Both the position numbers and the translations under genes were made by a program. Of a stretch of DNA of 64,000 bases, positions 1-64,000 are shown one piece after another. Source of the stretch: an uncultured bacterium (lineage in GTDB: Bacteria > Macinerneyibacteriota > Macinerneyibacteria > Macinerneyibacteriales > CAYRFE01). Where the stretch lies: the NCBI GenBank assembly GCA_964423645.1, contig CAYRFE010000012.1, forward strand, positions 20,085 through 84,084. The letters run 5' to 3'. Position 1 is the stretch's first letter; the number at the start of each line of letters is the position of its first letter. The notes below the pieces were generated by a model. That model saw only the letters and a list, made by a program, of their open reading frames with translations. It was not told where the DNA came from and did no database searches.

Positions 1-93
1 GCTTTGCAGATACCCTTAATCATTTAGCTCGTTATACCGAACATTTCGGTGCATTTGACGATGAGACAATCTTCGTCTTAAAAAATAAATAGT
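1..93 (+). CDS. 3' end of an unidentified plus-strand CDS (partial, C-terminal approx. 30 codons)
   Basis: Frame 3 reads open from the window edge to TAG at 91-93 (…FADTLNHLARYTEHFGAFDDETIFVLKNK*). No recognisable domain in the fragment. Confidence 0.3.
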
Positions 94-281
94 TTCGTAA
101 AAATGCCGCTGTCCGATTATTTTTATTCTTTCATAAGATAGTGATAAAATTAGTATCAACGTGATATACATCAATAATATTGATGTCTACTCATCCATGT
201 GTGTAAAAAATAACAAACCGCGAACATATCAAATCCGAAAAACGTTCATAATACCCTTTGATTTGTAAGAAGTCTCAACTA

Positions 282-312
282 ACAAAAAAGCGCCGATAAC
301 TCTATCGGCGCT
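282..312 (-). terminator. Rho-independent terminator downstream of the 337..1476 gene
   Basis: Perfect 9-bp stem GCGCCGATA/TATCGGCGC (290-298 / 303-311) with loop ACTC. On the minus strand the stem is followed by TTTTTT (complement of A-run 284-289). Confidence 0.6.
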
Positions 313-336
313 TCAGTATTCAAAATAATATTACAA

Positions 337-1476
337 TCAATTACCCTTTTTCTTCTTTTCTTCTTGCTCCTCACGGGCAAGTTCATCATCGTTCTCTTTT
401 TTTATCAGATCGGTCACGCGCGTGGTCACATACGTCATTTGCATTTTATATTCAGCATATTTTTCTTCGAACTTGCTTATTTCTGCCTGATTTTCTGCTA
501 ATTTCTTATTAATATCTTCCTGTATCGGAGTCATTCTTCCAAAAGTCTCACCTGATAAATCTTCGATTTTCTTCATACTGGCAAATACTTTTTCTGAAGA
601 ACTTTTTAAGCGGGTATCCACAAGCGAGTCAGTGATTGATTTGATTAAAAGTCTTTTGTCTTCCGCTTTGATAGAAATACCACCGATAATCTGCATTGAT
701 TCATTGACACTCGCAGAAAGTGATTTTAGACTCTCCATATTTCTTCCGTATTTTCTGAAAATCTCTTTTGCGTCTTCAACTTTTTTTGTCTCGATCTCTT
801 TCGATGTTTTCGCATTCTGAGCGACAGCAAACACAGACGTCAACGGAGTCATATCAATTTTTGATAATTCTTCAAGAATTTGAGGAATTCGATCTGCAAC
901 ATCGCTTTTATACAAACCGATCTTAGCGGATTCGGTCATGATTTCATTTTCGAATCCTTGAACTTCAGCCATAAATTGAATAAGTTCTTTCTGCGGATCA
1001 ATGGTGACAATCTTTTCATTTGTACATATAAATTTGAAAGGCTTTCTGTCTTTACTGAATACTACTATCTCATACGTTTTTTTTGTAGAATCCCAACGAT
1101 AATGAGTTCCGGGAACATCGGCAAAATAGTTTTTAAAATCATCCGGGTTAGATTTTTCGTCAAAGGCTAATACATTTGATGTCTTGATATCAGCTATAAG
1201 CGCAACAATTGCCTGAAGCCCTTCTTTCATAAGTTCTTTTTCATCTGTTGCAGAAACATTAATACCACCGGGCAACTTTCCATCATTACGTGTTTGATAA
1301 ATATCTATCGCAACTTGAAGAGTTGCAAGAGTTTTTTCCGCATTATTCACTGCGGTCATATCATCGTTTTGCCACTTCGTCGGCAATGTAAATGAAAAGA
1401 CAACCAACGCAAGCAATACCACAATAACGATATCCAGTATCAACAGGCTTATCCCCTTATTATTCATGAAAACCAC
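337..1476 (-). CDS. Hypothetical membrane-anchored protein (single N-terminal TM, coiled-coil-rich, K/E-rich C-terminus)
   Basis: 379-aa ORF. N-terminal hydrophobic segment GISLLILDIVIVVLLALVVFSF. No G-F-T-L-I-E prepilin cleavage motif (no Glu at +5), so not called a pilin. No other recognisable motif. Confidence 0.55.
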   Translation of the reverse strand: MVFMNNKGISLLILDIVIVVLLALVVFSFTLPTKWQNDDMTAVNNAEKTLATLQVAIDIYQTRNDGKLPGGINVSATDEKELMKEGLQAIVALIADIKTSNVLAFDEKSNPDDFKNYFADVPGTHYRWDSTKKTYEIVVFSKDRKPFKFICTNEKIVTIDPQKELIQFMAEVQGFENEIMTESAKIGLYKSDVADRIPQILEELSKIDMTPLTSVFAVAQNAKTSKEIETKKVEDAKEIFRKYGRNMESLKSLSASVNESMQIIGGISIKAEDKRLLIKSITDSLVDTRLKSSSEKVFASMKKIEDLSGETFGRMTPIQEDINKKLAENQAEISKFEEKYAEYKMQMTYVTTRVTDLIKKENDDELAREEQEEKKKKGN

Positions 1477-1520
1477 CTCCGTATTTAGTCCTCACTATAG
1501 TAGCAGAAGAGCGTATCTTG

Positions 1521-2048
1521 TCAACTAAATTTCGCTATTTCTTTTAATTTTATCTTATAATATTCACGTATCGTAATGAGTTCACGGTAATAACGGTCGT
1601 TTTTAAAATCAGGAAATGTCCAGGTAAAGGGATACCATGTTCCTTTCTTGTACATAAGGGTCATATCAGCCCACACACCGTCTCCGATAAAGAGTTTATG
1701 ACCTCCTTCTTTATACGAAAACAATACATATTTATAGGTATCAATATACCCGGCGTCAAGATTTACGGTCCTGTTGGTTGAAATGGAAAATTTTTTTTCA
1801 ATATCGGTGCAAATATGTTTGATCGGTAGACATTCTTCCGGAGTTATCAATACTTTAAATGATAGAAAACAACGGTATAAACCCGGTCCCATTTCTGATG
1901 CATAATAATCAGTACTATCAAAAACAAAGGATTTACTTACGTAGTCGACATTTCCCCATATATGCGTACACTCTTCTAAGACGTTTTCAAAAACCGACTT
2001 ATCACTAAATAAACAAGCTATTACAAGATTCACACGAGGCGATATCAT
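1521..2048 (-). CDS. Hypothetical protein, 175 aa, unknown function
   Basis: Complete ORF that overlaps the upstream gene by 4 nt (translational coupling). No motif I can assign with confidence. Confidence 0.5.
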   Translation of the reverse strand: MISPRVNLVIACLFSDKSVFENVLEECTHIWGNVDYVSKSFVFDSTDYYASEMGPGLYRCFLSFKVLITPEECLPIKHICTDIEKKFSISTNRTVNLDAGYIDTYKYVLFSYKEGGHKLFIGDGVWADMTLMYKKGTWYPFTWTFPDFKNDRYYRELITIREYYKIKLKEIAKFS

Positions 2049-2830
2049 TTTTTCAAGCTTTCAACTATATCACACGCATTTTTAATCATCTGTGGATTTA
2101 TAGCAAAATATTCAGAAATAATCCCGATTGTATCTATTGAATGTTTAATGTTTTTTTTCTCTTCTCGTGTACTAATTCGAAAAAAATCTCTCTGAAAATA
2201 AACTTGCTCGTTACCGTTCGTTCGGTTAAGACATAACGCTCGCATTGAGTTTTGGCCAAAAGATCGTTTCCAGGCATTGATGAATATTTCATCGTTGGTA
2301 AATATTGAAGAGATCCTGTACCTTAATTTTATACCTGAGTGAAGTGTACTTGTATAGAGACAATATGAGTTATTTTCATGGGTCACATGCACATCATTAA
2401 GCGGTGTTTCGCAATGATACGGAAGCAAGGACAAATCAATCGGATATGAAATAAGATATCCGGGATCCGTAAGATACATACGACCACTTTCGTGAACAAT
2501 CAGACCGCAATGACAATCACGTGCCATGCGCATATCAGCGAGAAAATATGAGACAGAAAAGCCGCAATGTTGTAACAACTGTTTCAGTAAATTCGTAAGA
2601 GAAAAACATGTCCCTCCCAGACCGTGGGTTCTATATTCTTCCCAAACCGTCGAAGGCATTCTCATTGAAGCATCAGGAGTACCATTTTCGGCAAAGGAAA
2701 TGATCTTTGAAACATTTTCGTAAGGAAGTTTACTGAAAGCAGACAGGATAGCACTTAAAAGCGCCATCCTGTCTTGTAAATGAGACGGTAATATATGAAA
2801 CGTTTCAAAAAACTCGTAAACAAACGACAT
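2045..2830 (-). CDS. Arylamine N-acetyltransferase (NAT)-like protein
   Basis: HGLGGTCFSLTNLL resembles the NAT catalytic-Cys motif (RGGyCFElN). Downstream HCGL…YLTDPGY resembles the His/Asp (yLvDvGfG) region of the Cys-His-Asp triad. Start overlaps the pilC stop. Confidence 0.45.
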   Translation of the reverse strand: MSFVYEFFETFHILPSHLQDRMALLSAILSAFSKLPYENVSKIISFAENGTPDASMRMPSTVWEEYRTHGLGGTCFSLTNLLKQLLQHCGFSVSYFLADMRMARDCHCGLIVHESGRMYLTDPGYLISYPIDLSLLPYHCETPLNDVHVTHENNSYCLYTSTLHSGIKLRYRISSIFTNDEIFINAWKRSFGQNSMRALCLNRTNGNEQVYFQRDFFRISTREEKKNIKHSIDTIGIISEYFAINPQMIKNACDIVESLKK

Positions 2831-2833
2831 CCA

Positions 2834-4048
2834 TCACGCACCGGTGGACATGGTCAATATCGGTAAAAACATTGCAATAACTATAACACCCAATAATCCA
2901 CCGATAAACACCATTACTAACGGCTCCAACATTGATGTCAAACCTTCAACGGCGTTATCGACTTCAACTTCATAAAAATCAGCGATCTTCGAAAGCATTT
3001 CTTCCAATGCACCTGATTTTTCTCCGGCACTGATCATATGGACGACCATCGGCGGAAAAACTCCTGTTTCAGCTAAGGGCTTTGATATTTCCGAACCGCC
3101 TGCAATACTTTGACGAGAACGTAATATTGCTTCTTCAATAACCAAATTACCTGAAGTGCGTGCAGTAATTTCCATTGCCTGGAGGATATCAACGCCGCTA
3201 CTGATAAGAGTTCCTAATGTACGTGTAAAACGGGCAACAGCCGATTTACGAACAATATTACCGAAAATCGGGGCTTTTATTGCGACACCATCCAATATCT
3301 TCGCGCCGGCTGGGGTTTTTTTCCATATTGTGAAAACAACACCTATTGCAACCATTATCCCGATAATAATAAGGATGTGCCCTTTAACATAGTCACTGGT
3401 AGCAATCAATCCCGCAGTGAGGGCGGGAAGTTTTTGCCCCATATCCTCAAACATGGTTTTGAACTGAGGAATAACAAATGTCAGTAATCCGCCAACAATG
3501 ATTATAGCTATAAAAAAAACTGCCGTAGGATACGCCATCGCAGATTTGACTTTCCCTCGCAACGCATCTGCTTTTTCCATATAAACCGACAGTCGGTCGA
3601 GAACATTGGTCAGCAAACCGCCTGCTTCTCCCGCCTCTACAAGACTGGAATATAATGCATTAAATACTTTTGGATGTTTACGCAATGAATCATTCAAAGG
3701 CTTTCCCGATTCAACATCAACCTTAACGGTAGAAATAATTGTTCGAAGCTTCGGATTTTCAACCTGTTGAGAAAGAATATTCAAGCATTCAACAAGTGGA
3801 ATACCCGCATTAAGCATCGTAGAAAATTGACGTGTAAAAATAACCATATCTCTCGTCGTAACATTACCCATTCCGGGAATATTAACTTTAATATCTTGAG
3901 CCTTTTTAGAAAGACTTTGGATTTTTATATTTCGTCCGCTGAGTAATTGACGTGCCGATTCTTCATTTTGTGATTCTATCTCACCCTCAGTTTTTTTGGC
4001 ACCGATCATGCCGACATATTTAAAAACAGGCATGTAAATCCTCCTCAA
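2834..4048 (-). CDS. pilC: Type IV pilus assembly platform protein PilC (GspF family)
   Basis: 404 aa. Duplicated GspF-type domains (…NAGIPLVECLNILSQQ…) and three TM segments. ATGA overlap with pilT. Order is pilB-pilT-pilC. Confidence 0.9.
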   Translation of the reverse strand: MRRIYMPVFKYVGMIGAKKTEGEIESQNEESARQLLSGRNIKIQSLSKKAQDIKVNIPGMGNVTTRDMVIFTRQFSTMLNAGIPLVECLNILSQQVENPKLRTIISTVKVDVESGKPLNDSLRKHPKVFNALYSSLVEAGEAGGLLTNVLDRLSVYMEKADALRGKVKSAMAYPTAVFFIAIIIVGGLLTFVIPQFKTMFEDMGQKLPALTAGLIATSDYVKGHILIIIGIMVAIGVVFTIWKKTPAGAKILDGVAIKAPIFGNIVRKSAVARFTRTLGTLISSGVDILQAMEITARTSGNLVIEEAILRSRQSIAGGSEISKPLAETGVFPPMVVHMISAGEKSGALEEMLSKIADFYEVEVDNAVEGLTSMLEPLVMVFIGGLLGVIVIAMFLPILTMSTGA

Positions 4049-5208
4049 CCTTCAGGTTTGTTAATTTTATTCATCAATTCTTCAGGAGCCGGAGAACGAC
4101 GAACAGCTTCTTCATACGTAATATGACGCTGTGTATATAAATTATATAACATCGAGTTCATAGTATTCATACCGTATTTTTGACCTGTCTGCATGTGTGA
4201 TACAATTTGTTGAATCTTATCCTCTCTGATAAGATTTCGAATAGCCGGAGAAGCAACCAATACTTCATAGGCCAGTACACGACCACCTCGTTGAGAGGGG
4301 ATCAATTGTTGCGACATAACTCCTTCAAGAACAAAGGATAATTGAGTACGGACTTGTTGTTTTTCATCACCGGGGAATATATCCACAATACGAGAAATTG
4401 TCTGCGCGGCTGAATTCGTATGTAGACTTGCGAGACATAAATGCCCGGTCTCTGCAATTTTTAGGGCGATCCGCATGGATTCCTGATCACGCAACTCACC
4501 GATAAGAATAACATCGGGATCTTGGCGCAATACATGACGCAACGCAATATCAAACGACTCGGTGTCGGTTCCCACTTCACGCTGATTTACCAGACAATTT
4601 TTATGTTTATGAATAAATTCTATAGGATCTTCTATGGTGACGATATGATCCGTTCGTGTTTCGTTAATATAATCAAGCATAGCGGCGAGCGTGGTTGATT
4701 TACCCGAACCGGTGGGACCGGTCACTAAAACAAGTCCGTTAGGACGATTCGCTAAATCTTTCACTACAGCGGGTAAACCGAGGTCATCAAAGGTCTTTAT
4801 ATCAAATGGAATCGTACGAACGGCCATAGCGATCGCGCCACGTTGACGAAACACGTTCCCCCTGAAACGAGAAACTCCTTTCACACTGAACGAAAAGTCA
4901 AGTTCGTTGTGCTCTTCAAATGTTTTTTTCTGTGAATCGGTAAGAATGCTATATACCAGTGCTTGCGTATGTTGCGGTGACAGACTCGGCATATTGGTAA
5001 GCGCAACCAATTTTCCATCAACGCGAACAACCGGCGGTTTACCAACGGTTATATGAAGATCTGAAGCACCTTTTTGTTTCATTATCTGAAACAATTCAGT
5101 GATATTGATTTTCGTCGACTGACCTGAAACAGTATCATCTCCTGATGGTTTATTGACATTCAGATTCAGTCTCGTACCACCCATTGATGCATCGTTAATA
5201 TCAGGCAT
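4045..5208 (-). CDS. pilT: Twitching-motility retraction ATPase PilT
   Basis: Walker A GPTGSGKSTT, Asp box, Walker B LIGELRD and His box (ASLHTNSAAQTI) typical of PilT/PilU. Length 387 aa. Confidence 0.9.
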   Translation of the reverse strand: MPDINDASMGGTRLNLNVNKPSGDDTVSGQSTKINITELFQIMKQKGASDLHITVGKPPVVRVDGKLVALTNMPSLSPQHTQALVYSILTDSQKKTFEEHNELDFSFSVKGVSRFRGNVFRQRGAIAMAVRTIPFDIKTFDDLGLPAVVKDLANRPNGLVLVTGPTGSGKSTTLAAMLDYINETRTDHIVTIEDPIEFIHKHKNCLVNQREVGTDTESFDIALRHVLRQDPDVILIGELRDQESMRIALKIAETGHLCLASLHTNSAAQTISRIVDIFPGDEKQQVRTQLSFVLEGVMSQQLIPSQRGGRVLAYEVLVASPAIRNLIREDKIQQIVSHMQTGQKYGMNTMNSMLYNLYTQRHITYEEAVRRSPAPEELMNKINKPEG

Positions 5209-5222
5209 ACATCCTCCCCGGA

Positions 5223-6965
5223 TTAATCTTCAAAGGTCGTATCGACCACTTGTTCAAAACTCGTTACCCCTTGTTTGAATTTTAAAACTGCACTTTCACG
5301 AAGGGTTCTCATCGGTGTGATCGTCGTTTTACCGTCTCTTTCAAGTTGCGGTTTACGCGCAATTTCCTTAATGTCAATAGATGACCCGCGTTCCAATATA
5401 ACTCTTCTGATTGCCTCGGTAATATACATGACCTCATAAATACCGACTCGTCCTTTGTAACCGGTATTATTACATTCCGCGCACCCGCGTTTTTTATAGA
5501 ATTTATATTTGTGAAGTTCATCTTTGGAGATTGCAAACGCACGTAATTCGGCTTCAGGCGGTGCATACTCTTCCTTACATTTTGAACACAACCGACGCAT
5601 AAGGCGTTGTGCAAGAATAAGCACCACTGATGACGCGATCATAAATGGTTCAATACCCATATTCGCCAAACGACTTATAGTGGACGGAGCATCGTTTGTA
5701 TGCAATGTGCTTAATAATAAGTGACCGGTCAATGCGGCTTTTATCGCGATTTCCGCTGTTTCAAAATCACGAATTTCTCCAACAAGAATAATATCAGGAT
5801 CTTGACGTAAAAAAGAACGAAGCGCGGCCGCAAATGTCAACCCCACATCAGATCGTACCAATACCTGGTTAACGCCCGGCATATTAAACTCGACAGGGTC
5901 TTCAGCAGTCATAATATTAACGTCAACAGAATTCAATGCACTGACAGCAGAATAAAGTGTGTTTGTTTTTCCTGATCCTGTAGGCCCGGTGACCAACACC
6001 ATTCCGTAGGGAGATTCAACAGCTTTTTTAAATTTATCAAGATCGTCCTGTTCAAAACCCAACTGAGTCATATCAAGACGTAAGTTGTCCTTATCAAGAA
6101 TACGCATAACAACTTTTTCACCAAAAATGGTCGGAAGAATAGATACACGAAGATCGACCGCCTTTTTAGGACTCACGCGCAATCTGGTCGGTCCGTCTTG
6201 CGGTAAACGCCGCTCGGCGATATCCAAATTTGACATGATTTTTATACGCGATACTATTGCATTCTGAAGACTTTTTTTAGGTTCCAATACTTGTTGCAAT
6301 TGTCCGTCAACTCGAAATCGAACACGCAATGTTTTTTCATACGGCTCGATGTGAATGTCACTTGCGCGTTGTGCAACCGCAGTACCGATGATTGAGTTTA
6401 CCAACTTAACGATCGGCTCATCCTCAGCCTGATTCTTCATTTCCATCTCGTTGATATCTTCTTCGGTATTTACTATTTCAAACTCTGCAAGGTTCACATC
6501 ATCACCGAGTGACTTGGTCATTTCCTCGGCGCTTGATCCTGAACTACCATAATATTTATCAATGGCACGCATAATAGATGTCTCAGCAGAGACTACCGCT
6601 TCAACATTATATCCTGTGCGAAATTTAATGTCATCGATTGCCAACACGTTTGTCGGATTTGACATTGCAAGCGTAATGGTATACCCCATTCGATGCAACG
6701 GTATAACTTTATATTTACGAGCGATATCCTCAGGAATAACCGAAAGAACTTTCGCATCAATTTCAAAATGCGATAAGTCGACCGACGCGACCCCCAATTG
6801 TTTTCCCAGCGCATTTGTAAGATCCGTCTCACTGACAAAACCAAGTTTGACTAGAATAGTACCGAGGCTGTCTTTTGTCTTTTTTTGTTCATCCAGGGCC
6901 TTTTTAAGTTGAGATTCATCAACTAACCCTTCTGTAATCAACAACTCTCCAATTTTATTACTCAT
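5223..6965 (-). CDS. pilB: Type IV pilus extension ATPase PilB (GspE family)
   Basis: 580 aa. N-terminal GSPII_E_N-like domain, Walker A GPTGSGKTNTLY and C-terminal tetracysteine (CSKC…CAEC) zinc motif typical of PilB/GspE. Confidence 0.9.
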   Translation of the reverse strand: MSNKIGELLITEGLVDESQLKKALDEQKKTKDSLGTILVKLGFVSETDLTNALGKQLGVASVDLSHFEIDAKVLSVIPEDIARKYKVIPLHRMGYTITLAMSNPTNVLAIDDIKFRTGYNVEAVVSAETSIMRAIDKYYGSSGSSAEEMTKSLGDDVNLAEFEIVNTEEDINEMEMKNQAEDEPIVKLVNSIIGTAVAQRASDIHIEPYEKTLRVRFRVDGQLQQVLEPKKSLQNAIVSRIKIMSNLDIAERRLPQDGPTRLRVSPKKAVDLRVSILPTIFGEKVVMRILDKDNLRLDMTQLGFEQDDLDKFKKAVESPYGMVLVTGPTGSGKTNTLYSAVSALNSVDVNIMTAEDPVEFNMPGVNQVLVRSDVGLTFAAALRSFLRQDPDIILVGEIRDFETAEIAIKAALTGHLLLSTLHTNDAPSTISRLANMGIEPFMIASSVVLILAQRLMRRLCSKCKEEYAPPEAELRAFAISKDELHKYKFYKKRGCAECNNTGYKGRVGIYEVMYITEAIRRVILERGSSIDIKEIARKPQLERDGKTTITPMRTLRESAVLKFKQGVTSFEQVVDTTFED

Positions 6966-6992
6966 TTTTCTATCCCCCTCGGGTACTGATGT

Positions 6993-7022
6993 AATATCAA
7001 GAGGGAATTTTTAGAAAAATTC
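6993..7022. promoter_or_regulatory. 14-bp perfect inverted repeat between the kor operon end and the pilB start
   Basis: AAGAGGGAATTTTT-AG-AAAAATTCCCTCTT. Arms are exact reverse complements. No clear U-run on either strand, so the role (terminator vs operator for the pilBTC promoter) is unresolved. Confidence 0.5.
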
Positions 7023-7040
7023 CCTCTTCATGTATGTATA

Positions 7041-7574
7041 TTACACTAAACTGTATCCCTTTTCAAGGGCTTTATGATTTATTTCAAGAAGATTTTGGCG
7101 ACGCGCGGATAAAACTTTTTTCAACGCATCTTTAATGATAGAAATATCAACGATACCTGTTTTTTTAGCAAAAGCACCAAGCATAACCATATTTGCGAAT
7201 TGCACATCACCGATTTCTTCGGCAATATGATTGACATCAAGATATACGGCGTCAACGTCAGTACGAGTGAGTTTTCGTTTCACGATCGAACTGTTCACAA
7301 GTACAATCGCTCCTTTTTCAAACATCGGTTCGAATTTATCAAGCGAAGGTTCATTCATGATTATCGCTGATGTCGGTTCGGTAACAATAGGAACCGCAAT
7401 TATTTCATCCGACACACACACGCTGCAATTCGCGGTACCGCCACGTTGTTCAACTCCGTAAGCAGGTATCCAAGAAACCTCTTTCCCCGCAAACAATGCC
7501 GCATAACTCAAGAGGCGTCCCATAACCATAATTCCCTGTCCACCAAATCCTGCCATAATTATTCTGTGTTCCAT
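7041..7574 (-). CDS. korC: 2-oxoacid:ferredoxin oxidoreductase gamma subunit
   Basis: MAGFGGQGI… N-terminus characteristic of POR/KOR gamma subunits. Last gene of the delta-alpha-beta-gamma operon. Confidence 0.85.
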   Translation of the reverse strand: MEHRIIMAGFGGQGIMVMGRLLSYAALFAGKEVSWIPAYGVEQRGGTANCSVCVSDEIIAVPIVTEPTSAIIMNEPSLDKFEPMFEKGAIVLVNSSIVKRKLTRTDVDAVYLDVNHIAEEIGDVQFANMVMLGAFAKKTGIVDISIIKDALKKVLSARRQNLLEINHKALEKGYSLV

Positions 7575-7585
7575 CTATATCCTCC

Positions 7586-8329
7586 TTACTGAGCGTCGAT
7601 GTCTTTTTTGACGCCGAGCGGATAATATGGTTCCATATTATTTTTTAGCCATTCTTGAGCTTCAAGCGGGCTCAACCCCCAGTTGGTCGGGCAAGTCGAC
7701 AATAATTCGACCATTGAAAAACCTTTACCGTCCAATTGATTTTGGAAAGCCTTCTTGATCATCGCCTTTGCTTCACGCACATGCTTGGGATCATAAAGAG
7801 CTCCACGTGACATATATGCAACACCTGCGGCATTGGATAAAATTTCAGATACACGCATGGGATTACCATGTATTTTTGCGTCACGTCCGAATGGGGATGT
7901 CGTTGTCTTTTGTCCGATCAATGTTGTCGGTGCCATTTGACCACCGGTCATACCATAAATCGCGTTATTGATAAAAATCGTCGTAATATTAAATCCGCGA
8001 TTTGCCAAATGTAAAATTTCTGCCGCACCGATAGACGCAAGATCGCCATCGCCTTGATACGTGAAAACCACTTTATCTGGTTGGGTTAATTTTAATCCGG
8101 TCGCCACTGCCGGCGCACGTCCGTGCGGTGCTTCGGAAAAATCAACATTAAAATAATTATATGCCAACGCGGCACATCCCACCGGTGCAACACCGATTGT
8201 ACGATCTTGAATCCCAAGTTCATCAATAACCTCAGCGATCAAACGATGTGCGATACCATGATGGCATCCCGGGCAATAAATAGTAGCATTATCTGATAAA
8301 CTTACCGGTTTTTTATATATAACAGCCAT
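7586..8329 (-). CDS. korB: 2-oxoacid:ferredoxin oxidoreductase beta subunit (TPP-binding)
   Basis: TPP-binding region (GDGD…, CPGCHHG). The ORF-track start at 8395 overlaps korA by 52 nt. Internal Met at 8329 is preceded by GAGGTG and gives a 14-nt gap to the korA stop, so it is preferred. Confidence 0.85.
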   Translation of the reverse strand: MAVIYKKPVSLSDNATIYCPGCHHGIAHRLIAEVIDELGIQDRTIGVAPVGCAALAYNYFNVDFSEAPHGRAPAVATGLKLTQPDKVVFTYQGDGDLASIGAAEILHLANRGFNITTIFINNAIYGMTGGQMAPTTLIGQKTTTSPFGRDAKIHGNPMRVSEILSNAAGVAYMSRGALYDPKHVREAKAMIKKAFQNQLDGKGFSMVELLSTCPTNWGLSPLEAQEWLKNNMEPYYPLGVKKDIDAQ

Positions 8330-8343
8330 TCTATTCACCTCTC

Positions 8344-9396
8344 TTACAGTATGGTGTTTACTTTTTCGACAACGTCTTTGACGGTGGGAATCCATCCGCC
8401 TGCACGCCCGAGGAAATGCACATCAGCTTTTCCTGCTACACCTATTTTTACATCATCAATCATCTGACCGATATTCATTTCAACCGTAAGGAAGTGTTTT
8501 GTTTTTGAGGCTCTTTTGTTTATAATTTCATACGGATACGGCCATACGGTGATCGGACGAATCAGTCCGACCTTTTTACCCGCTTCACGTAACCGACGAA
8601 CCGCTCCGATACATGCACGCGATGACGAACCATACGCAACTAAAATAAGATCGGCATCTTCTGTCATCATTTCTTCAAAGCGAACTTCTTTTTTTTCAAT
8701 CTCTGTATACATTAATGCAAGTTCATCATTAAGCTCCATGAGGCCTGTTCCGCCAAGAATAAGCGACTTAACAATGTTACTTTTTCTTCCCTTTGCACCT
8801 GTCAACGCCCATGACTTTGACGGAAGGTCAGCAGTGGCTCTCGGTTGTTTAAATTCAACCGGTTCCATCATTTGCCCCAACATGCCATCTGCAAGCACCA
8901 TCGTCGGCATACGATATTTATCAGCTAAATAGAACGCTTCCATAACCGAATCTGCCATTTCCTGCACTGAATAAGGCGCAAAAACAATTAATCTATAATC
9001 ACCGTTTCCGCCGCCACGGGTTGATTGATAATAATCGCCTTGTGCGGGTGAAATATTACCAAGTCCCGGACCGCCGCGTTGTACATTAACGATAACCGAT
9101 GGAAGTCGCGCTCCGGCAAGGTATGAGATACCTTCCTGCTTCAAACTCACTCCCGGGGATGACGACGATGTCATGGCACGTTTCCCTGCTCCGGCAGCAC
9201 CAAACACCATATTGATTGCGGCAACTTCACTCTCGGATTGTAAAAATACGCGTTTTTCTTCCAGCATACGTTTTGACATATATGCGGTCAACTCATTCTG
9301 CGGAGTGATCGGATATCCAAAATACGCATCGCACCCTGCAATAATTGCTGCTTCACCAAGTGCTTCATTGCCCTTCATTAATACTTTTTCGCCCAT
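8344..9396 (-). CDS. korA: 2-oxoacid:ferredoxin oxidoreductase alpha subunit
   Basis: 350 aa with POR/KOR alpha-domain features (GYPITPQNE…, GGPGLG). Confidence 0.85.
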   Translation of the reverse strand: MGEKVLMKGNEALGEAAIIAGCDAYFGYPITPQNELTAYMSKRMLEEKRVFLQSESEVAAINMVFGAAGAGKRAMTSSSSPGVSLKQEGISYLAGARLPSVIVNVQRGGPGLGNISPAQGDYYQSTRGGGNGDYRLIVFAPYSVQEMADSVMEAFYLADKYRMPTMVLADGMLGQMMEPVEFKQPRATADLPSKSWALTGAKGRKSNIVKSLILGGTGLMELNDELALMYTEIEKKEVRFEEMMTEDADLILVAYGSSSRACIGAVRRLREAGKKVGLIRPITVWPYPYEIINKRASKTKHFLTVEMNIGQMIDDVKIGVAGKADVHFLGRAGGWIPTVKDVVEKVNTIL

Positions 9397-9405
9397 ACAG
9401 CCTCC

Positions 9406-9621
9406 TTAATCCCTATGCACTTCAATAACAACATCAGGACACATCATTGCACAATTTGCACAACCGATACACTTATCAGGTTCTTTGCAGACTGCATAAT
9501 GATATCCCTTTGCGTTAAAATTCTCTTCATCAATTGCCAAAATATGCACTGGACAGGCATTCACACACAAACCGCATCCTTTGCACAACTCAGTCGAAAA
9601 AATCACTTTTCCCTTAGGCAT
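9406..9621 (-). CDS. korD: 4Fe-4S ferredoxin-type delta subunit of 2-oxoacid:ferredoxin oxidoreductase
   Basis: Two CxxCxxCxxxCP motifs (CKGCGLCVNACP, CIGCANCAMMCP). Start moved to the internal Met (MPKGKVIF), which has a GGAGGTG SD 9 nt upstream. The track start at 9666 overlaps the upstream gene by 31 nt. Confidence 0.8.
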   Translation of the reverse strand: MPKGKVIFSTELCKGCGLCVNACPVHILAIDEENFNAKGYHYAVCKEPDKCIGCANCAMMCPDVVIEVHRD

Positions 9622-9635
9622 ACCCGCTACACCTC

Positions 9636-10343
9636 CTACCGTATTTCCCCGTAGCCATCTTCCCACGGCGTTTTATAAAACAACTCTAGTCTCATTACAT
9701 CCCCGTCAAAAAGCGATGCACAATTATGTGCAATCGCATCAGTATAGATTGTCTCCGGAATAGTCACAGTTCTGCACGGAATCGAGAGAATCTCTGCCGC
9801 TCGAAGCGATATTTCCAATCCCTTCAAGATCATTTTTTCATCAGTGAATTGCTTCAAATGTGTATTTGATATAATTGCCGATGGGCGTAAACCGCTCATT
9901 CTTTGAATCATTTCAGCCATTGTAACAATACCGTCTGCAGAATGCGTGAACGGACGATTCGTATTTGCCACCATGAACACTTCATAATCAGCGCTTTTTA
10001 ATAGTTTCAAACGTATGCTTCCCAAGGGAATTGTTCCGACATCATCTCCACCCATATCAAGAATTAATTGTGCATCATGTCTGTCAATATATGCAGCAAT
10101 TTCACCGGTGAGATACGGAAGATCAACACTGTCGATTGATGAGTCCGGGGCAATAAGATGCACCCCGTGGTGATCAAATAAAGGTTTCTGTTGACGGCTT
10201 CGAAAATACGGATTGACGACATCCATGTCAGCGAGAGCAACATGCGGATAGGTATTTCGCATCTGTAACGCAAAATTAGTGGCAACCTCTGTTTTTCCGC
10301 TTCCGTAATAGCCTGAAAAGATAAATATGCGTTTTTCCACCAT
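9636..10343 (-). CDS. P-loop NTPase of unknown function, first gene of the kor operon
   Basis: Walker A FSGYYGSGKTE and Walker B-like LILDMGGDD. 235 aa. Directly upstream of and co-directional with korDABC. Family not identifiable from sequence alone. Confidence 0.6.
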   Translation of the reverse strand: MVEKRIFIFSGYYGSGKTEVATNFALQMRNTYPHVALADMDVVNPYFRSRQQKPLFDHHGVHLIAPDSSIDSVDLPYLTGEIAAYIDRHDAQLILDMGGDDVGTIPLGSIRLKLLKSADYEVFMVANTNRPFTHSADGIVTMAEMIQRMSGLRPSAIISNTHLKQFTDEKMILKGLEISLRAAEILSIPCRTVTIPETIYTDAIAHNCASLFDGDVMRLELFYKTPWEDGYGEIR

Positions 10344-10545
10344 CTTGTCCTTTCAAGTGATACCTTAAAGCAACAAGTCCTTATTGTCAACCGAAAAGCA
10401 CGAAATAATACTCTTCGTTCTCCGAAGATTTATGCGATGAGTGCGATTATTCTTTTCGGCAAAATCAAACTTTTTAAAAACGGTACTCATACAAAATTTC
10501 ACAACACGTGAATGTTTGTACGGAAAACATATGTTTCATAAATAG

Positions 10546-10580
10546 CCTTGACTTGCACTGCATTTCATATATAGTAACAA
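10546..10580 (+). promoter_or_regulatory. Candidate sigma70-type promoter for the patatin-like gene
   Basis: TTGACT followed 16-17 nt later by TATAGT/TATATA, about 45 nt upstream of the RBS/ATG at 10622. By-eye call only. Confidence 0.25.
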
Positions 10581-10621
10581 CGATAATATGTTTGTTAAAT
10601 TCACATTTAAGGAGGTTTTTT

Positions 10622-11563
10622 ATGCCAAAAACAGCACTGGTACTCAGTGGCGGCGGCGCTAAAGGCGCATTTCAATTCGGTGCGCTCAAATATATCGAAG
10701 AGATAGTTAAACCCCAAAGACCTGATTTTGATTACTCAATTATTGCAGGAGTTTCAGTGGGCGCACTCAACGGCGGAATGGTTGCCATGAAAAAATATGA
10801 AGCGATGAAAATATTATGGAATACCATTTCAGATGACAAGGTTTACAGTGGAAATTCAACACTTGCGATCATATGGCGTATACTAACCGGCCACAAATCA
10901 GCACTCAATAATGCACCGCTCACAAAGATACTTGCCGAACATTTTCACCTTGCGGATGTGTGTCCTCAGTATTCCTACAGACTTGGTATTGTATCCCTCC
11001 TCAGTGGGGATTATGTGTCATTAACCCCGTCGCAATTTACTAGTGACAAAGAATTTCAAAAAGCTGTCTTGGCATCAACATCAATCCCGGTCATATGGGA
11101 ACCGGTATCGACATTACGCTTAGCCGACGGACTGGAATACCGAGGTAATGTTGACGGAGGTCTTCGAAATGTAAGCCCGCTCGGCGATGTAATTGATGAA
11201 AATCCGGATCTCATTGTAATTATCAATTGTAGCGCTCCCCAATTGAGTTATGATATGCGCGCAGGTGACTCATTATTAAAAATAGCAAAACGTTCTCTTT
11301 CAGATATTACGATCAATCAAATATTTAATGAAGATGTCGAACAATTCCTAACAGTAAACGATCTCGTATTACAAGCAAAAAAACAAGGAGCAAAGTTAAA
11401 GAAAAAAGACGGTACAAAATACAAGCATTTTCAATCCATCGTCATTCAGCCGAACAAAGATATGGGCGATACGTTGGATTTTTCTCAAAGCACTGTTCAG
11501 ACACGCATTATAGCGGGTTTCAATGCAGCCAAAGATGCATTTGAAAAATTTGGTGCGATATGA
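10622..11563 (+). CDS. Patatin-like phospholipase
   Basis: N-terminal LSGGGAKGAFQFG oxyanion motif and GVSVG (GxSxG) nucleophile motif. ATG at 10622 with AAGGAGG 5 nt upstream. The track start at 10508 is an upstream over-extension. Confidence 0.85.
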   Translation: MPKTALVLSGGGAKGAFQFGALKYIEEIVKPQRPDFDYSIIAGVSVGALNGGMVAMKKYEAMKILWNTISDDKVYSGNSTLAIIWRILTGHKSALNNAPLTKILAEHFHLADVCPQYSYRLGIVSLLSGDYVSLTPSQFTSDKEFQKAVLASTSIPVIWEPVSTLRLADGLEYRGNVDGGLRNVSPLGDVIDENPDLIVIINCSAPQLSYDMRAGDSLLKIAKRSLSDITINQIFNEDVEQFLTVNDLVLQAKKQGAKLKKKDGTKYKHFQSIVIQPNKDMGDTLDFSQSTVQTRIIAGFNAAKDAFEKFGAI

Positions 11564-11765
11564 TACTATAGCGAATACTTGGTAAACTACCATTATTGTT
11601 ACACTCCATAGTATGCAAAAAACGGATTTTGCATCAGTCTTTTCACATAGTGATTATATCGCTGTATTGCGTGATCATTCGAGAGAAATAAATTCTCTTC
11701 TATGAGTTCTTAATATAGGATAAAAATATCATTATAAATTTATTTAAACTTTTCACTACCGATTG

Positions 11766-11800
11766 TAAAAAAAACCTCCCGAAAAATACGGGAGGTTTAA
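11766..11800. terminator. Bidirectional rho-independent terminator between the convergent patatin-like and zraP-like genes
   Basis: AACCTCCCG-aaaaata-CGGGAGGTT, a 9-bp GC-rich stem flanked by A-run upstream and T-rich sequence downstream. U-tracts are therefore available on both strands. Confidence 0.65.
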
Positions 11801-11814
11801 GAAGATATCGAGTA

Positions 11815-12255
11815 TTATTTGTTATCACAGGCTTCAGTTTTACTTTTTTTCTCACAGTCCATTGATTTTTTCCTATCATGGTTACCGGAATCTTGCATGT
11901 TCATATGCTTCAATCTCTGCTCCGGCGTAAGTAATTTCATGATCTCCACCATCTGCGCTTTTTTGTGCTTCCACATCTCATTTTTCACATCATGAATCTT
12001 ATCATAAATTTTCGACACATTATTCCAATCAGGAGATTTTTTCATCAATTCTTCTTTGAGATCAAGCATCAAACGTTCTTTTTTCAATTCAAGTGCGCGC
12101 ATTTCCGTCGCATGTGCGTCGTGAATTTTCATCATTTTTTCATGTTTTTCATTCTTCACGGACTCATTACCTTTTTGCTGATGACCTTCATGCTGTGCAA
12201 ATACTCCTGCAAAAAACATAACTATAACGGCAAACAACACAATACTTTTTCTCAT
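11815..12255 (-). CDS. Periplasmic Spy/CpxP/ZraP-family protein (metal-stress/chaperone-like)
   Basis: Signal peptide. K/E-rich helical protein with LTPEQRLKH (the LTxxQ motif of the CpxP/Spy/ZraP family), His-rich N-terminus (HEGHQQ, HDAHATE) and C-terminal Cys pair. AAGGAGG SD. 16 nt downstream of the csoR-like gene. Confidence 0.6.
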   Translation of the reverse strand: MRKSIVLFAVIVMFFAGVFAQHEGHQQKGNESVKNEKHEKMMKIHDAHATEMRALELKKERLMLDLKEELMKKSPDWNNVSKIYDKIHDVKNEMWKHKKAQMVEIMKLLTPEQRLKHMNMQDSGNHDRKKSMDCEKKSKTEACDNK

Positions 12256-12271
12256 AAATCCTCCTTAGTTA

Positions 12272-12574
12272 TTACGGCATCATTTTCCGTATGGTTTTCA
12301 ACAACTCATCTATAACGGCATCGTTCCCGCTTCGTATCTGCTCGATCACACAACTTTTCATGTGCGCTTCGAGCAGTTTGTTTTTTACTCCGTTCAACGC
12401 TTCATGTACCGACGTCATCTGATTAAGAACCTCATCACAATACACATCATTCGCAATCATTTTTGCAATCCCTCTAACCTGACCTTCAATGCGAGCAAGA
12501 CGCGTCAGCATTTCATTTTTCATCACATCAGTATGGTGGGCACAACGTTCTCCGTGTTCATTTTCACTTACCAT
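12272..12574 (-). CDS. csoR: CsoR/RcnR-family (DUF156) metal-sensing transcriptional repressor; start revised from 12613 to 12574
   Basis: RLARIEGQVRGIAKMI… core. X-Y-Z fingerprint Cys (DVYCDE), His and Cys (HMKSC, H-x3-C) = C-H-C as in Cu(I)-sensing CsoR. Extra His/Cys-rich N-terminus (NEHGERCAHH). The track's ATG at 12611-12613 lies inside the spacer of a strong promoter (see next feature). Confidence 0.8.
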   Translation of the reverse strand: MVSENEHGERCAHHTDVMKNEMLTRLARIEGQVRGIAKMIANDVYCDEVLNQMTSVHEALNGVKNKLLEAHMKSCVIEQIRSGNDAVIDELLKTIRKMMP

Positions 12575-12629
12575 ATACCCATACCCCCTATCTCTAATTT
12601 GAGTATACTGCATCAGTGATTTTTGTCAA
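12575..12629 (-). promoter_or_regulatory. csoR promoter (TTGACA-N16-TATACT) with a G5-tract operator in the 5' leader
   Basis: Minus strand reads TTGACA (12624-12629) -16 nt- TATACT (12602-12607), then AGATAGGGGGTATGGGTAT immediately before ATG 12574. GGGGGTAT(GG) matches what I recall of C/G-tract CsoR-type operators. Confidence 0.6.
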
Positions 12630-12634
12630 GTATC

Positions 12635-12644
12635 GTTACGTAAC
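12635..12644. promoter_or_regulatory. Perfect 10-bp palindrome GTTACGTAAC between the divergent csoR and cys-rich promoters
   Basis: Exact palindrome about 6 bp upstream of the csoR -35 and about 9 bp upstream of the divergent gene's -35. Confidence 0.35.
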
Positions 12645-12652
12645 TTTTTTCT

Positions 12653-12687
12653 TGCTGAGCCACATACATCGCTCTATAGTATGTAGT
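12653..12687 (+). promoter_or_regulatory. Candidate sigma70-type promoter for the cysteine-rich mini-protein gene
   Basis: TTGCTG-N17-TATAGT, followed by a leader of about 20 nt containing AAAGGAGG before ATG 12711. Confidence 0.45.
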
Positions 12688-12710
12688 AAGCAGATACAAA
12701 GGAGGTATGT

Positions 12711-12908
12711 ATGTCCGACTGCCCGAAAACAAACGAAAATCTCGATCACTGCACATGCACGTATGAACCCTGCTCGCGGAAAGGTCACTGCTGTGAGTGC
12801 GTCGCATTTCATCGTAAAAACGGAGAGCTGCCGGGGTGTTTTTTCTCAAAGGCTGCAGAACGCACATACGATCGCTCAATAAAGGCGTTTATACGCGACA
12901 GAACATAA
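12711..12908 (+). CDS. Small cysteine-rich protein (65 aa, 9 Cys + 4 His), putative metal-binding
   Basis: [34 protein letters not shown]… Strong AAAGGAGG SD 5 nt upstream. Divergent from the CsoR-family repressor. No match to a characterised family that I can name with confidence. Confidence 0.6.
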
Positions 12909-12984
12909 ATTAAAAAAAAACCTTTTCAAAACTATCATTTTTTTAACTTTGTGCCCGCCCCATGCTTCGACTTAGCTCAGCACA

Positions 12985-13089
12985 AGCCCCCTCCCGCATC
13001 TCGGAACAATTGCTTCGCAATCACTCGGTGACCGTCGGGAGGGGCTTACATTGCTATATAATGGGGACTCCGTCCCCACACCCCTTTTT
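12985..13089. repeat. Structured repeat element 'Y', copy A (second copy at 61792-61873)
   Basis: About 60 nt are near-identical to 61.8 kb (GGGGCTTAcATTGcTaTAtAATGGGGACTcCGTCCCCACACCCCTTTTTaGAAAATAAAG). Two hairpins. Hairpin 1 shows a compensatory change between copies (CTCCCG/CGGGAG here vs CTTCCG/CGGAAG). Hairpin 2 GGGGAC-TCC-GTCCCC is followed by ACACCCCTTTTT. Lies between convergent genes. Confidence 0.55.
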
Positions 13090-13132
13090 AGAAAATAAAG
13101 TTTCTTTGGAAATTTTGAATTTTGCAAAGGTC

Positions 13133-13984
13133 TTACTTAGTCTCTTTAAAAACAATCCCCGCATACGACACGAACGACTGTGCTCCGCCTCGCGGATACA
13201 TATCATAACTTGTTGTATAGTCAATTACTACCGGTTCTGTGTCATGAAATAGTGCCGTCAACAATGCAATACCTCCGGCACCGCATGCCGAGTCATGTGA
13301 GAGTGCATACTCCAATAATTCTTTCGACTTTTTCTGATAGACAAGTTCCAAAAACGCAGGGTCTTTTTCCTCTTTTACCCACTGCAATGCCTCATCACCG
13401 ACACCGTGTGATAAATTACCGTAGTTGTATCCGTAATGGGTAAGATCGGAAGAAGCAATAAATACACAATCGCCATTTTCACGCATTGCACGAAAAAGAT
13501 CCGCATAGTCGGTAATATTCCATTCATCATTCATGGGCACTGAGACAGGTATGATCCTCAGATCGGGATTGATATGTAACAACATCGGCACTATCACTTC
13601 AAGCGAATGTTCATGGATATGCACTAAGTGATCTGTCGCACAAAGAGACGGTAATCGAAACTTCTTCACATATTCAGTATCAATAAGCACATTACCAAAA
13701 GGCGTTTCCCATTCTCCGTCGGGATACAGCGTCGGTTTTGCAATACCCCGCGTATGCACCGCACCGAATAATACCGCAGTACGTGCTGACGATAAAAGCC
13801 CCAATGATGCGAGTGTTGTATAGGCAGTCGGCCCGGAAAATACCCAGCCGGCATGAGGTACTATCGCTGCCCGAGAATACTCGGGTGTGATCTCCGAAGT
13901 GTGTGAATAATCATCGAGAACAGCACGTGCTTCGTCTGCCGTATTCGGATAAAATTGCCCGCCTACCCGCATCGGTCGAAACAT
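13133..13984 (-). CDS. MEMO1-family protein (AmmeMemoRadiSam system protein B homolog)
   Basis: AIVPHAGWVFSG, HEHSLEVIVPML, SSDLTHYG and ACGAGGI motifs characteristic of MEMO1/AmmeMemoRadiSam-B. No AMMECR1 or radical-SAM activase partner adjacent. Confidence 0.8.
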   Translation of the reverse strand: MFRPMRVGGQFYPNTADEARAVLDDYSHTSEITPEYSRAAIVPHAGWVFSGPTAYTTLASLGLLSSARTAVLFGAVHTRGIAKPTLYPDGEWETPFGNVLIDTEYVKKFRLPSLCATDHLVHIHEHSLEVIVPMLLHINPDLRIIPVSVPMNDEWNITDYADLFRAMRENGDCVFIASSDLTHYGYNYGNLSHGVGDEALQWVKEEKDPAFLELVYQKKSKELLEYALSHDSACGAGGIALLTALFHDTEPVVIDYTTSYDMYPRGGAQSFVSYAGIVFKETK

Positions 13985-13993
13985 AATGCCTCC

Positions 13994-16831
13994 TTAATCA
14001 AAAAGAACTTTCAGATCATCCCAACTCATATTTTGCATAAAGTATGCATCGCTGAAATCCAATGCATCAAATATGTTGCTTTTATCTTCTTGCATTTTTA
14101 AAATTTTCTCTTCTATTGTGCCCTCAGTGATGAATTTATACACATTCACGCTACGAGTTTGTCCCATCCTGTATGCACGATCGGTTGCTTGCCTTTCAAC
14201 CATCGGATTCCACCATGGATCAAAATGTACAACGATATCTGCCCCGGTGATATTCAACCCGGTTCCTCCTGCTTTCAAGCTCACTAAAATAATAGGTACA
14301 TTGGGATTGGCATTAAATCTATCAACTACCTCCAGACGATCGGTAGTTTTTCCATCAAGATACTCAAATTCAATTTCCTCTTTTCGTAAGAAGTCGCGAA
14401 TGATGTGCAACATTTTTACAAACTGACTGAATAACAAAATTCGATGCCCGCCGTCAATCGACTCATACAATATTTCTCGTAACAGATCCATTTTTGCCGA
14501 CGCATCTTCATTCACCGCTAGTTCCGGATAAATCATACCGGGATGATTACAGATTTGACGCAACTTTACCAGCGCACTCAATATATGCATACGGCTTTTG
14601 ACATATCCGTTTTTTTCAACAAGACCGAATATTTCAGTACGAAGTTGTCGCAAAATATTATTATACAACACTGATTGCTCTTCAGAAAGCGGCACGCTGC
14701 TGACCTGTTCTATTTTTGGAGGTAACTCGGTCAAAACCTCGGCCTTTGTTCTACGTAACATAAATGGTTTTATTTTGAGGTTCAATTCTTTAAGAGCTTC
14801 CGACCGACGTTCCCGTTCCATTTCTCTGTCATAAAATTCGATAAAATGCTTTCGAGATCCCAAATATCCCGGCATGATAAAATCGAAAATCGACCACAAT
14901 TCTCGTATAGAATTTTCCATCGGCGTGCCGGTTAACACTAAACGAAATTGTGCATTTAAAGCCTTCACGCTTTTTGCGATCTTCGTTTGGTAATTCTTTA
15001 TATGTTGAGCTTCATCCAAGACAGCATAATAGAACCCAAGTTTCTCATATAGGTCGATATCATTACGCAACAACGAATATGACGTGATGAATAACCTGCA
15101 CTTCCCGTAACGACGAATCAATTCTTCACGTGTGGCACGATTACCTTCAACAACGACGACAGACATGGTTGGAATGAATTTGCGTATTTCCTTATGCCAG
15201 TTGTGCATGAGAGATTTAGGACATACTACAATTGAGGGGGTTTTGACATCAATGCTCTTAAGAAGAGCCAAAGCTTGTACGGTTTTTCCAAGTCCCATAT
15301 CATCAGCCAAAACACCTGACATTTTATAGCGATGTAAAAAATGCAACCAATTAAATCCTTCTTTTTGGTATTCTCTTAAAACGGTTTCTAACTCAGGGGG
15401 CACCGGCATTTTTTTAATACCGCGAATATTAACCATTTCTTCATATAATTCCATAAAAGGCAGATTACCATTTATTTCAACATCTTCAAATTGATGCACA
15501 TAATGAATAAAATGCGGTAAAAAATACATTTTATTCGAATAAACCGAATCTTTTTTAAACTGAACATGAAATACTTGATTGACTTTGTCAAGAATGTCTT
15601 TTATCTCTTTTAAATTTATAATTTTTAAAATTTCAGTCGGACTAATGCGAACATACTCCTCTTCCTTGAGAATGGATTGTTTCAGAAGTTCCGGATCTAT
15701 AGTAAGTTCCTCGTGTGTGTGACAATTGAGCTGCACTTCAAAAGTATCGTTATCAGAAGAAAGCGAGATGCTCAATACGGGCTTCACTTTAATGTTAAAT
15801 ATTCGGATCTTTCTGAAATTAGCAGTCAGTTTTTTACTCCACTCTGACGGAATTTTTTTATAGCCGGTAATTAAAAACTCAATGATATCGTCATTTTTAC
15901 GAAGGACAAAAAATTCACCTTCCCACGTGAAATTGTATTGGAAAAAAAACAAAAAAAGCATTCGTTCTTTCTTGGGGTCTCGTTTAATGTAACAATAATC
16001 GTTATTGATGCGTTTGACAATGTAACGACCTTTTTTTGTAATATCATCATAAGTAAATTCCAAATCTCCATAAAAATATGTCGGCTTTACTTGAACAGTA
16101 CCCTCGTTGTAATCAACAAAAAGTTCGATCGTTAAATTGTTATTCAAAACGCGCATCTTATATGAACGAGATGACCAGTTAAAATCAAGGTAACGATCCC
16201 AATAATTGAAAAAATTATCAATAAAATCATATAATTCATCACCGGTATATTTCTTACCGCGAGATAATAAGTCTGCCCATTGGGGTTGTTGATACACTGT
16301 CATCAGTCGACCAAGTTTATTCCCGTAACGATACCATTTTTCACCGTTGCAGGAAAATAAGCCGGGTCGTTTATTAATCGCGGGAAATACATGTATTGAG
16401 TCTTCGGTAATTGCTATTTCAAACTCCATTTGTTGCATTTTATCAATGACTGAAATAGCTTCTCCTGTGTCAAGATCATTTAAAAGCTCATAATCTATGA
16501 GATGTTCGAGTAACCCGCGCGCATATTCACCATGAAATACAAACGAGGTGTCGTGATATTTGCCAAATTTTAAAATATATTCAACAATCAGTCGATTACG
16601 ATCATCGAGAATCGTACCCAAAAGCTCAACAGTCTCATCTTCAAAAAAATATTCGGCCGGAATACGACCGGAATAGGTTATGAATTCATTAAGATTCTCT
16701 TGCAACGTGCGCCACTGTACATCGTTTTTAATTCGAAGTACAATAAACATCTCTCCATTAGTGTTCTCAACACGCAAATGATAGGTATAACGTTCGTATT
16801 CCATTGTGTACATTCCGTAAAAACGGGTCAT
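13994..16831 (-). CDS. SNF2-family helicase (RapA/HepA-like) with uncharacterised approx. 470-aa N-terminal region
   Basis: Helicase motifs LADDMGLGKTVQ (I), DEAQHIKN (II), LTGTPMEN (III), C-terminal helicase domain (…LLFSQF…, QATDRAYRMGQ). N-terminal half has no recognisable motif and no SWIM Cys/His cluster. 9-nt gap to the MEMO1 gene. Confidence 0.85.
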   Translation of the reverse strand: MTRFYGMYTMEYERYTYHLRVENTNGEMFIVLRIKNDVQWRTLQENLNEFITYSGRIPAEYFFEDETVELLGTILDDRNRLIVEYILKFGKYHDTSFVFHGEYARGLLEHLIDYELLNDLDTGEAISVIDKMQQMEFEIAITEDSIHVFPAINKRPGLFSCNGEKWYRYGNKLGRLMTVYQQPQWADLLSRGKKYTGDELYDFIDNFFNYWDRYLDFNWSSRSYKMRVLNNNLTIELFVDYNEGTVQVKPTYFYGDLEFTYDDITKKGRYIVKRINNDYCYIKRDPKKERMLFLFFFQYNFTWEGEFFVLRKNDDIIEFLITGYKKIPSEWSKKLTANFRKIRIFNIKVKPVLSISLSSDNDTFEVQLNCHTHEELTIDPELLKQSILKEEEYVRISPTEILKIINLKEIKDILDKVNQVFHVQFKKDSVYSNKMYFLPHFIHYVHQFEDVEINGNLPFMELYEEMVNIRGIKKMPVPPELETVLREYQKEGFNWLHFLHRYKMSGVLADDMGLGKTVQALALLKSIDVKTPSIVVCPKSLMHNWHKEIRKFIPTMSVVVVEGNRATREELIRRYGKCRLFITSYSLLRNDIDLYEKLGFYYAVLDEAQHIKNYQTKIAKSVKALNAQFRLVLTGTPMENSIRELWSIFDFIMPGYLGSRKHFIEFYDREMERERRSEALKELNLKIKPFMLRRTKAEVLTELPPKIEQVSSVPLSEEQSVLYNNILRQLRTEIFGLVEKNGYVKSRMHILSALVKLRQICNHPGMIYPELAVNEDASAKMDLLREILYESIDGGHRILLFSQFVKMLHIIRDFLRKEEIEFEYLDGKTTDRLEVVDRFNANPNVPIILVSLKAGGTGLNITGADIVVHFDPWWNPMVERQATDRAYRMGQTRSVNVYKFITEGTIEEKILKMQEDKSNIFDALDFSDAYFMQNMSWDDLKVLFD

Positions 16832-16899
16832 CTCCTTTTTTACAATCGCTTCGAGTATACAATATTAACCGTCGTATGCAAGCGAAAAATAATTCTTTT

Positions 16900-19800
16900 T
16901 TAGTATGTCTGAAGTTGTTTTATTCTTTCTTGTGCAGTGCGTTCATAGACAGTTCCCTTTCCGGATATCTTTATCACATGACTGTATATTTCGATTGCTT
17001 TATCGTTATTACCCAATGCTTCATATGCTTTCCCTGCTTGGAAAAGTGAGGTGATCATCCATTGATACTCTTTTTCGTTATGCGTCTTGATATATTTTAC
17101 TTTTAAAAACTCACGTATTGCATTTTGATAATCTTCCATACCAAAATAACAATCCCCGATATGGTATTGTATCTCAAGTCTAAACGTTTCAGGAGCTTTT
17201 TCAGAGATATCAAATAGCAATTTCAGCGCTGAATTATACTGCCGTTCATCAATGAAAGTATAAATATTACTTAAATAGGCGTCATAAAAAAGAGAATGTC
17301 CGGCATGATTTTTTACGATAATTTCAAACATTGTATGTGCATCCGTAAATTTCCCTGCTTTTTTATATACAATTCCAAGACTATACGCGATTTCCGGTGA
17401 CGGCTTGATATCATATCCTCGCTTCATTACATCTGCTGCCTTTTCGTATTCCTCTTGTATAAAATATACATTTCCCAGTGACAATAATGCATCAGCTCTA
17501 ATATCTGACGCGGGATACTTTTCAAGAAGCTGTAAAAACGCTTTCTCAGCCTCACTGAATTTCTTTTCGGTAATCAGAATATTCGCCTGCACAAATAAAG
17601 CGTGTGGGTGCCATGGGCTTTGTTGGTAATCTTTCACTACGGTGTCGATATATGAACGTGCCCGCTTAACGTCTTTTGCGGTAAGGTAATAATACTGCGC
17701 GAAATAGTAGAATATTTCTGCCTTATACCCGTCTAAGGTCTTTCCGGATGCAGCGTAAAGTTGCTGTGCTTCACCTGCTTTTTGCAGCTTTAAGAGTGCG
17801 ATGATTCTTCGACTGCGGCTATATGCACCTTGGTCTGAAAAAAATGATTGTATCTTGTTCCATTCATTCCGCTCAACATAAAAATCATACAGCATTTTTC
17901 GTGCATCATCATTCTTCACACCTTGAAGCAATGGTTCCCCCTTAGAAAACTCTCCGATACGGATATAGTATAATCCTTTTAGCGTACGAATTTTTTCAGA
18001 ATCCTTACTGTCAAATCGCGCCAATTCAGATCGTAAAACATCAATTTTCCCAAGTTCAAAAAGTGACTCGGCATACGGTAACAGCACGTCATACTCCCGA
18101 TACAGATCGGGACGTCGTTTCAACACATTTGACGCATAGAATAATGAATCGGAATAATTCTTTTTTCTATTATATATACCCGCAAGGGTAATACTTGCTT
18201 TAATCCGCAAAGTAAATCGATTTTTCAACCGAGGTAACACTTGTAACGCAGCGGCATCATTCCCTGTATTCACAAGGGCTTCAGCATAATAAAAACCCGC
18301 CAGATCGTGTGCAATAAACGTTGATTCATTATACGCTTTTTCAAGATACACTTCAGCATTACCATAATTAGCACGAAAATATTCTTGTAGACCGAGAACA
18401 AATCCTTTACAAATTTCATCGGAAAACGTCTCGGGAAATTGCATATCAAGAATCTTTTTTTCTTGCCCCGAAGCGCTCAGATAAACGATGTATTGAACCA
18501 CAAAGTCAGTATCAAGAAGTAACGGAAACTGTGCAATAAAAAATTGATAGTCATCCGCAGTGCTGTTATCCGTAACATCCTGATATACTAAGTAATCCCT
18601 ATATATCCGTGAAAGCATTTCACGAGTTTCATCATTATTATGGGTACGAATAAAATCTTTTACCGCAGTTCGTGACACCGTAAGAGCGTTAAAAACACCT
18701 GCACGATAATATTTTTCATCCTTTATCCCGCGTCGTTCATAATAGGAAAAGGCTTTATCATATTGTTTCATCTCAGCATAAATATCGCCCATCCTCTCAT
18801 GAAGATTGACAATACCCGATTCGGCATCATATTCTTGCAAGAGTTTTTCAAGTCGATCCAAACCATCCTTTTTGTCGACTACGACATATTTTTGAAGAAA
18901 AAGTATCCGTTTACGGGCACTGTCAGCGTATTCAGATGCCTCATAGGTTGCGATAACTCTCTCATACGCACGAAATGCATCCGTAAATCGTTCGGCTTTT
19001 TCTGCATATAATCCGGAATAATACAATGCTTGGTCCCCATAGTTATCATCAAATGCAATTTCATTAAGTGTCGCGACAGCCTTATCGTAATCCTTAACGT
19101 CATCACCATAAATGCGTCCTGCAGTATAGACCATATACGAAACCAGAAGGTCTGAGGGATACGTTCGAATATAAAAAATTACCGTTTCTATTGCATCCTT
19201 AAATGCCCCTTCACTCCGTAAGTATTCAATCTTTTCTTGTATAAGCGATTGTGCCGATTCGGTTTTTGAATACTTTTTATAATGTTCAAAAAGTGCGTCA
19301 TATAGTGATGACACCTTCACAACATTCTTCTTGCTCTTATAATACTCCAATGCATCCCCAACAACCGCCTCAAAATACGGCGACCCCGCATACGTTGTGA
19401 AAAAATATTCTCGTTGTTGTACTGCATCATCGATTTTTTTCATTGCAATCAATACATCAATTTTTCTCTTAACAGCTTCAGCTGCTTCAAGTGCGTTTGG
19501 ATTAATGGCAATTATTTGATTATACAACTGAAGTGCCCGATCAAGCTGTTGGGCTGAGCGGGCGAGTTCTGCTTTTCGATGTAATGCTTTTAACGCATAA
19601 ACAGATTGAGGAAATCGAGCAATTAATTTATCAAATGCATTTTGTGCATCGGTGTTTTTCCCCAAATTATATGCAGTATCTCCGGAATACCATAAGTATT
19701 CACCATTTTCGAAATCCTCGGCAGTTAAGCGCGACAGATAAAACGAAGCTTTGGTAAATTCATTTTGGTCATAATGTATATAAATTAATCTTTTATATAT

Positions 19801-20316
19801 TCGTTTCAGCTGTGCGTTATCTGAAGACGACGATAACGCTTTTTGTAACATGGAGAAATATCCTTTTGGGTCACCGTTTTCACGAATAATATCAGCTAAA
19901 AGTAATACTGCGTCGGTATAGAAAAGACTATCTTTATATGAGCCTTCGATTCTACGAAGAATTGTTTCGGCATTTTTTGTAACTTTTTCCTGATAAAATG
20001 CATGAGCACTGGCATACAATACATCACCGATAAAAGTGCTGTCAGGATATCTCGTCATAAAACGTTCACTTTCAGCAATAACACGTTTATACGACTGAGT
20101 GTAATGTAAGCTTAATATATAGCGATATATAGCTTTTTCAACGCGTCTGTCATGAGGATTATCATCAATAAAACGTTTATATTCATCTAAAGACAAATCA
20201 TAATACTTATCATTAAATAACTTTTCCGCATAATCAAATCCGGAAAATGCACGTACAGTGTGACCCAATACACAAAATACCACGCAAACAATTAAGCTAG
20301 TTACTATTTTTTTCAT
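16900..20316 (-). CDS. Secreted tetratricopeptide-repeat protein (approx. 1138 aa)
   Basis: Repetitive TPR-like helical sequence throughout. Start set to the Met of MKKIVTSLIVCVVFCVLG (signal peptide), which has a GGAGG SD. The track start at 20460 adds 48 non-signal residues. Confidence 0.75.
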   Translation of the reverse strand: MKKIVTSLIVCVVFCVLGHTVRAFSGFDYAEKLFNDKYYDLSLDEYKRFIDDNPHDRRVEKAIYRYILSLHYTQSYKRVIAESERFMTRYPDSTFIGDVLYASAHAFYQEKVTKNAETILRRIEGSYKDSLFYTDAVLLLADIIRENGDPKGYFSMLQKALSSSSDNAQLKRIYKRLIYIHYDQNEFTKASFYLSRLTAEDFENGEYLWYSGDTAYNLGKNTDAQNAFDKLIARFPQSVYALKALHRKAELARSAQQLDRALQLYNQIIAINPNALEAAEAVKRKIDVLIAMKKIDDAVQQREYFFTTYAGSPYFEAVVGDALEYYKSKKNVVKVSSLYDALFEHYKKYSKTESAQSLIQEKIEYLRSEGAFKDAIETVIFYIRTYPSDLLVSYMVYTAGRIYGDDVKDYDKAVATLNEIAFDDNYGDQALYYSGLYAEKAERFTDAFRAYERVIATYEASEYADSARKRILFLQKYVVVDKKDGLDRLEKLLQEYDAESGIVNLHERMGDIYAEMKQYDKAFSYYERRGIKDEKYYRAGVFNALTVSRTAVKDFIRTHNNDETREMLSRIYRDYLVYQDVTDNSTADDYQFFIAQFPLLLDTDFVVQYIVYLSASGQEKKILDMQFPETFSDEICKGFVLGLQEYFRANYGNAEVYLEKAYNESTFIAHDLAGFYYAEALVNTGNDAAALQVLPRLKNRFTLRIKASITLAGIYNRKKNYSDSLFYASNVLKRRPDLYREYDVLLPYAESLFELGKIDVLRSELARFDSKDSEKIRTLKGLYYIRIGEFSKGEPLLQGVKNDDARKMLYDFYVERNEWNKIQSFFSDQGAYSRSRRIIALLKLQKAGEAQQLYAASGKTLDGYKAEIFYYFAQYYYLTAKDVKRARSYIDTVVKDYQQSPWHPHALFVQANILITEKKFSEAEKAFLQLLEKYPASDIRADALLSLGNVYFIQEEYEKAADVMKRGYDIKPSPEIAYSLGIVYKKAGKFTDAHTMFEIIVKNHAGHSLFYDAYLSNIYTFIDERQYNSALKLLFDISEKAPETFRLEIQYHIGDCYFGMEDYQNAIREFLKVKYIKTHNEKEYQWMITSLFQAGKAYEALGNNDKAIEIYSHVIKISGKGTVYERTAQERIKQLQTY

Positions 20317-21172
20317 CGGAAACCTCCTTCGACTTAGTCGAGAACGATATACATGAAACCGGACATGCGGGGATACAATCCAAACACCGTATGCATGCAG
20401 ATGAATCCGGTGTTTTGTACACTTCGATATCCATTGGGCATACCTTTTTACATCTATCACATGATATGCAAATAGTTTTATCTACATTCATACGAAATAA
20501 ACTGATTGTATTGAAAAGTCCCAAAACTAATCCCAATGGGCAAATATAACGACAAAATGGTCGAACAATGAAAATACTTGCTGCCAAGATAATAAGAAGG
20601 ATTGTGATTTTACTCGCGTACAACCACCCGAGTTGATAGTCATTGAAAAAAGGTAACCACAACCCGCCCTGAAACATTCCTTGAGGGCATATGTATTTGC
20701 AAAATGTGGGGTTTTTTGTTAATAACGGCAGAATAACAGTAAAAATACCAAGCAATAGCCAAGGAATATAGTAGAAAAATCGAGATGGATTGTATTTTTT
20801 TCGAATAATACGCGCTAATACGTCTTGCACAAGACCGAATGGACACATATGACCACACACCCATCGACCGGAAATACTGCCTATTACCATAAGCGTACCG
20901 GCGACAATGAGCGAGAAATTATATTTAAAATATGCAATCATATGCTGTAATGTTCCTATCGGACATGACATGACCGCACCCGGACATGAGTAACAATTCA
21001 ACACCGGCACACATATTTTTTTAAGTGTTCCTTGATAAATCGTCCCTGAATAAAATCCTTTCATATATGGATTTATGAGAATCGAAAAAAGAAATTGATG
21101 AATCATTCTTTTTTTCAAAAAGAGAAAAACGGCTCTCATGATGTCTATCCTATTCCGATACAACTGAGACAT
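20297..21172 (-). CDS. NapH/MauN-like membrane polyferredoxin (4Fe-4S binding protein)
   Basis: Membrane-embedded CxxCP motifs (CGHMCPFG, CKYICPQG, CRYICPLG) plus C-terminal 2x[4Fe-4S] ferredoxin motifs (CISCDRCKKVCP, CIRCLDCIPACP). Start uncertain. Confidence 0.7.
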   Translation of the reverse strand: MSQLYRNRIDIMRAVFLFLKKRMIHQFLFSILINPYMKGFYSGTIYQGTLKKICVPVLNCYSCPGAVMSCPIGTLQHMIAYFKYNFSLIVAGTLMVIGSISGRWVCGHMCPFGLVQDVLARIIRKKYNPSRFFYYIPWLLLGIFTVILPLLTKNPTFCKYICPQGMFQGGLWLPFFNDYQLGWLYASKITILLIILAASIFIVRPFCRYICPLGLVLGLFNTISLFRMNVDKTICISCDRCKKVCPMDIEVYKTPDSSACIRCLDCIPACPVSCISFSTKSKEVSDEKNSN

Positions 21173-21277
21173 ATATATATTGCGTTATTAAGAATTTGCA
21201 CGGTCTCTTTGAAGTAAACACCAAGGATGATCATGACGATACCGACAAGCATAACAATGAATGCATTAATGCGTCGT

Positions 21278-22510
21278 TTATTCACCGCATATCCCCTTAA
21301 CAACAGCAATCGAATCACGTGCTTGCGCGATATCATGAACACGTAAAATATTTGCACCATTCATAAGTGCTATGGTATGAGCACTGACAGTAGCCGCAAG
21401 TCGATCTGAAGGATTTTTTTTATTTGTGATAAGGCCTAAAAATGATTTCCTCGAAAGCCCCATTACAAGAGGAAATCCAATTGATGAAAATTCTCGGAGC
21501 CGACGGATTATTGTCGTATTATCGATAAGTCTTTTCCCAAAACCTATGCCGGGATCAAGCGCAATCGAGGCATGAATGATTCCTTCTTGTAACGCATAAC
21601 TCGTTCGGTCTAAAAAATAAGAAAATATTTCCTGGATCACATCATCGTAATATGGATCTTTCTGCATTTCTTGTGGTGTCCCTTTACTGTGCATGAGTAC
21701 AATTCCTGCTTGATGGCGCGCTATAACTGCTCCCATTGCCGCATCAAAGCGCAATCCCGAAATATCATTGATACAGTCGGCTCCTTCTTTGAGCATGGTA
21801 TCGGCAATTCTACTTTTATACGTATCAATTGAAACCGGTATCGCGGGGGCTATCTTTTTTACACACGAAAAAGCGGGAAGAATTCGTTTAAGTTCTTCAG
21901 CTTCACCAACCGGATCACTACCGGGACGCGTAGATTCCGCACCTATGTCAATTATATCTACGCCTTCTTCAATCATATCGGTTACACGTTTTTCGATAGT
22001 TGACACATTCGTATACGCCCCGCCGTCATAAAATGAATCAGGGGTAACATTTAATATGCCCATAATTTTCGGCACGGTCAGATCAATATATTTAGTACCG
22101 CATTGCCATAAATGAGGACGAGAAAGCACGTCTTTAATATCACTACACAATGTTTTGAGGGAAAACGGTTGATGTTGTAAACGTGATGATAATTTTTCAA
22201 TGTGTCGTTTTGTGATCAGTAAAATAACATCAGTTCTATCAGGTTTTCCGCTTATCGCACTGCGTGGAACAACGGCATCGGCACCGATCGATAGTAATTC
22301 TTGCTTCAAAATATTGGCGGCTTCGATCCTAATATCACTGAGCTTCACGCAGAGAATATCTTTCTTGTTCATAAAAACTTTTTCCGCATAAGGATCGATC
22401 CCAATTTTATGAATTTCATTACACCAATCGGATTGATTGGGATATAGTAATCGAATTTTCGAATGAATAGTCATTATCCTTTTAATTCCTTTTGACGCAT
22501 ACGATACCAT
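21278..22510 (-). CDS. folP: Dihydropteroate synthase (FolP) with an approx. 130-aa N-terminal extension
   Basis: Pterin-binding domain (GILNVTPDSFYDGG…, DIGAESTRPG, ALDPGIGFGK) in the C-terminal 270 aa. N-terminal extension has no recognisable motif. Alternative start at 22474 (MTIHSK…) would abut the upstream gene exactly. Confidence 0.8.
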   Translation of the reverse strand: MVSYASKGIKRIMTIHSKIRLLYPNQSDWCNEIHKIGIDPYAEKVFMNKKDILCVKLSDIRIEAANILKQELLSIGADAVVPRSAISGKPDRTDVILLITKRHIEKLSSRLQHQPFSLKTLCSDIKDVLSRPHLWQCGTKYIDLTVPKIMGILNVTPDSFYDGGAYTNVSTIEKRVTDMIEEGVDIIDIGAESTRPGSDPVGEAEELKRILPAFSCVKKIAPAIPVSIDTYKSRIADTMLKEGADCINDISGLRFDAAMGAVIARHQAGIVLMHSKGTPQEMQKDPYYDDVIQEIFSYFLDRTSYALQEGIIHASIALDPGIGFGKRLIDNTTIIRRLREFSSIGFPLVMGLSRKSFLGLITNKKNPSDRLAATVSAHTIALMNGANILRVHDIAQARDSIAVVKGICGE

Positions 22511-22800
22511 TCCAGCCTTTTTTTCAATTTTCCATAGACGATTGTTCGTTCATTATCCGGTAAATGCCTGTATTTCTCCTCACATCTGTTATATCTCATT
22601 TCAAGCTTTGCTATTATTTCGGACAATTCTTGCTCGTTGTATACCCCTTCATCAACGACAAAGTTTTTTTTCCGTATGCGAGGGAAATTGCGTTGAGCAT
22701 ATTTCTTTCGCGTGAGTAAAATCCACGCAAGAGTCATTACAAATAATAACATCGGCACTATAAGCGCTGCCGCACGTTCCCATGTTGCTATGTTCTTCAT
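22474..22800 (-). CDS. Small single-pass membrane protein, hypothetical
   Basis: 108 aa. One TM (LIVPMLLFVMTLAWILL), basic and coiled C-terminus. Confidence 0.45.
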   Translation of the reverse strand: MKNIATWERAAALIVPMLLFVMTLAWILLTRKKYAQRNFPRIRKKNFVVDEGVYNEQELSEIIAKLEMRYNRCEEKYRHLPDNERTIVYGKLKKRLEWYRMRQKELKG

Positions 22801-22945
22801 AGTTGACGTATTGTATAAGTTATGAAGAATGATGTCAACAGTATTACGACTTTTGAATGGTGTTTTTTTACATTATTCTCATATTTTTTCACTGTGTTCC
22901 CGTAATAGATTGAAAAGATGCGCTTGAACTGATGTATACATGCTG

Positions 22946-24742
22946 TCATTCCATGCATACATACACCTTTTCTTTCCCAAAAACAGGCACAACTGTTGAT
23001 AAAAACAGATGTGTCACAGTATCGCGAAATTCCGAAGAATATCGATACATACCCTCATGAAAATGTAAATTTGCAGTGATTACCGCTTTCTGAGGATCGC
23101 GTGAAATAGCACGATAAGTATCACGATTCATCCGTAAAAATCCAAGAGAAATATACAAAACACGCGAGGAATCAATTTCACGAACAATCCGCTCAAAAAG
23201 GTTCGTATAATCATCAACGCACCCTTCGTAAAAAATAACCGGATCAACATGCACGGACACTTGATAACCCCATTGCACAACATCTTTAATCGCATAAAAA
23301 CGCATATCAAGCGTTGCGGTCCCCTTTTCATGAAGCGATATAACATGTTGCGGAGACAACGTCCATGCAGGCACTACCGTATGATGATTGTTAATTGTTC
23401 GCAGGTGCAAATAATTTTGTGACTTTGTGCGAAACTCACATCGAATTCGGGGGTATTGAATTAAATGCTCTGATACGAACTCACTCATTTTGGTGATTGT
23501 ATCAAATGTAAGTGCATCACAAAAATCTCCGAAATAGATAATAATAGGTTGCGAATGCAAGGATGTATAAAGGGTAATTATTTGTGAGACAATCGCCTCT
23601 TTGTTTTCGAACAATACAATATCATCACTTCTGAAAAAACCTTGTAAATAACAATACGAACAATCAAACATACAATTGTATGCATTTACCGCAGAATAAT
23701 GATGAATTGATTTTGCCCCGTACCCTTCAGGTTTTTTTTTCACACAGAGCCCTTTTTTTTGAGCGATAAAGATATTTCGAATTCCGTATTGTGTCTTATT
23801 CATAAAATAATGCAAATAATTTGTAATTGAAACAGGTTTTAAAAAAGAGAATCGTTCGTGGTACTGCGAGACGGAGAAATCTTCTTCAACCAACAGATAC
23901 CCGTTATTTTTTTGTGATGAAGTTCTCAGTGAAATTTTCTGATTATTCTCGAATGAAAACAAATTTTGTCGTATCTGGGAATATATTTTTTGTCGACTTG
24001 AAAATGAAGAATGATGATGTACAAAATATTGAGACAACTGCAAGACAATATCATTCGCTTCAAAATCAAATTCAAGGGCCATGTATATTTCAAGCGACCA
24101 TGGTACGGTAAATATTTTTTCCCATTCTTCACGATGTTCAAGAAAATACTCGGCGAATCCTTTTGTGATGCGAGTGTCAATGCTTGCACGAACATTTTCA
24201 TTATAATCACTCACTTGTTTGATTAAAAGCACAGGAACAGAATTACGGTCGCCCCATTGACAGATAAAATACCCCTCCATGTCGATCAAAGTACCAAAAT
24301 ATTTCCATGCATCACAATTTCCTTCTGTAACGACCGGAACCGTGATAAGCGGTTGTGAATTCTTCATCTTTAGTCTGCACTGCTTTGGTGCTTGAAACGT
24401 TCGATTTGTATGCAAGTCATGATAAATGACCGATGAGACCGGGAAAATATTCCCAACCGAAAGCGAAACATCAAGTGATCCGGCGATACCCATATTAACA
24501 ATCGCAATAAATTCATACGTCGCCTGTAATGTATACAACGAATGAAGAAGCGCAAAAAAACCATCACCATTATTTGAATAAATATACCAGTCGCATAAAT
24601 CTGACGAATACTTCCAAAGACGTTTCGATTTTATGATTTGAAACGGCAGCTCAAGAAAATATTTCATTTCAAATGCATGCTCAAAGACCAACAATACTTT
24701 TGGAGTCTGTAAAATAGCAACGTCTTTCGTAGTGTGTGACAT
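22946..24742 (-). CDS. Fusion protein: N-terminal PNP/MTAN-superfamily nucleosidase-like domain + C-terminal SPL-type radical SAM domain
   Basis: N-term: GIAGS and LIDMEGYF (the EMEG-type motif of MTA/SAH nucleosidase / futalosine hydrolase). C-term: CMFDCSYCYLQ = CxxxCxxC with the CxYCY signature of the spore-photoproduct-lyase-like radical SAM family. 598 aa. 1-nt overlap with the upstream Wzy-like gene. Confidence 0.65.
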   Translation of the reverse strand: MSHTTKDVAILQTPKVLLVFEHAFEMKYFLELPFQIIKSKRLWKYSSDLCDWYIYSNNGDGFFALLHSLYTLQATYEFIAIVNMGIAGSLDVSLSVGNIFPVSSVIYHDLHTNRTFQAPKQCRLKMKNSQPLITVPVVTEGNCDAWKYFGTLIDMEGYFICQWGDRNSVPVLLIKQVSDYNENVRASIDTRITKGFAEYFLEHREEWEKIFTVPWSLEIYMALEFDFEANDIVLQLSQYFVHHHSSFSSRQKIYSQIRQNLFSFENNQKISLRTSSQKNNGYLLVEEDFSVSQYHERFSFLKPVSITNYLHYFMNKTQYGIRNIFIAQKKGLCVKKKPEGYGAKSIHHYSAVNAYNCMFDCSYCYLQGFFRSDDIVLFENKEAIVSQIITLYTSLHSQPIIIYFGDFCDALTFDTITKMSEFVSEHLIQYPRIRCEFRTKSQNYLHLRTINNHHTVVPAWTLSPQHVISLHEKGTATLDMRFYAIKDVVQWGYQVSVHVDPVIFYEGCVDDYTNLFERIVREIDSSRVLYISLGFLRMNRDTYRAISRDPQKAVITANLHFHEGMYRYSSEFRDTVTHLFLSTVVPVFGKEKVYVCME

Positions 24743-26553
24743 TATTCAACAGCAATAATAAAACGTTCGTATGCACTAACCGTTTTTTCTTTTGAATATC
24801 TGCTTATTTCACGCATTCTTTGAGCGTGTGTTAATTTTTCTTCTTTATCGGTTGAGTGAGTCTCGATAAATGCGTGCACACGATAAAATTCCGGTTCAAT
24901 GAGTAATATTTCTTGTGCTTTTTTCATCGCAGCGGGAATATTACCTTCGCTTTCAAGAACGTTCATCATAAAGTAATGATAGCGCACATTGAAAGGCCAG
25001 TCTTTCAGTATGGTTTCAAGTTCAACATGTAAACGCATACGTATCTCAGGTTCCATAAGCTGTATCTCTTTTGCTTTGGTATTTTTTAAACGTGTTAAAA
25101 AATCAAAATAATGGAGAGATAATCGAAAACGAACATCACTGTCCATCGGCATTAATTTCTTATGCTTCGCATAATAGCGCTCAATCGCTGCGTAACGACC
25201 GTTCTGAGGAAAAGGCAATGTTGTTTGTGTTAAAAAATTCGTATATTGCTCAACATAAAAGGGATCATACGGTGTCAGCCGATGAGCATAGCGTAACAAT
25301 TGATACACTTTCATTTGATCTTTTTCCTTCGTCGATCGCAGGTATAACGAATACGACAATATATGCAACGTACATACGTATGTTATAATAAAAAATATGA
25401 TATTGGTATAGTATGGTTTAAAACGATAGTACCATGCATGATCATGTGTTCCAAAACTAATCAACACTGCAAAAAGCAATACAATCGAAAAACTTTTTTC
25501 GATATTATTGAATAATCCGGCGATCATAAAAAACGCGATAGGCAATCCATACATTCGTTTCTTGAGTGAGAAAAATAATCCGCTGAATAATAAAAAAGAT
25601 CCTATAATACCCATTACCAGCAATCCTTCAAGATATGTGCTATGGGACATTCGAGGTGTTTTCGCAAATCGTGAATATTCGGTTTGTTCACCTTCAAAAT
25701 ATTTTTGTAATGTGACTTCTACTGTGCCGGGGCCAAATCCGATAAACGGATGTACCGTAAACATTCTGTATGCTGCATTATAAATTGAAACACGGGAGTA
25801 TGCGAAAGGATCTTTTTTATCCTTTGTATACCGTTGGTATATTAATCCCGACAAAAGCAATACGGCTGACACTGCAGCAAGAATAAAATAACGTCGATCT
25901 ATTAATTTCTTTTTATATATTAAATATGCCAAAAAAAATATGAGTATAACAATAGTCGTTCGAGAAAGAGTAAAATACAACCCGCTCACAACAAGAATTG
26001 TTGCACTTAAAAATATGATACTGTTTTTTTGAAAAATATTCTTTTCAAATACAAGAAAATAAAATGCCACAAGAAGCCACAATGCCACCCAATTGGGATT
26101 CACAAATGTCGATGCAGGACGCGGTATACGATATGCCATAAATTGAATTATAATAATAATACAGTGCACAATTGAAAACAGCAACAATATACTTATAAAA
26201 TATTTTTGGTTAAATGTTATGTTTTTTATAATTATCATTGATACTATAGTGAATGCGAACATGATGACGTGGCTATTAATCGCATTATTATGATATGCGA
26301 CAACAATTACACTTAAAACCGCCGCACATATCAGTAAATCAGATATCTGTAAGGTGATTCGCTTACGAAGAATAACATATAATGCCGATAAAATCGGAAT
26401 AATGGAAATAACATACTCATTTTCGCCGCCTTGGAAAAATGTCGATAACATGACAATAATTACAAATACATACTCTGCGATTCTATATACCGGAAGTGAT
26501 TTGATATATCTGATAGCACTATTTATCATTATATCTGTATTCCTCAAGTTCAA
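24742..26553 (-). CDS. O-antigen ligase (Wzy_C)-like polytopic membrane protein with C-terminal soluble helical (TPR-like) domain
   Basis: At least 10 TM segments. Wzy_C-type periplasmic loop (YSRVSIYNAAYRMFTVHPFIGFGPGT). Approx. 200-aa hydrophilic helical C-terminal domain. 603 aa. Confidence 0.7.
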   Translation of the reverse strand: MNLRNTDIMINSAIRYIKSLPVYRIAEYVFVIIVMLSTFFQGGENEYVISIIPILSALYVILRKRITLQISDLLICAAVLSVIVVAYHNNAINSHVIMFAFTIVSMIIIKNITFNQKYFISILLLFSIVHCIIIIIQFMAYRIPRPASTFVNPNWVALWLLVAFYFLVFEKNIFQKNSIIFLSATILVVSGLYFTLSRTTIVILIFFLAYLIYKKKLIDRRYFILAAVSAVLLLSGLIYQRYTKDKKDPFAYSRVSIYNAAYRMFTVHPFIGFGPGTVEVTLQKYFEGEQTEYSRFAKTPRMSHSTYLEGLLVMGIIGSFLLFSGLFFSLKKRMYGLPIAFFMIAGLFNNIEKSFSIVLLFAVLISFGTHDHAWYYRFKPYYTNIIFFIITYVCTLHILSYSLYLRSTKEKDQMKVYQLLRYAHRLTPYDPFYVEQYTNFLTQTTLPFPQNGRYAAIERYYAKHKKLMPMDSDVRFRLSLHYFDFLTRLKNTKAKEIQLMEPEIRMRLHVELETILKDWPFNVRYHYFMMNVLESEGNIPAAMKKAQEILLIEPEFYRVHAFIETHSTDKEEKLTHAQRMREISRYSKEKTVSAYERFIIAVE

Positions 26554-27847
26554 TGGTTTTTAACCAAGCGGAATAATACAATCCTTTGTCATGCAATTCT
26601 TTTCGTTCATCTGCAAGCATTCTCAAATATCTTTTCGGCGGTATTTTTATAAAGAGTATTGCTACAGAAACATACAATAGGATTGCTACCCATGCAAACG
26701 TTCTTCTTCCATAGGTTATTTGCTCATCCGGCTCATTGATTGCATATAAAAGCCAAAACAATCCGCCTATTGAAGGGAAATAATAGACAATATCGATCAT
26801 AAAATAACAACTCAGAACAACAAACATTGGAAAAAGAGGGGAAGCCCGTATTCTGTATAATGCAATCCCAAAAAACACAACCATGATAATACCGACTACC
26901 CCATGATCAGCCATACTTTGTAATGCAAAACTATGAGCATTATGAATAACATTCGCATCCTGTTGCTGATAACGAGGATAATGAAGATCAAAATTATTTT
27001 CACCTACACCGATAAGGGAATTATCGCTGTACATTTGAATTGCTGAACTATAATTTTGATACCGTTCTTGGAGTGACTTTTCCACCGAAGAAAATTCTCG
27101 TACAGAAAAAAACATTATTCCTGCAATAAGAACCAATAGCGAGCCTATTATCAGTTGCTTATATCTTTTTTTTGTAATAAGAATAATAACCGTGTACAAA
27201 ACCATCAATCCAAAAGCAATAAATGTTTTTGTGAGTAACATCATCCCAAGATTACATAATGCAATAATGAAATAATAGAACTTATGTTCCTTTTTATAAA
27301 GGTACAATGCGATAAAAAATGCCGTTATACAAAAAGCTGCATAGGCATTTGGCAATTGGAATGTCGCAAATTGACGTCCGGATCCAAGAAGTGCTTTTAC
27401 CGCACTGTCAGCATGTGTGTGCAAAATCATCGGAAATGCATAAATATTTTGATACAACACATAAAGCATAAGTACAAGGGAATAGACTACCAGTGTTTTA
27501 TAGAAAAGAATCGGAAACGAATAATGCCTGAATATAACATATAAAAACAGATAAAACATATAATACAGATACATTTCATTCGATAAAAACAAATCTTTAG
27601 CATACATAATGGAGGTAAGCGGTAATATAAAGAACCAAAATAAACTACGAGTGCATGCGATTTTTTTAAATGAAAATATTACAAATATCCCGCTGAGCAT
27701 AAGAATGTTTATAAAAAGCGAATCATTAATACCTGCTGCGTTGGTGCTAAAATCAAACCCGAAAAATAACATTATCGGAAAACCGACGAGTAGGGGTATA
27801 AATATAAGATATAAATATTTCATACCATATGATAAGCCTTTTTTCAT
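26519..27847 (-). CDS. O-antigen ligase (Wzy_C)-like polytopic membrane protein
   Basis: Polytopic. Wzy_C loop HNAHSFALQSMADHGVVG. 442 aa. Immediately downstream of pilQ (53-nt gap). Confidence 0.7.
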   Translation of the reverse strand: MKKGLSYGMKYLYLIFIPLLVGFPIMLFFGFDFSTNAAGINDSLFINILMLSGIFVIFSFKKIACTRSLFWFFILPLTSIMYAKDLFLSNEMYLYYMFYLFLYVIFRHYSFPILFYKTLVVYSLVLMLYVLYQNIYAFPMILHTHADSAVKALLGSGRQFATFQLPNAYAAFCITAFFIALYLYKKEHKFYYFIIALCNLGMMLLTKTFIAFGLMVLYTVIILITKKRYKQLIIGSLLVLIAGIMFFSVREFSSVEKSLQERYQNYSSAIQMYSDNSLIGVGENNFDLHYPRYQQQDANVIHNAHSFALQSMADHGVVGIIMVVFFGIALYRIRASPLFPMFVVLSCYFMIDIVYYFPSIGGLFWLLYAINEPDEQITYGRRTFAWVAILLYVSVAILFIKIPPKRYLRMLADERKELHDKGLYYSAWLKTIELEEYRYNDK

Positions 27848-27900
27848 GAAATAAAGACGGGGGGTATGTCCCCCCCGCGTATTTGATATATCATCGTTGA

Positions 27901-30138
27901 TTAATTTGCCGCCGGCATGATAATATGTGGCGTTACAAAAATAATTATTTCTTCTGCCTCACGTTTGGTTTGTCTGTTTTTGAATAATAGTCCTAAGATC
28001 GGGATGTCTTTTAAAATCGGTACACCTGAAGACGAACTGGATTTATCCAAGCGAACAAGGCCTGCGATAACTGCTGTTTTCCCATCTTTTACTAACAGAG
28101 TTGTAGTTGCCGTATTTTTCGCAATAATCAAATTCACTCCCGAACCTGATGCATCACTGACCTCAGGTTTAATCTCCAGTATTACCTCATTACTTGCATT
28201 CACGGTAGCCTTCACATCAAGTTTTATACCCACATCGGTAAGTGTGGTCACGGTATTCCCTGCTTGATCAAGCTGAGTAATCGGCACAGACTTTCCGTTT
28301 TGGAGAGATGCGGTTAATCCGCTCATAGTCGTAACCGACGGATTGGCCATAACTTCGGCTTTACTTTCTTCAGCGAGCAAGGTGAGTTTCATATTGATGT
28401 CATACGTGTCCAATAACGTTGTTACGACATCAGTAGAAATACCTGTAGTTCCATATTGAATATTGGTTCCGTAATTCGGAGCACCGGTGGTAATAAAAGC
28501 TTGGTTGTTGGTTGCCTGCCAGCGAATACCCAGCGTCGTTGCTGCAGAGGTCGCAACACGAACAAATTTAGCCTCTATCATAACTTGCGGTATCGGTTTG
28601 TCAAGATACCTGATCATGTTGAGAGCTTCATTCAAACGCTCAGGACTGCCTGTGAGAATCAACGAATTGGTTCGCTTGTCAACGATTGGTTTCATAGACA
28701 TCGTTTGTTCCAACAGTTTAGAAATATCATCTGCCGTTGAATAGGAAATTGGTATGATCCGTGTTTCTACAGGTCCTAAATCAACCATTTCTTTCTGCTT
28801 TTTAACCGCATCGACTTCTCTTTTAAATTCATCAACGGTTGCAACACGAATAATATTATCTCTAATCTCATATGCAAACCCGTTGGTTCTGAGAATAATA
28901 TCTAATGCCGTTTCCCATGTAACATTAGAAAGTTCAAGCGTCACTAAACCTTTTACACTTTGAGACATAATAATATTATACCCGCTTTGTTTTGCGAGCC
29001 CCGTTAAAAGGACAGAAATATCTTGTTTCTGTACAGAAATATATTTAATGATATCTGAACGTTTTTCACGCATACTGGTATCGGAAGTTTGATTACCAAG
29101 CATATCAATATCCATAACAATGTCTTTGTCATCGCGATAAATCTTATATGAGATATTATTGTTTAAACGTATGTCAGAAATAACGTTATTCCCGCTTCTG
29201 CTGTTTGTTACTTCAACAACAGCCGCTTTACGTACAGGTATCGTAAGTAGTTTATCGCTGATTGCGGCATTGGTAAACGTAAGCTGGATTTTTTCTTCTT
29301 TGGGAAGTTGCTTTTCATCAAATCGAACCCATCCGTTTGTTTTAAAACGTAATGTTACACGATTATCCGTTTGTTCGCTGGTAACTTCCGTAATTTCAAC
29401 GCGTTGCGCTTCAACTTCTTTATCAAGCGTGATAACCAAGCTGTTCTGGCCCTTTTCAATGTTTGCAGGAAATTCATTCATCAGATTGATAACAAGATTG
29501 ATATCCTTTTCACCGATAGGCACAAGATTAATATTTTCAACGACATCTCCATCGCCGACAAACTGCTCTTTCCCTGTGATATTTTTGGCATTATATAACT
29601 CAACGGTCATCTTTTTCTTTTCTTCCTTCACCGTATAATTGAATGCTTCTTCAAATTCGATGAATACTTTCACCTTATTCGTACCATCCTTAACAATATC
29701 CACCATCTTTAACTGGGATGGTTTGCTAAGCGTCTCTGTAGATGCTGTCACGCTCGTCGGTGTCACATCGCTCAAACTGAAATGAATAACCAATGAGTTG
29801 GCTTTTTTGTCAACAAAATATTGATACCATTTATCCATCTGTACGACGACTCGTGAAATGTTTTTTTGAAACTGCGCAACTCGGATCTCTTGAATTCCGC
29901 CGATATTAACCTTCGTTGATTCATTTTTTTTATCAGTTGTGGTTGACTGAAAATCGATTATGAGACGTGCAGGGCCATCCATCTTTGTGATTGCATACTT
30001 CAACTGCCCCTCAACGGTAATCTCAACATCCAATCCGCCGGTAACCGGTGTATGGGTCACATTCTTCAAGACTGCCGCAGAAAGAGTCGTTACCGCACAT
30101 GCGATACAAAGGACAGCACATGCTAAAAATTGTTTCAT
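27901..30138 (-). CDS. pilQ: Type IV pilus secretin PilQ
   Basis: Signal peptide. N-terminal AMIN-like repeats. C-terminal secretin domain (…GVPILKDIPILGLLFKNRQTKREAEEIIIFVTPHII). Confidence 0.9.
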   Translation of the reverse strand: MKQFLACAVLCIACAVTTLSAAVLKNVTHTPVTGGLDVEITVEGQLKYAITKMDGPARLIIDFQSTTTDKKNESTKVNIGGIQEIRVAQFQKNISRVVVQMDKWYQYFVDKKANSLVIHFSLSDVTPTSVTASTETLSKPSQLKMVDIVKDGTNKVKVFIEFEEAFNYTVKEEKKKMTVELYNAKNITGKEQFVGDGDVVENINLVPIGEKDINLVINLMNEFPANIEKGQNSLVITLDKEVEAQRVEITEVTSEQTDNRVTLRFKTNGWVRFDEKQLPKEEKIQLTFTNAAISDKLLTIPVRKAAVVEVTNSRSGNNVISDIRLNNNISYKIYRDDKDIVMDIDMLGNQTSDTSMREKRSDIIKYISVQKQDISVLLTGLAKQSGYNIIMSQSVKGLVTLELSNVTWETALDIILRTNGFAYEIRDNIIRVATVDEFKREVDAVKKQKEMVDLGPVETRIIPISYSTADDISKLLEQTMSMKPIVDKRTNSLILTGSPERLNEALNMIRYLDKPIPQVMIEAKFVRVATSAATTLGIRWQATNNQAFITTGAPNYGTNIQYGTTGISTDVVTTLLDTYDINMKLTLLAEESKAEVMANPSVTTMSGLTASLQNGKSVPITQLDQAGNTVTTLTDVGIKLDVKATVNASNEVILEIKPEVSDASGSGVNLIIAKNTATTTLLVKDGKTAVIAGLVRLDKSSSSSGVPILKDIPILGLLFKNRQTKREAEEIIIFVTPHIIMPAAN

Positions 30139-30148
30139 CTTATCCTCC

Positions 30149-31039
30149 TTATTCAGTAACTTTATGTAAAATAATATCGCGCGGTTGCCCTTCGGTTTTG
30201 ATCACAAAACGTCGCAGTACAACCATCTCACGGGTTATAGACTCAACCTTTGCACCACCGATAACGCTCCCTATCTTCAATACGATTCCACGGCCGGAAT
30301 CATCTTCCAGCATCGCAACAACTTCGTTCCCGTAATGAATGATTCCCCTGTAATTTAATTTTGAGAAATCGACATCTTCCGCATCAACAACACTTTGTTG
30401 GGTAGTGCTTCCGTCTTTTTCTTCGGGAGTAGCATACGGATTAATGAAAGGATCCCGTTTGTTATGGCTTTTATACTGATAGGTCTCTTTTTCCTTGACC
30501 ACATCTTCAACATTACGTTCTTTCGGATCCTTCGCCGCATCTTTGGATACTACGGTTTTTTTCGTATCAATCTTTTTTTCCGTGACCGGGCTGTCTTGAG
30601 GTTTCTTCGTGGTTGTAACATTTTGGGTAGTAGTCACCGTTTTACCGGTGTCAGGTGTGGTTTTACCTGTCGTTTCGTTCTTCACGGTATCAGTTTTTTT
30701 AGAAGACTCTGGCTTCTCCGCCGGTTTTTTAACATCCGTTTTCGAAGTATCTTTTTTTGTAATATCAGTCTTCGTTGCATCTGTTGGTGTTTTACTCGAC
30801 TGAGTGGTATCCGTCTTCGACGTAGTTGATTTTATCGGCTGTTCAATGGTCTGCTTTTGTGCATCCGTTGTCTTTTTCCCGTCAAGTGCCGGAGGTTGAC
30901 TCTTTTTATATACTTGCTCTATCTTATCTTCAGCATCTTTCAAATCTTTGTCAGTAGGCTTTGACGATCCGCAGGAACTCAATACTACCATCACCGACAT
31001 ACAACACAATAAAAAAATACACCAACGTGTTCGGCGCAT
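30149..31039 (-). CDS. pilP: Pilus assembly lipoprotein PilP with long T/K-rich disordered linker
   Basis: Lipobox LSSC. Approx. 150-aa low-complexity KTD/TTK linker. C-terminal PilP beta-domain (…YRGIIHYGNEVVAMLEDDSGRGIVLKIGSVIGG…). Confidence 0.75.
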   Translation of the reverse strand: MRRTRWCIFLLCCMSVMVVLSSCGSSKPTDKDLKDAEDKIEQVYKKSQPPALDGKKTTDAQKQTIEQPIKSTTSKTDTTQSSKTPTDATKTDITKKDTSKTDVKKPAEKPESSKKTDTVKNETTGKTTPDTGKTVTTTQNVTTTKKPQDSPVTEKKIDTKKTVVSKDAAKDPKERNVEDVVKEKETYQYKSHNKRDPFINPYATPEEKDGSTTQQSVVDAEDVDFSKLNYRGIIHYGNEVVAMLEDDSGRGIVLKIGSVIGGAKVESITREMVVLRRFVIKTEGQPRDIILHKVTE

Positions 31040-31048
31040 AATCCTCTC

Positions 31049-31624
31049 CTATTTCTTCTCGTTATAGATGTATGCCACCAAATTGAGCGAAGAGCTGATC
31101 GTATGTGTCTTTTTCGACGTCGTCGCAGATTGCACGCCCGAAATAGAAATATCCCCAACATTGATAATACGGGGCAATAAACTAAGATTTGATAAAAAAT
31201 ATCCCAGAGAATGAAAATTTCCTTTAAGGGATAAATCAATACGAAACTCCAGATAATCACCCTTCGGTTCAAGCTTTCCGGGTTTAAACGATTCTAAGGA
31301 CAGATCCGCACTTTGCGACGCATACGTTACCTCGCGCAATAATTTGGGAATTTCCTGTTGAGTAGGTAAGAGTTTTTTGGCGATCTCTATGCGAGCGTTG
31401 TTATTTTCTATCTCTGCCTTGAGTTCCGCAACTTTTTTCTCTAACGCGACCAAACGCGAATATTCGGTTTTCTTTTGCGTCACCTCTGTTTCTAAACCCG
31501 CGATAACCGCGCCCTGTGGTTTGAGAAGCATATAGTAAAAAACAGCGATCAATCCTATAGCGAGAAAAACGGCGATTACAATCTTTTTATTCTTGGGATC
31601 GTTAATATCAAACTTTCCAGCCAT
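31049..31624 (-). CDS. pilO: Type IV pilus assembly protein PilO
   Basis: Single N-terminal TM, coiled coil, then periplasmic domain. Position between pilN and pilP. Confidence 0.8.
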   Translation of the reverse strand: MAGKFDINDPKNKKIVIAVFLAIGLIAVFYYMLLKPQGAVIAGLETEVTQKKTEYSRLVALEKKVAELKAEIENNNARIEIAKKLLPTQQEIPKLLREVTYASQSADLSLESFKPGKLEPKGDYLEFRIDLSLKGNFHSLGYFLSNLSLLPRIINVGDISISGVQSATTSKKTHTISSSLNLVAYIYNEKK

Positions 31625-31633
31625 TTCATCCCC

Positions 31634-32212
31634 CTATTTTTTTGTTTCCCTAAACGCAGGATTTATCAAGCATGTGATAGAAAACGAGGAAAAAGTCTTT
31701 TCATCCTTACCGCTTGAGATTTTTGCCTCGGTCACGCCCTCGATAGTCGCCTTATCAATAAAACCGGGAACTTCAAGGCTTTCCGCAAAATCAGAAATGA
31801 TAAAATTATTTTTGCTTTTACCGCTAAGACTAAGGGTATTCCCTCTCAAACTCATTGATTCAAGCCACATATCTTCAGGAATTTTAAGCAGAAGCGTTTC
31901 CAACAATTGAGGCGTGAAGGTACGTCCCTTCTGCAAGCGATCAAGCACGGCAACCTTATTCTTAATATCTTTTAACTGTGCTTCAAGTGTCTTCGCTGTC
32001 GCATCGAGAGTTTTAAACTCCGGTTTATTTATCTTTTGCTCAAGATCATCTTTCTCTTTTGTAAGACTAGATATTTTTTGAAGATTTGCAAGATACATCA
32101 TTCCAAGAAAAATCGCAAGACCGACGAATGCCAGTATCATTACGGTGCCAAGTATAGGCACCCTCGCCCGCTCCTTACGTTCTTCCTTCGGGAGCAGATT
32201 GATCTCTATCAT
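31634..32212 (-). CDS. pilN: Type IV pilus assembly protein PilN
   Basis: Hallmark N-terminus MIEINLLPKEERKE followed by one TM. Confidence 0.85.
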   Translation of the reverse strand: MIEINLLPKEERKERARVPILGTVMILAFVGLAIFLGMMYLANLQKISSLTKEKDDLEQKINKPEFKTLDATAKTLEAQLKDIKNKVAVLDRLQKGRTFTPQLLETLLLKIPEDMWLESMSLRGNTLSLSGKSKNNFIISDFAESLEVPGFIDKATIEGVTEAKISSGKDEKTFSSFSITCLINPAFRETKK

Positions 32213-32213
32213 A

Positions 32214-33221
32214 TTACTTCACCTTCCTCATCGCAAGGCCGACAACAACCGTCAGCGCCGGACCTAATTGTTCCAAATCGCTCATTAATGCGGGAGGTGC
32301 CTTCATATACTTTACCGGATTGAACAATTCAATTTCAACACCCAGTAATGATGAAAGAGAATTTGACAGTCCCAGCGTTAACGCGCCGCCACCCGTTATG
32401 ACGACACGATTAATAACAACCTGCGTGTTCATTTTCACATAATCTATCGAGCGCATTATTTCATTACCGATATTGGTGTTCACTTCATCTACAAAGGGAC
32501 GAATATCGACATTCGCCGTTTCTTTGCCTAACTTCACTCTATCAGCCGTATCAAAATTCATGCCGAGTCCCTTTGCAATGGCATCGGTGTAATGACGACC
32601 GCCATAATTGATTTCACGAATAAACTTCGGAATACCATCCACCGTGATATTCAAGCTGGTTTTCTCAGAGCCTATATCGGCAAAAAGAACCGTCCCGCTC
32701 GTCGGAGCAACTAATGTTTCATATACGTTTTGAATAGCAAGGGCTGATGTATCGACAACCATCGGGCTCAAACCGAGACTTTTTAATAAATTAACGCGCG
32801 CATTAACAATCTCTCGCTTCGCCGCTACGATCAAAACATCTGTTTTGCCGGCGCTTTCTCCTAATATTGCATAATCAGAATAGATATCCGACGGTTCAAA
32901 AGGTATATAATTCGGAAGTTCCCACCCTAACGAGGCAACGACCTTATCTCTGCCGGTTGCATCTATCTGCACTGTTTTATTGATTAAATGACGACCTGAT
33001 ATAGGGATCGAAACATTTTTATTCTTTATTTTCCTATTTGCAAAAATACTGCTGATGGTCGACTCGATCAGATTGGCATCAATAATCTCACCCTCAACGA
33101 TGCTTTCTCGAGAAAGCAGTCCGTAACCGAAATTTATAACTTCAACTCCTTTGGATGTAAGGCGAAGTTCCATGGCCTTGATGCTGTTCGCACCAATATC
33201 CAAGCCAACGAGCTGCTTCAT
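32214..33221 (-). CDS. pilM: Type IV pilus assembly ATPase-fold protein PilM
   Basis: Actin/FtsA-like fold signatures (GLDIGANSIKA…, ITGGGA). First gene of pilMNOPQ. GGAGG SD. Confidence 0.85.
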   Translation of the reverse strand: MKQLVGLDIGANSIKAMELRLTSKGVEVINFGYGLLSRESIVEGEIIDANLIESTISSIFANRKIKNKNVSIPISGRHLINKTVQIDATGRDKVVASLGWELPNYIPFEPSDIYSDYAILGESAGKTDVLIVAAKREIVNARVNLLKSLGLSPMVVDTSALAIQNVYETLVAPTSGTVLFADIGSEKTSLNITVDGIPKFIREINYGGRHYTDAIAKGLGMNFDTADRVKLGKETANVDIRPFVDEVNTNIGNEIMRSIDYVKMNTQVVINRVVITGGGALTLGLSNSLSSLLGVEIELFNPVKYMKAPPALMSDLEQLGPALTVVVGLAMRKVK

Positions 33222-33224
33222 AGT

Positions 33225-33262
33225 ACCTCCTATTTTCCATTAGAATAGCATATTTCTGTAAT
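33225..33262 (-). promoter_or_regulatory. Candidate promoter for pilM in the 44-nt RR-pilM gap
   Basis: Minus strand: TTGACA-N16/17-TATTCT then GGAGG SD. By-eye call. Read-through from upstream genes is also likely. Confidence 0.25.
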
Positions 33263-33265
33263 ATG

Positions 33266-34558
33266 TCAAGGTTTTATGTTATATAACTTTATTTTTCTTA
33301 TCAAAGTATTTCTATGAATGCCTAATAATTGTGCGGCTTTTGAATGATTATTATGCGTGGTCAACAATGCTTTCTCTATGAGGGCTTTTTCTGATCCGTT
33401 CAACGTCTCATTGGTAACAGTTGAAAGAGTGAGCATATGAATAGGATCGACTGACCCGCTGATGACCACTTGTGTGATAATATTCTCGAGCTCACGAACG
33501 TTCCCTGGCCATGTATACTCATTCAAGATACGTAATTCCTCCGAAGAAAGCACAATTCTTTGTTTATACTTTCTATTAGATAATTCAAGGAAATACCTGC
33601 ATAACGGCATAATATCATCGATTCTTTCGCGTAAAGGGGGGATAGTAAGAGGAAAAACATTCAACCGATAATAAAGGTCTTCTCTGAAATTCTTCTGCAT
33701 TACTTCTTCAGATAAAATCCTATTGGTGGCTGCAATGATTCTTACATCAATAGACCGACTGGTCACTTCTCCAAGACGTGTGATCTCCTTCTCCTGCACA
33801 ACGCGAAGCAATTTGACTTGTGCTGCTAACGATACCTCAGTGATCTCATCCAGAAAAATGGTTCCTCGATGAGCATATTCAAATTTACCTTTATAATCTT
33901 TATCTGCTCCGGTGAATGCACCTTTTTTATATCCGAACAATTCGGATTCAATAAGGTTTTCAGGCAATGCGGCACAAAACACTTTCACAAAAGGTTTTTG
34001 CGATCGTATACTTTCTCGATGAATTAAATCAGCTACCAACTCTTTACCTGTGCCGCTTTCGCCTTGGATCAATACGGTGGCATCAGAATGCGCTGCTTTT
34101 TTTGCCTTTTCAATGACATCTAACATCACGCGAGAGACGGCAATAAAATTTCTCGGGGTATTTTGCGCATTACCGAATCCCTCTATATCGGCTTCCAATT
34201 CTTCGGTATGTGCAATTTTCTTAAGGATCATCTCAAGCTCATCGTAATTGAGCGGTTTGGTAAGATAGTCGTACGCGCCGAGTTTCATTGCAAATACTGC
34301 ATCTTGAGTATTTGAGAATGCCGTAAGCATAATCACTTTACACGGGAATGCGTTTTTTTGTATAAACTGTAATAAAAGCATTCCGTTGATTTTTTTTAAC
34401 TTATAATCAGTTATAACAACATCATATGCACTTTTTTCAAGTAACGCCATGGCCGGCTCACCGTCATCGGTCTCAATGACCGAATGACCTGAACCTAACA
34501 GTAACTCTTTCATGTAGGTACGCTGTATCGGATCGTCCTCAACCAGAAGTATTTTCAT
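33266..34558 (-). CDS. Sigma-54-dependent response regulator (NtrC family), PilR-like by position
   Basis: REC domain (D-box), AAA+ sigma54-interaction domain (GESGTGKE, GAFTGA in ELFGYKKGAFTGAD), C-terminal HTH (…AAQLLGIHRNTLIRKI). Confidence 0.85.
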   Translation of the reverse strand: MKILLVEDDPIQRTYMKELLLGSGHSVIETDDGEPAMALLEKSAYDVVITDYKLKKINGMLLLQFIQKNAFPCKVIMLTAFSNTQDAVFAMKLGAYDYLTKPLNYDELEMILKKIAHTEELEADIEGFGNAQNTPRNFIAVSRVMLDVIEKAKKAAHSDATVLIQGESGTGKELVADLIHRESIRSQKPFVKVFCAALPENLIESELFGYKKGAFTGADKDYKGKFEYAHRGTIFLDEITEVSLAAQVKLLRVVQEKEITRLGEVTSRSIDVRIIAATNRILSEEVMQKNFREDLYYRLNVFPLTIPPLRERIDDIMPLCRYFLELSNRKYKQRIVLSSEELRILNEYTWPGNVRELENIITQVVISGSVDPIHMLTLSTVTNETLNGSEKALIEKALLTTHNNHSKAAQLLGIHRNTLIRKIKLYNIKP

Positions 34559-36131
34559 GACGTATAAACCTCATCGATAGTGTAGTAAATCTCCCCTTCT
34601 CTGTAATCAATTCCATTGTAGCACCACCCATAGCCAAGAGCAAGCGAATGATATACATCCCGATTCCGGTCCCTTGTTCTTTCGTAGTATATCCGAGTTG
34701 AATAAGACGAATAAGCTGATCAGCATCAAATCCGTTCCCATTATCCGTAATATCCAGATAAACATGCTCATCACTCTGACGCAAAATAACCGTAAGCGTC
34801 AGAGAATCACGCCGTTCTTCAAGTGCGTTTTTTATAATATTATCACAGATGATCTTCAACTTCATCCGATCAAAATAAATAAGCGGAGAAATCGTCGCCT
34901 CAATCGAAAACCGCACATTGCTATCATTAAAAACTGTTTCCCAGTGCATCAGTAAATTTGTGGTAAACTGTGCTAATTCTATCGGTTCAGGCGTATACTC
35001 GATCAATAAACCCATATGTGACGCAACTGAATTGATGAATTGTAATTGATTGTCGATATCATCCCATTTCTTCTCTTCGGGGTACTTCTTTTCAAGCGTT
35101 TTTACGATCATAGCGATAACATTTAAAGGATTTTTAATCTCATGCGCAATGACAGAAGAAAGCGTTTTTAATGCAGTCTCATTGACCGCACACGCAGATT
35201 GCAATTCGTCCGCACGCTTCTGAATGATCAGAATACGATCATACCCGTTTTCGGTTTTCATCCCCACCAATACGAAATCTGCAAATACCGGCGTTCCGTC
35301 CATCGCGGAAAATGTTTGCGTAAAAAACAATCCGTTATTAAATTTCTCATCGTCAAGCATAGTATGCAGAAAGGGGAATATTTCATGTGCATGAAGTCCT
35401 TGAATAGTACCTCCGTAAAGAGATTCAAGTTTTTTATTGGAATGGCGTACAACACCATCTCCTTGGAGTACGGCAAACCCGACACCAAGATTATCGATCA
35501 CATAATTTAAAACTTGCATGGTATTTTTCACGGTTGAAGACATATCATTGAAGTGATTAGCGAGCGTACGAATCTCAGCTATACCGTCTTCGGTGACATG
35601 CACATCATAATTCCCTTGTGTTATGAGCTTTGTTGAACGCGTAATAGCGGTGACGGGACGAATAAAGAATACATACGAAACGTAATACATACATCCGGTT
35701 ATCGCGATAATTAATATATAAAAAGGAATTAAAAAACGCAAATACATCCCTGCGCGCAGATAGTCACTAAATGAGTATATAAACACGTAGCGACTTGCAT
35801 TATCGGATCGTAAAAATAGCGTACGGTTGAATCGCAGAGGAGTACCCGATTTTAACCGGTCACGGATCGCAAACAAATCATAATAGGGAACTCCGATAAA
35901 TCGTTCATTCGACTCATCATATACCGCACTTAAAAAATGCAATGCTACTAATTTTTTTAAAACAATTTCTTGTTTGTCACTGTCTTCTGTTGCAATAAAA
36001 TCCGTGTAACGGATCAAGGAGTCCTCCATTTCATTATAGTACAATGAAAATAATAAATGATATGCAAGAAAACCGCTTATAATCGCTGAAGATAACAATA
36101 ACGACGCCGCGATAAGAACAGTTTTTTTCAT
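34539..36131 (-). CDS. Sensor histidine kinase (PilS-like by position)
   Basis: N-terminal TM/HAMP. HisKA H-box HEIKNPLNVI. HATPase_c (G-boxes DNGNGF, GTGIGMYI). Start set to MKKTVLIAASLLL at 36131, forming an ATGA overlap with the upstream gene's stop. Confidence 0.8.
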   Translation of the reverse strand: MKKTVLIAASLLLSSAIISGFLAYHLLFSLYYNEMEDSLIRYTDFIATEDSDKQEIVLKKLVALHFLSAVYDESNERFIGVPYYDLFAIRDRLKSGTPLRFNRTLFLRSDNASRYVFIYSFSDYLRAGMYLRFLIPFYILIIAITGCMYYVSYVFFIRPVTAITRSTKLITQGNYDVHVTEDGIAEIRTLANHFNDMSSTVKNTMQVLNYVIDNLGVGFAVLQGDGVVRHSNKKLESLYGGTIQGLHAHEIFPFLHTMLDDEKFNNGLFFTQTFSAMDGTPVFADFVLVGMKTENGYDRILIIQKRADELQSACAVNETALKTLSSVIAHEIKNPLNVIAMIVKTLEKKYPEEKKWDDIDNQLQFINSVASHMGLLIEYTPEPIELAQFTTNLLMHWETVFNDSNVRFSIEATISPLIYFDRMKLKIICDNIIKNALEERRDSLTLTVILRQSDEHVYLDITDNGNGFDADQLIRLIQLGYTTKEQGTGIGMYIIRLLLAMGGATMELITEKGRFTTLSMRFIRHENTSG

Positions 36132-38743
36132 CTCAGAATACTCAGCTTTAACCGTGATGTGTGACCACTCCATGAAACTACACAAAAATATGTTCCCGTA
36201 GCAAGGTCAGAAACATCCAAAGTGATATAATTTTCTCCGCCGATCAATTGTCGTGATATGTTTTTTATTTTGTGCATTCGAGCAGAAAACAATGATATCT
36301 CAGCCGTTTCTCCTAACTCCGCCTTGACAAATACTGTTACCGTCGAAGACGATGAAGGATTTGGATAAACATATACATGTCCGTTATGTAACGGTGTCAC
36401 TTCTCCGTCTACTTTTTTTGCAACATTCCCTGTTCTGAATGTTATAAAACCGGGAAATGAATAAAAAAGTGACGAATCATGATACAATAAGGTCTCTTCA
36501 GTGACGGTATCAATGACGGGTGTACCGACGTGCGTAAAGTACGTGGAACCCTCCTTGCTCCAGTCATATCGACTGATTGCATCGCCGACACTGAAAAGAA
36601 ATAACCCGCCGTTATCACGCGCAATTGTCATAAAAGAAACATTTTTTAAAGGGAGTACCCTTTCCGCATATCCATTTGGCGTGTAAATGATAACGTTATC
36701 GTGAAACGAGGCAAATAACTCGGCGGTACCGTCACTGTCATAGTCAGCAAAGAAAAAATCTTTCGGCACATCAGACAATGTCAGAACGCGCTCGGGATGA
36801 TCATTATTCATTTGATAGATATCGCCGCCATCACTGTAATAGAGCCGATCTTCATAGATACACAGCTGTTCGCCCAATCGGGTATCATGCAAATACCATG
36901 CATTACTCTTAAAATTGTACCATGAGCTCTCATGCAATATGCTACGTTCAGCTCCGGTATAACTCTGAGAAGCGATGGTTTGAAATGATTCACTCAGACA
37001 TAACACATTGTTCTCCCCAAGAACATACCAATTCACACCTTCGCGTGTGATCGTCTGTGCTGCAAACGGAAAAACTGCAAGAGCGGTCGTGCAATCTGTC
37101 ACTTGATACACCGCATGTGAAGTAAATATTAGTGTATCACGTATGTGTACTACTTGTTCATCGGCAGAAAAAGTGTGGATCTCTGCATTGTCTGAGAGGG
37201 CAGTCACAACACCGTTTTCAGTCACGAAAAAACCATTCCCGACATGTACACCCTCATTGAATGAGAAAGGGAAATAATCACGCCGTGTGTTTTCAATCGT
37301 GATCGTGGCGGTACGAGCAAGTATATCGGAATGGATATTTGACAGTACAATACCCGTACGTCGACCCGCGGCATCATTGGCAGAAGGATTTGTTTTGTCA
37401 TTAAAACGGGTCCAGCGAAATTTCTTGAGCACACTGTCGCTAAAACAATCATACACATCGCCAATACTTCCGGTCTGTCCCCATGGTTTATCAAGATCAT
37501 TGAAGCCGTCGGCTTCCTCAATATCGATGCCCTTTGAGACGCCGGATATCGGTGTCGCAGGAATTTGTTCAATGACATCATGACGAATATGATATACCAT
37601 CACTCCCATGGGGGTGCATGTTTCTCGTATGACCATCTTTCCGCTTCCGTTCATCCCCAATTCAGTGACGCTATATCCGTTTTCAAAATATTTCTCTATA
37701 CCGGTTCGTTCACGGTTTTCTATTAAGAAATATTCATTACTGTTCACGTGTATTTTCAATACCTGATTCCCTGTCCACATAGAGTTCGGCAAATCCGCCG
37801 CACTCGCATGAATAAGAAACGTTCCGTTTGCTGCAACTTCCGTAACAGATGCCCACCCCATCAAAATCTTGGTATATGCCGTGGGGTGCATAGGTGCAAA
37901 ACCATTATAATTCCATAACCCATATGCCATGAGATCCCACAAGCCCAAACCGCTTGATTGTCCGTTCATATTGAACGTAAGCGGCATCCCCATCGCTTGT
38001 CCAAACGTAAAAGCCGCAGAACCCAAGAGACCTCGTTTTAGATTTCCCCGAGTTTGTGTCTCAGGTAAAATGATGACTGATTGTGGATTAAATGCACCGT
38101 ATTGAAGCAATTGTCCCGTTTTTTCAAAATATTCCTCCGCAGTGAGAACCCCCGAAAGAATATCATTCGGTGTGGTCGAACTCATATCACTTTCTTCTCC
38201 GGCGCCTGCGTGAAGCACTACGATAAAATCATATTCACGATCGGCATACGCACCGGATGCAGCCAGTGCATCTTTGATGAGTCTGCTATAACCCGATGCA
38301 GTATCGTGAGGGTCATCATAATAGGACATAGCATGCGGCATCACGACAATTTCGGTCATAACTATATCATTAAGATCAAATAAATCATTGGATATTTCTC
38401 GAAAATAATCTCGTAATGAATACGTATGTACATTCGTGCCGTTTTCATATACATACTCCGGTTCAACGTCCGCATACGAAAAAATCGTAAAATAATCCAT
38501 GTTTTTCGGATTTCGATCAGCTAATGTGCGCAAAATAAAGCGACCGTCCCCGTATGTCAATGGATCATTGTCTGCGGGGAATTCAGTACGAATAACCAGG
38601 ACCGAATGATTCCCCAGCCATGCACGGGAAGAAATGTGCGATCCGTCCGATCCTACTATTTTCCCGTTGTTACCTACAAAGGGCGATGCCCACAAAGGAA
38701 TTACTACCATACACCATAACAATATACTAATAGGTGACTTCAT
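36128..38743 (-). CDS. Secreted T9SS-cargo protein with M6 (InhA)-like region lacking HExxH
   Basis: Signal peptide. C-terminal approx. 80 aa match the T9SS type-A sorting domain pattern (VYPNPSSS…ISLFS…GTYF…). VVLHAGAGEE and WDLMAYGLWNYNGF…MGW resemble the InhA/M6 fold, but FTFGQAMGMP sits where HExxH would be. Confidence 0.6.
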   Translation of the reverse strand: MKSPISILLWCMVVIPLWASPFVGNNGKIVGSDGSHISSRAWLGNHSVLVIRTEFPADNDPLTYGDGRFILRTLADRNPKNMDYFTIFSYADVEPEYVYENGTNVHTYSLRDYFREISNDLFDLNDIVMTEIVVMPHAMSYYDDPHDTASGYSRLIKDALAASGAYADREYDFIVVLHAGAGEESDMSSTTPNDILSGVLTAEEYFEKTGQLLQYGAFNPQSVIILPETQTRGNLKRGLLGSAAFTFGQAMGMPLTFNMNGQSSGLGLWDLMAYGLWNYNGFAPMHPTAYTKILMGWASVTEVAANGTFLIHASAADLPNSMWTGNQVLKIHVNSNEYFLIENRERTGIEKYFENGYSVTELGMNGSGKMVIRETCTPMGVMVYHIRHDVIEQIPATPISGVSKGIDIEEADGFNDLDKPWGQTGSIGDVYDCFSDSVLKKFRWTRFNDKTNPSANDAAGRRTGIVLSNIHSDILARTATITIENTRRDYFPFSFNEGVHVGNGFFVTENGVVTALSDNAEIHTFSADEQVVHIRDTLIFTSHAVYQVTDCTTALAVFPFAAQTITREGVNWYVLGENNVLCLSESFQTIASQSYTGAERSILHESSWYNFKSNAWYLHDTRLGEQLCIYEDRLYYSDGGDIYQMNNDHPERVLTLSDVPKDFFFADYDSDGTAELFASFHDNVIIYTPNGYAERVLPLKNVSFMTIARDNGGLFLFSVGDAISRYDWSKEGSTYFTHVGTPVIDTVTEETLLYHDSSLFYSFPGFITFRTGNVAKKVDGEVTPLHNGHVYVYPNPSSSSTVTVFVKAELGETAEISLFSARMHKIKNISRQLIGGENYITLDVSDLATGTYFCVVSWSGHTSRLKLSILR

Positions 38744-40034
38744 AGCGCTCCATTCTTTTTTTCAACTCTTCAATACTTAATCCCAAAATTCGGGCACTTC
38801 GTTCATGATTCCCCCCCGTAAGCATATAGACCCTCGAGAGAATTTCTTTTTCTTGCGAGGTGAGAAATGAATCAAGATTGATGTTTGTATGCATAAAATG
38901 AGCCTCATCATAATACAAATAACTGCCTTCGGTTAGAACCAACGTTCGTTCTATAAAATTACGTAATTCACGAATATTTCCCGGCCATGTATAAATGAGC
39001 ATGTACTTTTCAAGATCATGGTGAAGCGTTTTCGTATCCATCCCGTATTGATTACACAAAAAAGAAATGAAGTAATGTGCGAGCGGAATGATATCTTTTT
39101 TACGCTCTCGTAACGGGGGTATGGTCATTTCCACAACATTGATACGATAATACAGATCTTCGCGAAATACTCCTTGCGATACGAGCAAAGGAATATGCGT
39201 ATTAGTTGCAGTGATTAATCGAAAATCAGCCTCGATGGACATTTTACCGCCAAGTCGTTGAATTTTCTTATCTTGCAGAATTCTCAGCAATGCGGCTTGA
39301 TTACGAGCAGGTAAATCACCTATCCCATCCAAAAACAATGTACCGCCGTGAGCGCGTTCACATAAACCTTTTTTTGCCGCATCTGCGCCGGTAAAAGCTC
39401 CCTTTTCAAAACCGATAACCTCAGCTTCAAAAAGCGATTCAGGTATTGCCCCACATCCCAACGTGACAAATTCTCCCGATGCAACACGGGAATGTTTGTG
39501 GATAAATCGAGCGAGGACATCCTTGCCGACGCCGTGCTCACCATATAACACAACCGACGCGTCTGTTGCGGCGACCTGTGTGGCATCCTTAAGCACTTTA
39601 TGCATTTTCTTATCGTGTATTGCGTCAAATATATCGTCACTGTAATGTACCAAGGCATTATTCCTCGCCTCTATCGCCTTGCCGACCTTTTCTTTTAAAA
39701 TATCTTCATCCGCTGTTTTTTCCATAAAATCAACCGCTCCGAGTTTTAACGCTTCTACTGCAAGCGCAATACTGCCATGCCCGGTGAGCATGATAACCGG
39801 AATACTTTTGTAGGTTGCACGAATTTTTTTGAGACATTCCATACCATCCATGAACGGCATTTTAATGTCGCATATGACAATATCAATTTTTTCTTCTTGA
39901 AGAAGAGTAAAGGCTTCCAGCGGATGCGCTGCTTCAAAACATTCATGCCCCATTTCATGAGCGATAATACAGATCATTTTCCGAATATTTTTCTCGTCAT
40001 CAACGACAAGAATTTTTGCAAAATTACCCTTCAT
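38727..40034 (-). CDS. Sigma-54-dependent response regulator (NtrC family)
   Basis: REC domain. AAA+ domain (GEHGVGKD, GAFTGAD). C-terminal HTH. Confidence 0.85.
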   Translation of the reverse strand: MKGNFAKILVVDDEKNIRKMICIIAHEMGHECFEAAHPLEAFTLLQEEKIDIVICDIKMPFMDGMECLKKIRATYKSIPVIMLTGHGSIALAVEALKLGAVDFMEKTADEDILKEKVGKAIEARNNALVHYSDDIFDAIHDKKMHKVLKDATQVAATDASVVLYGEHGVGKDVLARFIHKHSRVASGEFVTLGCGAIPESLFEAEVIGFEKGAFTGADAAKKGLCERAHGGTLFLDGIGDLPARNQAALLRILQDKKIQRLGGKMSIEADFRLITATNTHIPLLVSQGVFREDLYYRINVVEMTIPPLRERKKDIIPLAHYFISFLCNQYGMDTKTLHHDLEKYMLIYTWPGNIRELRNFIERTLVLTEGSYLYYDEAHFMHTNINLDSFLTSQEKEILSRVYMLTGGNHERSARILGLSIEELKKRMERYEVTY

Positions 40035-43000
40035 AATGCTCCGTTGTAAAGATCAGATACATATCGCTGCCTTCCCCTTCGCGAACCTGGACATACACTT
40101 CGTTACCGTATTCATTCATGATCTTTTTCACGATATATAAACCCAATCCGCTCCCGCCTTTTTTGGAAGAGTAGAACGGCTCAAAAATCTGCTCTCGTAT
40201 CTCCTGCCGTATTCCACCGGCGTTATCCTTGACATGGATCACAACATAGGACGATTGGGTATCTATATTCGGTATATTCCACTCAGTCGGTAGTGTAGCA
40301 TAATATGCGCTTATTTCAATCGGTTTTGTCTCAGGTATCGCCTCAATGGCATTTTTTAGAATATTTTTGAGGATCATGCGTAATTTATTCGGAGGGAAAT
40401 ACACAAGCGGTAATTTTTCGGATATATTGAGCAGGATCGGATATGGTTTAAACCCGTTCACAAGAGCTCCGATTTCGCCTGCGATATCAAGCGCATTCAC
40501 GTTTGCTTCACCTTTTTGTGTCATTTCACGAAAATCACGCACAAGAGATCCGATCGCTGCAGTTTCTTCTCGCATTACGGTAAGAAGTTCCTGAAATACC
40601 GAACGCTCTTCCGCGGTTATGGATAATGATGCAGTGGCTTTTTCTAAGCGATTGACTGAAAACTCTAATGGCATCAGGGGATTTTTCAGTTCATGAGCTA
40701 TTTCTTGCGCAACATCAAACCATACCTGGGCTTTCTCCGCGATCACAAAAGATGTGATATCTGAAACCGTAAAAATATATCCGTACTTAAAATGACGTAT
40801 TGTGATCCGTAAAATATGACCTTTATATCGCAACTCTGTGACAACCGGCTTAAAAAAATCAACCGGAATTTCTATCACATCATGGGGCTGTCGATGTAAT
40901 TCTATATTCGGCGATAAACGTTCCATATCGTCGTTATAGAGCATAATTCCTCTTTTTTTGTCATACACTACCGCCGCTACAGGTAATGAACCGATTATTT
41001 CACGTAAAAAATTCTGTGTATCGTTGAGATTTATTTTATACGCCGAGAGCTTTGCCAACATCGTATTGAAATTACTCAATAACGTATTTATCTCAGTGAT
41101 ATCGGTCTTGCGTTCTATTTTATATGAAAAATTACCGACACTTACTTCTTTCGTAGCCTCAATAAGATCAGTTAAAGGATAAATAATCTTCATAAAAAAC
41201 ACGGTAAACATCCTCAATACTGCAGCGATCAACACAACATTAATCACCATAAACAGAATAATAGTATCAAAAAAATCTTCTCGTTGCATACGATTTAACG
41301 CGACAGTTGTCCTCACGGTGAGTCCCTTTGTCAACGGATCGGCATAATACACGTCAACGATACCTTTTCCCCAAAAATAGGTGTATATCTCTCTTTTATT
41401 TTCGAGAGCCGTAAGCATATCAAATGGAAGATAGTCACGTTTAAGATTTAAGCGATAGAGATCCTCATTATACGACAAAATTCGCTGTGGCCCTGAATAT
41501 AATGACCATTCATTTCCCCATGGGATCTCACTAAAAGCACCGGGGGTATTAAAAATGCGTCCCGAGTAAAAATGCGCATACCATGTGCGGGCATTTTTCA
41601 ATATCAATGCCCGAGTTTGCGATACCTCCTTGCTGATATAGTGTTTGAGTGATGAAGTATAATTATTAAAAATAAGCATAGTACTAAATATAAACGGCAA
41701 TACAAGGAAAAACAATACGATCAGCATCATTCGTATACGAAAATCAAATTGTACGCGGAATGATTTTGAAAAAATTATCTTTAACAATAAAAAAATCACT
41801 ATGACTCCGCATGCCGAAATACATGCTCGAAAAATGATATATTCCGTTCGTTTTATCCAAACGGTGATAACATCCGTACCCTCAGACACACTTAATGAAC
41901 GAAAATGCGATGAGGGTCGTTCGCCAAATCCCGTAGAAAAAACAGTCACTCCGGATGATTTTCGTGTAAAAACGATCGGGATCTCAGCGTCATAACGCCA
42001 ATAATCCTTTGCGATACCTACCACAATGCTTCCTATGAGTTTATTTTCTTGAAATACCTGCACACGATGCATCCAAAAATTCCCGCCGTCAACTATTGCA
42101 GGTGAAAAATTTTTCGTCGGATATGTTACCAGGGAACAGCGAAAAGAAAATGAGCTGATTATATCCCCGTCAGTGTTCTCAAAATATAAAAAATGCGGGT
42201 ACAGCTTGTGCACCAATGGTGTGTTTGACCATTTATAGAACGCAAAATTATTATCATCATAATTGATCCGCTCTGCAAGTGTCCACCGGATTTGTTCATC
42301 ATTGCGAAGAATATCGGCGGTCAAATCCATCGTATTTTGTACTTCACGCTCGCTTTGCTTGACAAAATATTGAATGGTATGAGTTGTGTTTTTTCCGTGC
42401 CGCATCGCATATACAGGATAAAGCATCATAAAAAAAAGAACTGCGCCTGCGAGAATATGAATTTGTCGTATAACCGTACAATGTTTTCGTGTTAAAAACA
42501 ATACGGAAGCAATACTTATTAAAAAAATCATCATCGGTACCGAAACCCACATTCCGACGATTGACAGTACAATTGCGAGGCCTTCTTTCGTATGTCGACC
42601 TAAATGAGGCACAACAAAAAGAATTGCCAAAAATCCCGCACAACACGCCAAAATATACATAAAATACGATGCAGTGAACACCCCGAAGACAAATGCTCCG
42701 ATAAGCATGTGATTCGGAAATACTTGCAACAATAAGGCCAAAAACGGAAAAAATATTGTTGCTGTCGTGATCAAATCCCAATAGGTTATATGGTGGATCT
42801 CATTGAGTACGTAATCCATAATGATCGTCCGATCGACTATCAGGATAAGAACAGTACAACATACTGCGACCAAAGGATACGGCAACATTATGACCAGTGC
42901 AACACCGAATAACACATGAAGAATAAGTATTTGTTTACCACTAAAAAGACGAAATGACGCGATTACAACAATCATGAATGTGAGAAAAAAAAACATTTTA

Positions 43001-43779
43001 CGTAAAAGCACAACATAATCAGATATCCCCGGTGATTGTAATTTAATAAGAAACGAGTCATCGATTTTTGTATACAACGCGTTCTTTTCTGCGATAAATA
43101 CATGCTCACCACTTTTAAGATCATTAAAAGCAATAACCTCGCGGTTCACATACATTTGCCCTTGGCGTACATACAATGTGATACTCATTGAGTTTTTATA
43201 TTCAAAATGTTTCAACCAATCAGATTTCATATCCTGTGAGCGATACATATTCGACAAAAAGTGCCTGAGGTAATATTTCTTACCACCACTTTTGACACAA
43301 AATCGCAGACTGATATCGTTATTATACACTGTCAGTTCCGGATAGTGCAAACAAGCAGTAAATACGTCATCCGGTAAAAAATCTTCCGAACCGGACCATG
43401 TGAGTAACGTAGAATGTGAATCCACGATTCGGTAACCCCGGTCATGATTGATCGAGTATTGTTCGTTAACAAATGATTGCCAATCGTTGTACATCGAACT
43501 TCGCAACACATTAAACTCTTCATTAATGCGCGCCTTTGCATCAAAAAGTTTATTCTCTATAAATTCAGAGTTATGAGTAAGATCATGATTGCTCACCCAA
43601 TAAAGCACACCGCAACACACCATTATAAAACCGACATACCGCAATCGTGACACAAAAAACATACTCAATGAAACTACAATAAAAGCAAGAAATACTGCGG
43701 GATTAGGAAAAAAATAGTGCAACAAGCTCGCAGTGATACACATGATCAACAAAATCATATCGCATCTCCCGATGTACAT
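40024..43779 (-). CDS. Large polytopic sensor histidine kinase (1251 aa)
   Basis: More than 10 predicted TM helices in two blocks. HisKA H-box AHELKNPLMPL. HATPase_c (DNAGGI, GSGLGLYIV). Confidence 0.8.
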   Translation of the reverse strand: MYIGRCDMILLIMCITASLLHYFFPNPAVFLAFIVVSLSMFFVSRLRYVGFIMVCCGVLYWVSNHDLTHNSEFIENKLFDAKARINEEFNVLRSSMYNDWQSFVNEQYSINHDRGYRIVDSHSTLLTWSGSEDFLPDDVFTACLHYPELTVYNNDISLRFCVKSGGKKYYLRHFLSNMYRSQDMKSDWLKHFEYKNSMSITLYVRQGQMYVNREVIAFNDLKSGEHVFIAEKNALYTKIDDSFLIKLQSPGISDYVVLLRKMFFFLTFMIVVIASFRLFSGKQILILHVLFGVALVIMLPYPLVAVCCTVLILIVDRTIIMDYVLNEIHHITYWDLITTATIFFPFLALLLQVFPNHMLIGAFVFGVFTASYFMYILACCAGFLAILFVVPHLGRHTKEGLAIVLSIVGMWVSVPMMIFLISIASVLFLTRKHCTVIRQIHILAGAVLFFMMLYPVYAMRHGKNTTHTIQYFVKQSEREVQNTMDLTADILRNDEQIRWTLAERINYDDNNFAFYKWSNTPLVHKLYPHFLYFENTDGDIISSFSFRCSLVTYPTKNFSPAIVDGGNFWMHRVQVFQENKLIGSIVVGIAKDYWRYDAEIPIVFTRKSSGVTVFSTGFGERPSSHFRSLSVSEGTDVITVWIKRTEYIIFRACISACGVIVIFLLLKIIFSKSFRVQFDFRIRMMLIVLFFLVLPFIFSTMLIFNNYTSSLKHYISKEVSQTRALILKNARTWYAHFYSGRIFNTPGAFSEIPWGNEWSLYSGPQRILSYNEDLYRLNLKRDYLPFDMLTALENKREIYTYFWGKGIVDVYYADPLTKGLTVRTTVALNRMQREDFFDTIILFMVINVVLIAAVLRMFTVFFMKIIYPLTDLIEATKEVSVGNFSYKIERKTDITEINTLLSNFNTMLAKLSAYKINLNDTQNFLREIIGSLPVAAVVYDKKRGIMLYNDDMERLSPNIELHRQPHDVIEIPVDFFKPVVTELRYKGHILRITIRHFKYGYIFTVSDITSFVIAEKAQVWFDVAQEIAHELKNPLMPLEFSVNRLEKATASLSITAEERSVFQELLTVMREETAAIGSLVRDFREMTQKGEANVNALDIAGEIGALVNGFKPYPILLNISEKLPLVYFPPNKLRMILKNILKNAIEAIPETKPIEISAYYATLPTEWNIPNIDTQSSYVVIHVKDNAGGIRQEIREQIFEPFYSSKKGGSGLGLYIVKKIMNEYGNEVYVQVREGEGSDMYLIFTTEHYEG

Positions 43780-43907
43780 GTGTGAGGATAGGGATCATGC
43801 ATGTCGTTTCCGGGAAAAATGTCCAATAGAAAAAACATCATTTTGAGACAAAGAATGCACGGTTTTCGTAAAATATGAGTGAAAAATACGCGCACGGCGT
43901 CGTCCAT

Positions 43908-45107
43908 TTAGTGCCCGATATTTCTTTTTTTATATCGAAAAACAGTAAATACGGGAAGGGAAATATTTGTTTTCACTTCATAGCGTCGATCCGTTTTTGC
44001 ATCGGTCGTATGTATTTTTTTTTCGTCATAAATTGATTCAAACAACGCCTCCCCCTCATCGCCTGCAGGTGTGAAATAATGATATGAGTGCCCTTCAAAA
44101 AACGGGGCCTTTGCGATGATACGGCCATCTTCCTCGATATATCCGAGTACATCATAATCTGATTTTGCAGTTGACGAGGTCAGATTTGATTCATAATGAT
44201 CTGCCCCGAGCAAAAAACCTTCGTGATATCCGCGATTATTCGCCTCGAACAAGCTTTCTCTCCACCGTGGATCCACAGGGGTATTCTCACGTAAAGCATT
44301 TATATGAAGACGATATGCACGAACGACCATTGCCAAATACAAAATACCTTTTATACGTCCTTCAATTTTAAAACTTTTCACGCCCGCATCAATGAGCGAT
44401 TGCAACCGATCATATAACATCAGATCTTTTGAATTGAATATATACATCCCTTCTTCATCTTCTTCGACATCAAATAATTCATTGGCTCGCGTGCGTTCAC
44501 GAACAACATATTCCCATCGGCAAGGATGCGCACAATCCCCCTGATTTGCATCACGACCTGTCATATATTTACTCATAAGACACCGACCCGAATATGCCAT
44601 ACACATCGCTCCATGGACAAAAACCTCACACTCTGCTCCGACCGAAGCCGAGATACCTCGTATCTCTTCAATTGTTAACTCACGTGCAAGAATTAAACGT
44701 GTGGCACCTAAATCATACCACATGCGTGCAGTTTCAGAATCCGTAATGTTTGCCTGTGTACTGACATGTATAGGTATATCGGGGGCATGCTTTCGAACAA
44801 GTGCCATCATACCCAAATTAGATATGATCACCCCGTCTGGTTTGACGGAATCCAGAAATTGAAGATATTCCACAATGCCGTTGTAATCGTCGTTTCGCTG
44901 GTAGGTATTGAGCGTCACATATCCCTTTTTGCCCGACCGATGTAAATAGTGAACCGCCTCAGCAAGTTCATTATCGGAAAAATTACCGCTTCGAGCGCGT
45001 AGATTAAATGCTTTCCCGCCAAAATAGACTGCATCCGCACCGTATGCGGATACGAGACGAAGTTTCTCGAATGAACCTGCCGGAGCGAGTAATTCTACTT
45101 TTTCCAT
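43908..45107 (-). CDS. Peptidase U32 family protein (collagenase-like PrtC/YhbU type)
   Basis: N-terminus MEKVELLAPAGSFEKL…AVYFGG and ExGxxxxxC-type U32 signature region. Confidence 0.8.
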   Translation of the reverse strand: MEKVELLAPAGSFEKLRLVSAYGADAVYFGGKAFNLRARSGNFSDNELAEAVHYLHRSGKKGYVTLNTYQRNDDYNGIVEYLQFLDSVKPDGVIISNLGMMALVRKHAPDIPIHVSTQANITDSETARMWYDLGATRLILARELTIEEIRGISASVGAECEVFVHGAMCMAYSGRCLMSKYMTGRDANQGDCAHPCRWEYVVRERTRANELFDVEEDEEGMYIFNSKDLMLYDRLQSLIDAGVKSFKIEGRIKGILYLAMVVRAYRLHINALRENTPVDPRWRESLFEANNRGYHEGFLLGADHYESNLTSSTAKSDYDVLGYIEEDGRIIAKAPFFEGHSYHYFTPAGDEGEALFESIYDEKKIHTTDAKTDRRYEVKTNISLPVFTVFRYKKRNIGH

Positions 45108-46120
45108 GAGGGATACTTTCGTCGTGCTTGTAAATGTTCTTCATAGGTTCGAGAGAAATAATGAGAACCGTCATTTTTCGACACAAAATAGAGATAATCG
45201 GTGTCAGACGGAAATAATACTGCACGAATTGATGCAATTGATGGACTGTTTATCGGCGTTGGCGGCAATCCCGCAACTTTATACGTATTGAATGGAGATT
45301 TAATCTCCAAATCGCTGTATAACAGATAGGACTTATGTTTCCCGTGTGCGTATAAGACAGTCGCACAACTTTCCAACGGTTGCCGGATACGTAATCGCGT
45401 TAAAAATACTTGTGCGATAATCGGTTGCTCATCAGGTATTTGATATTCCCATTCGACAATGGAAGCCAAAGTCAGAATTTCTTGAAAGGTCATCGTTGAC
45501 TCATGTATCGCTTTTTCCAGACCCGACGAAGCAATTTTCAATTGCAATTGTTCATGCATCCGCGTAATAATGGTCAGGGGCTTTTCACCCTTCACAAAAT
45601 AGTAGGTATCGGGATAGAGATACCCCTCCAATGTCGAAGACTGAATCCCCAAAGAAGACAATGTCTCTTTGTCATCAAAATATTTCATAAACTCTGACGT
45701 ATCATCAACAATACCTTTTTCAACGAGTAACTCTGCAATTTTTTTATATGTCCACCCTTCGGGAATAGTCACTTTTTCACCCTGCTCTCGCCCCTTCGCT
45801 AATATTTTCGCTAATGATGCAATCGTGATCGGTGATTTCAAATAATAATCACCTGCATTTATTTGACCGGGGAAAACACGATAATACAATCGAAACATGG
45901 TTGGAGATACTCGTATACCCGATTGAAACAATGTCCGTAGTACGACCATGCCGGAATCGCCCTTTTCAACTTTTAAATATACCACTCCTTGAAATGTAAT
46001 CGGCCTGTACCACGAATAAAGAGTAGTGATAATAAAAAAAACTGCAACCGACGCCGCAATAAGATACCAATTGATTTTTGACCGTTTATAGGATCGAATT
46101 CCCTGAAATAATGAACTCAT
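45095..46120 (-). CDS. mltG: Endolytic murein transglycosylase MltG (YceG family)
   Basis: N-terminal TM, then YceG-like domain (…GDYYLKSP…, TIPEGWT, SIVEWE). Confidence 0.8.
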   Translation of the reverse strand: MSSLFQGIRSYKRSKINWYLIAASVAVFFIITTLYSWYRPITFQGVVYLKVEKGDSGMVVLRTLFQSGIRVSPTMFRLYYRVFPGQINAGDYYLKSPITIASLAKILAKGREQGEKVTIPEGWTYKKIAELLVEKGIVDDTSEFMKYFDDKETLSSLGIQSSTLEGYLYPDTYYFVKGEKPLTIITRMHEQLQLKIASSGLEKAIHESTMTFQEILTLASIVEWEYQIPDEQPIIAQVFLTRLRIRQPLESCATVLYAHGKHKSYLLYSDLEIKSPFNTYKVAGLPPTPINSPSIASIRAVLFPSDTDYLYFVSKNDGSHYFSRTYEEHLQARRKYPSWKK

Positions 46121-46255
46121 AGCAAAATCAACTCCCCGTTCTAAAATATTTTTTTCTCATCAGGCACACTGCATTTTATATCGTTATCACAATCACACAT
46201 GTAACTTCATACACAGCCAGCGAATAATTATACCGAAAGAGCTCCATGCCTTTTC

Positions 46256-48451
46256 TCACACAAACTGTAATTCACCGTTTTTTGCTCTAATGGTAATTTT
46301 GTTCTGATAACACAGATCGTCCTTATAATAATGAATCGCGAGAAATGAAAATACATGTTTTTGGAACACTCGTTCGAGTGCTTGTAATTTTTCAGGTTCC
46401 TGATCTACGGCATTTTTTAAAAAATCAATAGCTGACTGCTCAACAGACCAAGTGATCGGTAATTTCTCACGTAATCGGTCAAATAATCGTTTTCGAATGA
46501 TTTCATTCATATGTTCAGAAGAAAGCTCTTTAAATACAACTATTTGATCAATTGTATGCAACATATCGGCACCGAGCATGGTTTCAAGTCCTTTGTGTAT
46601 CATTTCAACATTATAGTCTGTTTTGGAACCCGGTAAAAATCCCAATTGTTTCTTTTGCTCTTCATAGGCTTTCACTGTCATCACAATGGTAATTCCCTTA
46701 AAAAAAACTTTATTACCAAAATTATCCTCAAACATACCGGTTTTAAAAATCTCAAGTAGCAGGTTTCGAACTTCCGGAGCAGTCTGATTTATTTCATCCA
46801 AAAACAGGATCGAATACGGATATTCCTTTATAGCTCCTGTTAATACGGAAGGATAAACATCATCTTTCGATTTATCATGAAACCCCAAAAAATCAAGTAT
46901 CGATTCACGCTCATTGTATTGCTTCATATCAAAATATGTGACCCGCTCTTCATCATCGTATAATATTTGTGCGAGACTTTTAATGAATTCCTTTTTCCCG
47001 ACGCCTCGCGGTCCTACAAATAAAAATATGCCGTCAGGCAAATTCGGATTAAGGTTAAAATAATTTTCTTTCATTTTGATCACATTCACCACCGAATTTA
47101 CCGCTTCTTCCTGACCGATTACATGTTCATGCAAACGTTCTTCTATTCTGTCATAATAGCGCTTATCGCGGGATACTCGCCAACGAGGAATGCCGATAAT
47201 TCGTGCAACAATTTCGTCAATATCGGTTTTTTTGATCACGACAGGATGTTGACCGTTATTTATATTTTTTAAATGAACTCGTGTTGCCGCCATATCAAGA
47301 AGATTGATCGTTTCTTCCAGATACTGTTCGGTAGTAATATATCTTTTTACGGTTGCATAGGCATACTCAAAAATAACCTTTTTAACTTTTACGTTGTGAA
47401 GTGCTTCAAGGGTTTCTCTATAATTATTCAGTATTTCCGAGGCACGAGCCTCAGAAACTTTATGGATCTTGACAATTTCAACTTTACTGTCAAGAAGCAA
47501 ATCCTGCTGTATGTACGACTTGATATTGGGTTTTTCGGAACATCCTATGATTTTGATATTTCTTCTCCCCAATGCAGGTTTTAAGAGTAATAAAATATCT
47601 ATCGTTCCCATTTTATAAAAATCAGGATATAATTCATCAAAATAAAGAATAATATTATTATAATTTTCGGCCTCTGAAATTATTTGGCGTAAAATTGCAA
47701 CAAAATCATTCAAATCTTTCGAATTGGCGATAATAGGGTTGATCATAATATGTATGATATTATTACCGGATAATTTATCAGGAACATCTCCTGATGAAAT
47801 TCGCGCCGCCAAACCCTCCGCCAGGGCATCTCGAGCGATTCCGAATGAACCTACAATGACAGGCACATTTTTGATATCACGAGACAAAATCTCAATAAAA
47901 TCATCTGTAATACTCCACTTATCGGTAAACGGTACAATTTGACGCTTTTCAACTAATGCACTGATATTCACGCCATACTTCATTAGTGTACTTTTATCTT
48001 CCACATAACTTCTCTTAAGCTCTTCGATATATAAAATATCATCCAGTTTGGAAATATCAATTCCAACCGCGCTGAACACACTCGTTACAATTTCATCCGC
48101 ATCATCGAGAACCGCCATGAGTAAATGCAACGGGGTAACCTCTTCTTCTTCGGATTGTACTGCGATCACTCCCGCAAGCCGCATAACATCACGGGTCGAT
48201 TCCGAAACTTCCAACTCATCACCTTCGGATAAATTTTCCAACACTTCCAAGTCTTTTTTTACAATAGATATAATTTTATTGGTATCAATATTATGGAGAT
48301 GAAACCAATTATCAACAGCATCGTTATGTCCTTCAATGAGCGCAACAAGCAAATGAGCGGGTAAAATATGTGCATGCATCAAATCGGCTGCGGTATCCTC
48401 CGCCGCCTGCAATACTTGTTGAAGTTCTTCGGAAAAATTATACTTTTTCAT
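46256..48451 (-). CDS. Clp/Hsp100-like AAA+ protein with degenerate D1 P-loop
   Basis: Two Clp_N repeats at the N-terminus. D1 region has VPVIVGSFGIARDALAEGLAARISSGDVPDKL where ClpA/B have GEPGVGKT. D2 has GPRGVGKK (Thr replaced by Lys) with intact Walker B (LFLDEINQ). Confidence 0.65.
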   Translation of the reverse strand: MKKYNFSEELQQVLQAAEDTAADLMHAHILPAHLLVALIEGHNDAVDNWFHLHNIDTNKIISIVKKDLEVLENLSEGDELEVSESTRDVMRLAGVIAVQSEEEEVTPLHLLMAVLDDADEIVTSVFSAVGIDISKLDDILYIEELKRSYVEDKSTLMKYGVNISALVEKRQIVPFTDKWSITDDFIEILSRDIKNVPVIVGSFGIARDALAEGLAARISSGDVPDKLSGNNIIHIMINPIIANSKDLNDFVAILRQIISEAENYNNIILYFDELYPDFYKMGTIDILLLLKPALGRRNIKIIGCSEKPNIKSYIQQDLLLDSKVEIVKIHKVSEARASEILNNYRETLEALHNVKVKKVIFEYAYATVKRYITTEQYLEETINLLDMAATRVHLKNINNGQHPVVIKKTDIDEIVARIIGIPRWRVSRDKRYYDRIEERLHEHVIGQEEAVNSVVNVIKMKENYFNLNPNLPDGIFLFVGPRGVGKKEFIKSLAQILYDDEERVTYFDMKQYNERESILDFLGFHDKSKDDVYPSVLTGAIKEYPYSILFLDEINQTAPEVRNLLLEIFKTGMFEDNFGNKVFFKGITIVMTVKAYEEQKKQLGFLPGSKTDYNVEMIHKGLETMLGADMLHTIDQIVVFKELSSEHMNEIIRKRLFDRLREKLPITWSVEQSAIDFLKNAVDQEPEKLQALERVFQKHVFSFLAIHYYKDDLCYQNKITIRAKNGELQFV

Positions 48452-48460
48452 GTATTACCT

Positions 48461-50425
48461 CTAATCTGTAGAAACTTCTTTGTATTTCGCTACTTTCTCG
48501 ATCAAATCGGTTTGCGTCGGGTCAAGCATACATGCACGCTCCCATGCTTTTAAAGCGCCTTCTAACGAACCATTTTCTTCCAAAGCATCTCCCAATGCAC
48601 GATATGCATTAATAAAGGAAGAATTCTTTTCAATGGATACTTTATAGAGCCCGATCGCCTTCTCAAATTCTTTGTCGCGTGCCATGATCACACCCAGATT
48701 ATAATATGCTTCCGAATAATCTGAATTTTGTGAAATAACATTCTTGAACACTTCCACTGCTTTCTTTTTTTCACCTGATTCGGCGTATGCCATGCCGAGA
48801 GTATTGTAAGCGCCCCACAATGTCGGATACAATTCTATGGCGTTTTTGCTTTTTTCTATCGCACCGGAATAATCTTTATCCAGCAAGAGCGCTACGGCAA
48901 GCGTATTAAGCTCGTCCGCTTTTCTGAATTTGTAGGCGTTGATCTCGGATTGCATATATTTTTCCTGATGCGAGGATACTTCGAGCATTTTTTCGGCAGT
49001 TCCGACAAGTGTTTTTTGAAATGCTTCATTACCGTGCGAAAGCGATTCAACGCTTGCCTTCATCGCATCAAATCCCTGCAACGGTTCAATTTTTTCAACC
49101 AGAACATGTAACACGTCAACGGTTTTTTGCTGTGTCTGTTCCATTTTTGTAAGGAGATCGGTTTGCTGTTCTTGAATTGCAATAAGTTTGTCAAAACGTC
49201 CGAGAACAGCCTCAAATGATGTGCCGGAATGAATGTGCTGTTCTTCTTGTTTTTGTGCAATTCGTTGCACTTGTTCGGTTGTCTTTGCTATTGTTTCGAT
49301 AAGTGCCTTGCCGATTTTCGCGGAGTTGGTGACAAGTTCATCATTTTTATCAAAAATTTTCTGCTCAATCTGGGCAATATTGATCCCGAGTGATCCGAAG
49401 TTCTTGATCATCTGTTTGAGCGTTTCATGAAGCTCTGCAAGAACATCGTTATTTCCACTGTTCTTTTGTGATTCATGAAGCCATTCATTCACATTTTCCA
49501 TAAATGTACGAATTTGAGTCTGGTTTTCAGCTTGATAATCCTTGATGTTATTATGAATACCTAAAATCTCTTCTTTGGTCTCAAAAAGAGCATTTGAAAC
49601 ATCCATAACCGCACTATGCATTTTTTGTTGGAAATCGATTAATGGCTCAAAAGAACGCAGACAAGTTAATAGTGCCGTATCGGCAATTGCAGGAATTTCA
49701 TTTTCGGATGTTGCCGACGCACTGTTTTGAGTACCGGTAACAAATTGATGCAATGATTTGAGCAGTTCCGAATGCTCAGACATAGTGGTCTTGACCAATG
49801 TATAAAGTCCTTTATAGGCAGTTTTATTCACCTCATTGATATCTTTCAGAAGGGCGGTGATATTGTCGGATTCACCGGCACTATTTTCCGATTGCGATGA
49901 TGTGAGCACATTGATAAGTGTATCAATTTTTTGAACCATATCTTGATAGTCGTGAGAAACTGCAACAACCTCATGTGCAACAGAAGAATTGTCTTGTGTT
50001 GGTACATGAGCGGCTTTCCCTAAAAATGTCATTATTTCCTCGAGAGCCGTGCGAATCTTAACGGTTTCCTCCATCAATGAGGGATCGATCTGCGCAGAAG
50101 TTTTGGCTTGTAACGCAGTCTGAATACTCCCCAAGGCTTCAAGAACAGCTTTCCCGTTTTTTATGGTATCAAGGTATTCCATAATCGGTTTCGATTGTTT
50201 TGTCAATAACCCGCCGATTTTCTTAATGAGATCATTCGTTGACTGCGAAGAACTGCTTATCGCCTCCTGGATCGCTTTCACATTCGTTGCTTTTGAGAGG
50301 TCGATACCGGAAAATAAACAATTTTTTACACCTTTATTAAATAAATAACACTTTTCCCCCAAGCAATGCTGATAATTCTCGCCTTCTCTGGGTAAGAACG
50401 GACAAATGTTTCCCATACTATTCAA
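48461..50425 (-). CDS. Coiled-coil protein with N-terminal Cys cluster and C-terminal TPR repeats
   Basis: N-terminal CPFLPREGENYQHCLGEKCYLFNKGVKNC (four Cys, zinc-ribbon-like). Approx. 450-aa coiled-coil region. Three to four C-terminal TPR motifs. Confidence 0.6.
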   Translation of the reverse strand: MNSMGNICPFLPREGENYQHCLGEKCYLFNKGVKNCLFSGIDLSKATNVKAIQEAISSSSQSTNDLIKKIGGLLTKQSKPIMEYLDTIKNGKAVLEALGSIQTALQAKTSAQIDPSLMEETVKIRTALEEIMTFLGKAAHVPTQDNSSVAHEVVAVSHDYQDMVQKIDTLINVLTSSQSENSAGESDNITALLKDINEVNKTAYKGLYTLVKTTMSEHSELLKSLHQFVTGTQNSASATSENEIPAIADTALLTCLRSFEPLIDFQQKMHSAVMDVSNALFETKEEILGIHNNIKDYQAENQTQIRTFMENVNEWLHESQKNSGNNDVLAELHETLKQMIKNFGSLGINIAQIEQKIFDKNDELVTNSAKIGKALIETIAKTTEQVQRIAQKQEEQHIHSGTSFEAVLGRFDKLIAIQEQQTDLLTKMEQTQQKTVDVLHVLVEKIEPLQGFDAMKASVESLSHGNEAFQKTLVGTAEKMLEVSSHQEKYMQSEINAYKFRKADELNTLAVALLLDKDYSGAIEKSKNAIELYPTLWGAYNTLGMAYAESGEKKKAVEVFKNVISQNSDYSEAYYNLGVIMARDKEFEKAIGLYKVSIEKNSSFINAYRALGDALEENGSLEGALKAWERACMLDPTQTDLIEKVAKYKEVSTD

Positions 50426-50443
50426 TCTCCTTTTTAGTGTTCA

Positions 50444-53400
50444 TCAATACGTAACGGTTAATCCGAATTTTTCTTTATTACACAAATGTTCTTCTTTCTG
50501 AATAATAGAGATACATTGCGTATATTCTTGTTGAGAAATACACCGCTTGAGCATACCTAAATAGGCACGGGCAGTAGAATACATTCGTACTGATCGAGCG
50601 GCACGTATAATTAGATGAAGCGCATCAATATCATCTTTATCCAACTTCCAAGGGGGAAATTGCATGGTATGAGCAGCGTTCAATACCGCAGTGAAATCAG
50701 ATTTTACATAAAAATACCGAAGCATGAGATATTGTTTCTGACGTAAATATAACTCCGCGTTTATTTTTGCAATATATAGTGCCGCCTTTTCATACATGCC
50801 CTTTTCCAAATATAAGCGTGCACAGGCAAGATCAGCTTCCGGAGACGGGTTTTTTTCATAGTAATGTAACCATGATTGAGAAGCTTGGCTCTGTGCATCA
50901 CGAGAAAGCATTAAGAACGTCTTCATATCATGCACAAGCGTTCGTGCAGTTCGGTAGAATTGCAAAGACTTGTCTTTATCCCGATTGGCAAACAATTCGC
51001 CGAGAAGAATAAGATATTTTGCTTTTATGTGATCGGGGAATGGTAATGATTCGATAAGTGACAATTCGTCAAGGAGTATATCCGTTTTATCTAATTCGAG
51101 CAATATCGCGATATAGGTCTCAAAGACATCCAAATTTCCCGGTAATGCTCGTTCAATTTTCTTTATTGCATTGATAATCGTATCGGATTCAGATAAAAAT
51201 AGCTTGAAATGAATTTGAATGATTTCAAATGCTTTTAAAAAATTCTCTCGCATCAATGAAATATCCAATACAAGCCATGCCAATTCGGGATCATGAGTTT
51301 TTTTGCCCAATACCGCATCAAGATACGATGTCGCTTCATCTTTAAACACCGTCAAATACTGTGAACAAGCAGTAAGGATATCCTCGGTCGTGCCGGTTGC
51401 AAAAACGGCATCACAATATATCTCCGCTAACCCCTGACGATTCAGAGAAAAAACTTTTGCGCCCAATAGTGAGGTGATCGGTACTATTTCTTCTCGCACA
51501 TTTAAACCAAGAACCGCGTTGAAAGGCTCGGAACACTCATCATATTTTTCATTTTTCCATAAAAACTCGCCCAACAAACGATATCCCGGAGAAAAATCAG
51601 CACATTGCTCAGTGAGAAGTTTTACTGTCTGAAGGTATTTCATATACATATCATCTGACGGGTCTAACATGCGTAGTAATTCAAGCGCATCGGTCGGACG
51701 ATTCAGACTCGCATAATGTCGTGCCAGTTCCATTTTATATTCGACTCGTTGCGGTGCCTTTCGGGCTATCTCTTCAAAACGTGCAATAACGATCTCTCTG
51801 ACTGTACTGTCGATTTGAATAGCCTGATTGAACAACACGATCGCTTCATCATAGCGCTCATATTTCATCACCAATAAACCACGCAAAATCCTCGGCTGAG
51901 GATCGTTCGGTACCGCAATTATCATTTCATCCAGTAATTTTTCGATCAAATCATCTTTATCGCGCTCAATTCCGATCACTTTTTTATACAATTCTAATGC
52001 AGTCGAATTGGCTCCATTCTTTTGATAAAGTGCACCCAAGATATAATATACGCCGGGATTCGGTTTTACTACCGCTTTCACTTCCTCGGCGATACGAATA
52101 CTCCCGGCAATATCTTCCGGAGTGCCGTATTTAAGAAGCTTTTGAAAATCTTTCACTACATCTTTAATATTACCTTTTTTAAAATTCAATTCGGCCCGTG
52201 CAAAATACAATGCTGACGAGTGTGGGTTTTTTTGCTCGACCGCCACGATGAAACGTGCAAGATCGTCATGCAACTGTTGTTCAAATGCGATGCGTGCAAA
52301 CAAACGGATAATATCATCGTCATCATATTCTTTTTCAAAAACGATTTGTAATGCGGCAAGAATACGGCGATTTTCAGCGGGAAAATCAAGATATAATGAA
52401 TTCAAACTACTGATTAAATCGTGATAGCGTGCACTGCTCAACAAAATATCATTTATAACCCAACGTAATTGAATATCATGAGGATTCTTTTCAAGTAACT
52501 TAAAATATATCTCTGTTACATGCTGTAATAATTCTTCATCCGAAGAATGCATGACCGGTTCAAAAAACGCCACCACCGTGTCAACGGAATTCGTAAGATA
52601 TCCTAAAAAACCCAAGTTGAATTGAATATAGGGATTTGTGGGAGTTTTTTTCTGTAGAATTTCCAAAAGACCTTTTATTTTATCCGCCATTGTCGGTTCG
52701 TGTTCAGCGATAGTATTAAAATGAAGATAGACCGATCCAAATAACGATACATCCATCATCAACACTTCGCCGAGCATTTTCAGCGCTTTCACATAGTGTT
52801 GATACTTCATATACATTTCAATAAGCATTTGGCGTAATTTAACGGACTTTTCTGATTTCGCCAATAATCCCTCGTATCCTGCGATCACTGCATCCACTTC
52901 TTCAGGGAAAGCCTCCTCAAGCTGCTTATAAAACGCAAAAGCATCTTTGAGATCATTGCGAAAGACACTGATATCACCCAGTAATTTCAAATACCCTTTA
53001 TTGCCGGTGACATCCATTTTTTTAAGTTTCTCGGTAATAAAATCGGCATACCCCGGATCAGATGCAAACAGATCCCCTAAAAATTGTACGGCTTTTTCAA
53101 CGTTATCACGTGCAATATAAAACTCTGCAAGCATCTTATGCAGATCGGATTTTTCCTTGACATGCTCTAATAACGTAAGCGCCGTCGTCTCTATTTCAGG
53201 ATTATCATACGCACGTATTTGCAAAAACTTTCGCAACGCTCCGTCGAAATCCCCAATCTCGAATAGCAATTTAACCATTGCAATGAGCACATATGTTTTC
53301 CCGCCGACTTTAATATAGATATCTTCATAAATTTCTTTCAATGAATTGAATGCCGCCTCACTACGGTCCAATGAAAGAAATACATCAAAATATTGAAAAG

Positions 53401-54223
53401 CCTTTTCGTAGCTTGCACTATAGTAATGCAGCATTGCATAAAACCGCACAAAATCCTTATCAGTTTTGAAAGACTCAAAGAGCGGTTCACATAACGGCAA
53501 AATGAATTGTGCTAAGGCTCCATTCGCCTCAATACCTTTTTTGAATTTTTCCATCGCAAGAGGTATTTTATTCTGACCAAGATAAATTTTCCCGAGATAA
53601 AAAAACAAATACGGATTCATGGCATCTTTGGTCTCAAGATTCAAAAGCATTTTCTCAATGATCGGTATTTCGTTTGCACTCGCTAAAGCAACCCGTGCAA
53701 GCACATCAAACGCTTCATCATATTTTTCATGGGTATAATAACCCCCGAAAATTTGATAACATAACGTAATATTATCTCGTATTGCCGCTTGTTCGCCATT
53801 GATTTTAATAAGTTTATCTAATCTGTCTTTATATGTCGCAATAATGTTCATTGCGTCCTGATGTAAAATTCGCCTGAAAGCCTCGACCGCTTTGATGATA
53901 TCTTTGCGTTCTGTATTTATCTCAAATTCAAGAACATCCGCGTGTTTTGATCGCGGGAAAAAAGTCGGGAACTCGTTTTGAAGATATTGAAGTACGACAA
54001 CTTTATTGGCGGTACCCGGGTCATTGGCAATGATCTTTCGAATCGTGTTGACCGCATTCACATCATCTTTCATAAATCCGTATACTTCAACAAGTTTCCA
54101 CAGAAGAGGCTCTGATTTCGCATCCTCCATAAGCGCATCCTGCAAAACATACATCGCTTCAGTGAATTGGCTCGAAGAAATGTGCTTTGTGACCTTTTTA
54201 AGAATTTTTTCAGGCTTCTCCAC
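50444..54223 (-). CDS. Very large cytoplasmic TPR-repeat protein (1259 aa)
   Basis: TPR-like helical repeats throughout. No signal peptide. Confidence 0.7.
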   Translation of the reverse strand: MEKPEKILKKVTKHISSSQFTEAMYVLQDALMEDAKSEPLLWKLVEVYGFMKDDVNAVNTIRKIIANDPGTANKVVVLQYLQNEFPTFFPRSKHADVLEFEINTERKDIIKAVEAFRRILHQDAMNIIATYKDRLDKLIKINGEQAAIRDNITLCYQIFGGYYTHEKYDEAFDVLARVALASANEIPIIEKMLLNLETKDAMNPYLFFYLGKIYLGQNKIPLAMEKFKKGIEANGALAQFILPLCEPLFESFKTDKDFVRFYAMLHYYSASYEKAFQYFDVFLSLDRSEAAFNSLKEIYEDIYIKVGGKTYVLIAMVKLLFEIGDFDGALRKFLQIRAYDNPEIETTALTLLEHVKEKSDLHKMLAEFYIARDNVEKAVQFLGDLFASDPGYADFITEKLKKMDVTGNKGYLKLLGDISVFRNDLKDAFAFYKQLEEAFPEEVDAVIAGYEGLLAKSEKSVKLRQMLIEMYMKYQHYVKALKMLGEVLMMDVSLFGSVYLHFNTIAEHEPTMADKIKGLLEILQKKTPTNPYIQFNLGFLGYLTNSVDTVVAFFEPVMHSSDEELLQHVTEIYFKLLEKNPHDIQLRWVINDILLSSARYHDLISSLNSLYLDFPAENRRILAALQIVFEKEYDDDDIIRLFARIAFEQQLHDDLARFIVAVEQKNPHSSALYFARAELNFKKGNIKDVVKDFQKLLKYGTPEDIAGSIRIAEEVKAVVKPNPGVYYILGALYQKNGANSTALELYKKVIGIERDKDDLIEKLLDEMIIAVPNDPQPRILRGLLVMKYERYDEAIVLFNQAIQIDSTVREIVIARFEEIARKAPQRVEYKMELARHYASLNRPTDALELLRMLDPSDDMYMKYLQTVKLLTEQCADFSPGYRLLGEFLWKNEKYDECSEPFNAVLGLNVREEIVPITSLLGAKVFSLNRQGLAEIYCDAVFATGTTEDILTACSQYLTVFKDEATSYLDAVLGKKTHDPELAWLVLDISLMRENFLKAFEIIQIHFKLFLSESDTIINAIKKIERALPGNLDVFETYIAILLELDKTDILLDELSLIESLPFPDHIKAKYLILLGELFANRDKDKSLQFYRTARTLVHDMKTFLMLSRDAQSQASQSWLHYYEKNPSPEADLACARLYLEKGMYEKAALYIAKINAELYLRQKQYLMLRYFYVKSDFTAVLNAAHTMQFPPWKLDKDDIDALHLIIRAARSVRMYSTARAYLGMLKRCISQQEYTQCISIIQKEEHLCNKEKFGLTVTY

Positions 54224-54234
54224 GCATCACTCCT

Positions 54235-55110
54235 TTATTGATCATAACCCAAGTCTTTCAGAATCCTGTCATTTTTTCGCCAATTTTTTACCACGCGAAC
54301 ACTTAACTCTAAAAACACTTGCTTCCCAAACATATATTCTATTTTCATTCGGGCTGCGCTTCCGATTTTTTTAATCATTGACCCGCCTGCTCCGATAAGA
54401 ATCCCCTTTTGCGAATCACGCTCACAAATAAGCGACGCTTTAATATGAGCATCATGCAGTTCTTCAATAGCAACAGCTATCATATACGGAAGTTCGTCAA
54501 ATACGTTAAATATAACCGCCTCCCGTATCAACTCCTTGATTATATACCGTCTGTCTTTATCAGTCAACATGTCAGCGGGAAAATATGCGGGACCTTCGGG
54601 TAATAATGTGCAAATATGACGTTTCAATTCTTCGGTATGGGTCTGTCGCAATACCGAAATCGGAAATATCGAATCTGAACCTGTATGATTATGAATCGTT
54701 TGAATAATATCCAGTAATCTGTTTTTGTTCTCTATCAAATCGGTTTTATTGATCACCACGACCGTCTTGTTGAGATCCGGCTTGATACGCGCCCAGGCAT
54801 CGACATCTGCGTCACTGAATCCTTTACACGCATCGATCATAAATAATATCGCCTCGACATCATGCAATGAACTCGTTACCGAACCGATCATATGCTTATC
54901 CAGCGCATGCTTGGGTTTAAACAAACCGGGGGTATCCACAAACACAACTTGCACATCCTCTTCTTTCCAATGTGCAACACCGAATATTCTGTCCCGTGTT
55001 GTTTGGGGACGCGGAGAAACAATGGTGATCTTAGAACCAACCATACTGTTGACAAAACTTGATTTCCCGACATTCGGCGCACCTATCACTGCAACAAAAC
55101 CCGATTTCAT
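54235..55110 (-). CDS. era: GTPase Era
   Basis: G1 GAPNVGKSS, G3 DTPG, G4 NKTD. C-terminal KH domain. ATGA overlap with the upstream corC-like gene. Confidence 0.9.
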   Translation of the reverse strand: MKSGFVAVIGAPNVGKSSFVNSMVGSKITIVSPRPQTTRDRIFGVAHWKEEDVQVVFVDTPGLFKPKHALDKHMIGSVTSSLHDVEAILFMIDACKGFSDADVDAWARIKPDLNKTVVVINKTDLIENKNRLLDIIQTIHNHTGSDSIFPISVLRQTHTEELKRHICTLLPEGPAYFPADMLTDKDRRYIIKELIREAVIFNVFDELPYMIAVAIEELHDAHIKASLICERDSQKGILIGAGGSMIKKIGSAARMKIEYMFGKQVFLELSVRVVKNWRKNDRILKDLGYDQ

Positions 55111-56354
55111 GTTTTTTCCTCCTGTTGTAACGCCTCATTAAGCGTAAGAATTATTTTTAAAATGCGGCGTTTATCAACATCAAGCACTTTCAATTTAAAA
55201 TCACCGAAATCATGTTCATACCCTTTTTTAGGTAAATTCCCCAATAAGGATATAATAAATCCCGAAATCGTCTCATACGATTCATCATTATCGGGAGCAT
55301 ATTCCTCTATATCGATACCAAATACTTCATCAATTTCTTCACATGACATCTTAGGCGAAATACTATATTCATGCTCGGAAATCTTTGTATACATTTCTTC
55401 ATCGTCATCATATTCGTCCGCAATTTCGCCGACTATTTCTTCGAGTATATCTTCGATGGTTGCAAGCCCGACAAGCCCGCCGTATTCATCAACGACAAAC
55501 GCCATGTGTATATGTTTGGCTTGAAATTCTCGCAACAACATATGTATTTTTTTCGTTTCCGGCACAAAATACGGCTCATGAAGCATTGTTTTGACCGAAA
55601 ACTTTTTAGTATTAACCGACAGGAGGTCCTTTATGTACAATACCCCCAAAAGATTATCCATTCGATCATCATACACAGGCACTCGCGAATGATTATTCTC
55701 TGTCACAATTTTGATCATTTCTTCATAACTGAGATCTGAAGGAATAGCCACGATGTCGACGCGCGGTATCATTATCTCTCGCACGACCGTATCTTTAAAT
55801 TCGAGTACACTTGCCAACATCTCACTTTCATGTGAATCAGTCTTTTCAGCCAATACATTCGTAATGATTTGTTCCTCAATTTTTGTAAGGTACGGAATGT
55901 TGAATACCATGGTGCCACCGAACATTTTTATAATAATATCTGCCGGAAACATTAACAAACGCACGATCGGTGATATGAGATAGCATATATACAATAACGG
56001 CACAAAAAGATAATATACATAGCGTATCCCTTTTTGCATTGCAAGAGTTCGTGGAACATATTCACCGAACACAAGAATAATCGCAAATCCGACCAACGCA
56101 TATACCCATGAATGGTGATTAATCAGCATGTACAACAACGCAATCTCACAGACATAGCGGATGAATTGCAAAGACGCCATAATAATATTTGCATGTTCAA
56201 ACCACCGCAATAGAATGGTTTTTATAAATTTTTTCTTCATTACAATGTCTTTAATGGCATCATATTCAACACTCACAAACGCGATCTCAATATACCGCAT
56301 AAGAAAAATACTACACGATGCCGCAATGATCCACAAATACTCAGGTAATTCCAT
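55107..56354 (-). CDS. CNNM/CorC-HlyC family transporter-associated protein (DUF21-CBS pair-CorC_HlyC)
   Basis: N-terminal 4-TM DUF21, tandem CBS domains, C-terminal CorC_HlyC domain. Acidic linker. Confidence 0.8.
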   Translation of the reverse strand: MELPEYLWIIAASCSIFLMRYIEIAFVSVEYDAIKDIVMKKKFIKTILLRWFEHANIIMASLQFIRYVCEIALLYMLINHHSWVYALVGFAIILVFGEYVPRTLAMQKGIRYVYYLFVPLLYICYLISPIVRLLMFPADIIIKMFGGTMVFNIPYLTKIEEQIITNVLAEKTDSHESEMLASVLEFKDTVVREIMIPRVDIVAIPSDLSYEEMIKIVTENNHSRVPVYDDRMDNLLGVLYIKDLLSVNTKKFSVKTMLHEPYFVPETKKIHMLLREFQAKHIHMAFVVDEYGGLVGLATIEDILEEIVGEIADEYDDDEEMYTKISEHEYSISPKMSCEEIDEVFGIDIEEYAPDNDESYETISGFIISLLGNLPKKGYEHDFGDFKLKVLDVDKRRILKIILTLNEALQQEEKT

Positions 56355-56355
56355 T

Positions 56356-57069
56356 TTACACCAAACCTCCTAATATAACATTAAGGAACAACGTACCGAA
56401 AAAGCCAAGCAAAGCTCCCGAAACAACTTGCCAGGTAGTGTGTATCGCAAGATCAATTCGACTTTTTGATACAAAAAACGCCAATATAAACACCAAAACC
56501 ATAATAAGATGGTGATTCGTATAAAGCACGGTGAGTGCAAATACCGTGAATGAAAATGCCGCATGACCACTCGGAAATCCTCCGCGAAAAGGTGACCCGC
56601 TTTTCGTGACCAGTTTCAACATGACGACACCTATCATGACAAATAACGGTGTAAACAATACAGCATTTACCTGCAACTTACGGATAAAATCCACAAAATG
56701 AGTAATATACATTGTAGATTTTTGATATAAAATAAAATATCCTATGAACGTTGCATTAATTGCTGCGCAAAATACCGCGCCGGCACTTAAATCTTTTACT
56801 ACTTTGATCATCGGATCGTGTAAAACAGAGATAAAGTGATCAATAATATGTTCGATCGCAGTATTGAGCAATTCTGTCACGATAACAAACGCAATCGCAA
56901 ACACCACCAATGCACGATCGGTAAAACTTAACGGTAAAAACAATGAATACACAAGGCAGACCAATCCTAACACAAAATGAATACGAATATTTCTTTCATA
57001 TTTTATGGCAAAAAAAATACCTGAAATCGCGTTATTAAAGCTTTCCCAAATTGATCTGTTTTTACGCAT
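56356..57069 (-). CDS. dgkA: Diacylglycerol kinase (DgkA)-PAP2 phosphatase fusion
   Basis: N-term matches prokaryotic DgkA (…ELLNTAIEHIID…, KDLSAGAVF). C-term carries PAP2 motifs PSGH and SRIDLAIH (SRx5H). Confidence 0.7.
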   Translation of the reverse strand: MRKNRSIWESFNNAISGIFFAIKYERNIRIHFVLGLVCLVYSLFLPLSFTDRALVVFAIAFVIVTELLNTAIEHIIDHFISVLHDPMIKVVKDLSAGAVFCAAINATFIGYFILYQKSTMYITHFVDFIRKLQVNAVLFTPLFVMIGVVMLKLVTKSGSPFRGGFPSGHAAFSFTVFALTVLYTNHHLIMVLVFILAFFVSKSRIDLAIHTTWQVVSGALLGFFGTLFLNVILGGLV

Positions 57070-57472
57070 ACGGCAGGTATTTCATCTCCTCATGATGCAT
57101 TTCTTCATACTCGTCATCGGTCTCATGATCATAGCCGAGAATATGGAGCATGCCATGTATAAATAGCACCATGCACTCGTCATCGCAAGAACGCTCGCCG
57201 CGTTGACGCTCTGCCGAGTCTCGCGATATGATTATTTCACCTTCAAGTGAATCATACGGATCATTCAGGCGAAACGATAGAACATCCGTCGGCATATCTT
57301 TTCCGCGATATTCTTTGTTGAGGCGGTGAATTTCAATATCATCCGTAAAATACACATCAATTTCCCGATCAATCCGATCGAAGTCAATAAGAATCTTCTC
57401 GCCGATCGTCATACAGCGCGTGATCAATGAATCCGTAATGACCGTTGTCTCGGATGTAGAGATTCGTATCAT
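57062..57472 (-). CDS. ybeY: rRNA maturation endoribonuclease YbeY
   Basis: Zinc-binding HGMLHILGYDH motif. 136 aa. Confidence 0.9.
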   Translation of the reverse strand: MIRISTSETTVITDSLITRCMTIGEKILIDFDRIDREIDVYFTDDIEIHRLNKEYRGKDMPTDVLSFRLNDPYDSLEGEIIISRDSAERQRGERSCDDECMVLFIHGMLHILGYDHETDDEYEEMHHEEMKYLPYA

Positions 57473-57473
57473 A

Positions 57474-59639
57474 TCAGTCCTTTAAGATCTCAGGATAATC
57501 GATGCGTTTATGCATCATACCCCTGAAATATTGGATAAAACTTGCTTCAATTATCGTGAGTTCGGCAATGGTAATCGGTGCATTATCAAGCTGACCATCC
57601 TCAAGCGCATCAGAAATCAATCGGTGAATACGTTCGCCCAATGTGATTATGGATGTATTCGAAAGCACTCGCGACACTGCTTCGGTCTTATCCGCTAAAA
57701 AGACAACCGCCGATTCCTTCGTAGACGGTAATGGGGAGTCATAGCGAAAATAATGCTCGATCACATCCTCTTTACGCGTATTCTTCATTGCTTTGGTATA
57801 AAAATATCGTATCAAGCTCTTCCCGTGATGCTCACGAACAATATCTCGAATTCTTTTCCCGAATCCGTATTGTCGTAATTTGATTTCAGCGTCGGTAACA
57901 TGATTTTTTAAAATTCGCACCGACATTAAAGGCGGCAATGCATCGTGTTTGTTGACACCAAGCATTTGATTCTCGATAAAATAATCCGGTCGTCGTATCT
58001 TTCCGACATCGTGATAGAGCGCACCTACTTTCGCAAGTAACGCATCGGCATGAATTTGTTTGCACGCTTCTTCGGCAAGTTCGGAAACGATAATACTGTG
58101 TCGGTACGTGCCCGGCGCGTGTCCCATTAATTCTTTCATCAGAGGATGATTCATATCCAAAAGTTCATTCAATCGCATGTCAGACGTGATATCGGCAGTT
58201 TTTTCATACACATACAACAATACATACCCTACCACAAAACTTCCCAACACTGAGACTGCCGTACGAAACGCCATCAAACTTAAGGAAGAAATGACCCCTG
58301 AGAATGCAGTATCAAGCATTGTTGCAGCGGCGAACGTTATAATATATGTGATAATCACTGTACGTAAAGAAGGAATGCGAGACCGAAAATGCGAGGCGTA
58401 TACAAGAAAAAACACAGTTGAAATAACATGCATCAATGCAAAACGAGGATCCGCATGAAATATCATCAAGCCGACACTGAACACAAGTGAAGAAAACAAC
58501 GTAAACTCGGCTTTAAAAACAAAAAATATCAACAATAAAAATCCAAGATACGGGAACATATATAAATACCCCGTGGGAAAAATACGTGAAAAAAAACCGA
58601 GCATCAATATAAACATAAAACCGGTGAATAATAACATGCTACGCGCCATCGAATATTGAGATTCGTGATACACGCGCAAATAATGGCGTATAATAATAAA
58701 TAAAAATGCCAAAAACAATGAAAATCCTATAATGCGAACAACAAGCATTTTTCTGAGTTCCATGTACATGCCTTGTACTTTCAAGTACATTTTTTTATCG
58801 ACAACCTGACCTTTTGAACAAAGTAATTCCCCTTTACGAATATACAATCGATCGGGTAAATAATTCTTTCGAATCATTTCATTGTTTTTTTGAGTTAGTT
58901 CTGAACTGAAATACACATTGTCGGTAATATATTTTTTAACAATATATTTGGTCAACTCTACATAGCGATAATCTGCTTCAATACTTTGAGAAATATAGTC
59001 ATTGAGGAAAGAATCGATCTCCTTATAGTTGACGATCGTGTCTTTGCGAACAAGAATATTGTCCGATTTTCTCCTGATCTCAACTAAACCGCTAAAAAAA
59101 TTACTCTTTACTTCATTCGATGCCACACCGCGCTCATACAGCGTCAATAGAATATTCTTACAAATTGGCTCGATAGCCGTCAGCATCGCCGTATCAAGAG
59201 AATATACCACCGATTTATCGGTAAGAGGTTCCCACAAGGTTATAATGGCTTGAAACCGTGAAGCGTTTTTCTGTTGTCGAAGAGCTTCGTGTGCCTCAAC
59301 AAGATCTTTGTCCAAGAGTGCGATTTGCTTGTCATACACACTGTCATCAAGCATGAAGACTGACGGTGCAGAGGATAATCTCTCCCGTATTGCTTGTTCG
59401 GCTTGTTCTTCATCGATCCATGTAAATTCAACCGTTGAAACTATCGTATCTGATGCCGCTTCACCGATGATGAGCGGAATCCTTTTATGCACCACTGATG
59501 TATAAAACAAAAAAATGACACCGCAATAAAATATCGCCGTAATGAACTTTATTTTGGTAACCTGAGGGGGTAACAAATAGGTAGCAATAAAAAATTTCAC
59601 CACATCGACAAGGGAATGGGGCACTCCGGGTGAGCTCAT
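57474..59639 (-). CDS. pgpH: 7TM-receptor-HD (PgpH/YqfF-type) membrane HD-hydrolase
   Basis: Extracellular N-terminal domain, 7 TM block, intracellular HD domain (HDVGK…, HH). Conserved ybeY neighbour. Confidence 0.8.
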   Translation of the reverse strand: MSSPGVPHSLVDVVKFFIATYLLPPQVTKIKFITAIFYCGVIFLFYTSVVHKRIPLIIGEAASDTIVSTVEFTWIDEEQAEQAIRERLSSAPSVFMLDDSVYDKQIALLDKDLVEAHEALRQQKNASRFQAIITLWEPLTDKSVVYSLDTAMLTAIEPICKNILLTLYERGVASNEVKSNFFSGLVEIRRKSDNILVRKDTIVNYKEIDSFLNDYISQSIEADYRYVELTKYIVKKYITDNVYFSSELTQKNNEMIRKNYLPDRLYIRKGELLCSKGQVVDKKMYLKVQGMYMELRKMLVVRIIGFSLFLAFLFIIIRHYLRVYHESQYSMARSMLLFTGFMFILMLGFFSRIFPTGYLYMFPYLGFLLLIFFVFKAEFTLFSSLVFSVGLMIFHADPRFALMHVISTVFFLVYASHFRSRIPSLRTVIITYIITFAAATMLDTAFSGVISSLSLMAFRTAVSVLGSFVVGYVLLYVYEKTADITSDMRLNELLDMNHPLMKELMGHAPGTYRHSIIVSELAEEACKQIHADALLAKVGALYHDVGKIRRPDYFIENQMLGVNKHDALPPLMSVRILKNHVTDAEIKLRQYGFGKRIRDIVREHHGKSLIRYFYTKAMKNTRKEDVIEHYFRYDSPLPSTKESAVVFLADKTEAVSRVLSNTSIITLGERIHRLISDALEDGQLDNAPITIAELTIIEASFIQYFRGMMHKRIDYPEILKD

Positions 59640-59895
59640 AGCCCGCCTTCATCGATTATTCTACTGACTTCATTTGTATTTGTATACGTACTCATAGTTA
59701 TCTGCTGAAATAATACACGAAATATGAAGATTGCACAAGTTTTTTTGATGTTTGATACGGCATATCCTTCGAATGAACACCTTTTTTTATCTCCCCGTGT
59801 TTTTTTTCATACGCTGCCGTTTATGCAGTCGGCCCTATGATCTCCAACTCGCAGTAACTCATACTCATTGATTAGTTAACCGAAACAATCACGCT

Positions 59896-59925
59896 TGCCA
59901 AAATGCATTTTATGCGGTAGTATCA
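59896..59925 (+). promoter_or_regulatory. Candidate sigma70-type promoter for the ilvE leader
   Basis: TTGCCA-N18-TAGTAT (or N17-GTAGTA), about 15 nt upstream of a leader uORF. Confidence 0.4.
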
Positions 59926-59940
59926 TCCAAGCGAGGTGTT

Positions 59941-60027
59941 ATGCTGTCACCTGATTCAGACATTATTCCGATTATCACCACTCACTCTTATTGCCATTTT
60001 ATTTCTTGCGATTTTAAGTTGTCATGA
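59941..60027 (+). CDS. Candidate 28-codon leader peptide (MLSPDSDIIPIITTHSYCHFISCDFKLS)
   Basis: ATG preceded by GAGGTG. Ile-rich stretch IIPII. Stop TGA overlaps the ilvE-proximal ATG (ATGA) and ends at the ilvE SD (AAAGGAG). Below the ORF-track length cutoff. Confidence 0.3.
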   Translation: MLSPDSDIIPIITTHSYCHFISCDFKLS

Positions 60028-60038
60028 AAGGAGAATGT

Positions 60039-61106
60039 ATGATAAAAACGACACGTATTCAGGATTCTCAGCGAAAACCCCTTTTTGCCGATTCATCCAA
60101 ACTTGTATTCGGCAAAGTATTTACCGATTATATGTTTACATGCCGGTATACGACGGAAAAGGGGTGGTTCGATGCTGAAATCAAACCCTATCAACCGCTT
60201 GTCCTAGACCCCGCCGCAATGGTTTTCCATTATGCACAGGAAGTGTTTGAGGGACAAAAAGCATATCTTTCCCCGGATGATAAGATCCTCATGTTTCGTC
60301 CGCTTGACAACGCAAAACGATTGAATCATTCACTTTCCCGCATGTGTATGCCGACTTTTCCCGAAGAATTGTATATTGAGGCTGAAACGGAACTTTTAAA
60401 ACTTGAAAAGAGATGGATACCGAAAGGCAAAGGAACATCACTGTATATACGCCCTACCGTGATCGCAACCGAGCCTGCGATCGGCGTTCGCGAGGCAAAA
60501 GAATTTCTTTTTTATATTATCTGTTCACCATGCGGGCTATATTTTCCTGATGGTTTTAAACCGATTTCAGTGATGGTGAGTGAGGATTATGTTCGTGCTG
60601 CTCCGGGCGGTACCGGCAATGCAAAAGCCGGCGGAAATTACGCATGCGGTATGCTGGGAACTCACATCGCAAAAGAAAAAGGATACGGACAAATTGTATG
60701 GCTTGATGCATGTGAACGCACCTATATTGAAGAAATGGGTGCGATGAATATCTTTTTTGTTCGAAACAATACGCTTATTACGCCTATGCTCACCGGCACA
60801 ATATTAGAAGGCATCACCCGTCGTTCAATTATCGAACTTGCACGTTCACTCGGGATTACGGTTGAAGAACGTCGCATCGCGGTCAGCGATATTGTTGAGG
60901 GAATACAAGACGGTTCCGTGACCGAAGCATTTGCTGCGGGTACGGCGGCCATCATTGCCCCGATAGGGAAAATCGCATATAAAAACATCGAATATTCTAT
61001 CAGCACAGAACCCGGAATACTGACAAAGAAATTGTACGATCAGTTGCTCGGTATTCAATACGGCGAATTGGACGATCCGTTCGGGTGGGTAGTGACCATA
61101 CAATAA
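60039..61106 (+). CDS. ilvE: Branched-chain amino acid aminotransferase (class IV PLP enzyme)
   Basis: Fold-type IV BCAT motifs (…EGQKAYLSPDDKILMFRP…, catalytic-Lys region GTGNAKAGGNY, EEMGAMNIFFV). Start at the second ATG (60039), 5 nt after AAAGGAG. Confidence 0.85.
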   Translation: MIKTTRIQDSQRKPLFADSSKLVFGKVFTDYMFTCRYTTEKGWFDAEIKPYQPLVLDPAAMVFHYAQEVFEGQKAYLSPDDKILMFRPLDNAKRLNHSLSRMCMPTFPEELYIEAETELLKLEKRWIPKGKGTSLYIRPTVIATEPAIGVREAKEFLFYIICSPCGLYFPDGFKPISVMVSEDYVRAAPGGTGNAKAGGNYACGMLGTHIAKEKGYGQIVWLDACERTYIEEMGAMNIFFVRNNTLITPMLTGTILEGITRRSIIELARSLGITVEERRIAVSDIVEGIQDGSVTEAFAAGTAAIIAPIGKIAYKNIEYSISTEPGILTKKLYDQLLGIQYGELDDPFGWVVTIQ

Positions 61107-61124
61107 ACGGCACGGACACTACAT

Positions 61125-61148
61125 AGGGCGCTCGTCGCCCTTTTTTTT
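61125..61148 (+). terminator. Rho-independent terminator of ilvE
   Basis: AGGGCG-ctcgt-CGCCCT followed by TTTTTTTT. Confidence 0.75.
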
Positions 61149-61626
61149 ACAGTGCTGAAATGTATCTGTGTGCCGGTTTCGTAAACCTGACAACAAGAGA
61201 CTTTTTTTATTAACAGACTCCGTCGTATACCACGCGATACCTCCTTCGGATTATCAGATCATTGCATCATGCAACGAACAAATTTCCCCCTGCAAATCAG
61301 CTGACTATATCGCTGCACAAGCGGACACAATTTCCAAAAATAAGACCCTCTTGATTTCAACGGAGGGGGGGGAGAACACAAAATGAACTACCCCGCAGCG
61401 AGCTACGGGGTATCTCCGAAAAATAACTTTATTTGTTTGCCCACCCCAAACCCCTTTAAAACTGTAAATAATAGAAAATCCCATAAACAAATAATAATAA
61501 ATCAGTAAGCAAAAAAAGAAAATAATTTAGCTCCCCCTCGCGGGTACGCGTTTCCCCCTCTTTGCAAAAAAGAGGGGGAAAGAAAAACGGCATTAAAAAA
61601 TCGACGTTAAATAATACCTGTGTAAA

Positions 61627-61644
61627 GACGTAGCATGCTACGTC
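61627..61644. promoter_or_regulatory. Perfect 18-bp palindrome GACGTAGCATGCTACGTC
   Basis: Exact dyad symmetry (9+9). Lies 16 nt upstream of repeat unit X1. Confidence 0.4.
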
Positions 61645-61660
61645 TCTACAGAAAATATTT

Positions 61661-61790
61661 AGGTGTCATTATCGGGCTTGACCCGATAATCCAGATGACT
61701 TTATAAATTTCTAGATTCCCGATTTCACGGGAATGACACATACCGGATTTTTGTGGCAAGACAAAAAGTAAGGCAGGATTTTATACGTTG
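61661..61790. repeat. Repeat unit X1 (MITE-like structured element)
   Basis: Begins AGGTGTCATTATCGGGCTTGACCCGATAATCCAGAT (35 nt shared with X2). GTGTCATT pairs with AATGACAC about 65 nt downstream. Internal hairpins TATCGGG/CCCGATA, TTCCCG/CGGGAA, TTTTTGT/ACAAAAA. Shared tail TTTTGTGgCAAgACAAAAAGTAAGgCAgGaTTTTAT. Confidence 0.55.
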
Positions 61791-61791
61791 T

Positions 61792-61873
61792 GCCATCCCC
61801 AAACTACTTCCGTTGAATTCGGAAGGGGCTTAAATTGTTCTAATATGGGGACTTCGTCCCCACACCCCTTTTT
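61792..61873. repeat. Structured repeat element 'Y', copy B
   Basis: See copy A at 12985-13089. Hairpin CTTCCG-ttgaatt-CGGAAG flanked by CCCC/GGGG, then GGGGAC-TTC-GTCCCC-ACACCCCTTTTT. Confidence 0.55.
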
Positions 61874-61890
61874 AAAAAATAAAGAAAAAA

Positions 61891-62042
61891 AGGTGTCATT
61901 ATCGAGCTTGACCCGATAATCCAGATTCTTGACAAATACATGGATTCCCGTTGGAATTTATCCTCATGAAAATGGGGACGGGAATGACACATAAGAAGAC
62001 TTTTTTGTGTCAAAACAAAAAGTAAGACAAGGTTTTATTATC
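61891..62042. repeat. Repeat unit X2 (diverged copy of X1)
   Basis: Same 35-nt head with one substitution. Same terminal inverted repeat and tail. Central part expanded and different. Confidence 0.55.
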
Positions 62043-62126
62043 AATACGTCGGGTAGGGGCAAACCCTACGCGTAAATCACTTTTATAATCTCGCTGCCCA
62101 TTGCGGTTAATTTTCGAATAAGTACA

Positions 62127-63035
62127 TTACTCCAACGGAATTTTGATTTTCGTGCCAGGTTGCACACGATTAGGATTATTAATGATCTGCGCATTTGCCC
62201 AGGAAAGCCACAACCATTTTTCGCGAGTACCGTAAATCTTTTGAGAAATGACATAGAGCGTCGTATCGTCATCACCGGTCACATACCATTTGATAGGTAT
62301 AGTGATAACCCAACCCGGCATGATCAGATCCGGATCTTTTATACGATCTTTGTTGTAGCGATAAATAAGCGGCCACAACGCACCTTGCCCCATAAACTCT
62401 GGACGCTTTGATATTTTTGATAAATAATCGCCGTATTTTATGGTATAGGTCATAAATGATTCTTGTTTCAAATCACGAAGCCTGATCTCCATTTCCTTCT
62501 GGCGTAATTCAAAGTCAGCAAGACGAGAATCAAGTTCTGCAAGCTTTGTCTCACGATCTTTAAGCTCGGTGTTGAGTTTTTCTATGACTTGCGGCGATGC
62601 CATTTTTGTCTCATTTAACGTGGCTATCGCAAGTTTAATTTCGGATATTTTCATTTCTTCGTCTTTACGAATCGTCTGAATGTCATCAGGGGATAGTTCT
62701 GACCGTTTCATCGAAAGATCTTTCATGTCGCTCTCTATGGCATCAATATTGCCGACCATGTCGGTTCCCGCAATATCAGATTTAGTGATCGGTGAAATAT
62801 TAAGATTTTTGGATGTTTCCATGTCTTTCAATTTTGCATCAACATCATCAACTTTTTTCACCATACCCAAGACATCATCAATTGATTTTGTTTTGGTTGT
62901 CAACTCAGACGTTGAATCCGGAGCAGTTAATTGGTCGGGATTCTTTTTTTTCTCTGAGATAATAAACTCAAGTGAAAAAAGCGAAGGAACAACACACAAC
63001 AAAACAATAATGATCATATAACGCTTCATAATCAC
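62127..63035 (-). CDS. Secreted coiled-coil protein with two C-terminal LysM domains
   Basis: Signal peptide. Coiled-coil middle. Two LysM-like segments (YTIKYGDYLSKIS…PGWVITIP and YVISQKIYG…VQPGTKIKIP). Confidence 0.7.
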   Translation of the reverse strand: MIMKRYMIIIVLLCVVPSLFSLEFIISEKKKNPDQLTAPDSTSELTTKTKSIDDVLGMVKKVDDVDAKLKDMETSKNLNISPITKSDIAGTDMVGNIDAIESDMKDLSMKRSELSPDDIQTIRKDEEMKISEIKLAIATLNETKMASPQVIEKLNTELKDRETKLAELDSRLADFELRQKEMEIRLRDLKQESFMTYTIKYGDYLSKISKRPEFMGQGALWPLIYRYNKDRIKDPDLIMPGWVITIPIKWYVTGDDDTTLYVISQKIYGTREKWLWLSWANAQIINNPNRVQPGTKIKIPLE

Positions 63036-64000
63036 TCCTCAAAGAGTTTAAATATCTGATCTATTATACGCTTTTTTTCCTTCGTTATCAATGTCTCTCG
63101 TTCTTTATGAGATTTTTCTTTCTGCGAATTTTCAATTTCACGTCGTGCGATCATTTCACTTAATTTTTCCAAAAACGCAGAGGTTCCTTTTAAATATTCA
63201 AACATACGTCGTTTTTCGATAAAATACACTGTCCCCTCGCCCTGCATAACACAATCAGCACTTACCGCATCTTTTTTAACAAGCGACATTTCACCGAGCA
63301 CGGCTCCTGCGCCGACCGTGACAAGCGTGACACCGTCGCGAATAATATCGACAAATCCGTTTACCACGACGAACATACCCTTTCCTTCTTCCCCTTGATG
63401 AAGCAGATACTCCCCTTTTCCATAAGCAATCATTGCACCGATTGTTGAAAAACGTGCAAATGACACATCATCAAGAAAAGAAAAAAACTCAAATTTCGGT
63501 AACGCGGGGGCTTGTGGCGGAACAGGTTCCTGGCGCATATAGACGGTACGAATCGGAAACGGAATCTCAATGCCATGACGCGCAAACACATAATATATAT
63601 TACGATATAGATGATCTCTGGTGTTCGCAAGATAACGTTTGTGTTCGATAAACACACGTACAATATAGGTAATGGCAAAATCACCGTAATCCTTTAATAA
63701 AATTTCCACCGGATCTCGCGGTACAATATGCTGTACTCCCACCAAAGCTTCCTTAATCGCCGCATCGATCTGCGCCGGTCGAGCCGCATATGATACACCG
63801 ATCTCAATATCAACACGTTCACGAGAAGACGGGCGTGAATAATTGATGAGGGGCGATTGGAGAAGCTGTCCGTTCGGAAAAATCACATGATCGTGATTTA
63901 TTGTCCTAATTTTCGTTGAGTACCAATTGATCTCAACGACTTCACCTTCATAATCCCCGATCTTCACCCAATCTCGCACTTTTACGGGAGCATTGATCGA
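63032..64000 (-). CDS. MscS-family mechanosensitive channel with C-terminal cyclic-nucleotide-binding domain (N-terminus beyond window)
   Basis: MscS beta-domain (VKIGDYEGEVVEINWYSTKIRTINHDHVIFPNGQL). C-terminal cNMP-binding domain (…GAVLGEMSLVKKDAVSADCVMQGEGTVYF…). TM region not present, so the gene continues past 64000. Confidence 0.7.
   Translation of the reverse strand, partial: SINAPVKVRDWVKIGDYEGEVVEINWYSTKIRTINHDHVIFPNGQLLQSPLINYSRPSSRERVDIEIGVSYAARPAQIDAAIKEALVGVQHIVPRDPVEILLKDYGDFAITYIVRVFIEHKRYLANTRDHLYRNIYYVFARHGIEIPFPIRTVYMRQEPVPPQAPALPKFEFFSFLDDVSFARFSTIGAMIAYGKGEYLLHQGEEGKGMFVVVNGFVDIIRDGVTLVTVGAGAVLGEMSLVKKDAVSADCVMQGEGTVYFIEKRRMFEYLKGTSAFLEKLSEMIARREIENSQKEKSHKERETLITKEKKRIIDQIFKLFEE

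Follow-up and report, generated by a model that had tools for sequence, protein, structure and literature searches.

Within the window, the 64,000-nucleotide stretch of DNA from an uncultured bacterium analyzed here, a single 598-residue polypeptide joins an MTAN/futalosine-hydrolase-type nucleosidase, a helical linker and a radical SAM domain of the spore photoproduct lyase (SPL) family (Table 1). Both domains are there with their catalytic residues intact, fused and split forms alike preserve the pairing, and a reductase recurs alongside it. We favor reading this gene as encoding a bifunctional enzyme, the fused form of a conserved, uncharacterized module.

Table 1. Features of the fusion gene and its immediate neighbors, in window coordinates
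Feature	Position	Strand	Basis
598-aa nucleosidase/linker/SPL-family radical SAM fusion protein	22946..24742	-	intact ORF and both Pfam domains
MTAN/futalosine-hydrolase-type nucleosidase domain, residues ~15-189	24176..24700	-	profile, Foldseek, NCBIfam
Glu25, equivalent of E. coli MTAN Glu12 (water-activating base)	24668..24670	-	alignment
Asp154-Met155-Glu156, equivalent of MTAN 'EME' ribose-binding motif E172/M173/E174	24275..24283	-	aligned to 'vEMEa'
Lys175...Ser178-Asp179, equivalents of MTAN Arg193...Ser196-Asp197	24206..24220	-	aligned to 'vvRavSD'
Conserved helical linker domain, residues ~190-262, with SF(S/T)xRQxxY motif	23957..24175	-	four helices in AlphaFold model
SPL-family radical SAM domain, residues ~263-598 plus stop codon	22946..23956	-	Pfam SPL, profile, Foldseek
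CxxxCxxC [4Fe-4S] cluster motif C357-M-F-D-C361-S-Y363-C364	23651..23674	-	aligns to SPL C90/C94/Y96/C97
Cys408-Asp409, Cys408 aligned with SPL Cys140 (H-atom donor)	23516..23521	-	alignment
Upstream Wzy_C (O-antigen-ligase-like) membrane protein	24742..26553	-	Pfam Wzy_C, 58.1 bits
Wzy_C protein directly after pilQ	26519..27847	-	Pfam Wzy_C, 54.3 bits; synteny clade-specific
Downstream 108-aa predicted membrane ORF	22474..22800	-	conserved only in L003 and L005

The open reading frame starts with ATG and contains no internal stop codon. An earlier note on this DNA had proposed that one polypeptide combines a nucleosidase with an SPL-type radical SAM domain, and Pfam, profile and Foldseek comparisons agree on that architecture. 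Both domains were placed by HMM, although their limits shifted relative to that note, to residues ~15-190 for the nucleosidase, ~190-262 for the linker and ~263-598 for the SPL-like part. The motifs it quoted lie at residues 85-89 (GIAGS), 152-159 (LIDMEGYF) and 357-367 (CMFDCSYCYLQ). The protein occurs with 100% identity on an independent ENA contig, eight full-length homologs were found, and its AlphaFold (AF2) model has a mean pLDDT of 84.9 and a pTM of 0.73.

The nucleosidase domain passes the Pfam PNP_UDP_1 model (PF01048) only marginally, at 28.1 bits against a gathering threshold of 25.1, a score that is offset because a profile match and the superposition of the AlphaFold model independently support the call. 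A profile built from 14 N-terminal domains aligns end to end with solved MTANs in the PDB (E = 3e-15), and Foldseek superposes the model on CT263 and MTAN structures with a TM of ~0.8 and an rmsd of 2.6-2.9 Å. The top structural match is CT263 (PDB 4QAQ; TM 0.82), which we take to be a chlamydial futalosine-pathway nucleosidase. Among curated NCBIfam families, futalosine hydrolase matches most consistently (12 of the 14 N-domains, best E = 7e-14), and the HpnG model matches just four of the 14, weakly. Every nucleosidase-family score of the window protein falls below its equivalog cut-off: 25.9 bits against 169 for MTA/SAH nucleosidase (NF004079, TIGR01704; 29.9 bits for the N-domain alone), 19-24 bits against 124.7 for the futalosine hydrolase MqnB (TIGR03664), and 11.7 bits against 187.1 for the hopanoid-associated phosphorylase HpnG (TIGR03468).

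The catalytic residues of MTAN can be traced through the alignment, and the catalytic-type motif to which the earlier note had pointed is intact. Glu25 aligns with the third Glu of the MTAN 'AMEEE' motif and is invariant in all 14 N-domains and in 45/45 split-form proteins; D154 and E156 are invariant across 18 fusions and the same 45 split forms. S178 and D179 likewise do not vary, and K175, conserved in at least 90% of fused and split forms, stands in place of MTAN Arg193. We take the roles of Glu12, Glu174, Asp197 and Arg193 from E. coli MTAN structures, with Asp197 protonating adenine N7. With equivalents of E12, E172/E174, R193 and S196/D197 kept in fused and split proteins, the nucleosidase looks active, judging by its aligned residues. 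The domain thus shares its fold, an end-to-end profile match and its catalytic equivalents (R193 being Lys) with MtnN/Pfs and CT263, and differs from both in being followed by a helical domain and a joined radical SAM enzyme. Unlike MtnN/Pfs, it has lost a ~24-residue segment, which carries Phe151, and does not retain S76. Two 5'-pocket positions also diverge by alignment: M9 is replaced by H22 in the window protein (His in 43 of 45 split forms) and I50 by D60, a position that is acidic (D/E60) in all 45 split forms, where Glu occurs. Such a conserved polar His/acid pair in the hydrophobic 5'-alkylthio pocket does not appear to be what the 5'-methyl group of 5'-deoxyadenosine would need.

The linker has no match in Pfam or the PDB, yet F247, R250 and Y254 within it are invariant in the eight closest fusions. 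In the split family the corresponding region is part of the ~335-aa nucleosidase gene, and a helical domain of ~70-130 residues always accompanies the nucleosidase, fused or split.

For the C-terminal half, Pfam SPL (PF20903) scores 58.5 bits over residues 344-533 (gathering cut-off 27) and is present in all homologs; Pfam Radical_SAM matches several family members. A C-domain profile aligns with the SPL structure 4FHC across SPL residues 79-332 (E = 1e-30), and Foldseek matches the fold over the whole SPL chain (TM 0.72, ~350 columns), including SPL's N-terminal alpha/beta sub-domain upstream of the cluster motif. This match to a partial TIM-barrel fold, the CxxxCxxC motif and the SAM-binding residues place the domain in the radical SAM superfamily. 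CMFDCSYCYLQ had been read as an SPL-type cluster; it conforms to the CxxxCxYCY(L/F) pattern of SPL, and neither its cysteines nor Y363 vary in any of the fusions or of the 72 split forms. K440 and T461 align with the SPL SAM ligands K174 and S195. The lesion-phosphate contact of SPL, R273, has R537 as its invariant counterpart, and both the E..T.....R motif and the 'DP' strand are shared.

Other features set the family apart from SPL (SplB; TIGR04070). Identity is 18-19%, the family is fused to or paired with a nucleosidase, and its known hosts are not spore-forming Bacillus or Clostridium. SPL possesses a conserved H-atom donor, Cys140, with a Tyr96/Tyr98 relay, and a long beta-hairpin with Arg304/Tyr305 at its tip and Lys309, used for lesion flipping and phosphate binding (PMC3467042). 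The window protein carries C408, Y363 and Y365 at the Cys140 and Tyr96/Tyr98 positions, and D409 is invariant. Cys408, though, is kept only in the window's subclade and in P0012, with Ser or Phe in other fusions and Ser in 66/72 split forms. By profile alignment the hairpin is ~8 residues shorter than that of SPL, lacking R304, Y305 and two more tip residues, and K309 corresponds to Met565 in the window protein and to Lys in 62/72 split forms. The bona fide SPL equivalog TIGR04070 scores 60.8 bits against a cut-off of 400, and its sister model TIGR03886 scores 50 against 437.55. Net charge and pI of the C-domain (pI 5.7-9.6) give no consistent nucleic-acid-binding signal. With the R304/Y305 tip missing and the Cys140 position variable across the family, the SPL reaction itself appears unlikely.

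The fusion occurs in at least 19 clusters (clustering at 50% identity), down to 20% identity, in hosts that include Ca. Mcinerneyibacteriota, TA06, WOR-3 and the cultured Desulfurella acetivorans, whose strain A63 carries it in a complete genome and whose protein is AHF97020.1. Loci were traced with an 8-sequence alignment, an 18-sequence one being too diverse. Many of the host lineages are fermentative candidate phyla. A larger related family, found at no fewer than 501 metagenomic loci, has the two halves as neighboring genes. This split form is present in Leptospiraceae, is common in marine and freshwater metagenomes that are presumably oxic, and adjoins a 2OG-Fe(II) oxygenase. In the closest stand-alone SPL-like family, a ~335-aa nucleosidase-plus-linker gene overlaps the start of the SPL-like gene at 49 of 53 informative loci. 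The fusion clusters and these overlapping pairs provide the genetic coupling between a radical SAM enzyme and a PNP_UDP_1 nucleosidase that characterizes C-adenosylation pathways, and the pairing is under strong selection, being fused or split across several phyla. Two candidates were set aside during this survey: P0010, the only match of a word-indexed homolog search with just the C-terminal half and a stand-alone SPL-like protein whose coupled upstream 299-aa gene is not a nucleosidase and which represents a different sub-family, and P0013, considered as a split half, whose sequence ends at a contig end.

That the fusion is an assembly or annotation artifact, in which a frameshift or a chimeric contig had merged two genes, is exceedingly improbable. 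The related split family does have its halves as separate genes, and some database entries (P0013, P0016) are half-length. Against this, the continuous fusion recurs in independent ENA, Logan, JGI and NCBI assemblies as well as in the A63 genome, the linker is conserved and confidently modeled, P0013 is cut short by its contig boundary, and L012 and L013 are a single gene broken over two contigs. The view that this is one gene, rather than two parted by a frameshift or stop, thus holds. A literature search found no description of an MTAN-SPL fusion or gene pair, and members are labeled 'hypothetical', 'SPL family radical SAM protein' or 'DNA repair photolyase' in databases, never with mention of the nucleosidase half. 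The suggestion that the architecture is not a described family is in line with this, but the architecture is not unique, given the number of fusion clusters and the hundreds of split loci.

In the window, pilMNOPQ, two Wzy_C proteins and the fusion gene follow one another on a single strand, in the co-directional order that the earlier note had described. The fusion gene's start codon and the stop codon of the second Wzy_C gene share bases (TAATG), indicating translational coupling. That Wzy_C gene adjoins the fusion only in L001, L003 and L005, and the pilQ/Wzy setting as a whole is found only in close relatives of the window (46-54% identity), with unrelated contexts in other clades. Since the neighborhood changes completely between clades, the pilQ/Wzy context was rejected as a definer of function. 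The hint at modification of a surface structure that had been drawn from it loses weight accordingly, while a GT2 glycosyltransferase recurring in the split family gives a separate, if modest, reason to suspect a link with glycoconjugates. The downstream 108-aa ORF has no Pfam or NCBIfam match and is doubtful as a member of the module.

A more persistent neighbor is an NAD(P)H carbonyl reductase, either an SDR or a non-homologous aldo-keto reductase (AKR), which adjoins the pair in most clades in varied gene orders. A short SDR is found upstream of the pair in TA06/WOR-3 but on its downstream side in Mcinerneyibacteria, L018, L019 and L096-L100, the L019 SDR being distantly related to the short SDR family (24% identity); the AKR sits beside the split pair in 38 loci. 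Among the loci sampled from ~3,900 family hits, 25 show linkage to GT2, in two layouts, one of them a GT2-nucleosidase-SPL-SDR operon on a single strand. Neither the whole window nor any of the fused-type loci searched gave an HMM match to the short SDR, AKR, GT2 or 2OG oxygenase, and the surroundings of the window gene, like those of its close relatives and of the Desulfurella-type loci, contain no reductase or GT2. Other contexts are heterogeneous and housekeeping-like (pth/rplY, pyrD/pyrK, PolX). The TA06/WOR-3 gene shares an overlapping operon with the DNA polymerase PolX (510 bits against a cut-off of 426), an arrangement limited to one clade. A cN-II 5'-nucleotidase and a transketolase-like gene were observed near some split loci. 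The window ORFs of at least 200 aa include no mqn genes, and mqn genes are not conserved near the module elsewhere; a single VitK2_biosynth gene lies 3 kb from the Desulfurella locus. Neither squalene-hopene cyclase nor other hpn genes occur in the window or the related loci inspected. As their pathway genes were not found, membership in the futalosine or hopanoid pathway was rejected.

Our preferred reading, offered tentatively and by analogy with MqnE/MqnB and HpnH/HpnG, is that a substrate adenosylated by the radical SAM half loses its adenine to the nucleosidase, leaving a freed ribose for a reductase to act on. The radical SAM half would cleave SAM, and the resulting 5'-deoxyadenosyl radical would add to an unsaturated carbon of the substrate. 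The fused nucleosidase would then split adenine from this adduct by hydrolysis, the role of MqnB/MTAN and of HpnG, whose mutants accumulate adenosylhopane. A partner SDR or AKR would reduce the exposed ribose aldehyde to yield a C5 polyol chain, which GT2, or in the window's clade perhaps the Wzy_C proteins, may elaborate. The order of these steps, adenosylation over H-abstraction and the nature of the substrate are what we infer here. Reduction of a ribose aldehyde would be the chemically natural step following base removal and fits the recurring carbonyl reductase; the consistent futalosine hydrolase matches and the structural match to CT263 also speak for adenosylation. In MqnE systems, similarly, a radical SAM enzyme is coupled to a PNP_UDP_1-family nucleosidase (MqnB/MTAN) that removes the purine from the adenosylated product, although MqnE is not an SPL-family enzyme and the window protein scores far below the TIGR03664 cut-off. 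In the formation of the hopanoid side chain, HpnH performs radical SAM adenosylation, the PNP-family HpnG removes the base, the ribosyl product becomes a polyol and the GT2 enzyme HpnI glycosylates it (PMC13459092). The GT2-nucleosidase-SPL-SDR operons and the AKR/GT2 neighbors follow the same logic, although HpnH, too, lies outside the SPL family. Several points argue against adenosylation. No candidate olefinic substrate or pathway can be named, the window, its close relatives and the Desulfurella-type loci have no reductase or GT2 close by, gene contexts otherwise vary widely, and the GT2 linkage could be inherited synteny. Moreover, SPL abstracts a hydrogen atom, and we know of no SPL-family enzyme that adenosylates.

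The earlier note had instead raised a self-detoxifying radical SAM enzyme, which we consider the main rival and only slightly less probable. Here the SPL-like half would abstract a hydrogen atom, the nucleosidase would hydrolyze the inhibitory 5'-deoxyadenosine, and the reductase would dispose of 5-deoxyribose. Canonical radical SAM turnover can release 5'-deoxyadenosine, MTAN-type enzymes cleave it, and Choi-Rhee and Cronan reportedly found in 2005 that MTAN relieves radical SAM inhibition. The apparently intact nucleosidase residues are consistent with such clearance, and the SPL homology, Y363/Y365 and, in this clade, the Cys140 equivalent fit H-abstraction chemistry. The cN-II and transketolase-like genes of some split loci hint at nucleoside or deoxy-sugar salvage, and 5-deoxyribose is recognized as a by-product in need of disposal (PMC6079011). 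By-product clearance nevertheless leaves unexplained why one radical SAM family alone keeps a private nucleosidase across phyla. Nor does it predict the carbonyl reductase, the recurring GT2, the constant helical domain or, as read from the alignment, the polar 5'-pocket; for reductive disposal of 5-deoxyribose we know of no precedent.

Two further explanations seem improbable. Homology would by default suggest a lyase acting on DNA (or RNA) lesions in the manner of SPL, its nucleosidase being an accessory that removes by-product or binds a ligand, given that SPL is the sole solved relative; the invariant R537, the Lys found at the K309 position in most split forms and the PolX operon are compatible with it, and SplB-like radical SAM genes are on record from repair operons (PMC3765255). 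The equivalog scores far under their cut-offs, the shortened hairpin without its tip residues, Met in place of K309 in the window protein, the variable Cys140 position and the lack of a consistently basic C-domain speak against such a lyase, as do the restriction of the PolX linkage to one clade and the reductase and GT2 partners, which would be left without a role. Slightly less probable again is a nucleosidase-first salvage route suited to anaerobes, in which the N-domain would cleave a 5'-substituted adenosine (MTA, SAH, 5'-deoxyadenosine or another), the radical SAM half would rearrange the ribosyl product and the reductase would finish the reaction. In the futalosine pathway a nucleosidase, MqnB, likewise supplies a radical SAM enzyme, MqnC, the nucleosidase is N-terminal in the domain order, and the housekeeping-like contexts and mostly anaerobic hosts with small genomes would suit salvage. 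SPL-family enzymes are unrelated to MqnC, however, kinase, isomerase and other salvage genes are not conserved nearby, and the split family is common in presumably oxic waters, beside an oxygenase.

MqnE and HpnH catalyze the only two biological C-adenosylation reactions known to us, in both cases with a PNP-family nucleosidase acting next. The module of nucleosidase, SPL-family radical SAM enzyme and carbonyl reductase may point to a third such pathway. With still less assurance than the adenosylation reading itself, we suggest that this could be an independent system, the first on an SPL fold, in which the acceptor would be a lipid, a glycan precursor or even a pyrimidine base, adenine would be stripped, an SDR or AKR would generate a C5 polyol, and GT2 or Wzy proteins would decorate it. 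If so, its product would belong to an unrecognized class, either a ribitol-extended envelope molecule or a hypermodified base, that is widespread among bacteria of marine and fresh waters and in several candidate phyla. If by-product clearance is true instead, this would be the first case of a radical SAM enzyme that carries its own means of by-product removal. Experiments on the module are within reach, with the fused form in cultured D. acetivorans A63 and the split form in Leptospiraceae. Either outcome would provide a function for many genes mis-annotated as 'spore photoproduct lyase' or 'DNA repair photolyase', in bacteria whose known relatives do not form spores, and would caution against the homology-based transfer of SPL annotation.

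The motifs that the earlier note had quoted are all present in the fusion protein (GIAGS at residues 85-89, LIDMEGYF at 152-159 and CMFDCSYCYLQ at 357-367). Its radical SAM part is confirmed by the Pfam SPL family (residues 344-533, 58.5 bits against a cut-off of 27), and its nucleosidase part is matched, marginally and over a short stretch, by Pfam PNP_UDP_1 (28.1 bits against 25.1), while the NCBIfam models for spore photoproduct lyase, PRK05634 'nucleosidase', MTAN, futalosine hydrolase and HpnG all stay below threshold. The marginal nucleosidase call is independently secured by a profile of 14 N-domains, which matches solved MTANs end to end (E = 3e-15), and by an AlphaFold model (pLDDT 84.9, pTM 0.73), whose predicted fold superposes on CT263 and MTAN structures (TM ~0.8, rmsd 2.6-2.9 A) as well as on SPL (4FHC) over its entire chain (TM 0.72).

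Features of the window and domains of the fusion protein
Feature	Position	Strand	Details
Fusion ORF	22946..24742	-	598 aa, without interruption
Nucleosidase domain	residues ~15-190
Four-helix linker	residues ~190-262		conserved
SPL-like radical SAM domain	residues ~263-598
Type IV pilus genes, two blocks ~20 kb apart	2834-6965; 27901-33221	-
2-oxoacid:ferredoxin oxidoreductase	7586-9396
Polyferredoxin membrane protein	20297-21172	-	Fer4_5/NapH-like
Dihydropteroate synthase (folP)	21278-22510	-	TIGR01496, 307 bits
108-aa ORF	22474-22800	-	one predicted membrane helix, charged tail
Two tandem Wzy_C membrane proteins	24742-27847	-	O-antigen-ligase-like; immediately after pilQ
871-aa protein	36128-38743	-	type IX secretion C-terminal sorting domain (Por_Secre_tail, 30.5 bits)

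The residue roles of SPL, including the DNA-flipping hairpin and the H-donor Cys140, have been described (PMC3467042). The C-domain profile aligns with SPL at E = 1e-30, and common to both are the cluster cysteines, Y96 (Y363 in the window protein), Y98 (Y365; Tyr or Phe across the family), the SAM contacts K174 and S195 (K440 and T461) and R273 (R537). In contrast to SPL, the hairpin is ~8 residues shorter and lacks R304/Y305, and the K309 position is Met in the window protein. Cys140 corresponds to C408 there, but most fusions have Ser or Phe at this position, and 66 of 72 split forms, in which neighbouring genes encode the two halves, have Ser. The fusion protein scores 60.8 with the spore photoproduct lyase equivalog, against a cut-off of 400; it is an SPL-family enzyme, not a spore photoproduct lyase.

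The N-domain was mapped on E. coli MTAN, whose residue roles are known from its structures, using the profile alignment. E25 aligns with MTAN E12, D154/M155/E156 with E172/M173/E174, K175 with R193 and S178/D179 with S196/D197. Across 18 fusions and all 45 split-form proteins, these positions show little or no variation, which argues for an active N-ribosyl hydrolase of the adenine type. Unlike MTAN, the N-domain lacks a ~24-residue segment, presumably the one carrying Phe151, and does not retain S76; in the hydrophobic 5'-alkylthio pocket, the M9 position appears to be taken by a conserved His (H22) and the I50 position by an acidic residue (D60; Glu in 45/45 split forms). Futalosine hydrolase is the most consistent curated match of the N-domains (12 of 14).

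An independent contig encodes a second copy of the fusion protein, 100% identical, and seven more full-length homologs share 29-54% identity. An exhaustive profile search over 1.84 billion representatives returned 3,869 family hits; both domains occur in at least 19 of the 157 proteins compared, namely the best 150 of these hits plus earlier ones. Among named organisms, the fusion occurs in Ca. Mcinerneyibacteriota, in candidate divisions TA06 and WOR-3 and in Desulfurella acetivorans A63, a cultured bacterium whose protein bears no fuller annotation than 'DNA repair photolyase' or 'SPL family radical SAM protein'. Half-length entries are fragments at contig edges. For example, in the MAG SRR22302353_concoct_17 the gene is broken between two contig ends (N-half at the end of L013, 2309-2956; C-half at the start of L012, 42-932), illustrating how such entries come about. 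The nearest stand-alone SPL-like family comprises at least 501 metagenomic loci, with one named member, from a Leptospiraceae MAG. Of the 53 loci whose upstream sequence is long enough, 49 have, immediately upstream in the same orientation, a gene of ~335 aa that matches the profile of nucleosidase plus linker; it overlaps the SPL-like gene or is separated from it by at most 7 nt. This family is the split form of the same nucleosidase and SPL-like module. Together with the fusions, these coupled loci indicate that the two activities are kept together, fused or translationally coupled, over very deep divergence; the fusion is real and maintained.

The placement of the fusion gene after pilMNOPQ and two Wzy_C proteins, as first described, holds, with its start codon overlapping the stop of the second Wzy_C gene; 3' of it lie the 108-aa membrane ORF and the N-terminally extended folP. 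The pilMNOPQ/Wzy_C/fusion arrangement is common only to the close relatives L001, L003 and L005, and the 108-aa ORF directly 3' is kept in L003 and L005 only. In other loci the neighbours change: they are ispE-spoVG-glmU-rplY-pth in Mcinerneyibacteria, amidohydrolase-PolX-DUF3783 in TA06/WOR-3, and carB-greA-pyrK-pyrD in Desulfurella and one relative. The DUF3783 protein (77 aa) is encoded between PolX and a short-chain reductase (SDR) in 5/5 TA06/WOR-3-type loci (L004, 5058-5291; L009, L010, L011, L013), within an operon of overlapping genes that includes the fusion gene. The Desulfurella acetivorans locus has a VitK2_biosynth (MqnA/MqnD-family) gene (L016:14772-15596) at a distance of 3 kb downstream from the fusion, with genes on both strands in between, including two on the opposite one; this proximity is probably coincidental, since it is not conserved in other loci.

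Because a type IV pilus operon adjoins, the Wzy_C pair could be pilin O-oligosaccharyltransferases rather than O-antigen ligases; the second protein (603 aa) carries at its C-terminus a soluble extension of ~280 residues. One pilus block holds pilB, a pilT-like ATPase gene and pilC, the other pilMNOPQ. The dihydropteroate synthase has a ~147-residue N-terminal extension without a family match (the DHPS match begins at residue 148), also present in L003 and L005, and its start is overlapped by 37 nt by the 108-aa ORF, which has no match in Pfam or NCBIfam. The polyferredoxin, two genes downstream of the fusion and kept in L003 and L005, could be an electron donor to the radical SAM cluster; because its gene overlaps the annotated GTG start of a 1186-aa TPR protein, by 164 nt, the TPR start has probably been placed too far upstream. 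The minus strand carries 35 of the 37 window ORFs that reach 200 aa, and every 2-kb bin (1-64000) has a negative GC skew, making the window one long co-directional block, probably on a single replichore. Two histidine kinase/sigma-54 response-regulator pairs flank the Por_Secre_tail protein, which, with the relatives' taxonomy, suggests the FCB group or a related candidate phylum; the 2-oxoacid:ferredoxin oxidoreductase points to an anaerobic host.

In ~100 neighbourhoods sampled out of thousands, only an NAD(P)H carbonyl reductase recurs as a partner across clades. Directly upstream of the fusion in TA06/WOR-3, and directly downstream in Mcinerneyibacteria and L018, it is a short SDR with an intact Ser-Tyr-Lys triad; the short SDR is also directly downstream in the split loci L096, L099 and L100, with the one-strand order GT2-nucleosidase-SPL-like-SDR in L096 and L100. 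The P0059 fusion (21% identity) is overlapped at its 3' end by a more distant SDR. Within the split family, an aldo-keto reductase (196 bits) is encoded divergently upstream in 38 loci, a small 2OG-Fe(II) oxygenase downstream in 38, and a GT2 is linked in 25. Profile searches find none of these three near the window gene or in other fused-type loci, and the window's own clade locally lacks the reductase and GT2 partners. The L096 GT2 (940-1812) weakly matches the TET-associated glycosyltransferase PF20691, below threshold (22.2 bits against 27.5); taken with the oxygenase near the split pair, the match hints faintly at base-modification chemistry, but is probably due to chance. Also recurring within a few kb of the split pair are a cN-II-type 5'-nucleotidase (495 bits), in 12 loci, and a transketolase-like protein, in 9, for example L044:277-1647 and L089:7733-9676, which could reflect nucleoside or deoxy-sugar salvage or merely inherited synteny.

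Sequence data depict a nucleosidase that looks active in obligate partnership with an enzyme that cleaves SAM, and a carbonyl reductase recruited from two unrelated folds. To our knowledge, radical SAM enzymes and PNP-family nucleosidases form two functional pairings, MqnE/MqnB and HpnH/HpnG. MqnE/MqnB belongs to the futalosine pathway, in which C-adenosylation is followed by the nucleosidase. HpnH/HpnG is likewise of the C-adenosylation type, with ribosylhopane leading to bacteriohopanetetrol and then HpnI (PMC13459092). In the module, the radical SAM half would make a 5'-deoxyadenosyl-bearing molecule, the nucleosidase would remove its adenine, and the carbonyl reductase would reduce the exposed ribose aldehyde. 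We tentatively favour a C-adenosylated substrate as this molecule, because the two known pairings are exactly of that type, the N-domains most closely resemble futalosine-pathway nucleosidases, the 5'-pocket positions appear polar and conserved, the helical domain always accompanies the nucleosidase, and the reductase and GT2 partners would parallel the hopanoid side-chain sequence. To the window gene itself, this pathway would apply by extension from its homologs.

The self-detoxifying radical SAM enzyme proposed in the earlier note, in which the nucleosidase would clear free 5'-deoxyadenosine, is a serious rival, being parsimonious and fitting H-abstraction of the SPL type; yet it leaves the five observations behind adenosylation unexplained, and we consider it possible but somewhat less probable. 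Homology and the PolX operon in one clade speak for a true DNA-lesion lyase, but with a truncated hairpin, the Cys lost and the partner genes left unexplained, such a role is unlikely. A salvage route in which the nucleosidase acts first seems more doubtful still, and an artefact is extremely improbable. The parts of the fusion protein belong to known superfamilies, and it lacks defining features tested for each of bona fide SPL, MTAN, MqnB and HpnG. The apparent novelty lies in the module, in which an MTAN-type nucleosidase and its helical domain are coupled to a radical SAM enzyme of the SPL family, usually accompanied by a carbonyl reductase; we found no description of the nucleosidase and SPL-family pair in open-access literature. 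The module deserves attention because it is widespread and mis-annotated, is suggestive as to mechanism and can be tested in cultured organisms.

Follow-up and report, generated by a model that had tools for sequence, protein, structure and literature searches.

A tandem pair of Wzy_C membrane proteins follows pilMNOPQ in loci of the Mcinerneyibacteriota and may glycosylate proteins of the type IV pilus machinery

Among the loci examined, two membrane proteins, wzyA and wzyB, are a fixed follower of pilMNOPQ across the uncultured phylum Mcinerneyibacteriota, and the two are ancient paralogues within the O-antigen-ligase (WaaL/PglL, Wzy_C) superfamily. The pil synteny of the pair suggests a pilus-linked glycosylation module, and the reading tentatively favored here is that wzyA and wzyB form a two-subunit O-glycosyltransferase, dependent on glycans carried by undecaprenyl-pyrophosphate (Und-PP), that serves the pilus machinery; a polymerase/ligase role is a serious rival to this O-glycosyltransferase reading. 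The genes lie in a 64,000-nucleotide stretch of DNA from an uncultured bacterium (the window, with positions counted from its first letter), in which the pair and the pil genes are arranged as follows:

2834-4048, minus strand: pilC (Pfam T2SSF)
4045-5208, minus strand: pilT (Pfam T2SSE)
5223-6965, minus strand: pilB (Pfam T2SSE and MshEN)
24742..25338, minus strand: wzyB C-terminal tail, residues 398-595 and the stop codon; divergent TPR domain (about five repeats) with a predicted periplasmic location
25339..26529, minus strand: wzyB (B) membrane domain, residues 1-397 of 595 aa; 13 transmembrane helices, with residues 237-297 as a WaaL-like loop in the periplasm
26519..27847, minus strand: wzyA (A), membrane protein of WaaL fold with 13 helices and a short C-terminal tail that is conserved and periplasmic; ORF of 442 aa
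27848..27878, minus strand: intrinsic-terminator-like hairpin, GCGGGGGG-GACATA-CCCCCCGT then CTTTATTTCA (terminator scan and sequence)
27901..30138, minus strand: pilQ, the type IV pilus secretin (Pfam AMIN, STN, Secretin_N, and Secretin; NCBIfam IV_pilus_PilQ E 3.9e-75, below cut-off)
30149..31039, minus strand: pilP, lipoprotein-like, with a Thr/Lys/Ser-rich linker of ~140 residues (Pfam PilP, 25.7 bits)
31049..31624, minus strand: pilO (Pfam PilO, E 3.4e-25)
31634..32212, minus strand: pilN (Pfam PilN, E 2.2e-12)
32214..33221, minus strand: pilM (Pfam PilM_2, E 5.1e-50)
33266..36185, minus strand: PilS/PilR-like pair, consisting of a histidine kinase (34539-36185) and a sigma54-dependent response regulator (33266-34558; Pfam)

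As in the original prediction, two tandem Wzy_C ORFs are present on the minus strand directly after pilQ, and both surpass the gathering score of Pfam Wzy_C (PF04932; 31.7 bits), wzyA with 54.3 bits (E 1.7e-14) and wzyB with 58.1 bits (E 1.1e-15). Together with WaaL as the best structural match (see below), these scores bear out the proposed membership of both proteins in the O-antigen-ligase superfamily. Conservation as proteins in 12-13 related loci (wzyA orthologues in 12) indicates that both are real genes. The wzyB ORF spans 24742-26529 on the minus strand, with ATG 26529 its most likely start (595 aa, the same as P0001), and this start overlaps the wzyA stop by 11 nt, in agreement with the predicted overlap. 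For wzyA, the first ATG is at 27847, though the probable start is ATG 27823 (434 aa), which is favored by the N-terminal alignment and by the public gene call P0005.

The linkage of the pair to the secretin genes is conserved over a phylum-level clade, which is stronger evidence than was available to the original prediction. The order of histidine kinase, sigma54 response regulator, pilM, pilN, pilO, pilP, pilQ, wzyA, and wzyB recurred in all 12 of the related loci for which upstream DNA was available (tblastn and gene reading), across which the identity of wzyB falls to 25% and that of PilQ is 44-50%. All named relatives of the locus belong to the Mcinerneyibacteriota, a phylum without a cultured member. 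The gene downstream of wzyB differs from relative to relative. In the window the neighbors of the pair are pil genes, a radical-SAM protein, and folate and TPR genes; the radical-SAM/nucleosidase gene that follows wzyB was considered as a further part of the module and rejected, as it does not follow wzyB in relatives with a readable downstream gene (L005 and L007, for example) and gave no tblastn match in L012-L019. The genes for the motor and platform of this pilus system (pilB, pilT, and pilC; 2834..6965) are located ~18 kb from wzyA and wzyB. In the literature, nothing was found that links Wzy_C genes to pilMNOPQ or that describes pili of Mcinerneyibacterium.

The predicted gap of 53 nt after pilQ was confirmed (pilQ stop at 27901-27903; first ATG of wzyA at 27847), and it is filled by a hairpin whose stem has 8 pairs (7 G-C) and leads into a T-rich tail. 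Comparable hairpins of different sequence occur after pilQ in 9 of 11 related loci, and 8 of these hairpins also have a T run. Given this strong terminator-like element, which recurs in most relatives, simple co-transcription of the pair with the secretin operon is not established. Across the loci, pilQ and wzyA are on the same strand with a gap of 53-77 nt, too short beyond the hairpin to accommodate a sigma70 promoter, and a scan for the sigma54 promoter consensus gave none near pilM or wzyA. Expression of wzyA and wzyB may occur via read-through of an attenuating terminator after pilQ, which would keep their levels below those of the secretin.

The AF2 models of wzyA (pLDDT 83.7, pTM 0.84) and wzyB (mean pLDDT 91.4, pTM 0.89) are both polytopic and WaaL-like, and in each a periplasmic loop follows helix 9. 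WaaL (7tpg_B) was the top PDB fold match for wzyA (prob 1.00, E 1.8e-4) and for wzyB (prob 1.00, E 5.2e-4) and the sole significant structural match to the membrane fold of either, with modest TM-scores of 0.40-0.45. At the level of profiles, a broad B-like family profile matched WaaL in the PDB (E 1.2e-15), and the wzyA profile matched weakly to 9rmk_A, deposited as ‘Oligosaccharyltransferase’ (E 0.0067), and to WaaL (E 0.11). PDB searches with the single sequences of wzyA and wzyB as queries gave no relevant match.

Missing catalytic residues in the periplasmic loop had been named in advance as grounds for doubt; instead, an Arg/Arg/His triad is present in both proteins, with Lys for the first Arg in wzyA. 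The reference triads are R215/R288/H338 in E. coli WaaL and R224/R298/H349 in PglL (PMC3643930). In wzyB the triad R190/R246/H296 is kept in 11 of 12 clade sequences, and in wzyA the residues R262 and H305 (442-aa numbering) are kept in all 13, with position 207 occupied by Lys (n = 9, including K207 of the window protein), Arg (n = 3), or Met (n = 1). In a single lineage (L002-L004 and L011), Glu replaces the wzyB His and Met replaces the wzyA Lys. The charges of the wzyB loops fit an N-in, C-out topology and, because the tail follows the 13th transmembrane helix, it is predicted to be periplasmic, on the same side of the membrane as the catalytic loop (thirteen helices and loop charges).

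The extra C-terminal domain of about 200 helical residues that was expected on the second protein was recovered as 198 residues (398-595), which form ten helices in the AF2 model and superpose on the TPR protein MamA (5lfm_A) with a TM-score of 0.77 (rmsd 3.7 Å, 197 columns), consistent with a divergent five-repeat TPR. A broad family profile also matched TPR proteins (E 1e-41, with OGT among the best matches); for the clade itself the sequence signal is weak (narrow profile to SGT2, E 0.045; NCBIfam MamA, E 0.0099). The idea that such a tail is unusual for Wzy_C proteins did not survive, as the architecture is common: among the 147 best non-identical representative clusters, 67 align end to end with wzyB over core and tail. 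Further, double fusions of 1,023-1,064 aa occur elsewhere, with two Wzy_C domains and a TPR, of which the N-terminal half scores higher with the wzyA profile and the C-terminal half with the wzyB profile. The fusion of A-like and B-like halves in other lineages suggests that wzyA and wzyB act together. Word-indexed homologue searches returned 4 relatives of wzyB and 9 of wzyA, and a search with the broad alignment brought up mostly generic proteins with Wzy_C or TPR, missing the representative clusters.

These uncharacterized Wzy_C and TPR proteins (IctB-like TIGR00947, PEP_O_lig_1-like TIGR03097, and the double fusions) share the architecture of wzyB, and the fusions repeat the A-then-B order, but the relationship is distant, with scores dropping from 358 bits in the clade to 103 bits outside of it and outsiders 15-19% identical to wzyB. 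The resemblance of the outside relatives to IctB and PEP_O_lig_1 is below threshold only, and wzyA and wzyB fall below even these sub-threshold scores. The TPR domains of the relatives gave sub-threshold PilW and Tgl matches, whereas the wzyB TPR domain had no match to PilW, PilF, or Tgl in NCBIfam. The outside relatives are located in Wza/Wzc/GT4/flippase clusters or in isolated positions, including loci with a beta-barrel porin, Poly_export, and Wzz/GNVR/AAA_31 ahead of a Wzy_C-TPR protein (L029), with a sigma54 response regulator, a TPR protein, Wzy_C, Poly_export, Wzc, and an epimerase (L072), with GT4 genes near the Wzy_C relative (L024), and with flippases, GT4s, and a pyruvyl transferase (L022). 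Unlike the pair, they had no pil genes beside them in the loci examined, and pil genes were absent from all 80 metagenome loci (750 kb) found with the fused-protein alignment as query. TPR arrays that select protein acceptors are also joined to glycosyltransferases in the eukaryotic TMTC O-mannosyltransferases and in the soluble OGT; their catalytic folds and donors are unrelated to those of the pair, and the likeness is an analogy only.

Among characterized enzymes, WaaL (Cupriavidus metallidurans 7TPG/7TPJ; E. coli) has the Pfam domain, the fold, the loop after helix 9, and the triad in common with the pair. In contrast to WaaL, wzyA and wzyB have a 13th helix that leads to a periplasmic C-terminus, wzyB adds the TPR, and the two occur as tandem paralogues that are fused in other lineages, whereas the solved WaaL is a single 413-residue chain; the pair also has no LPS gene context, and neither protein matched the NCBIfam RfaL model. 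PglL (Neisseria), TfpO/PilO (Pseudomonas, Acinetobacter), PglS, and TfpM have Wzy_C, a conserved His, and a type IV pilus locus in common with the pair. PglL/TfpO-type enzymes are encoded within type IV pilus loci or close to them, and their donor is an Und-PP-glycan (PMC3643930, PMC9829042). These four, the known pilin O-OTase families, all contain Wzy_C and depend on its conserved His (PMC9829042), and TfpO, TfpM, and most PglL loci are typified by adjacency to a pilin gene, with 21 of 31 pglL genes adjoining pilin genes (PMC3643930). The pair differs from these families in following pilQ rather than a pilin gene, in its TPR, in its proposed action as a pair, and in lacking PglL_A and Wzy_C_2. 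PglL-specific models, proposed as a check on the original prediction, lent it no support, as neither protein matched PglL_A (PF15864), Wzy_C_2 (PF11846), or NCBIfam PglL at E ≤ 0.1; the PglL proteins P0210 and P0214 from the same searches carry both PglL_A and Wzy_C_2.

The statement that no pilin gene is present in the window held in so far as a regex scan gave no canonical prepilin motif in the window, nor beside the pair in 19 related loci (L001-L019). It is qualified by an odd ORF at 337-1476, which has a pilin-like leader and an N-terminus with weak similarity to Wzz (E 9e-4 to 3e-3) and, with no N_methyl, T2SSG, or PDB support, was not called as a pilin. Neither the window nor 13 related loci had an LPS or O-antigen cluster adjacent to the pair, no flippase, PCP (Wzc/Wzz), OPX (Wza), or glycosyltransferase gene was found around it in the window or 13 clade loci, and no donor-glycan genes were found near the pair. 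The combination held to speak against the original prediction, a grouping with WaaL and an adjacent LPS O-antigen cluster, was not observed, there being no such cluster and no RfaL match. Overall, the original preference for O-glycosylation of pilus or surface proteins over an LPS function gains from the conserved pil linkage and from the absence of an LPS cluster and an RfaL match, and it loses from the absence of PglL markers and an adjacent pilin and from the nearest outsiders being in Wza/Wzc/glycosyltransferase clusters.

The serious rival, considered somewhat unlikely, is that wzyA and wzyB are Wzy-type polymerases or ligases for a surface polysaccharide (EPS or O-antigen-like) that is coordinated with the pilus, with the TPR as a periplasmic scaffold toward export machinery. 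The nearest relatives outside of the clade do occur in typical Wzx/Wzy-type clusters (L022, L024, L029, and L072), the Wzy_C domain alone does not tell an oligosaccharyltransferase from a ligase or polymerase (PMC3643930), nor a polymerase from a ligase (PMC3643930, PMC4594306), and the Wzz-like N-terminus of the ORF at 337-1476 would fit such a system. However, the clade is sharply apart from those relatives in score and identity, its loci and the window hold none of the flippase, PCP, OPX, or glycosyltransferase genes, and its pil linkage is invariant. An improbable alternative is that one or both proteins are LPS O-antigen ligases that attach O-antigen to lipid A-core, with the position after pilQ a historical accident kept by the lineage. 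Points in its favor are WaaL as the sole significant structural match of the two models, the presence of the Arg/Arg/His triad, and the outer membrane implied by PilQ. Against it, there is no RfaL match and no waa or LPS genes are nearby; the periplasmic TPR, the obligate pairing of paralogues, and the double-domain fusions are foreign to the solved WaaL, and the conserved pil synteny would be left without explanation.

More improbable still is a mainly structural role, in which the wzyB TPR would act like the secretin-assembly TPR lipoproteins PilF, PilW, and Tgl in assembling or anchoring PilQ, and the membrane domains would be anchors with reduced or no catalysis. The position of the pair directly after pilQ phylum-wide, the predicted periplasmic location of the TPR, the sub-threshold PilW and Tgl matches of the relatives, and the one lineage that has lost the wzyB His and the wzyA Lys are consistent with this role. 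Apart from that lineage, however, both paralogues keep the triad strictly, and the wzyB TPR matches no PilW, PilF, or Tgl HMM, with TPR matches between families being generic.

Under the favored O-glycosyltransferase reading, wzyA and wzyB would act jointly, probably as a heteromer, on the periplasmic side of the inner membrane; each paralogue would take a glycan off an Und-PP carrier via its (Arg/Lys)-Arg-His site and transfer it to an acceptor. Because the pair is fixed after pilMNOPQ across the Mcinerneyibacteriota, the acceptor is most likely a type IV pilus protein, which could be a pilin or the periplasmic part of the PilP/PilQ assembly. The periplasmic TPR of wzyB may be a docking module for the acceptor or the machine, and the extra 13th helix and conserved tail of wzyA may tie it to wzyB. 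In a variant, one paralogue would polymerize the glycan and the other would attach it. Of the elements of this reading, the fold, the residues, the predicted topology, the synteny, and the fused homologues are observed, and the pairing, the lipid-linked donor, the protein acceptor, the TPR function, and the read-through are inferred. It is possible, if doubtful, that the pair is a dedicated WaaL-fold two-subunit complex and a pilus accessory module throughout the candidate phylum, in which the TPR docks to PilQ, PilP, or incoming pilins, glycosylation occurs at the machine, and the fused relatives are the same enzyme as a single chain. That a Wzy-polymerized glycan uses the secretin pathway itself is barely plausible at most.

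If the pair does glycosylate pilus proteins, it would represent a fifth arrangement of bacterial O-glycosylation enzymes, in which a heteromer is guided by its TPR and tied to the pilus machine instead of the pilin gene; as a polysaccharide polymerase or ligase it would be an ordinary finding except for its fixed position in the pilus locus. The analysis also highlights a large uncharacterized branch of the O-antigen-ligase superfamily in which Wzy_C and a periplasmic TPR are combined in single, tandem, or fused form, and the split and fused forms provide a testable case for heteromeric action, the solved WaaL being a single chain. Glycoconjugate vaccines are made with O-linking oligosaccharyltransferases (PMC9829042), for which enzymes of this kind, with a built-in acceptor-binding domain, could be useful. 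Horizontal transfer was considered for the low G+C content of 0.33 at 26-28 kb of the window and is not needed to account for it, as the whole clade retains these genes at this position.

Every gene in the part of the window that contains ORFs A and B, two Wzy_C (O-antigen-ligase superfamily) membrane proteins, is carried on the minus strand:

34539-36185, minus strand, histidine kinase
33266-34558, minus strand, sigma54-dependent response regulator
32214-33221, minus strand, pilM
31634-32212, minus strand, pilN
31049-31624, minus strand, pilO
30149-31039, minus strand, pilP
27901-30138, minus strand, pilQ
26519-27847, minus strand, ORF A (Pfam Wzy_C)
24742-26553, or 24742-26529 counted from the ATG, minus strand, ORF B (Pfam Wzy_C)
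22946-24742, minus strand, radical-SAM/nucleosidase fusion, directly after B

The tandem Wzy_C genes of the original prediction were confirmed: both proteins scored above the Pfam gathering score of 31.7 bits (A, 54.3; B, 58.1), the pilQ stop codon is 53 nt from the first ATG of A, and the ATG of B at 26529 overlaps the 3' end of A by 11 nt. Both the aligned orthologues of A and the public gene annotation favour the ATG at 27823 (434 aa) as its likely start. Neither protein had a significant NCBIfam family or a Pfam match to PglL_A or Wzy_C_2.

The order kinase, regulator, pilM, N, O, P, Q, A, B occurred in every related locus examined that had upstream DNA (L001, L006-L010, L012-L017, and L019), while identity across these loci fell to 25% for B and 44–50% for PilQ. 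No other observation argues as strongly as this fixed order for A/B being functionally linked to the pilus machinery. Homologues were very few, with five clusters at E ≤ 1e-30 amongst the 1.84 billion representatives searched, beyond which the score fell from 358 to 103 bits. The host organisms are uncultured, and named records belonged to Candidatus Mcinerneyibacterium aminivorans and Candidatus Mcinerneyibacteriota, with one labelled Bacillota. That record (L017, DSCS01000062.1, ‘Bacillota bacterium SpSt-1200’) has the full locus from kinase to B, including the secretin, and is probably mislabelled, as the locus is like that of Mcinerneyibacteriota MAGs. The gene 3' of B varies: close relatives have the radical-SAM fusion, L007 has an Impact_N gene in the opposite orientation, and L005 has one resembling a phosphatase. 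The conserved unit therefore stops with B. The fusion (598 aa), restricted at this position to the closer relatives (L001-L004, L006, and L011), combines an N-terminal PNP_UDP_1 (MTA/SAH-nucleosidase-like) domain with a spore-photoproduct-lyase-like radical-SAM domain, and its start overlaps the B stop by 1 nt. The kinase/sigma54 regulator pair before pilM (34539-36185 and 33266-34558) is the second of two consecutive pairs of this kind, the other consisting of a kinase at 40024-43779 and a regulator at 38727-40034 (all minus strand). Between them is encoded an 871-aa protein (36128-38743, minus strand) that bears a type IX secretion sorting domain (Por_Secre_tail); this protein precedes the kinase in relatives too. 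The minus strand also encodes three large TPR-rich proteins (16900-20460, 1186 aa; 48461-50425, 654 aa; 50444-54223, 1259 aa), the first of which is kept downstream of the locus in relatives.

The gap between pilQ and A contains an 8-pair hairpin (7 G-C pairs) and, after it, CTTTATTTCA, a striking feature in local DNA of only 33–40% G+C. GC-rich hairpins of differing sequence follow pilQ at L001, L004, L007, L010, L012, L013, L015, L016, and L017, with a clear T run in all except L013; only weak AT-rich structures were present at L009 and L014. The A start codon lies a few bases past the T run, leaving no room for a sigma70 promoter, and a consensus scan detected no sigma54 consensus near A. 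Expression of A and B would occur through partial read-through of the hairpin, yielding less enzyme than secretin. Co-transcription with the secretin operon, as originally proposed, is plausible but would be attenuated.

Confident AlphaFold2 models built from homologue alignments (B, pLDDT 91.4, pTM 0.89; A, pLDDT 83.7, pTM 0.84) both had the WaaL O-antigen ligase 7tpg_B as top PDB match in Foldseek (probability 1.00; E = 5.2e-4 for B and 1.8e-4 for A), with modest TM-scores of 0.40–0.45; the second match of A, the SEDS polymerase RodA, was far weaker. At the sequence level, a broad B-like profile matched 7tpg_B at E = 1.2e-15, while the A profile matched it weakly (E = 0.11), as it did 9rmk_A, deposited as ‘Oligosaccharyltransferase’ (E = 0.0067). 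B has 13 hydrophobic helices, with 14 Lys/Arg in short loops on the assigned cytoplasmic side versus 3 opposite. If the catalytic loop (237-297) is periplasmic, the 13th helix puts residues 398-595 on that side too in this predicted topology. This tail forms ten helices, which align structurally with the TPR protein MamA (TM-score 0.77, rmsd 3.7 Å); its sequence is a divergent TPR (clade profile versus SGT2, E = 0.045; NCBIfam MamA, E = 0.0099), unlike the canonical TPRs of relatives. A also has a 13th helix, followed by a tail of ~40 residues in which a Tyr-Ser is conserved and a hydrophobic pattern recurs.

Essential residues of E. coli WaaL (R215, R288, H338) correspond to R224, R298, and H349 of PglL (PMC3643930), and a conserved His is needed in all O-oligosaccharyltransferase (O-OTase) families (PMC9829042). 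The Arg/Arg/His positions are kept in both proteins: R190 and R246 of B are invariant and H296 occurs in 11 of 12 clade sequences, while R262 and H302/H305 are invariant amongst 13 A sequences, in which the position of the first Arg is mostly Lys (9/13; Arg, 3/13; Met, 1/13). Both A and B look catalytically competent. The single species represented by L002-L004 and L011 has Glu in place of the catalytic His of B (MAENA instead of MSHST) and Met at the first triad position of A, changes that may be coupled or may mark loss of activity in both subunits at once. With an identity of only 22% over 180 aligned columns, A and B are old paralogues rather than products of a recent duplication.

The TPR tail, thought unusual for a Wzy_C protein, proved to be common. 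Outside the clade, alignment over both the Wzy_C core and the tail was seen for 67 of the 147 best representative clusters (median length, 628 aa). Five clusters exceeded 950 aa, four of which (P0028, P0031, P0043, and P0101; 1,023–1,064 aa) combine TPR with a pair of Wzy_C domains. The N-terminal half of these fusions favours the A profile (P0028: A 84 versus B 20 bits) and the C-terminal half the B profile (B 81 versus A 25 bits). The A-like half ends at about profile position 320-370, without the 13th helix and tail of A, as a single-chain topology requires. Such a fusion, in the A-then-B order, is a classic sign that the two proteins may work jointly. The wider family is encoded outside pilus loci: one fused Wzy_C+TPR gene (L020) stands alone, and other contexts include flippases, GT4 enzymes, and a pyruvyl transferase (L022), GT4s (L024), a porin, Wza, and Wzc (L029), and a sigma54 regulator, TPR protein, Wza, Wzc, and epimerase (L072). 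No homologues of PilM, N, O, Q, B, T, or C were detected at E < 1e-4 in 80 metagenome loci (750 kb) using single-sequence queries, which very distant homologues may escape. IctB (TIGR00947) and PEP_O_lig_1 (TIGR03097) were matched by the wider relatives solely below curated cut-offs. On an unrelated 143-kb metagenome contig (L030, 9755-14157), two Wzy_C+TPR genes (701 and 689 aa) lie in tandem, with no recognisable polysaccharide or pilus genes found nearby; such pairs therefore arise outside the Mcinerneyibacteriota too. At many soil-metagenome loci (L031, L033, L037, L038, L040, L045, L047, L053, L055, L056, L064, L065, L072, L080-L082, L086-L088, L094-L096, L100, and L101), a gene for a TPR protein of ~420–440 aa (domain confirmed by Pfam in L072) lies directly 5' of a ~450-aa Wzy_C gene, in what looks like a split form of the same architecture.

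Ligase, polymerase, and oligosaccharyltransferase are not separable by sequence within the Wzy_C family (PMC3643930). A pilus-directed protein glycosyltransferase pair is tentatively favoured because the pil linkage is invariant, polysaccharide and LPS genes are absent beside A/B, B has a predicted periplasmic protein-binding domain (TPR), and the pilin O-OTases, which set a precedent, all carry Wzy_C. Counting against it, the PglL_A/Wzy_C_2 motifs of PglL are lacking, no pilin gene adjoins A/B, and distant relatives lie in a polysaccharide context. A polysaccharide polymerase or ligase, which that context would suit, is a somewhat less likely but serious rival. A WaaL ligase is improbable with no LPS genes beside the pair, and a mainly structural role via the TPR is more improbable still. 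Neither the enzyme family nor pilin glycosylation as a concept is new; the novelty lies in a variant that is paired, bears TPR, and is linked to the secretin. In literature outside subscription journals, no description was found of Wzy_C genes joined to pilMNOPQ or of paired or fused Wzy_C+TPR enzymes.

Two candidate acceptors occur in the window. ORF 337-1476 (minus strand, 379 aa), downstream of pilB, pilT, pilC, an acetyltransferase-like gene, and DUF4416, begins MNNKG/ISLLILDIVIVVLLALVV, then AEKTLATLQVAIDIYQTRNDGKLP; by eye, this looks like a short prepilin leader of type IVa, a hydrophobic helix, and a GspG-like motif. It has Asp at +7 rather than Glu at +5, and a long coiled-coil, Lys/Glu-rich tail. 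Searches with pilin HMMs and against the PDB gave no match, and a weak Wzz match was found (E = 9e-4 to 3e-3); the protein could be an atypical pilin, and hence an acceptor, or a PCP-like protein. PilP (30149-31039, minus strand) contains a Thr/Lys/Ser/Pro-rich, mucin-like linker of ~140 residues (~25-170; weak Pfam Mucin match, E = 0.02), while PilP of L007 and L009 (184–185 aa) is without it. As low-complexity Ser/Thr regions are typical O-glycosylation sites, the linker is a possible acceptor in the lineage of the window only.

Follow-up and report, generated by a model that had tools for sequence, protein, structure and literature searches.

The stretch of DNA analysed here, 64,000 nt in length and referred to as the window, contains near its end a spacer of about 1 kb (61107-62126) on which ilvE and a LysM gene converge; the spacer therefore lies 3′ of both genes. 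As the original prediction held, it contains no credible gene: public gene calls for the same contig (L115) place none between ilvE and the LysM gene, and the ORFs at 61168-61386 and 61383-61508 have no Pfam match. Tandem repeats, a compositional anomaly and a tRNA-like cloverleaf (ARAGORN) were likewise sought and not found. The sequence is occupied by hairpin-forming units, among them two copies of a unit X and one of a unit Y, listed in Table 1 together with a second Y unit elsewhere in the window.

Table 1. Positions of the hairpin-forming features in the window
Feature	Position	Strand	Description
Second Y unit	12940-13100	+	About 30 nt past the DUF6485 gene stop, sense orientation; start motif 12940-12955; long variable hairpin 12988-13044; core 13061-13089
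ilvE intrinsic terminator	61125-61148	+	GC hairpin followed by T8, from the terminator scan; left border of the repeat mosaic
Hairpin TACCCCG…CGGGGTA	61389-61412	-	Terminator-like: 10 pairs, then a T-rich tail
Perfect hairpin	61551-61581		TTTCCCCCTCTTT-GCAAA-AAAGAGGGGGAAA; 13-bp stem, 5-nt loop
Palindrome	61621-61650		15+15 nt, 93% complementary; perfect 18-bp core GACGTAGCATGCTACGTC at 61627-61644
X1 core	61663-61739	+	Two Ssn-type hairpin modules in inverted arrangement, no gene between them; bounded by the terminal inverted repeats GTGTCATT/AATGACAC at 61663-61670/61732-61739
X1 left module	61665-61694	sense on +	GTCATT-ATCGGG-CTTGA-CCCGAT-AATCCAG
X1 right module	61711-61737		Minus strand reads GTCATTCCCGTGAAATCGGGAATCTAG
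X1 tail	61748-61784	+	A/T hairpin TTTTTGT-GGCAAG-ACAAAAA, then GTAAGGCAGGATTTTAT
Y unit	61779-61884	+	Start motif 61779-61794; variable hairpin 61807-61825; core hairpin and tail ATGGGGAC-TTC-GTCCCCACACCCCTTTTT at 61845-61873
X2 core	61893-61990	+	Second doublet; terminal inverted repeats GTGTCATT/AATGACAC at 61893-61900/61983-61990
X2 left module	61895-61924	+	One stem mismatch
X2 right module	61941-61988		ATTCCCG…CGGGAAT; loop larger by a ~24-nt insertion relative to X1
X2 tail	~62001-62038	+	Paralogue of the X1 tail
Hairpin of GTAG…CTAC type	62051-62071		GGGTAGGG-GCAAA-CCCTACGC; directly downstream of the LysM stop, minus strand

Anatomy of the spacer

The X units are each built of two hairpin modules in inverted orientation, of the form GTCATT-stem-CTTGA-stem-AATCCAG, and the common head, 8-bp terminal inverted repeats and conserved tail that had been predicted for the two units are all present. 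The heads (61661-61696 and 61891-61926) agree at 97% across 36 nt, X1 and X2 have the 16-nt block ACGGGAATGACACATA unchanged in common, and the tails are 86% identical. Two matches to the 28-nt pattern of the head were found in the window, against 0.00 expected from shuffles. The tail of X1 is shared with X2 alone and missing from the cross-phylum consensus, which makes it a lineage-specific extension. Because the two units have this extension in common and lie 230 bp apart, a local duplication probably produced one of them from its neighbour or from a closely related copy.

The distant copy predicted for Y exists, although "near-identical" overstates the resemblance, which amounts to 88% identity over 66 nt (61819-61884 and 13035-13100). 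Both copies carry the same 16-nt start motif, and their first hairpins differ in length and sequence. The core belongs to a GGGGAC-N3-GTCCCCACACCCC hairpin family with matches in at least 120 metagenome stretches. Between co-directional genes it lies in sense in 25 cases and antisense in 6, and few cores fall in divergent spacers, as judged with a crude ORF caller. One stretch (L156) holds six Y-like cores (at most 3 mismatches), all on the plus strand among plus-strand ORFs, four of them 24-57 nt past an ORF end. Y forms doublets as well.

The terminator scan did not report the Y core as an intrinsic terminator; its T5 run begins 7 nt past the stem. No Ssn-like ORF was found near Y cores, nor any recurrent small ORF family within 400 bp of 124 such cores (144 ORFs fell into 121 clusters); the sole recurrent neighbour, seen in a single soil lineage, was an IS110 transposase. 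A literature search returned no description of this hairpin family. Y is a family separate from X, a widespread gene-end hairpin element usually placed just past a gene in sense orientation, and its core would probably act, or be tolerated, as a 3′-end hairpin.

The remaining structures largely agree with what had been proposed: the perfect 18-bp palindrome and the 7-bp hairpin near 61388-61412 are present, as is the GC-rich hairpin, with a stem of 13 bp instead of 10. The GTAG…CTAC motif found in the palindrome at 61621-61650 is typical of many REP palindromes. No further copies of the palindrome or of the 13-bp, 61389 and GTAG hairpins were detected in 1.66 Mb of loci, little of which comes from the same genome. 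These structures are probably further REP-like or terminator hairpins. Since the spacer is 3′ of both genes, insertions there would be harmless, and hairpins probably gather in it.

The host belongs to an uncultured, deep-branching lineage whose ilvE is at most 61% identical to that of any named relative. A metagenome-assembled genome (MAG) from the same metagenome, with an ilvE 78% identical to that of the window, carries X doublets in a similar mosaic spacer. In a synteny search for insertion polymorphism, the ilvE genes most similar to that of the window (78% and 61% identity) turned out to have other neighbours, so that they offer no orthologous empty site for comparison. A separate assembly of this organism (L116) ends 4 nt into the left module of X1, and it is because the spacer is a repeat mosaic that independent assemblies break there. 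About 71 kb of this genome contains two X and two Y copies only, with no sign of an expansion as massive as that in Neisseria.

Dispersal and stem conservation of X

The 28-nt X head was found in genome stretches from many phyla, at least 114 in all, this count being a lower bound. Carriers include Nitrospirota, Thermodesulfovibrionales, Patescibacteria, Treponema, Neisseria, Chloroflexota, Omnitrophota, WOR-3, Fibrobacterota and others. It had been anticipated that a lack of copies elsewhere would argue against a mobile or RNA element; the copies found for the X head, like those for the Y core, remove that objection. The compact gene-less doublet occurs in more than ten phyla, including in Neisseria dentiae itself (L017, L026 and L114), and the left/right polarity of its modules is the same across many of them. 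An inverted right module lies within 200 nt of 62 of the 121 left modules, and solo half-modules are common. Every orientation relative to adjoining genes was seen, as far as a crude ORF caller can define it. X is thus a small dispersed element bounded by terminal inverted repeats and not a gene, so that the original prediction was right in spirit.

The stems of X are preserved through compensatory changes. Across 24 doublets, 96% of the cells are paired; in the right hairpin all six pairs (6/6) covary, and none of 500 shuffles reached the observed values. Counted over all modules, Watson-Crick pairs make up 357 of 363 in left stems and 309 of 315 in right stems. In the covariation check proposed earlier, the module stems covary and the helices formed between modules are invariant.

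Direct repeats at the ends were absent from 34 of 54 doublets and limited to a single base in 17, with one doublet each showing 3, 4 and 5 bases; no fixed-length target-site duplication emerged and no length recurred. A phage origin of X and Y was considered and rejected, as 2.9 million viral contigs gave one match to X and two to Y. Literature searches with the X left-module and Y-core strings returned only unrelated work on human i-motifs.

A GIY-YIG gene between X-type modules

At three loci in other genomes (L108, L099 and L083), a small single-domain GIY-YIG gene lies exactly between a left module of the X type and an inverted right module. A fourth locus, L019, stops inside a GIY-YIG ORF, so that the right-module side alone is visible. 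The ORFs are intact in L108, L099 and L019 (95-98 aa; Pfam PF01541, E 5e-15 to 5e-19), and that of L083 is a pseudogene, a 60-aa fragment with in-frame stops. Such genes thus occur at 4 of 114 eight-kb loci, against about 0.3 expected by a rough estimate that assumes a single ssn gene per 3-Mb genome. Comparison of the ORFs with NCBIfam and PDB sequences yielded nothing informative. No ssn (GIY-YIG) ORF was found across the 64-kb window, and a search of the spacer with the HMMER filters off revealed no decayed ssn remnant.

This arrangement recalls the Ssn nucleases and their repeats described in 2025 (Nat Commun, PMC11893778). In that work, the Neisseria repeat NTS is given as CGTCATTCCCGCGMAVGCGGGAATCYRG; SsnA binds and cuts it solely as ssDNA and is inactive on RNA, the critical bases being a GTC that adjoins the palindrome on its 5′ side and a C that adjoins it on its 3′ side (PMC11893778). 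Cutting restricted to ssDNA and to the sense strand was shown for Neisseria and Wolbachia homologues, an IS-like NTS-ssnA-NTS architecture was noted, and related SRM repeats were described in many phyla (PMC11893778). The text of that paper does not mention closely spaced module pairs that lack a gene and whose left and right ends differ, and we found no later literature on Ssn.

The modules of the window share these critical flanks, with all four reading GTC-ATT…AAT-C on the sense strand. The right module of X1, taken with the preceding T, is a 28-mer that agrees with NTS at 25 of 28 positions, and it contains an exact match to the pattern of the Neisseria dRS3 repeats, ATTCCC-N8-GGGAAT (ATTCCC-GATTTCAC-GGGAAT, 61714-61733); the corresponding module of X2, with its loop of about 30 nt, does not match that pattern. 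A scan of the window with the SRM pattern HGTCWYN(0-2)YYVSBRHN(0-5)WNVSBRGN(0-2)RNCYNB, and with NTS at up to one mismatch, returned no hits, all four X modules lying outside the SRM pattern. The right-module consensus from other genomes, GTCATTCCCCGACTTGATCGGGGAATCCAG, fits the SRM pattern when compared by hand.

Because X-type modules bracket the GIY-YIG gene in L108, L099 and L083, X most likely derives, in MITE-like fashion and without the gene, from an SRM–ssn–SRM unit. Our preferred reading, which we hold with good though not full confidence, is that dispersed hairpin repeats make up the spacer as a mosaic resembling the BIMEs of E. coli and the neisserial intergenic mosaic elements (NIMEs), in which X represents the non-autonomous form of that unit.

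By analogy with the cleavage of NTS by Neisseria SsnA in vitro, a module would fold into a hairpin when its DNA becomes single-stranded during replication, transformation or repair; a cognate Ssn would bind by way of the GTC and the C that immediately precede and follow the palindrome, and would then cut a few bases upstream. As the modules are inverted, each end of X would present one putative Ssn site, and each strand would carry one. The left module also carries an inward σ70-like TTGTCA-N16-GATAAT arrangement, which probably drives ssn in full-length units.

A bolder version, which we put forward only tentatively and regard as doubtful, is that the X doublet is the miniature of a mobile element encoding the Ssn GIY-YIG protein (~95 aa) and nothing else, moving through ssDNA and leaving no duplication. 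If so, the hairpins at the two ends of an Ssn unit would differ, the left one serving also as the ssn promoter, and X-type doublets would be the MITEs of such units. Horizontal spread would then explain the near-identical 28-nt ends from Neisseria to Nitrospirota, Patescibacteria and the present lineage; the Francisella sRNA FtrB would be a transcribed copy of an X-type doublet, and the Y core would stand for another hairpin-repeat system, spread about as widely.

For annotation, the spacer contains no overlooked gene and no locus dedicated to a riboswitch or sRNA. Relative to the Ssn repeats reported in 2025, what is new is a left-end variant missed by the published search pattern, a compact gene-less doublet with distinct ends in more than ten phyla, and a likely link to FtrB. 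The Y core points in addition to a second, equally widespread family of gene-end hairpins.

Alternative readings and relation to known elements

The foremost rival, which we judge unlikely, takes X for an FtrB-type structured RNA read from the minus strand, with a 5′ hairpin and a multi-helix junction, that acts in trans or as a 3′-UTR element of the LysM gene. An Rfam scan of the window returned no family at its gathering score, for X or for Y, and sub-threshold matches under permissive thresholds. Both X copies match FtrB (RF02748) full-length on the minus strand at 27.5 and 22.7 bits (E 0.019 and 0.2), far under the gathering score of 66, so X is not a member of that family. FtrB itself is Francisella tularensis sRNA B, experimentally verified and 115 nt long (Rfam RF02748), and is reported to be restricted to Francisella. 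Its consensus holds the same two module types, and on the RNA strand the parts are ordered as in X: the NTS-type module (GUCAUUCCCGCG…CGGGAAUC) comes after a 5′ hairpin and is separated by a spacer from a second hairpin, whose loop is UCAAG. Since FtrB combines X-type parts with verified expression as an sRNA, such doublets can yield stable RNAs.

Several local features are in keeping with this RNA reading. The fold z-score of X1 is -4.5 on the minus strand versus -2.6 on the plus strand, X2 comes directly after the LysM gene on the minus strand, and a terminator-like hairpin follows at 61412-61389 on that strand. Both stem mismatches in the window copies are G·U when read on the minus strand, which is not significant, and G·T and A·C mismatches counted over all copies number 2 and 2, a lack of strand asymmetry that is uninformative as to RNA or DNA. 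Against it, the inter-module helix P1 is invariant and P3 nearly so; both consist of conserved module flanks that are present on solo modules too. The inter-module spacer can contain a whole protein gene, X stands in all orientations relative to neighbouring genes, and SsnA is inactive on RNA (PMC11893778). With no Rfam threshold reached, invariant inter-module helices and no G·U asymmetry, the suggestion that X is a small structured RNA was not borne out. What looks like a four-way junction (P1, P3), together with the complementarity of the loops, arises, we infer, because the modules are inverted, and does not represent an evolved RNA fold.

The TTGACC-N17-TTATAA promoter proposed for X1 was not recovered by a promoter scan, which found promoter-like matches in the region at chance level (4 against 3.3 expected). 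The scan flagged another promoter-like arrangement, GTGTCA-16-GATAAT, built into the left module, so a short transcript running from X to Y remains conceivable.

More improbable still is that X and Y are REP or REPIN elements maintained by a RAYT, an IS200/IS605-like Y1 transposase, like the BIMEs of E. coli and the REPINs of Pseudomonas. The likeness is considerable. REP, BIME and REPIN repeats are hairpins that occur singly and as inverted doublets and build intergenic mosaics, especially at gene 3′ ends; a REPIN consists of two inverted hairpin modules around a short spacer, and X and Y both form doublets. In REPIN–RAYT systems, too, ssDNA hairpins are recognised by an enzyme whose single-copy gene is flanked by the same repeats, and target-site duplications are absent, as they are at X. 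The Y core starts with GTGG and several hairpins of the spacer carry GTAG…CTAC, both of which resemble many REPs. However, no recurrent Y1-transposase-like ORF was seen beside X or Y. The enzyme associated with X is a GIY-YIG nuclease and not an HUH/Y1 transposase, and the 144 ORFs neighbouring Y include no recurrent small gene, with the reservation that dispersed copies need not adjoin one. As far as is known, REP/RAYT pairs are lineage-specific, whereas the X and Y motifs are nearly identical across phyla.

Comparison with Correia-type elements, which the original prediction had suggested, leads to a reading with very little in its favour, namely that X is a classical MITE, the deletion derivative of a DDE-transposase IS moved through its 8-bp terminal inverted repeats. 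Like such elements, X is small (~80-100 bp), intergenic, bounded by GTGTCATT/AATGACAC ends, present in several copies within and between genomes and capable of carrying promoter-like and hairpin features, and an assembly breaks at the end of X1. Unlike them, it shows no TA or other duplication of constant length among the 54 doublets and has no DDE parent, the sole gene found between X-type ends being that of the ~95-aa GIY-YIG nuclease. Its hairpin modules covary, and solo half-modules are common. The last alternative, an idiosyncratic local duplication plus ordinary terminators unrelated to any family, is hardly tenable: the tail common to X1 and X2 and the palindrome and two other hairpins without a second copy would suit it, but the X head and Y core recur in unrelated stretches with 0 chance copies expected in the window, which refutes it for X and Y and confines it to the unique hairpins.

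Two further described systems are close to X, the dRS3 repeats and NIMEs of Neisseria and the NTS/SRM repeats. With dRS3 and NIMEs it shares an exact dRS3 in the right module of X1 and the habit of units bounded by such inverted repeats of piling up as intergenic mosaics; it differs in the low copy density in the window and in a host from an uncultured deep-branching lineage. Differences from the NTS/SRM system lie in the left module type, ATTATCSGG-CTTGA-CCSGATAAT, which falls outside the published pattern, and in a window without an ssn gene. The likeness to NTS/SRM is threefold: the X modules are hairpin palindromes of about 28-30 nt with orientation-giving flanks, GTC(AT) and C; elsewhere X-type modules flank a small GIY-YIG gene on both sides, as in NTS-ssnA-NTS; and both are dispersed over many phyla. 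X is a real element and is mostly explained by its resemblance to the known NTS/dRS3-SRM repeats that are associated with Ssn, a GIY-YIG nuclease of ssDNA.

Hairpin repeats in the ilvE–LysM spacer

Two genes converge on the spacer with their 3′ ends: ilvE, which is followed by a clear terminator, and a LysM-domain gene. As the original prediction held, the spacer contains no credible ORF: neither candidate has a Pfam match, and the interval is empty in public gene calls for the same contig (JGI 3300020048, Ga0207193_1000261). The spacer carries two copies of a repeat (X1 and X2), one unit of a second repeat (Y), a perfect 18-bp palindrome and further hairpins (see table). The heads of X1 and X2 (36 nt) are 97% identical and their tails 86%, and one 16-nt block is the same in both; the head pattern occurs twice in the window against 0.00 expected by chance.

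The near-identical Y copy proposed some 48 kb away holds in part: 61819-61884 and 13035-13100 are 88% identical over 66 nt and have a 16-nt start motif in common, and their first hairpins are unlike in both length and sequence. Similarly, the GC-rich hairpin is present, with a perfect 13-bp stem instead of the 10 bp first described, and the predicted hairpin at 61389 was confirmed. No second copy of the palindrome, the 13-bp hairpin, the 61389 hairpin or a GTAG…CTAC hairpin was found in 1.66 Mb of fetched loci, a weak test that includes very little of this genome; the palindrome and the hairpins outside X and Y may represent additional repeats of REP-like type, or terminators. Collectively, the hairpin repeats make the spacer a BIME/NIME-like mosaic at a harmless location, a finding that is real and mostly explained.

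Coordinates of features in the window and in other fetched loci (L-numbers)
Feature	Position	Strand	Remarks
ilvE	60039-61106	+	
ilvE terminator	61125-61148		terminator scan
Spacer	61107-62126		
Hairpin	61389-61412		terminator-like on minus strand (61412-61389; terminator scan)
GC-rich hairpin	61551-61581		
Palindrome	61627-61644		
X1	61663-61739		
X2	61893-61990		
FtrB (RF02748), sub-threshold	61650-61759, 61874-62013	−	
GTGTCA-16-GATAAT	61663-61690, 61893-61920		promoter scan
Y unit	61779-61884		
GTAG…CTAC hairpin			adjoins LysM gene stop
LysM-domain gene	62127-63035	−	Pfam LysM, E 2.5e-9
DUF6485 ORF	12711-12908		65 aa, cysteine-rich; Pfam DUF6485, E 5e-10; directly upstream of second Y unit
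Second Y unit	12940-13100		
Two X doublets, related MAG	L058 1150-1900	−	
Full-length unit	L108 1110-1488		left module, small GIY-YIG gene, inverted right module
Full-length unit	L099 308-725		left module, small GIY-YIG gene, inverted right module
Full-length unit	L083 298-670		as above, gene pseudogenised
IS110 beside Y core	L237 (rc 2807-4359)		also L126, L136, L149, L186
Y core within ORF	L168 ~5030-5053	+	strand is that of the ABC-transporter-like ORF, 4808-7009

The spacer also breaks assemblies. In L116, an independent assembly of this organism from ENA, contig end 11630 corresponds to window position 61668, 4 nt into the X1 left module, and a Logan assembly (L117) ends at about 61488, in an AT-rich stretch. 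A related uncultured bacterium from the same metagenome (MAG GCA_964539615.1), whose ilvE is 78% identical to that of the window, has two X doublets in a similar spacer of ~900 bp crowded with hairpin repeats; three other kinds, all recurring there, alternate with the doublets (CGTAGGGACGCCCC…, GGTAGACCTGTGTGTCTACCC and GGACAGGGGCAAGCCCTGTCCC). The break in X1 and the doublets of this MAG suggest that the lineage carries multiple copies of X; in the window's genome, ~71 kb yielded only two doublets. Judged by ilvE, the window's organism is poorly represented in public data: two metagenomic relatives reach 82% and 78%, and the next best are only ~61% identical (named homologues from Aminicenantes, TA06 and Desulfobacterales).

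Distribution, architecture and fold of the X doublets

Scanning GTCATTATCNNGCTTGANNNGATAATCC against one genome per species revealed further copies of the X head in at least 114 stretches from very different phyla. Carriers among the matches listed include Nitrospirota, Thermodesulfovibrionales, Patescibacteria, Treponema and other Spirochaetales, Neisseria dentiae, Candidatus Spongiihabitans, Chloroflexota, Omnitrophota, WOR-3, Fibrobacterota, Atribacterota and others; several genomes hold multiple copies, and X is nearly absent from viral contigs. Flank alignment gave the full element as GTCATT-ATCSGG-CTTGA-CCSGAT-AATCCAG – variable spacer – CTGGATT-CCCCGA-TCAAG-TCGGGG-AATGAC, that is, two hairpin modules of the same type (GTCATT, stem, CTTGA loop, stem, AATCCAG) that are mutually inverted. 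Among the matches listed, 62 of 121 left modules have a right module within 200 nt (left-module end to AATGAC, median ~53 nt); the others are solo or have a distant partner. The inner spacer measures 16 nt in X1 and X2 and about 10-90 nt in other genomes.

Pairing is maintained when 24 doublets, X1 among them, are aligned: 96% of the alignment cells are paired, and the observed values were reached in none of 500 shuffles. Across these doublets all six pairs of the right hairpin vary on both sides, and the single unconstrained pair of the left hairpin alternates between C-G and G-C. As for the junction helices, P1 is invariant and P3 varies solely in its inner three pairs, which frequently fail to form; both helices consist of conserved module flanks that solo modules carry as well. 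The four-way junction predicted for X1 and the complementary CTTGA/TCAAG loops are best read as consequences of the inverted arrangement. Stem mismatches show no strand preference (two G·T versus two A·C), so the G·U pairs seen twice on the minus strand of the window carry no weight.

The early comparison of X with Correia elements fails at the ends: among the matches listed, 34 of 54 doublets have no target-site duplication, 17 of 54 have a single common base and no length recurs, which excludes a Correia-type DDE MITE. The base 5′ of GTCATT is usually a pyrimidine.

The Y hairpin family

The terminal part of the Y unit belongs to a second widespread family of gene-end hairpins. The Y core (TGGGGACNNNGTCCCCACACCCC), scanned against metagenomes, returned at least 120 stretches, whose widely differing accession series suggest diverse habitats; Y is nearly absent from viral contigs. 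Every lineage adds its own second hairpin 3′ of ACCCCTGC, and cores occur singly or as inverted doublets 120-200 bp apart, in some cases several per locus. By crude ORF calls among the matches listed, cores between co-directional genes lie in sense 25 times versus 6 in antisense and are rare in divergent spacers. One locus (L156) has six Y-like cores (≤3 mismatches), all on the plus strand among plus-strand ORFs, four of them lying 24-57 nt past an ORF end; the second window copy is also in sense orientation, downstream of the DUF6485 gene. The terminator scan did not report Y as an intrinsic terminator because its T-run begins 7 nt past the stem. Near the cores of the loci among the matches listed, we found neither an Ssn-like ORF nor another recurrent small gene as a partner, and the literature searched yielded no description of the core motif.

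Two further settings were observed. An IS110-family transposase (Pfam DEDD_Tnp_IS110 and Transposase_20) ends 167 nt upstream of the Y core in one soil-metagenome lineage, and sequence conservation continues as far as the hairpin, which would fit insertion of the IS beside it. In another locus the core lies within a long ORF with in-frame read-through (…GEGDLSPCRGVGTESPRP…), which recalls the gene-inserting Rickettsia palindromic elements.

Relation of X to Ssn-linked repeats and its possible link to FtrB

The right module of X contains ATTCCC-N8-GGGAAT, the Neisseria dRS3 repeat; the X1 right module matches dRS3 exactly. In 2025 this repeat was extended to a 28-nt NTS, CGTCATTCCCGCGMAVGCGGGAATCYRG, and generalised to Ssn-related motifs (SRM) in many phyla (PMC11893778). 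SsnA, a GIY-YIG protein of 94 aa with a single domain, both binds and cuts NTS solely as ssDNA and on the sense strand only, the bases directly 5′ of the palindrome mattering most for cutting and the C directly 3′ of it for binding; ssn genes are typically repeat-flanked on both sides, in an IS-like NTS-ssnA-NTS architecture (PMC11893778). On the minus strand, the X1 right module (TGTCATTCCCGTGAAATCGGGAATCTAG) agrees with NTS at 25 of 28 positions, and the SsnA-relevant flanks (GTC-ATT…AAT-C) are kept in all four window modules. However, the published SRM search pattern has no match in the window and fits none of the four X modules; the left modules are of a variant type (stem ATTATCSGG) that escapes it. 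The X units are gene-less doublets that most resemble the Ssn-linked NTS/dRS3-SRM family, yet lie outside the published SRM pattern. No ssn gene or remnant was found in the window or spacer.

Using the Ssn-like ORF beside a module in L108 as query, an iterative search of all ORFs of the 114 listed loci and the window identified such ORFs in 4 of the 114. Three are intact (95-98 aa; Pfam GIY-YIG, E 5e-15 to 5e-19); what remains in L083 is a pseudogene fragment of 60 aa, interrupted by in-frame stops. In L108, L099 and L083 the gene lies exactly between a left module, upstream of its start, and an inverted right module; L019 ends within its ORF and has a right module 3′ of the gene. Many modules, partial as well as complete, form an array around the L099 unit. 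Since the same two modules bracket an ssn-like gene elsewhere, X has both ends of that gene-containing unit, with a spacer in the gene's place, and is probably related to it as a miniature non-autonomous element is to its parent. By a mechanism we infer from the Neisseria work and the gene-containing units, X modules would be cut by Ssn as ssDNA hairpins, with one site per strand at each end.

The promoter proposed within X1 (TTGACC-N17-TTATAA) was not recovered, promoter-like matches in the region being at chance level (promoter scan). Both window left modules contain GTGTCA-16-GATAAT. In most genomes the two bases 5′ of GTCATT are T or C, often yielding TTGTCA-16-GATAAT reading towards ssn; this X-family consensus, TTGTCA-N16-GATAAT, has a σ70-like −35/−10 arrangement directed towards the ssn gene or spacer. 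The left module carries a predicted ssn promoter, a role that may explain why its stem (ATTATC/GATAAT) differs from that of the right module (ATTCCCC/GGGGAAT). This left-module variant, the left/right differentiation, the uncharacterised Y family and a possible FtrB connection are the points that merit further attention.

As to a small structured RNA, no family reached threshold in the Rfam scan; the best sub-threshold matches were both X copies, to FtrB (27.5 and 22.7 bits), and against a gathering score of 66 X is not a family member. In Francisella, FtrB has been verified as an sRNA of 115 nt; its deletion had no phenotype in the tests reported, and its Northern probe spans the NTS-like module. 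The FtrB consensus places an NTS-type module, GUCAUUCCCGCGUAGGCGGGAAUC, ahead of another hairpin whose loop is UCAAG. On this basis FtrB resembles a transcribed doublet of Ssn-type repeats, a link absent from both the FtrB and the Ssn papers. FtrB shows that doublets of the X kind can be expressed.
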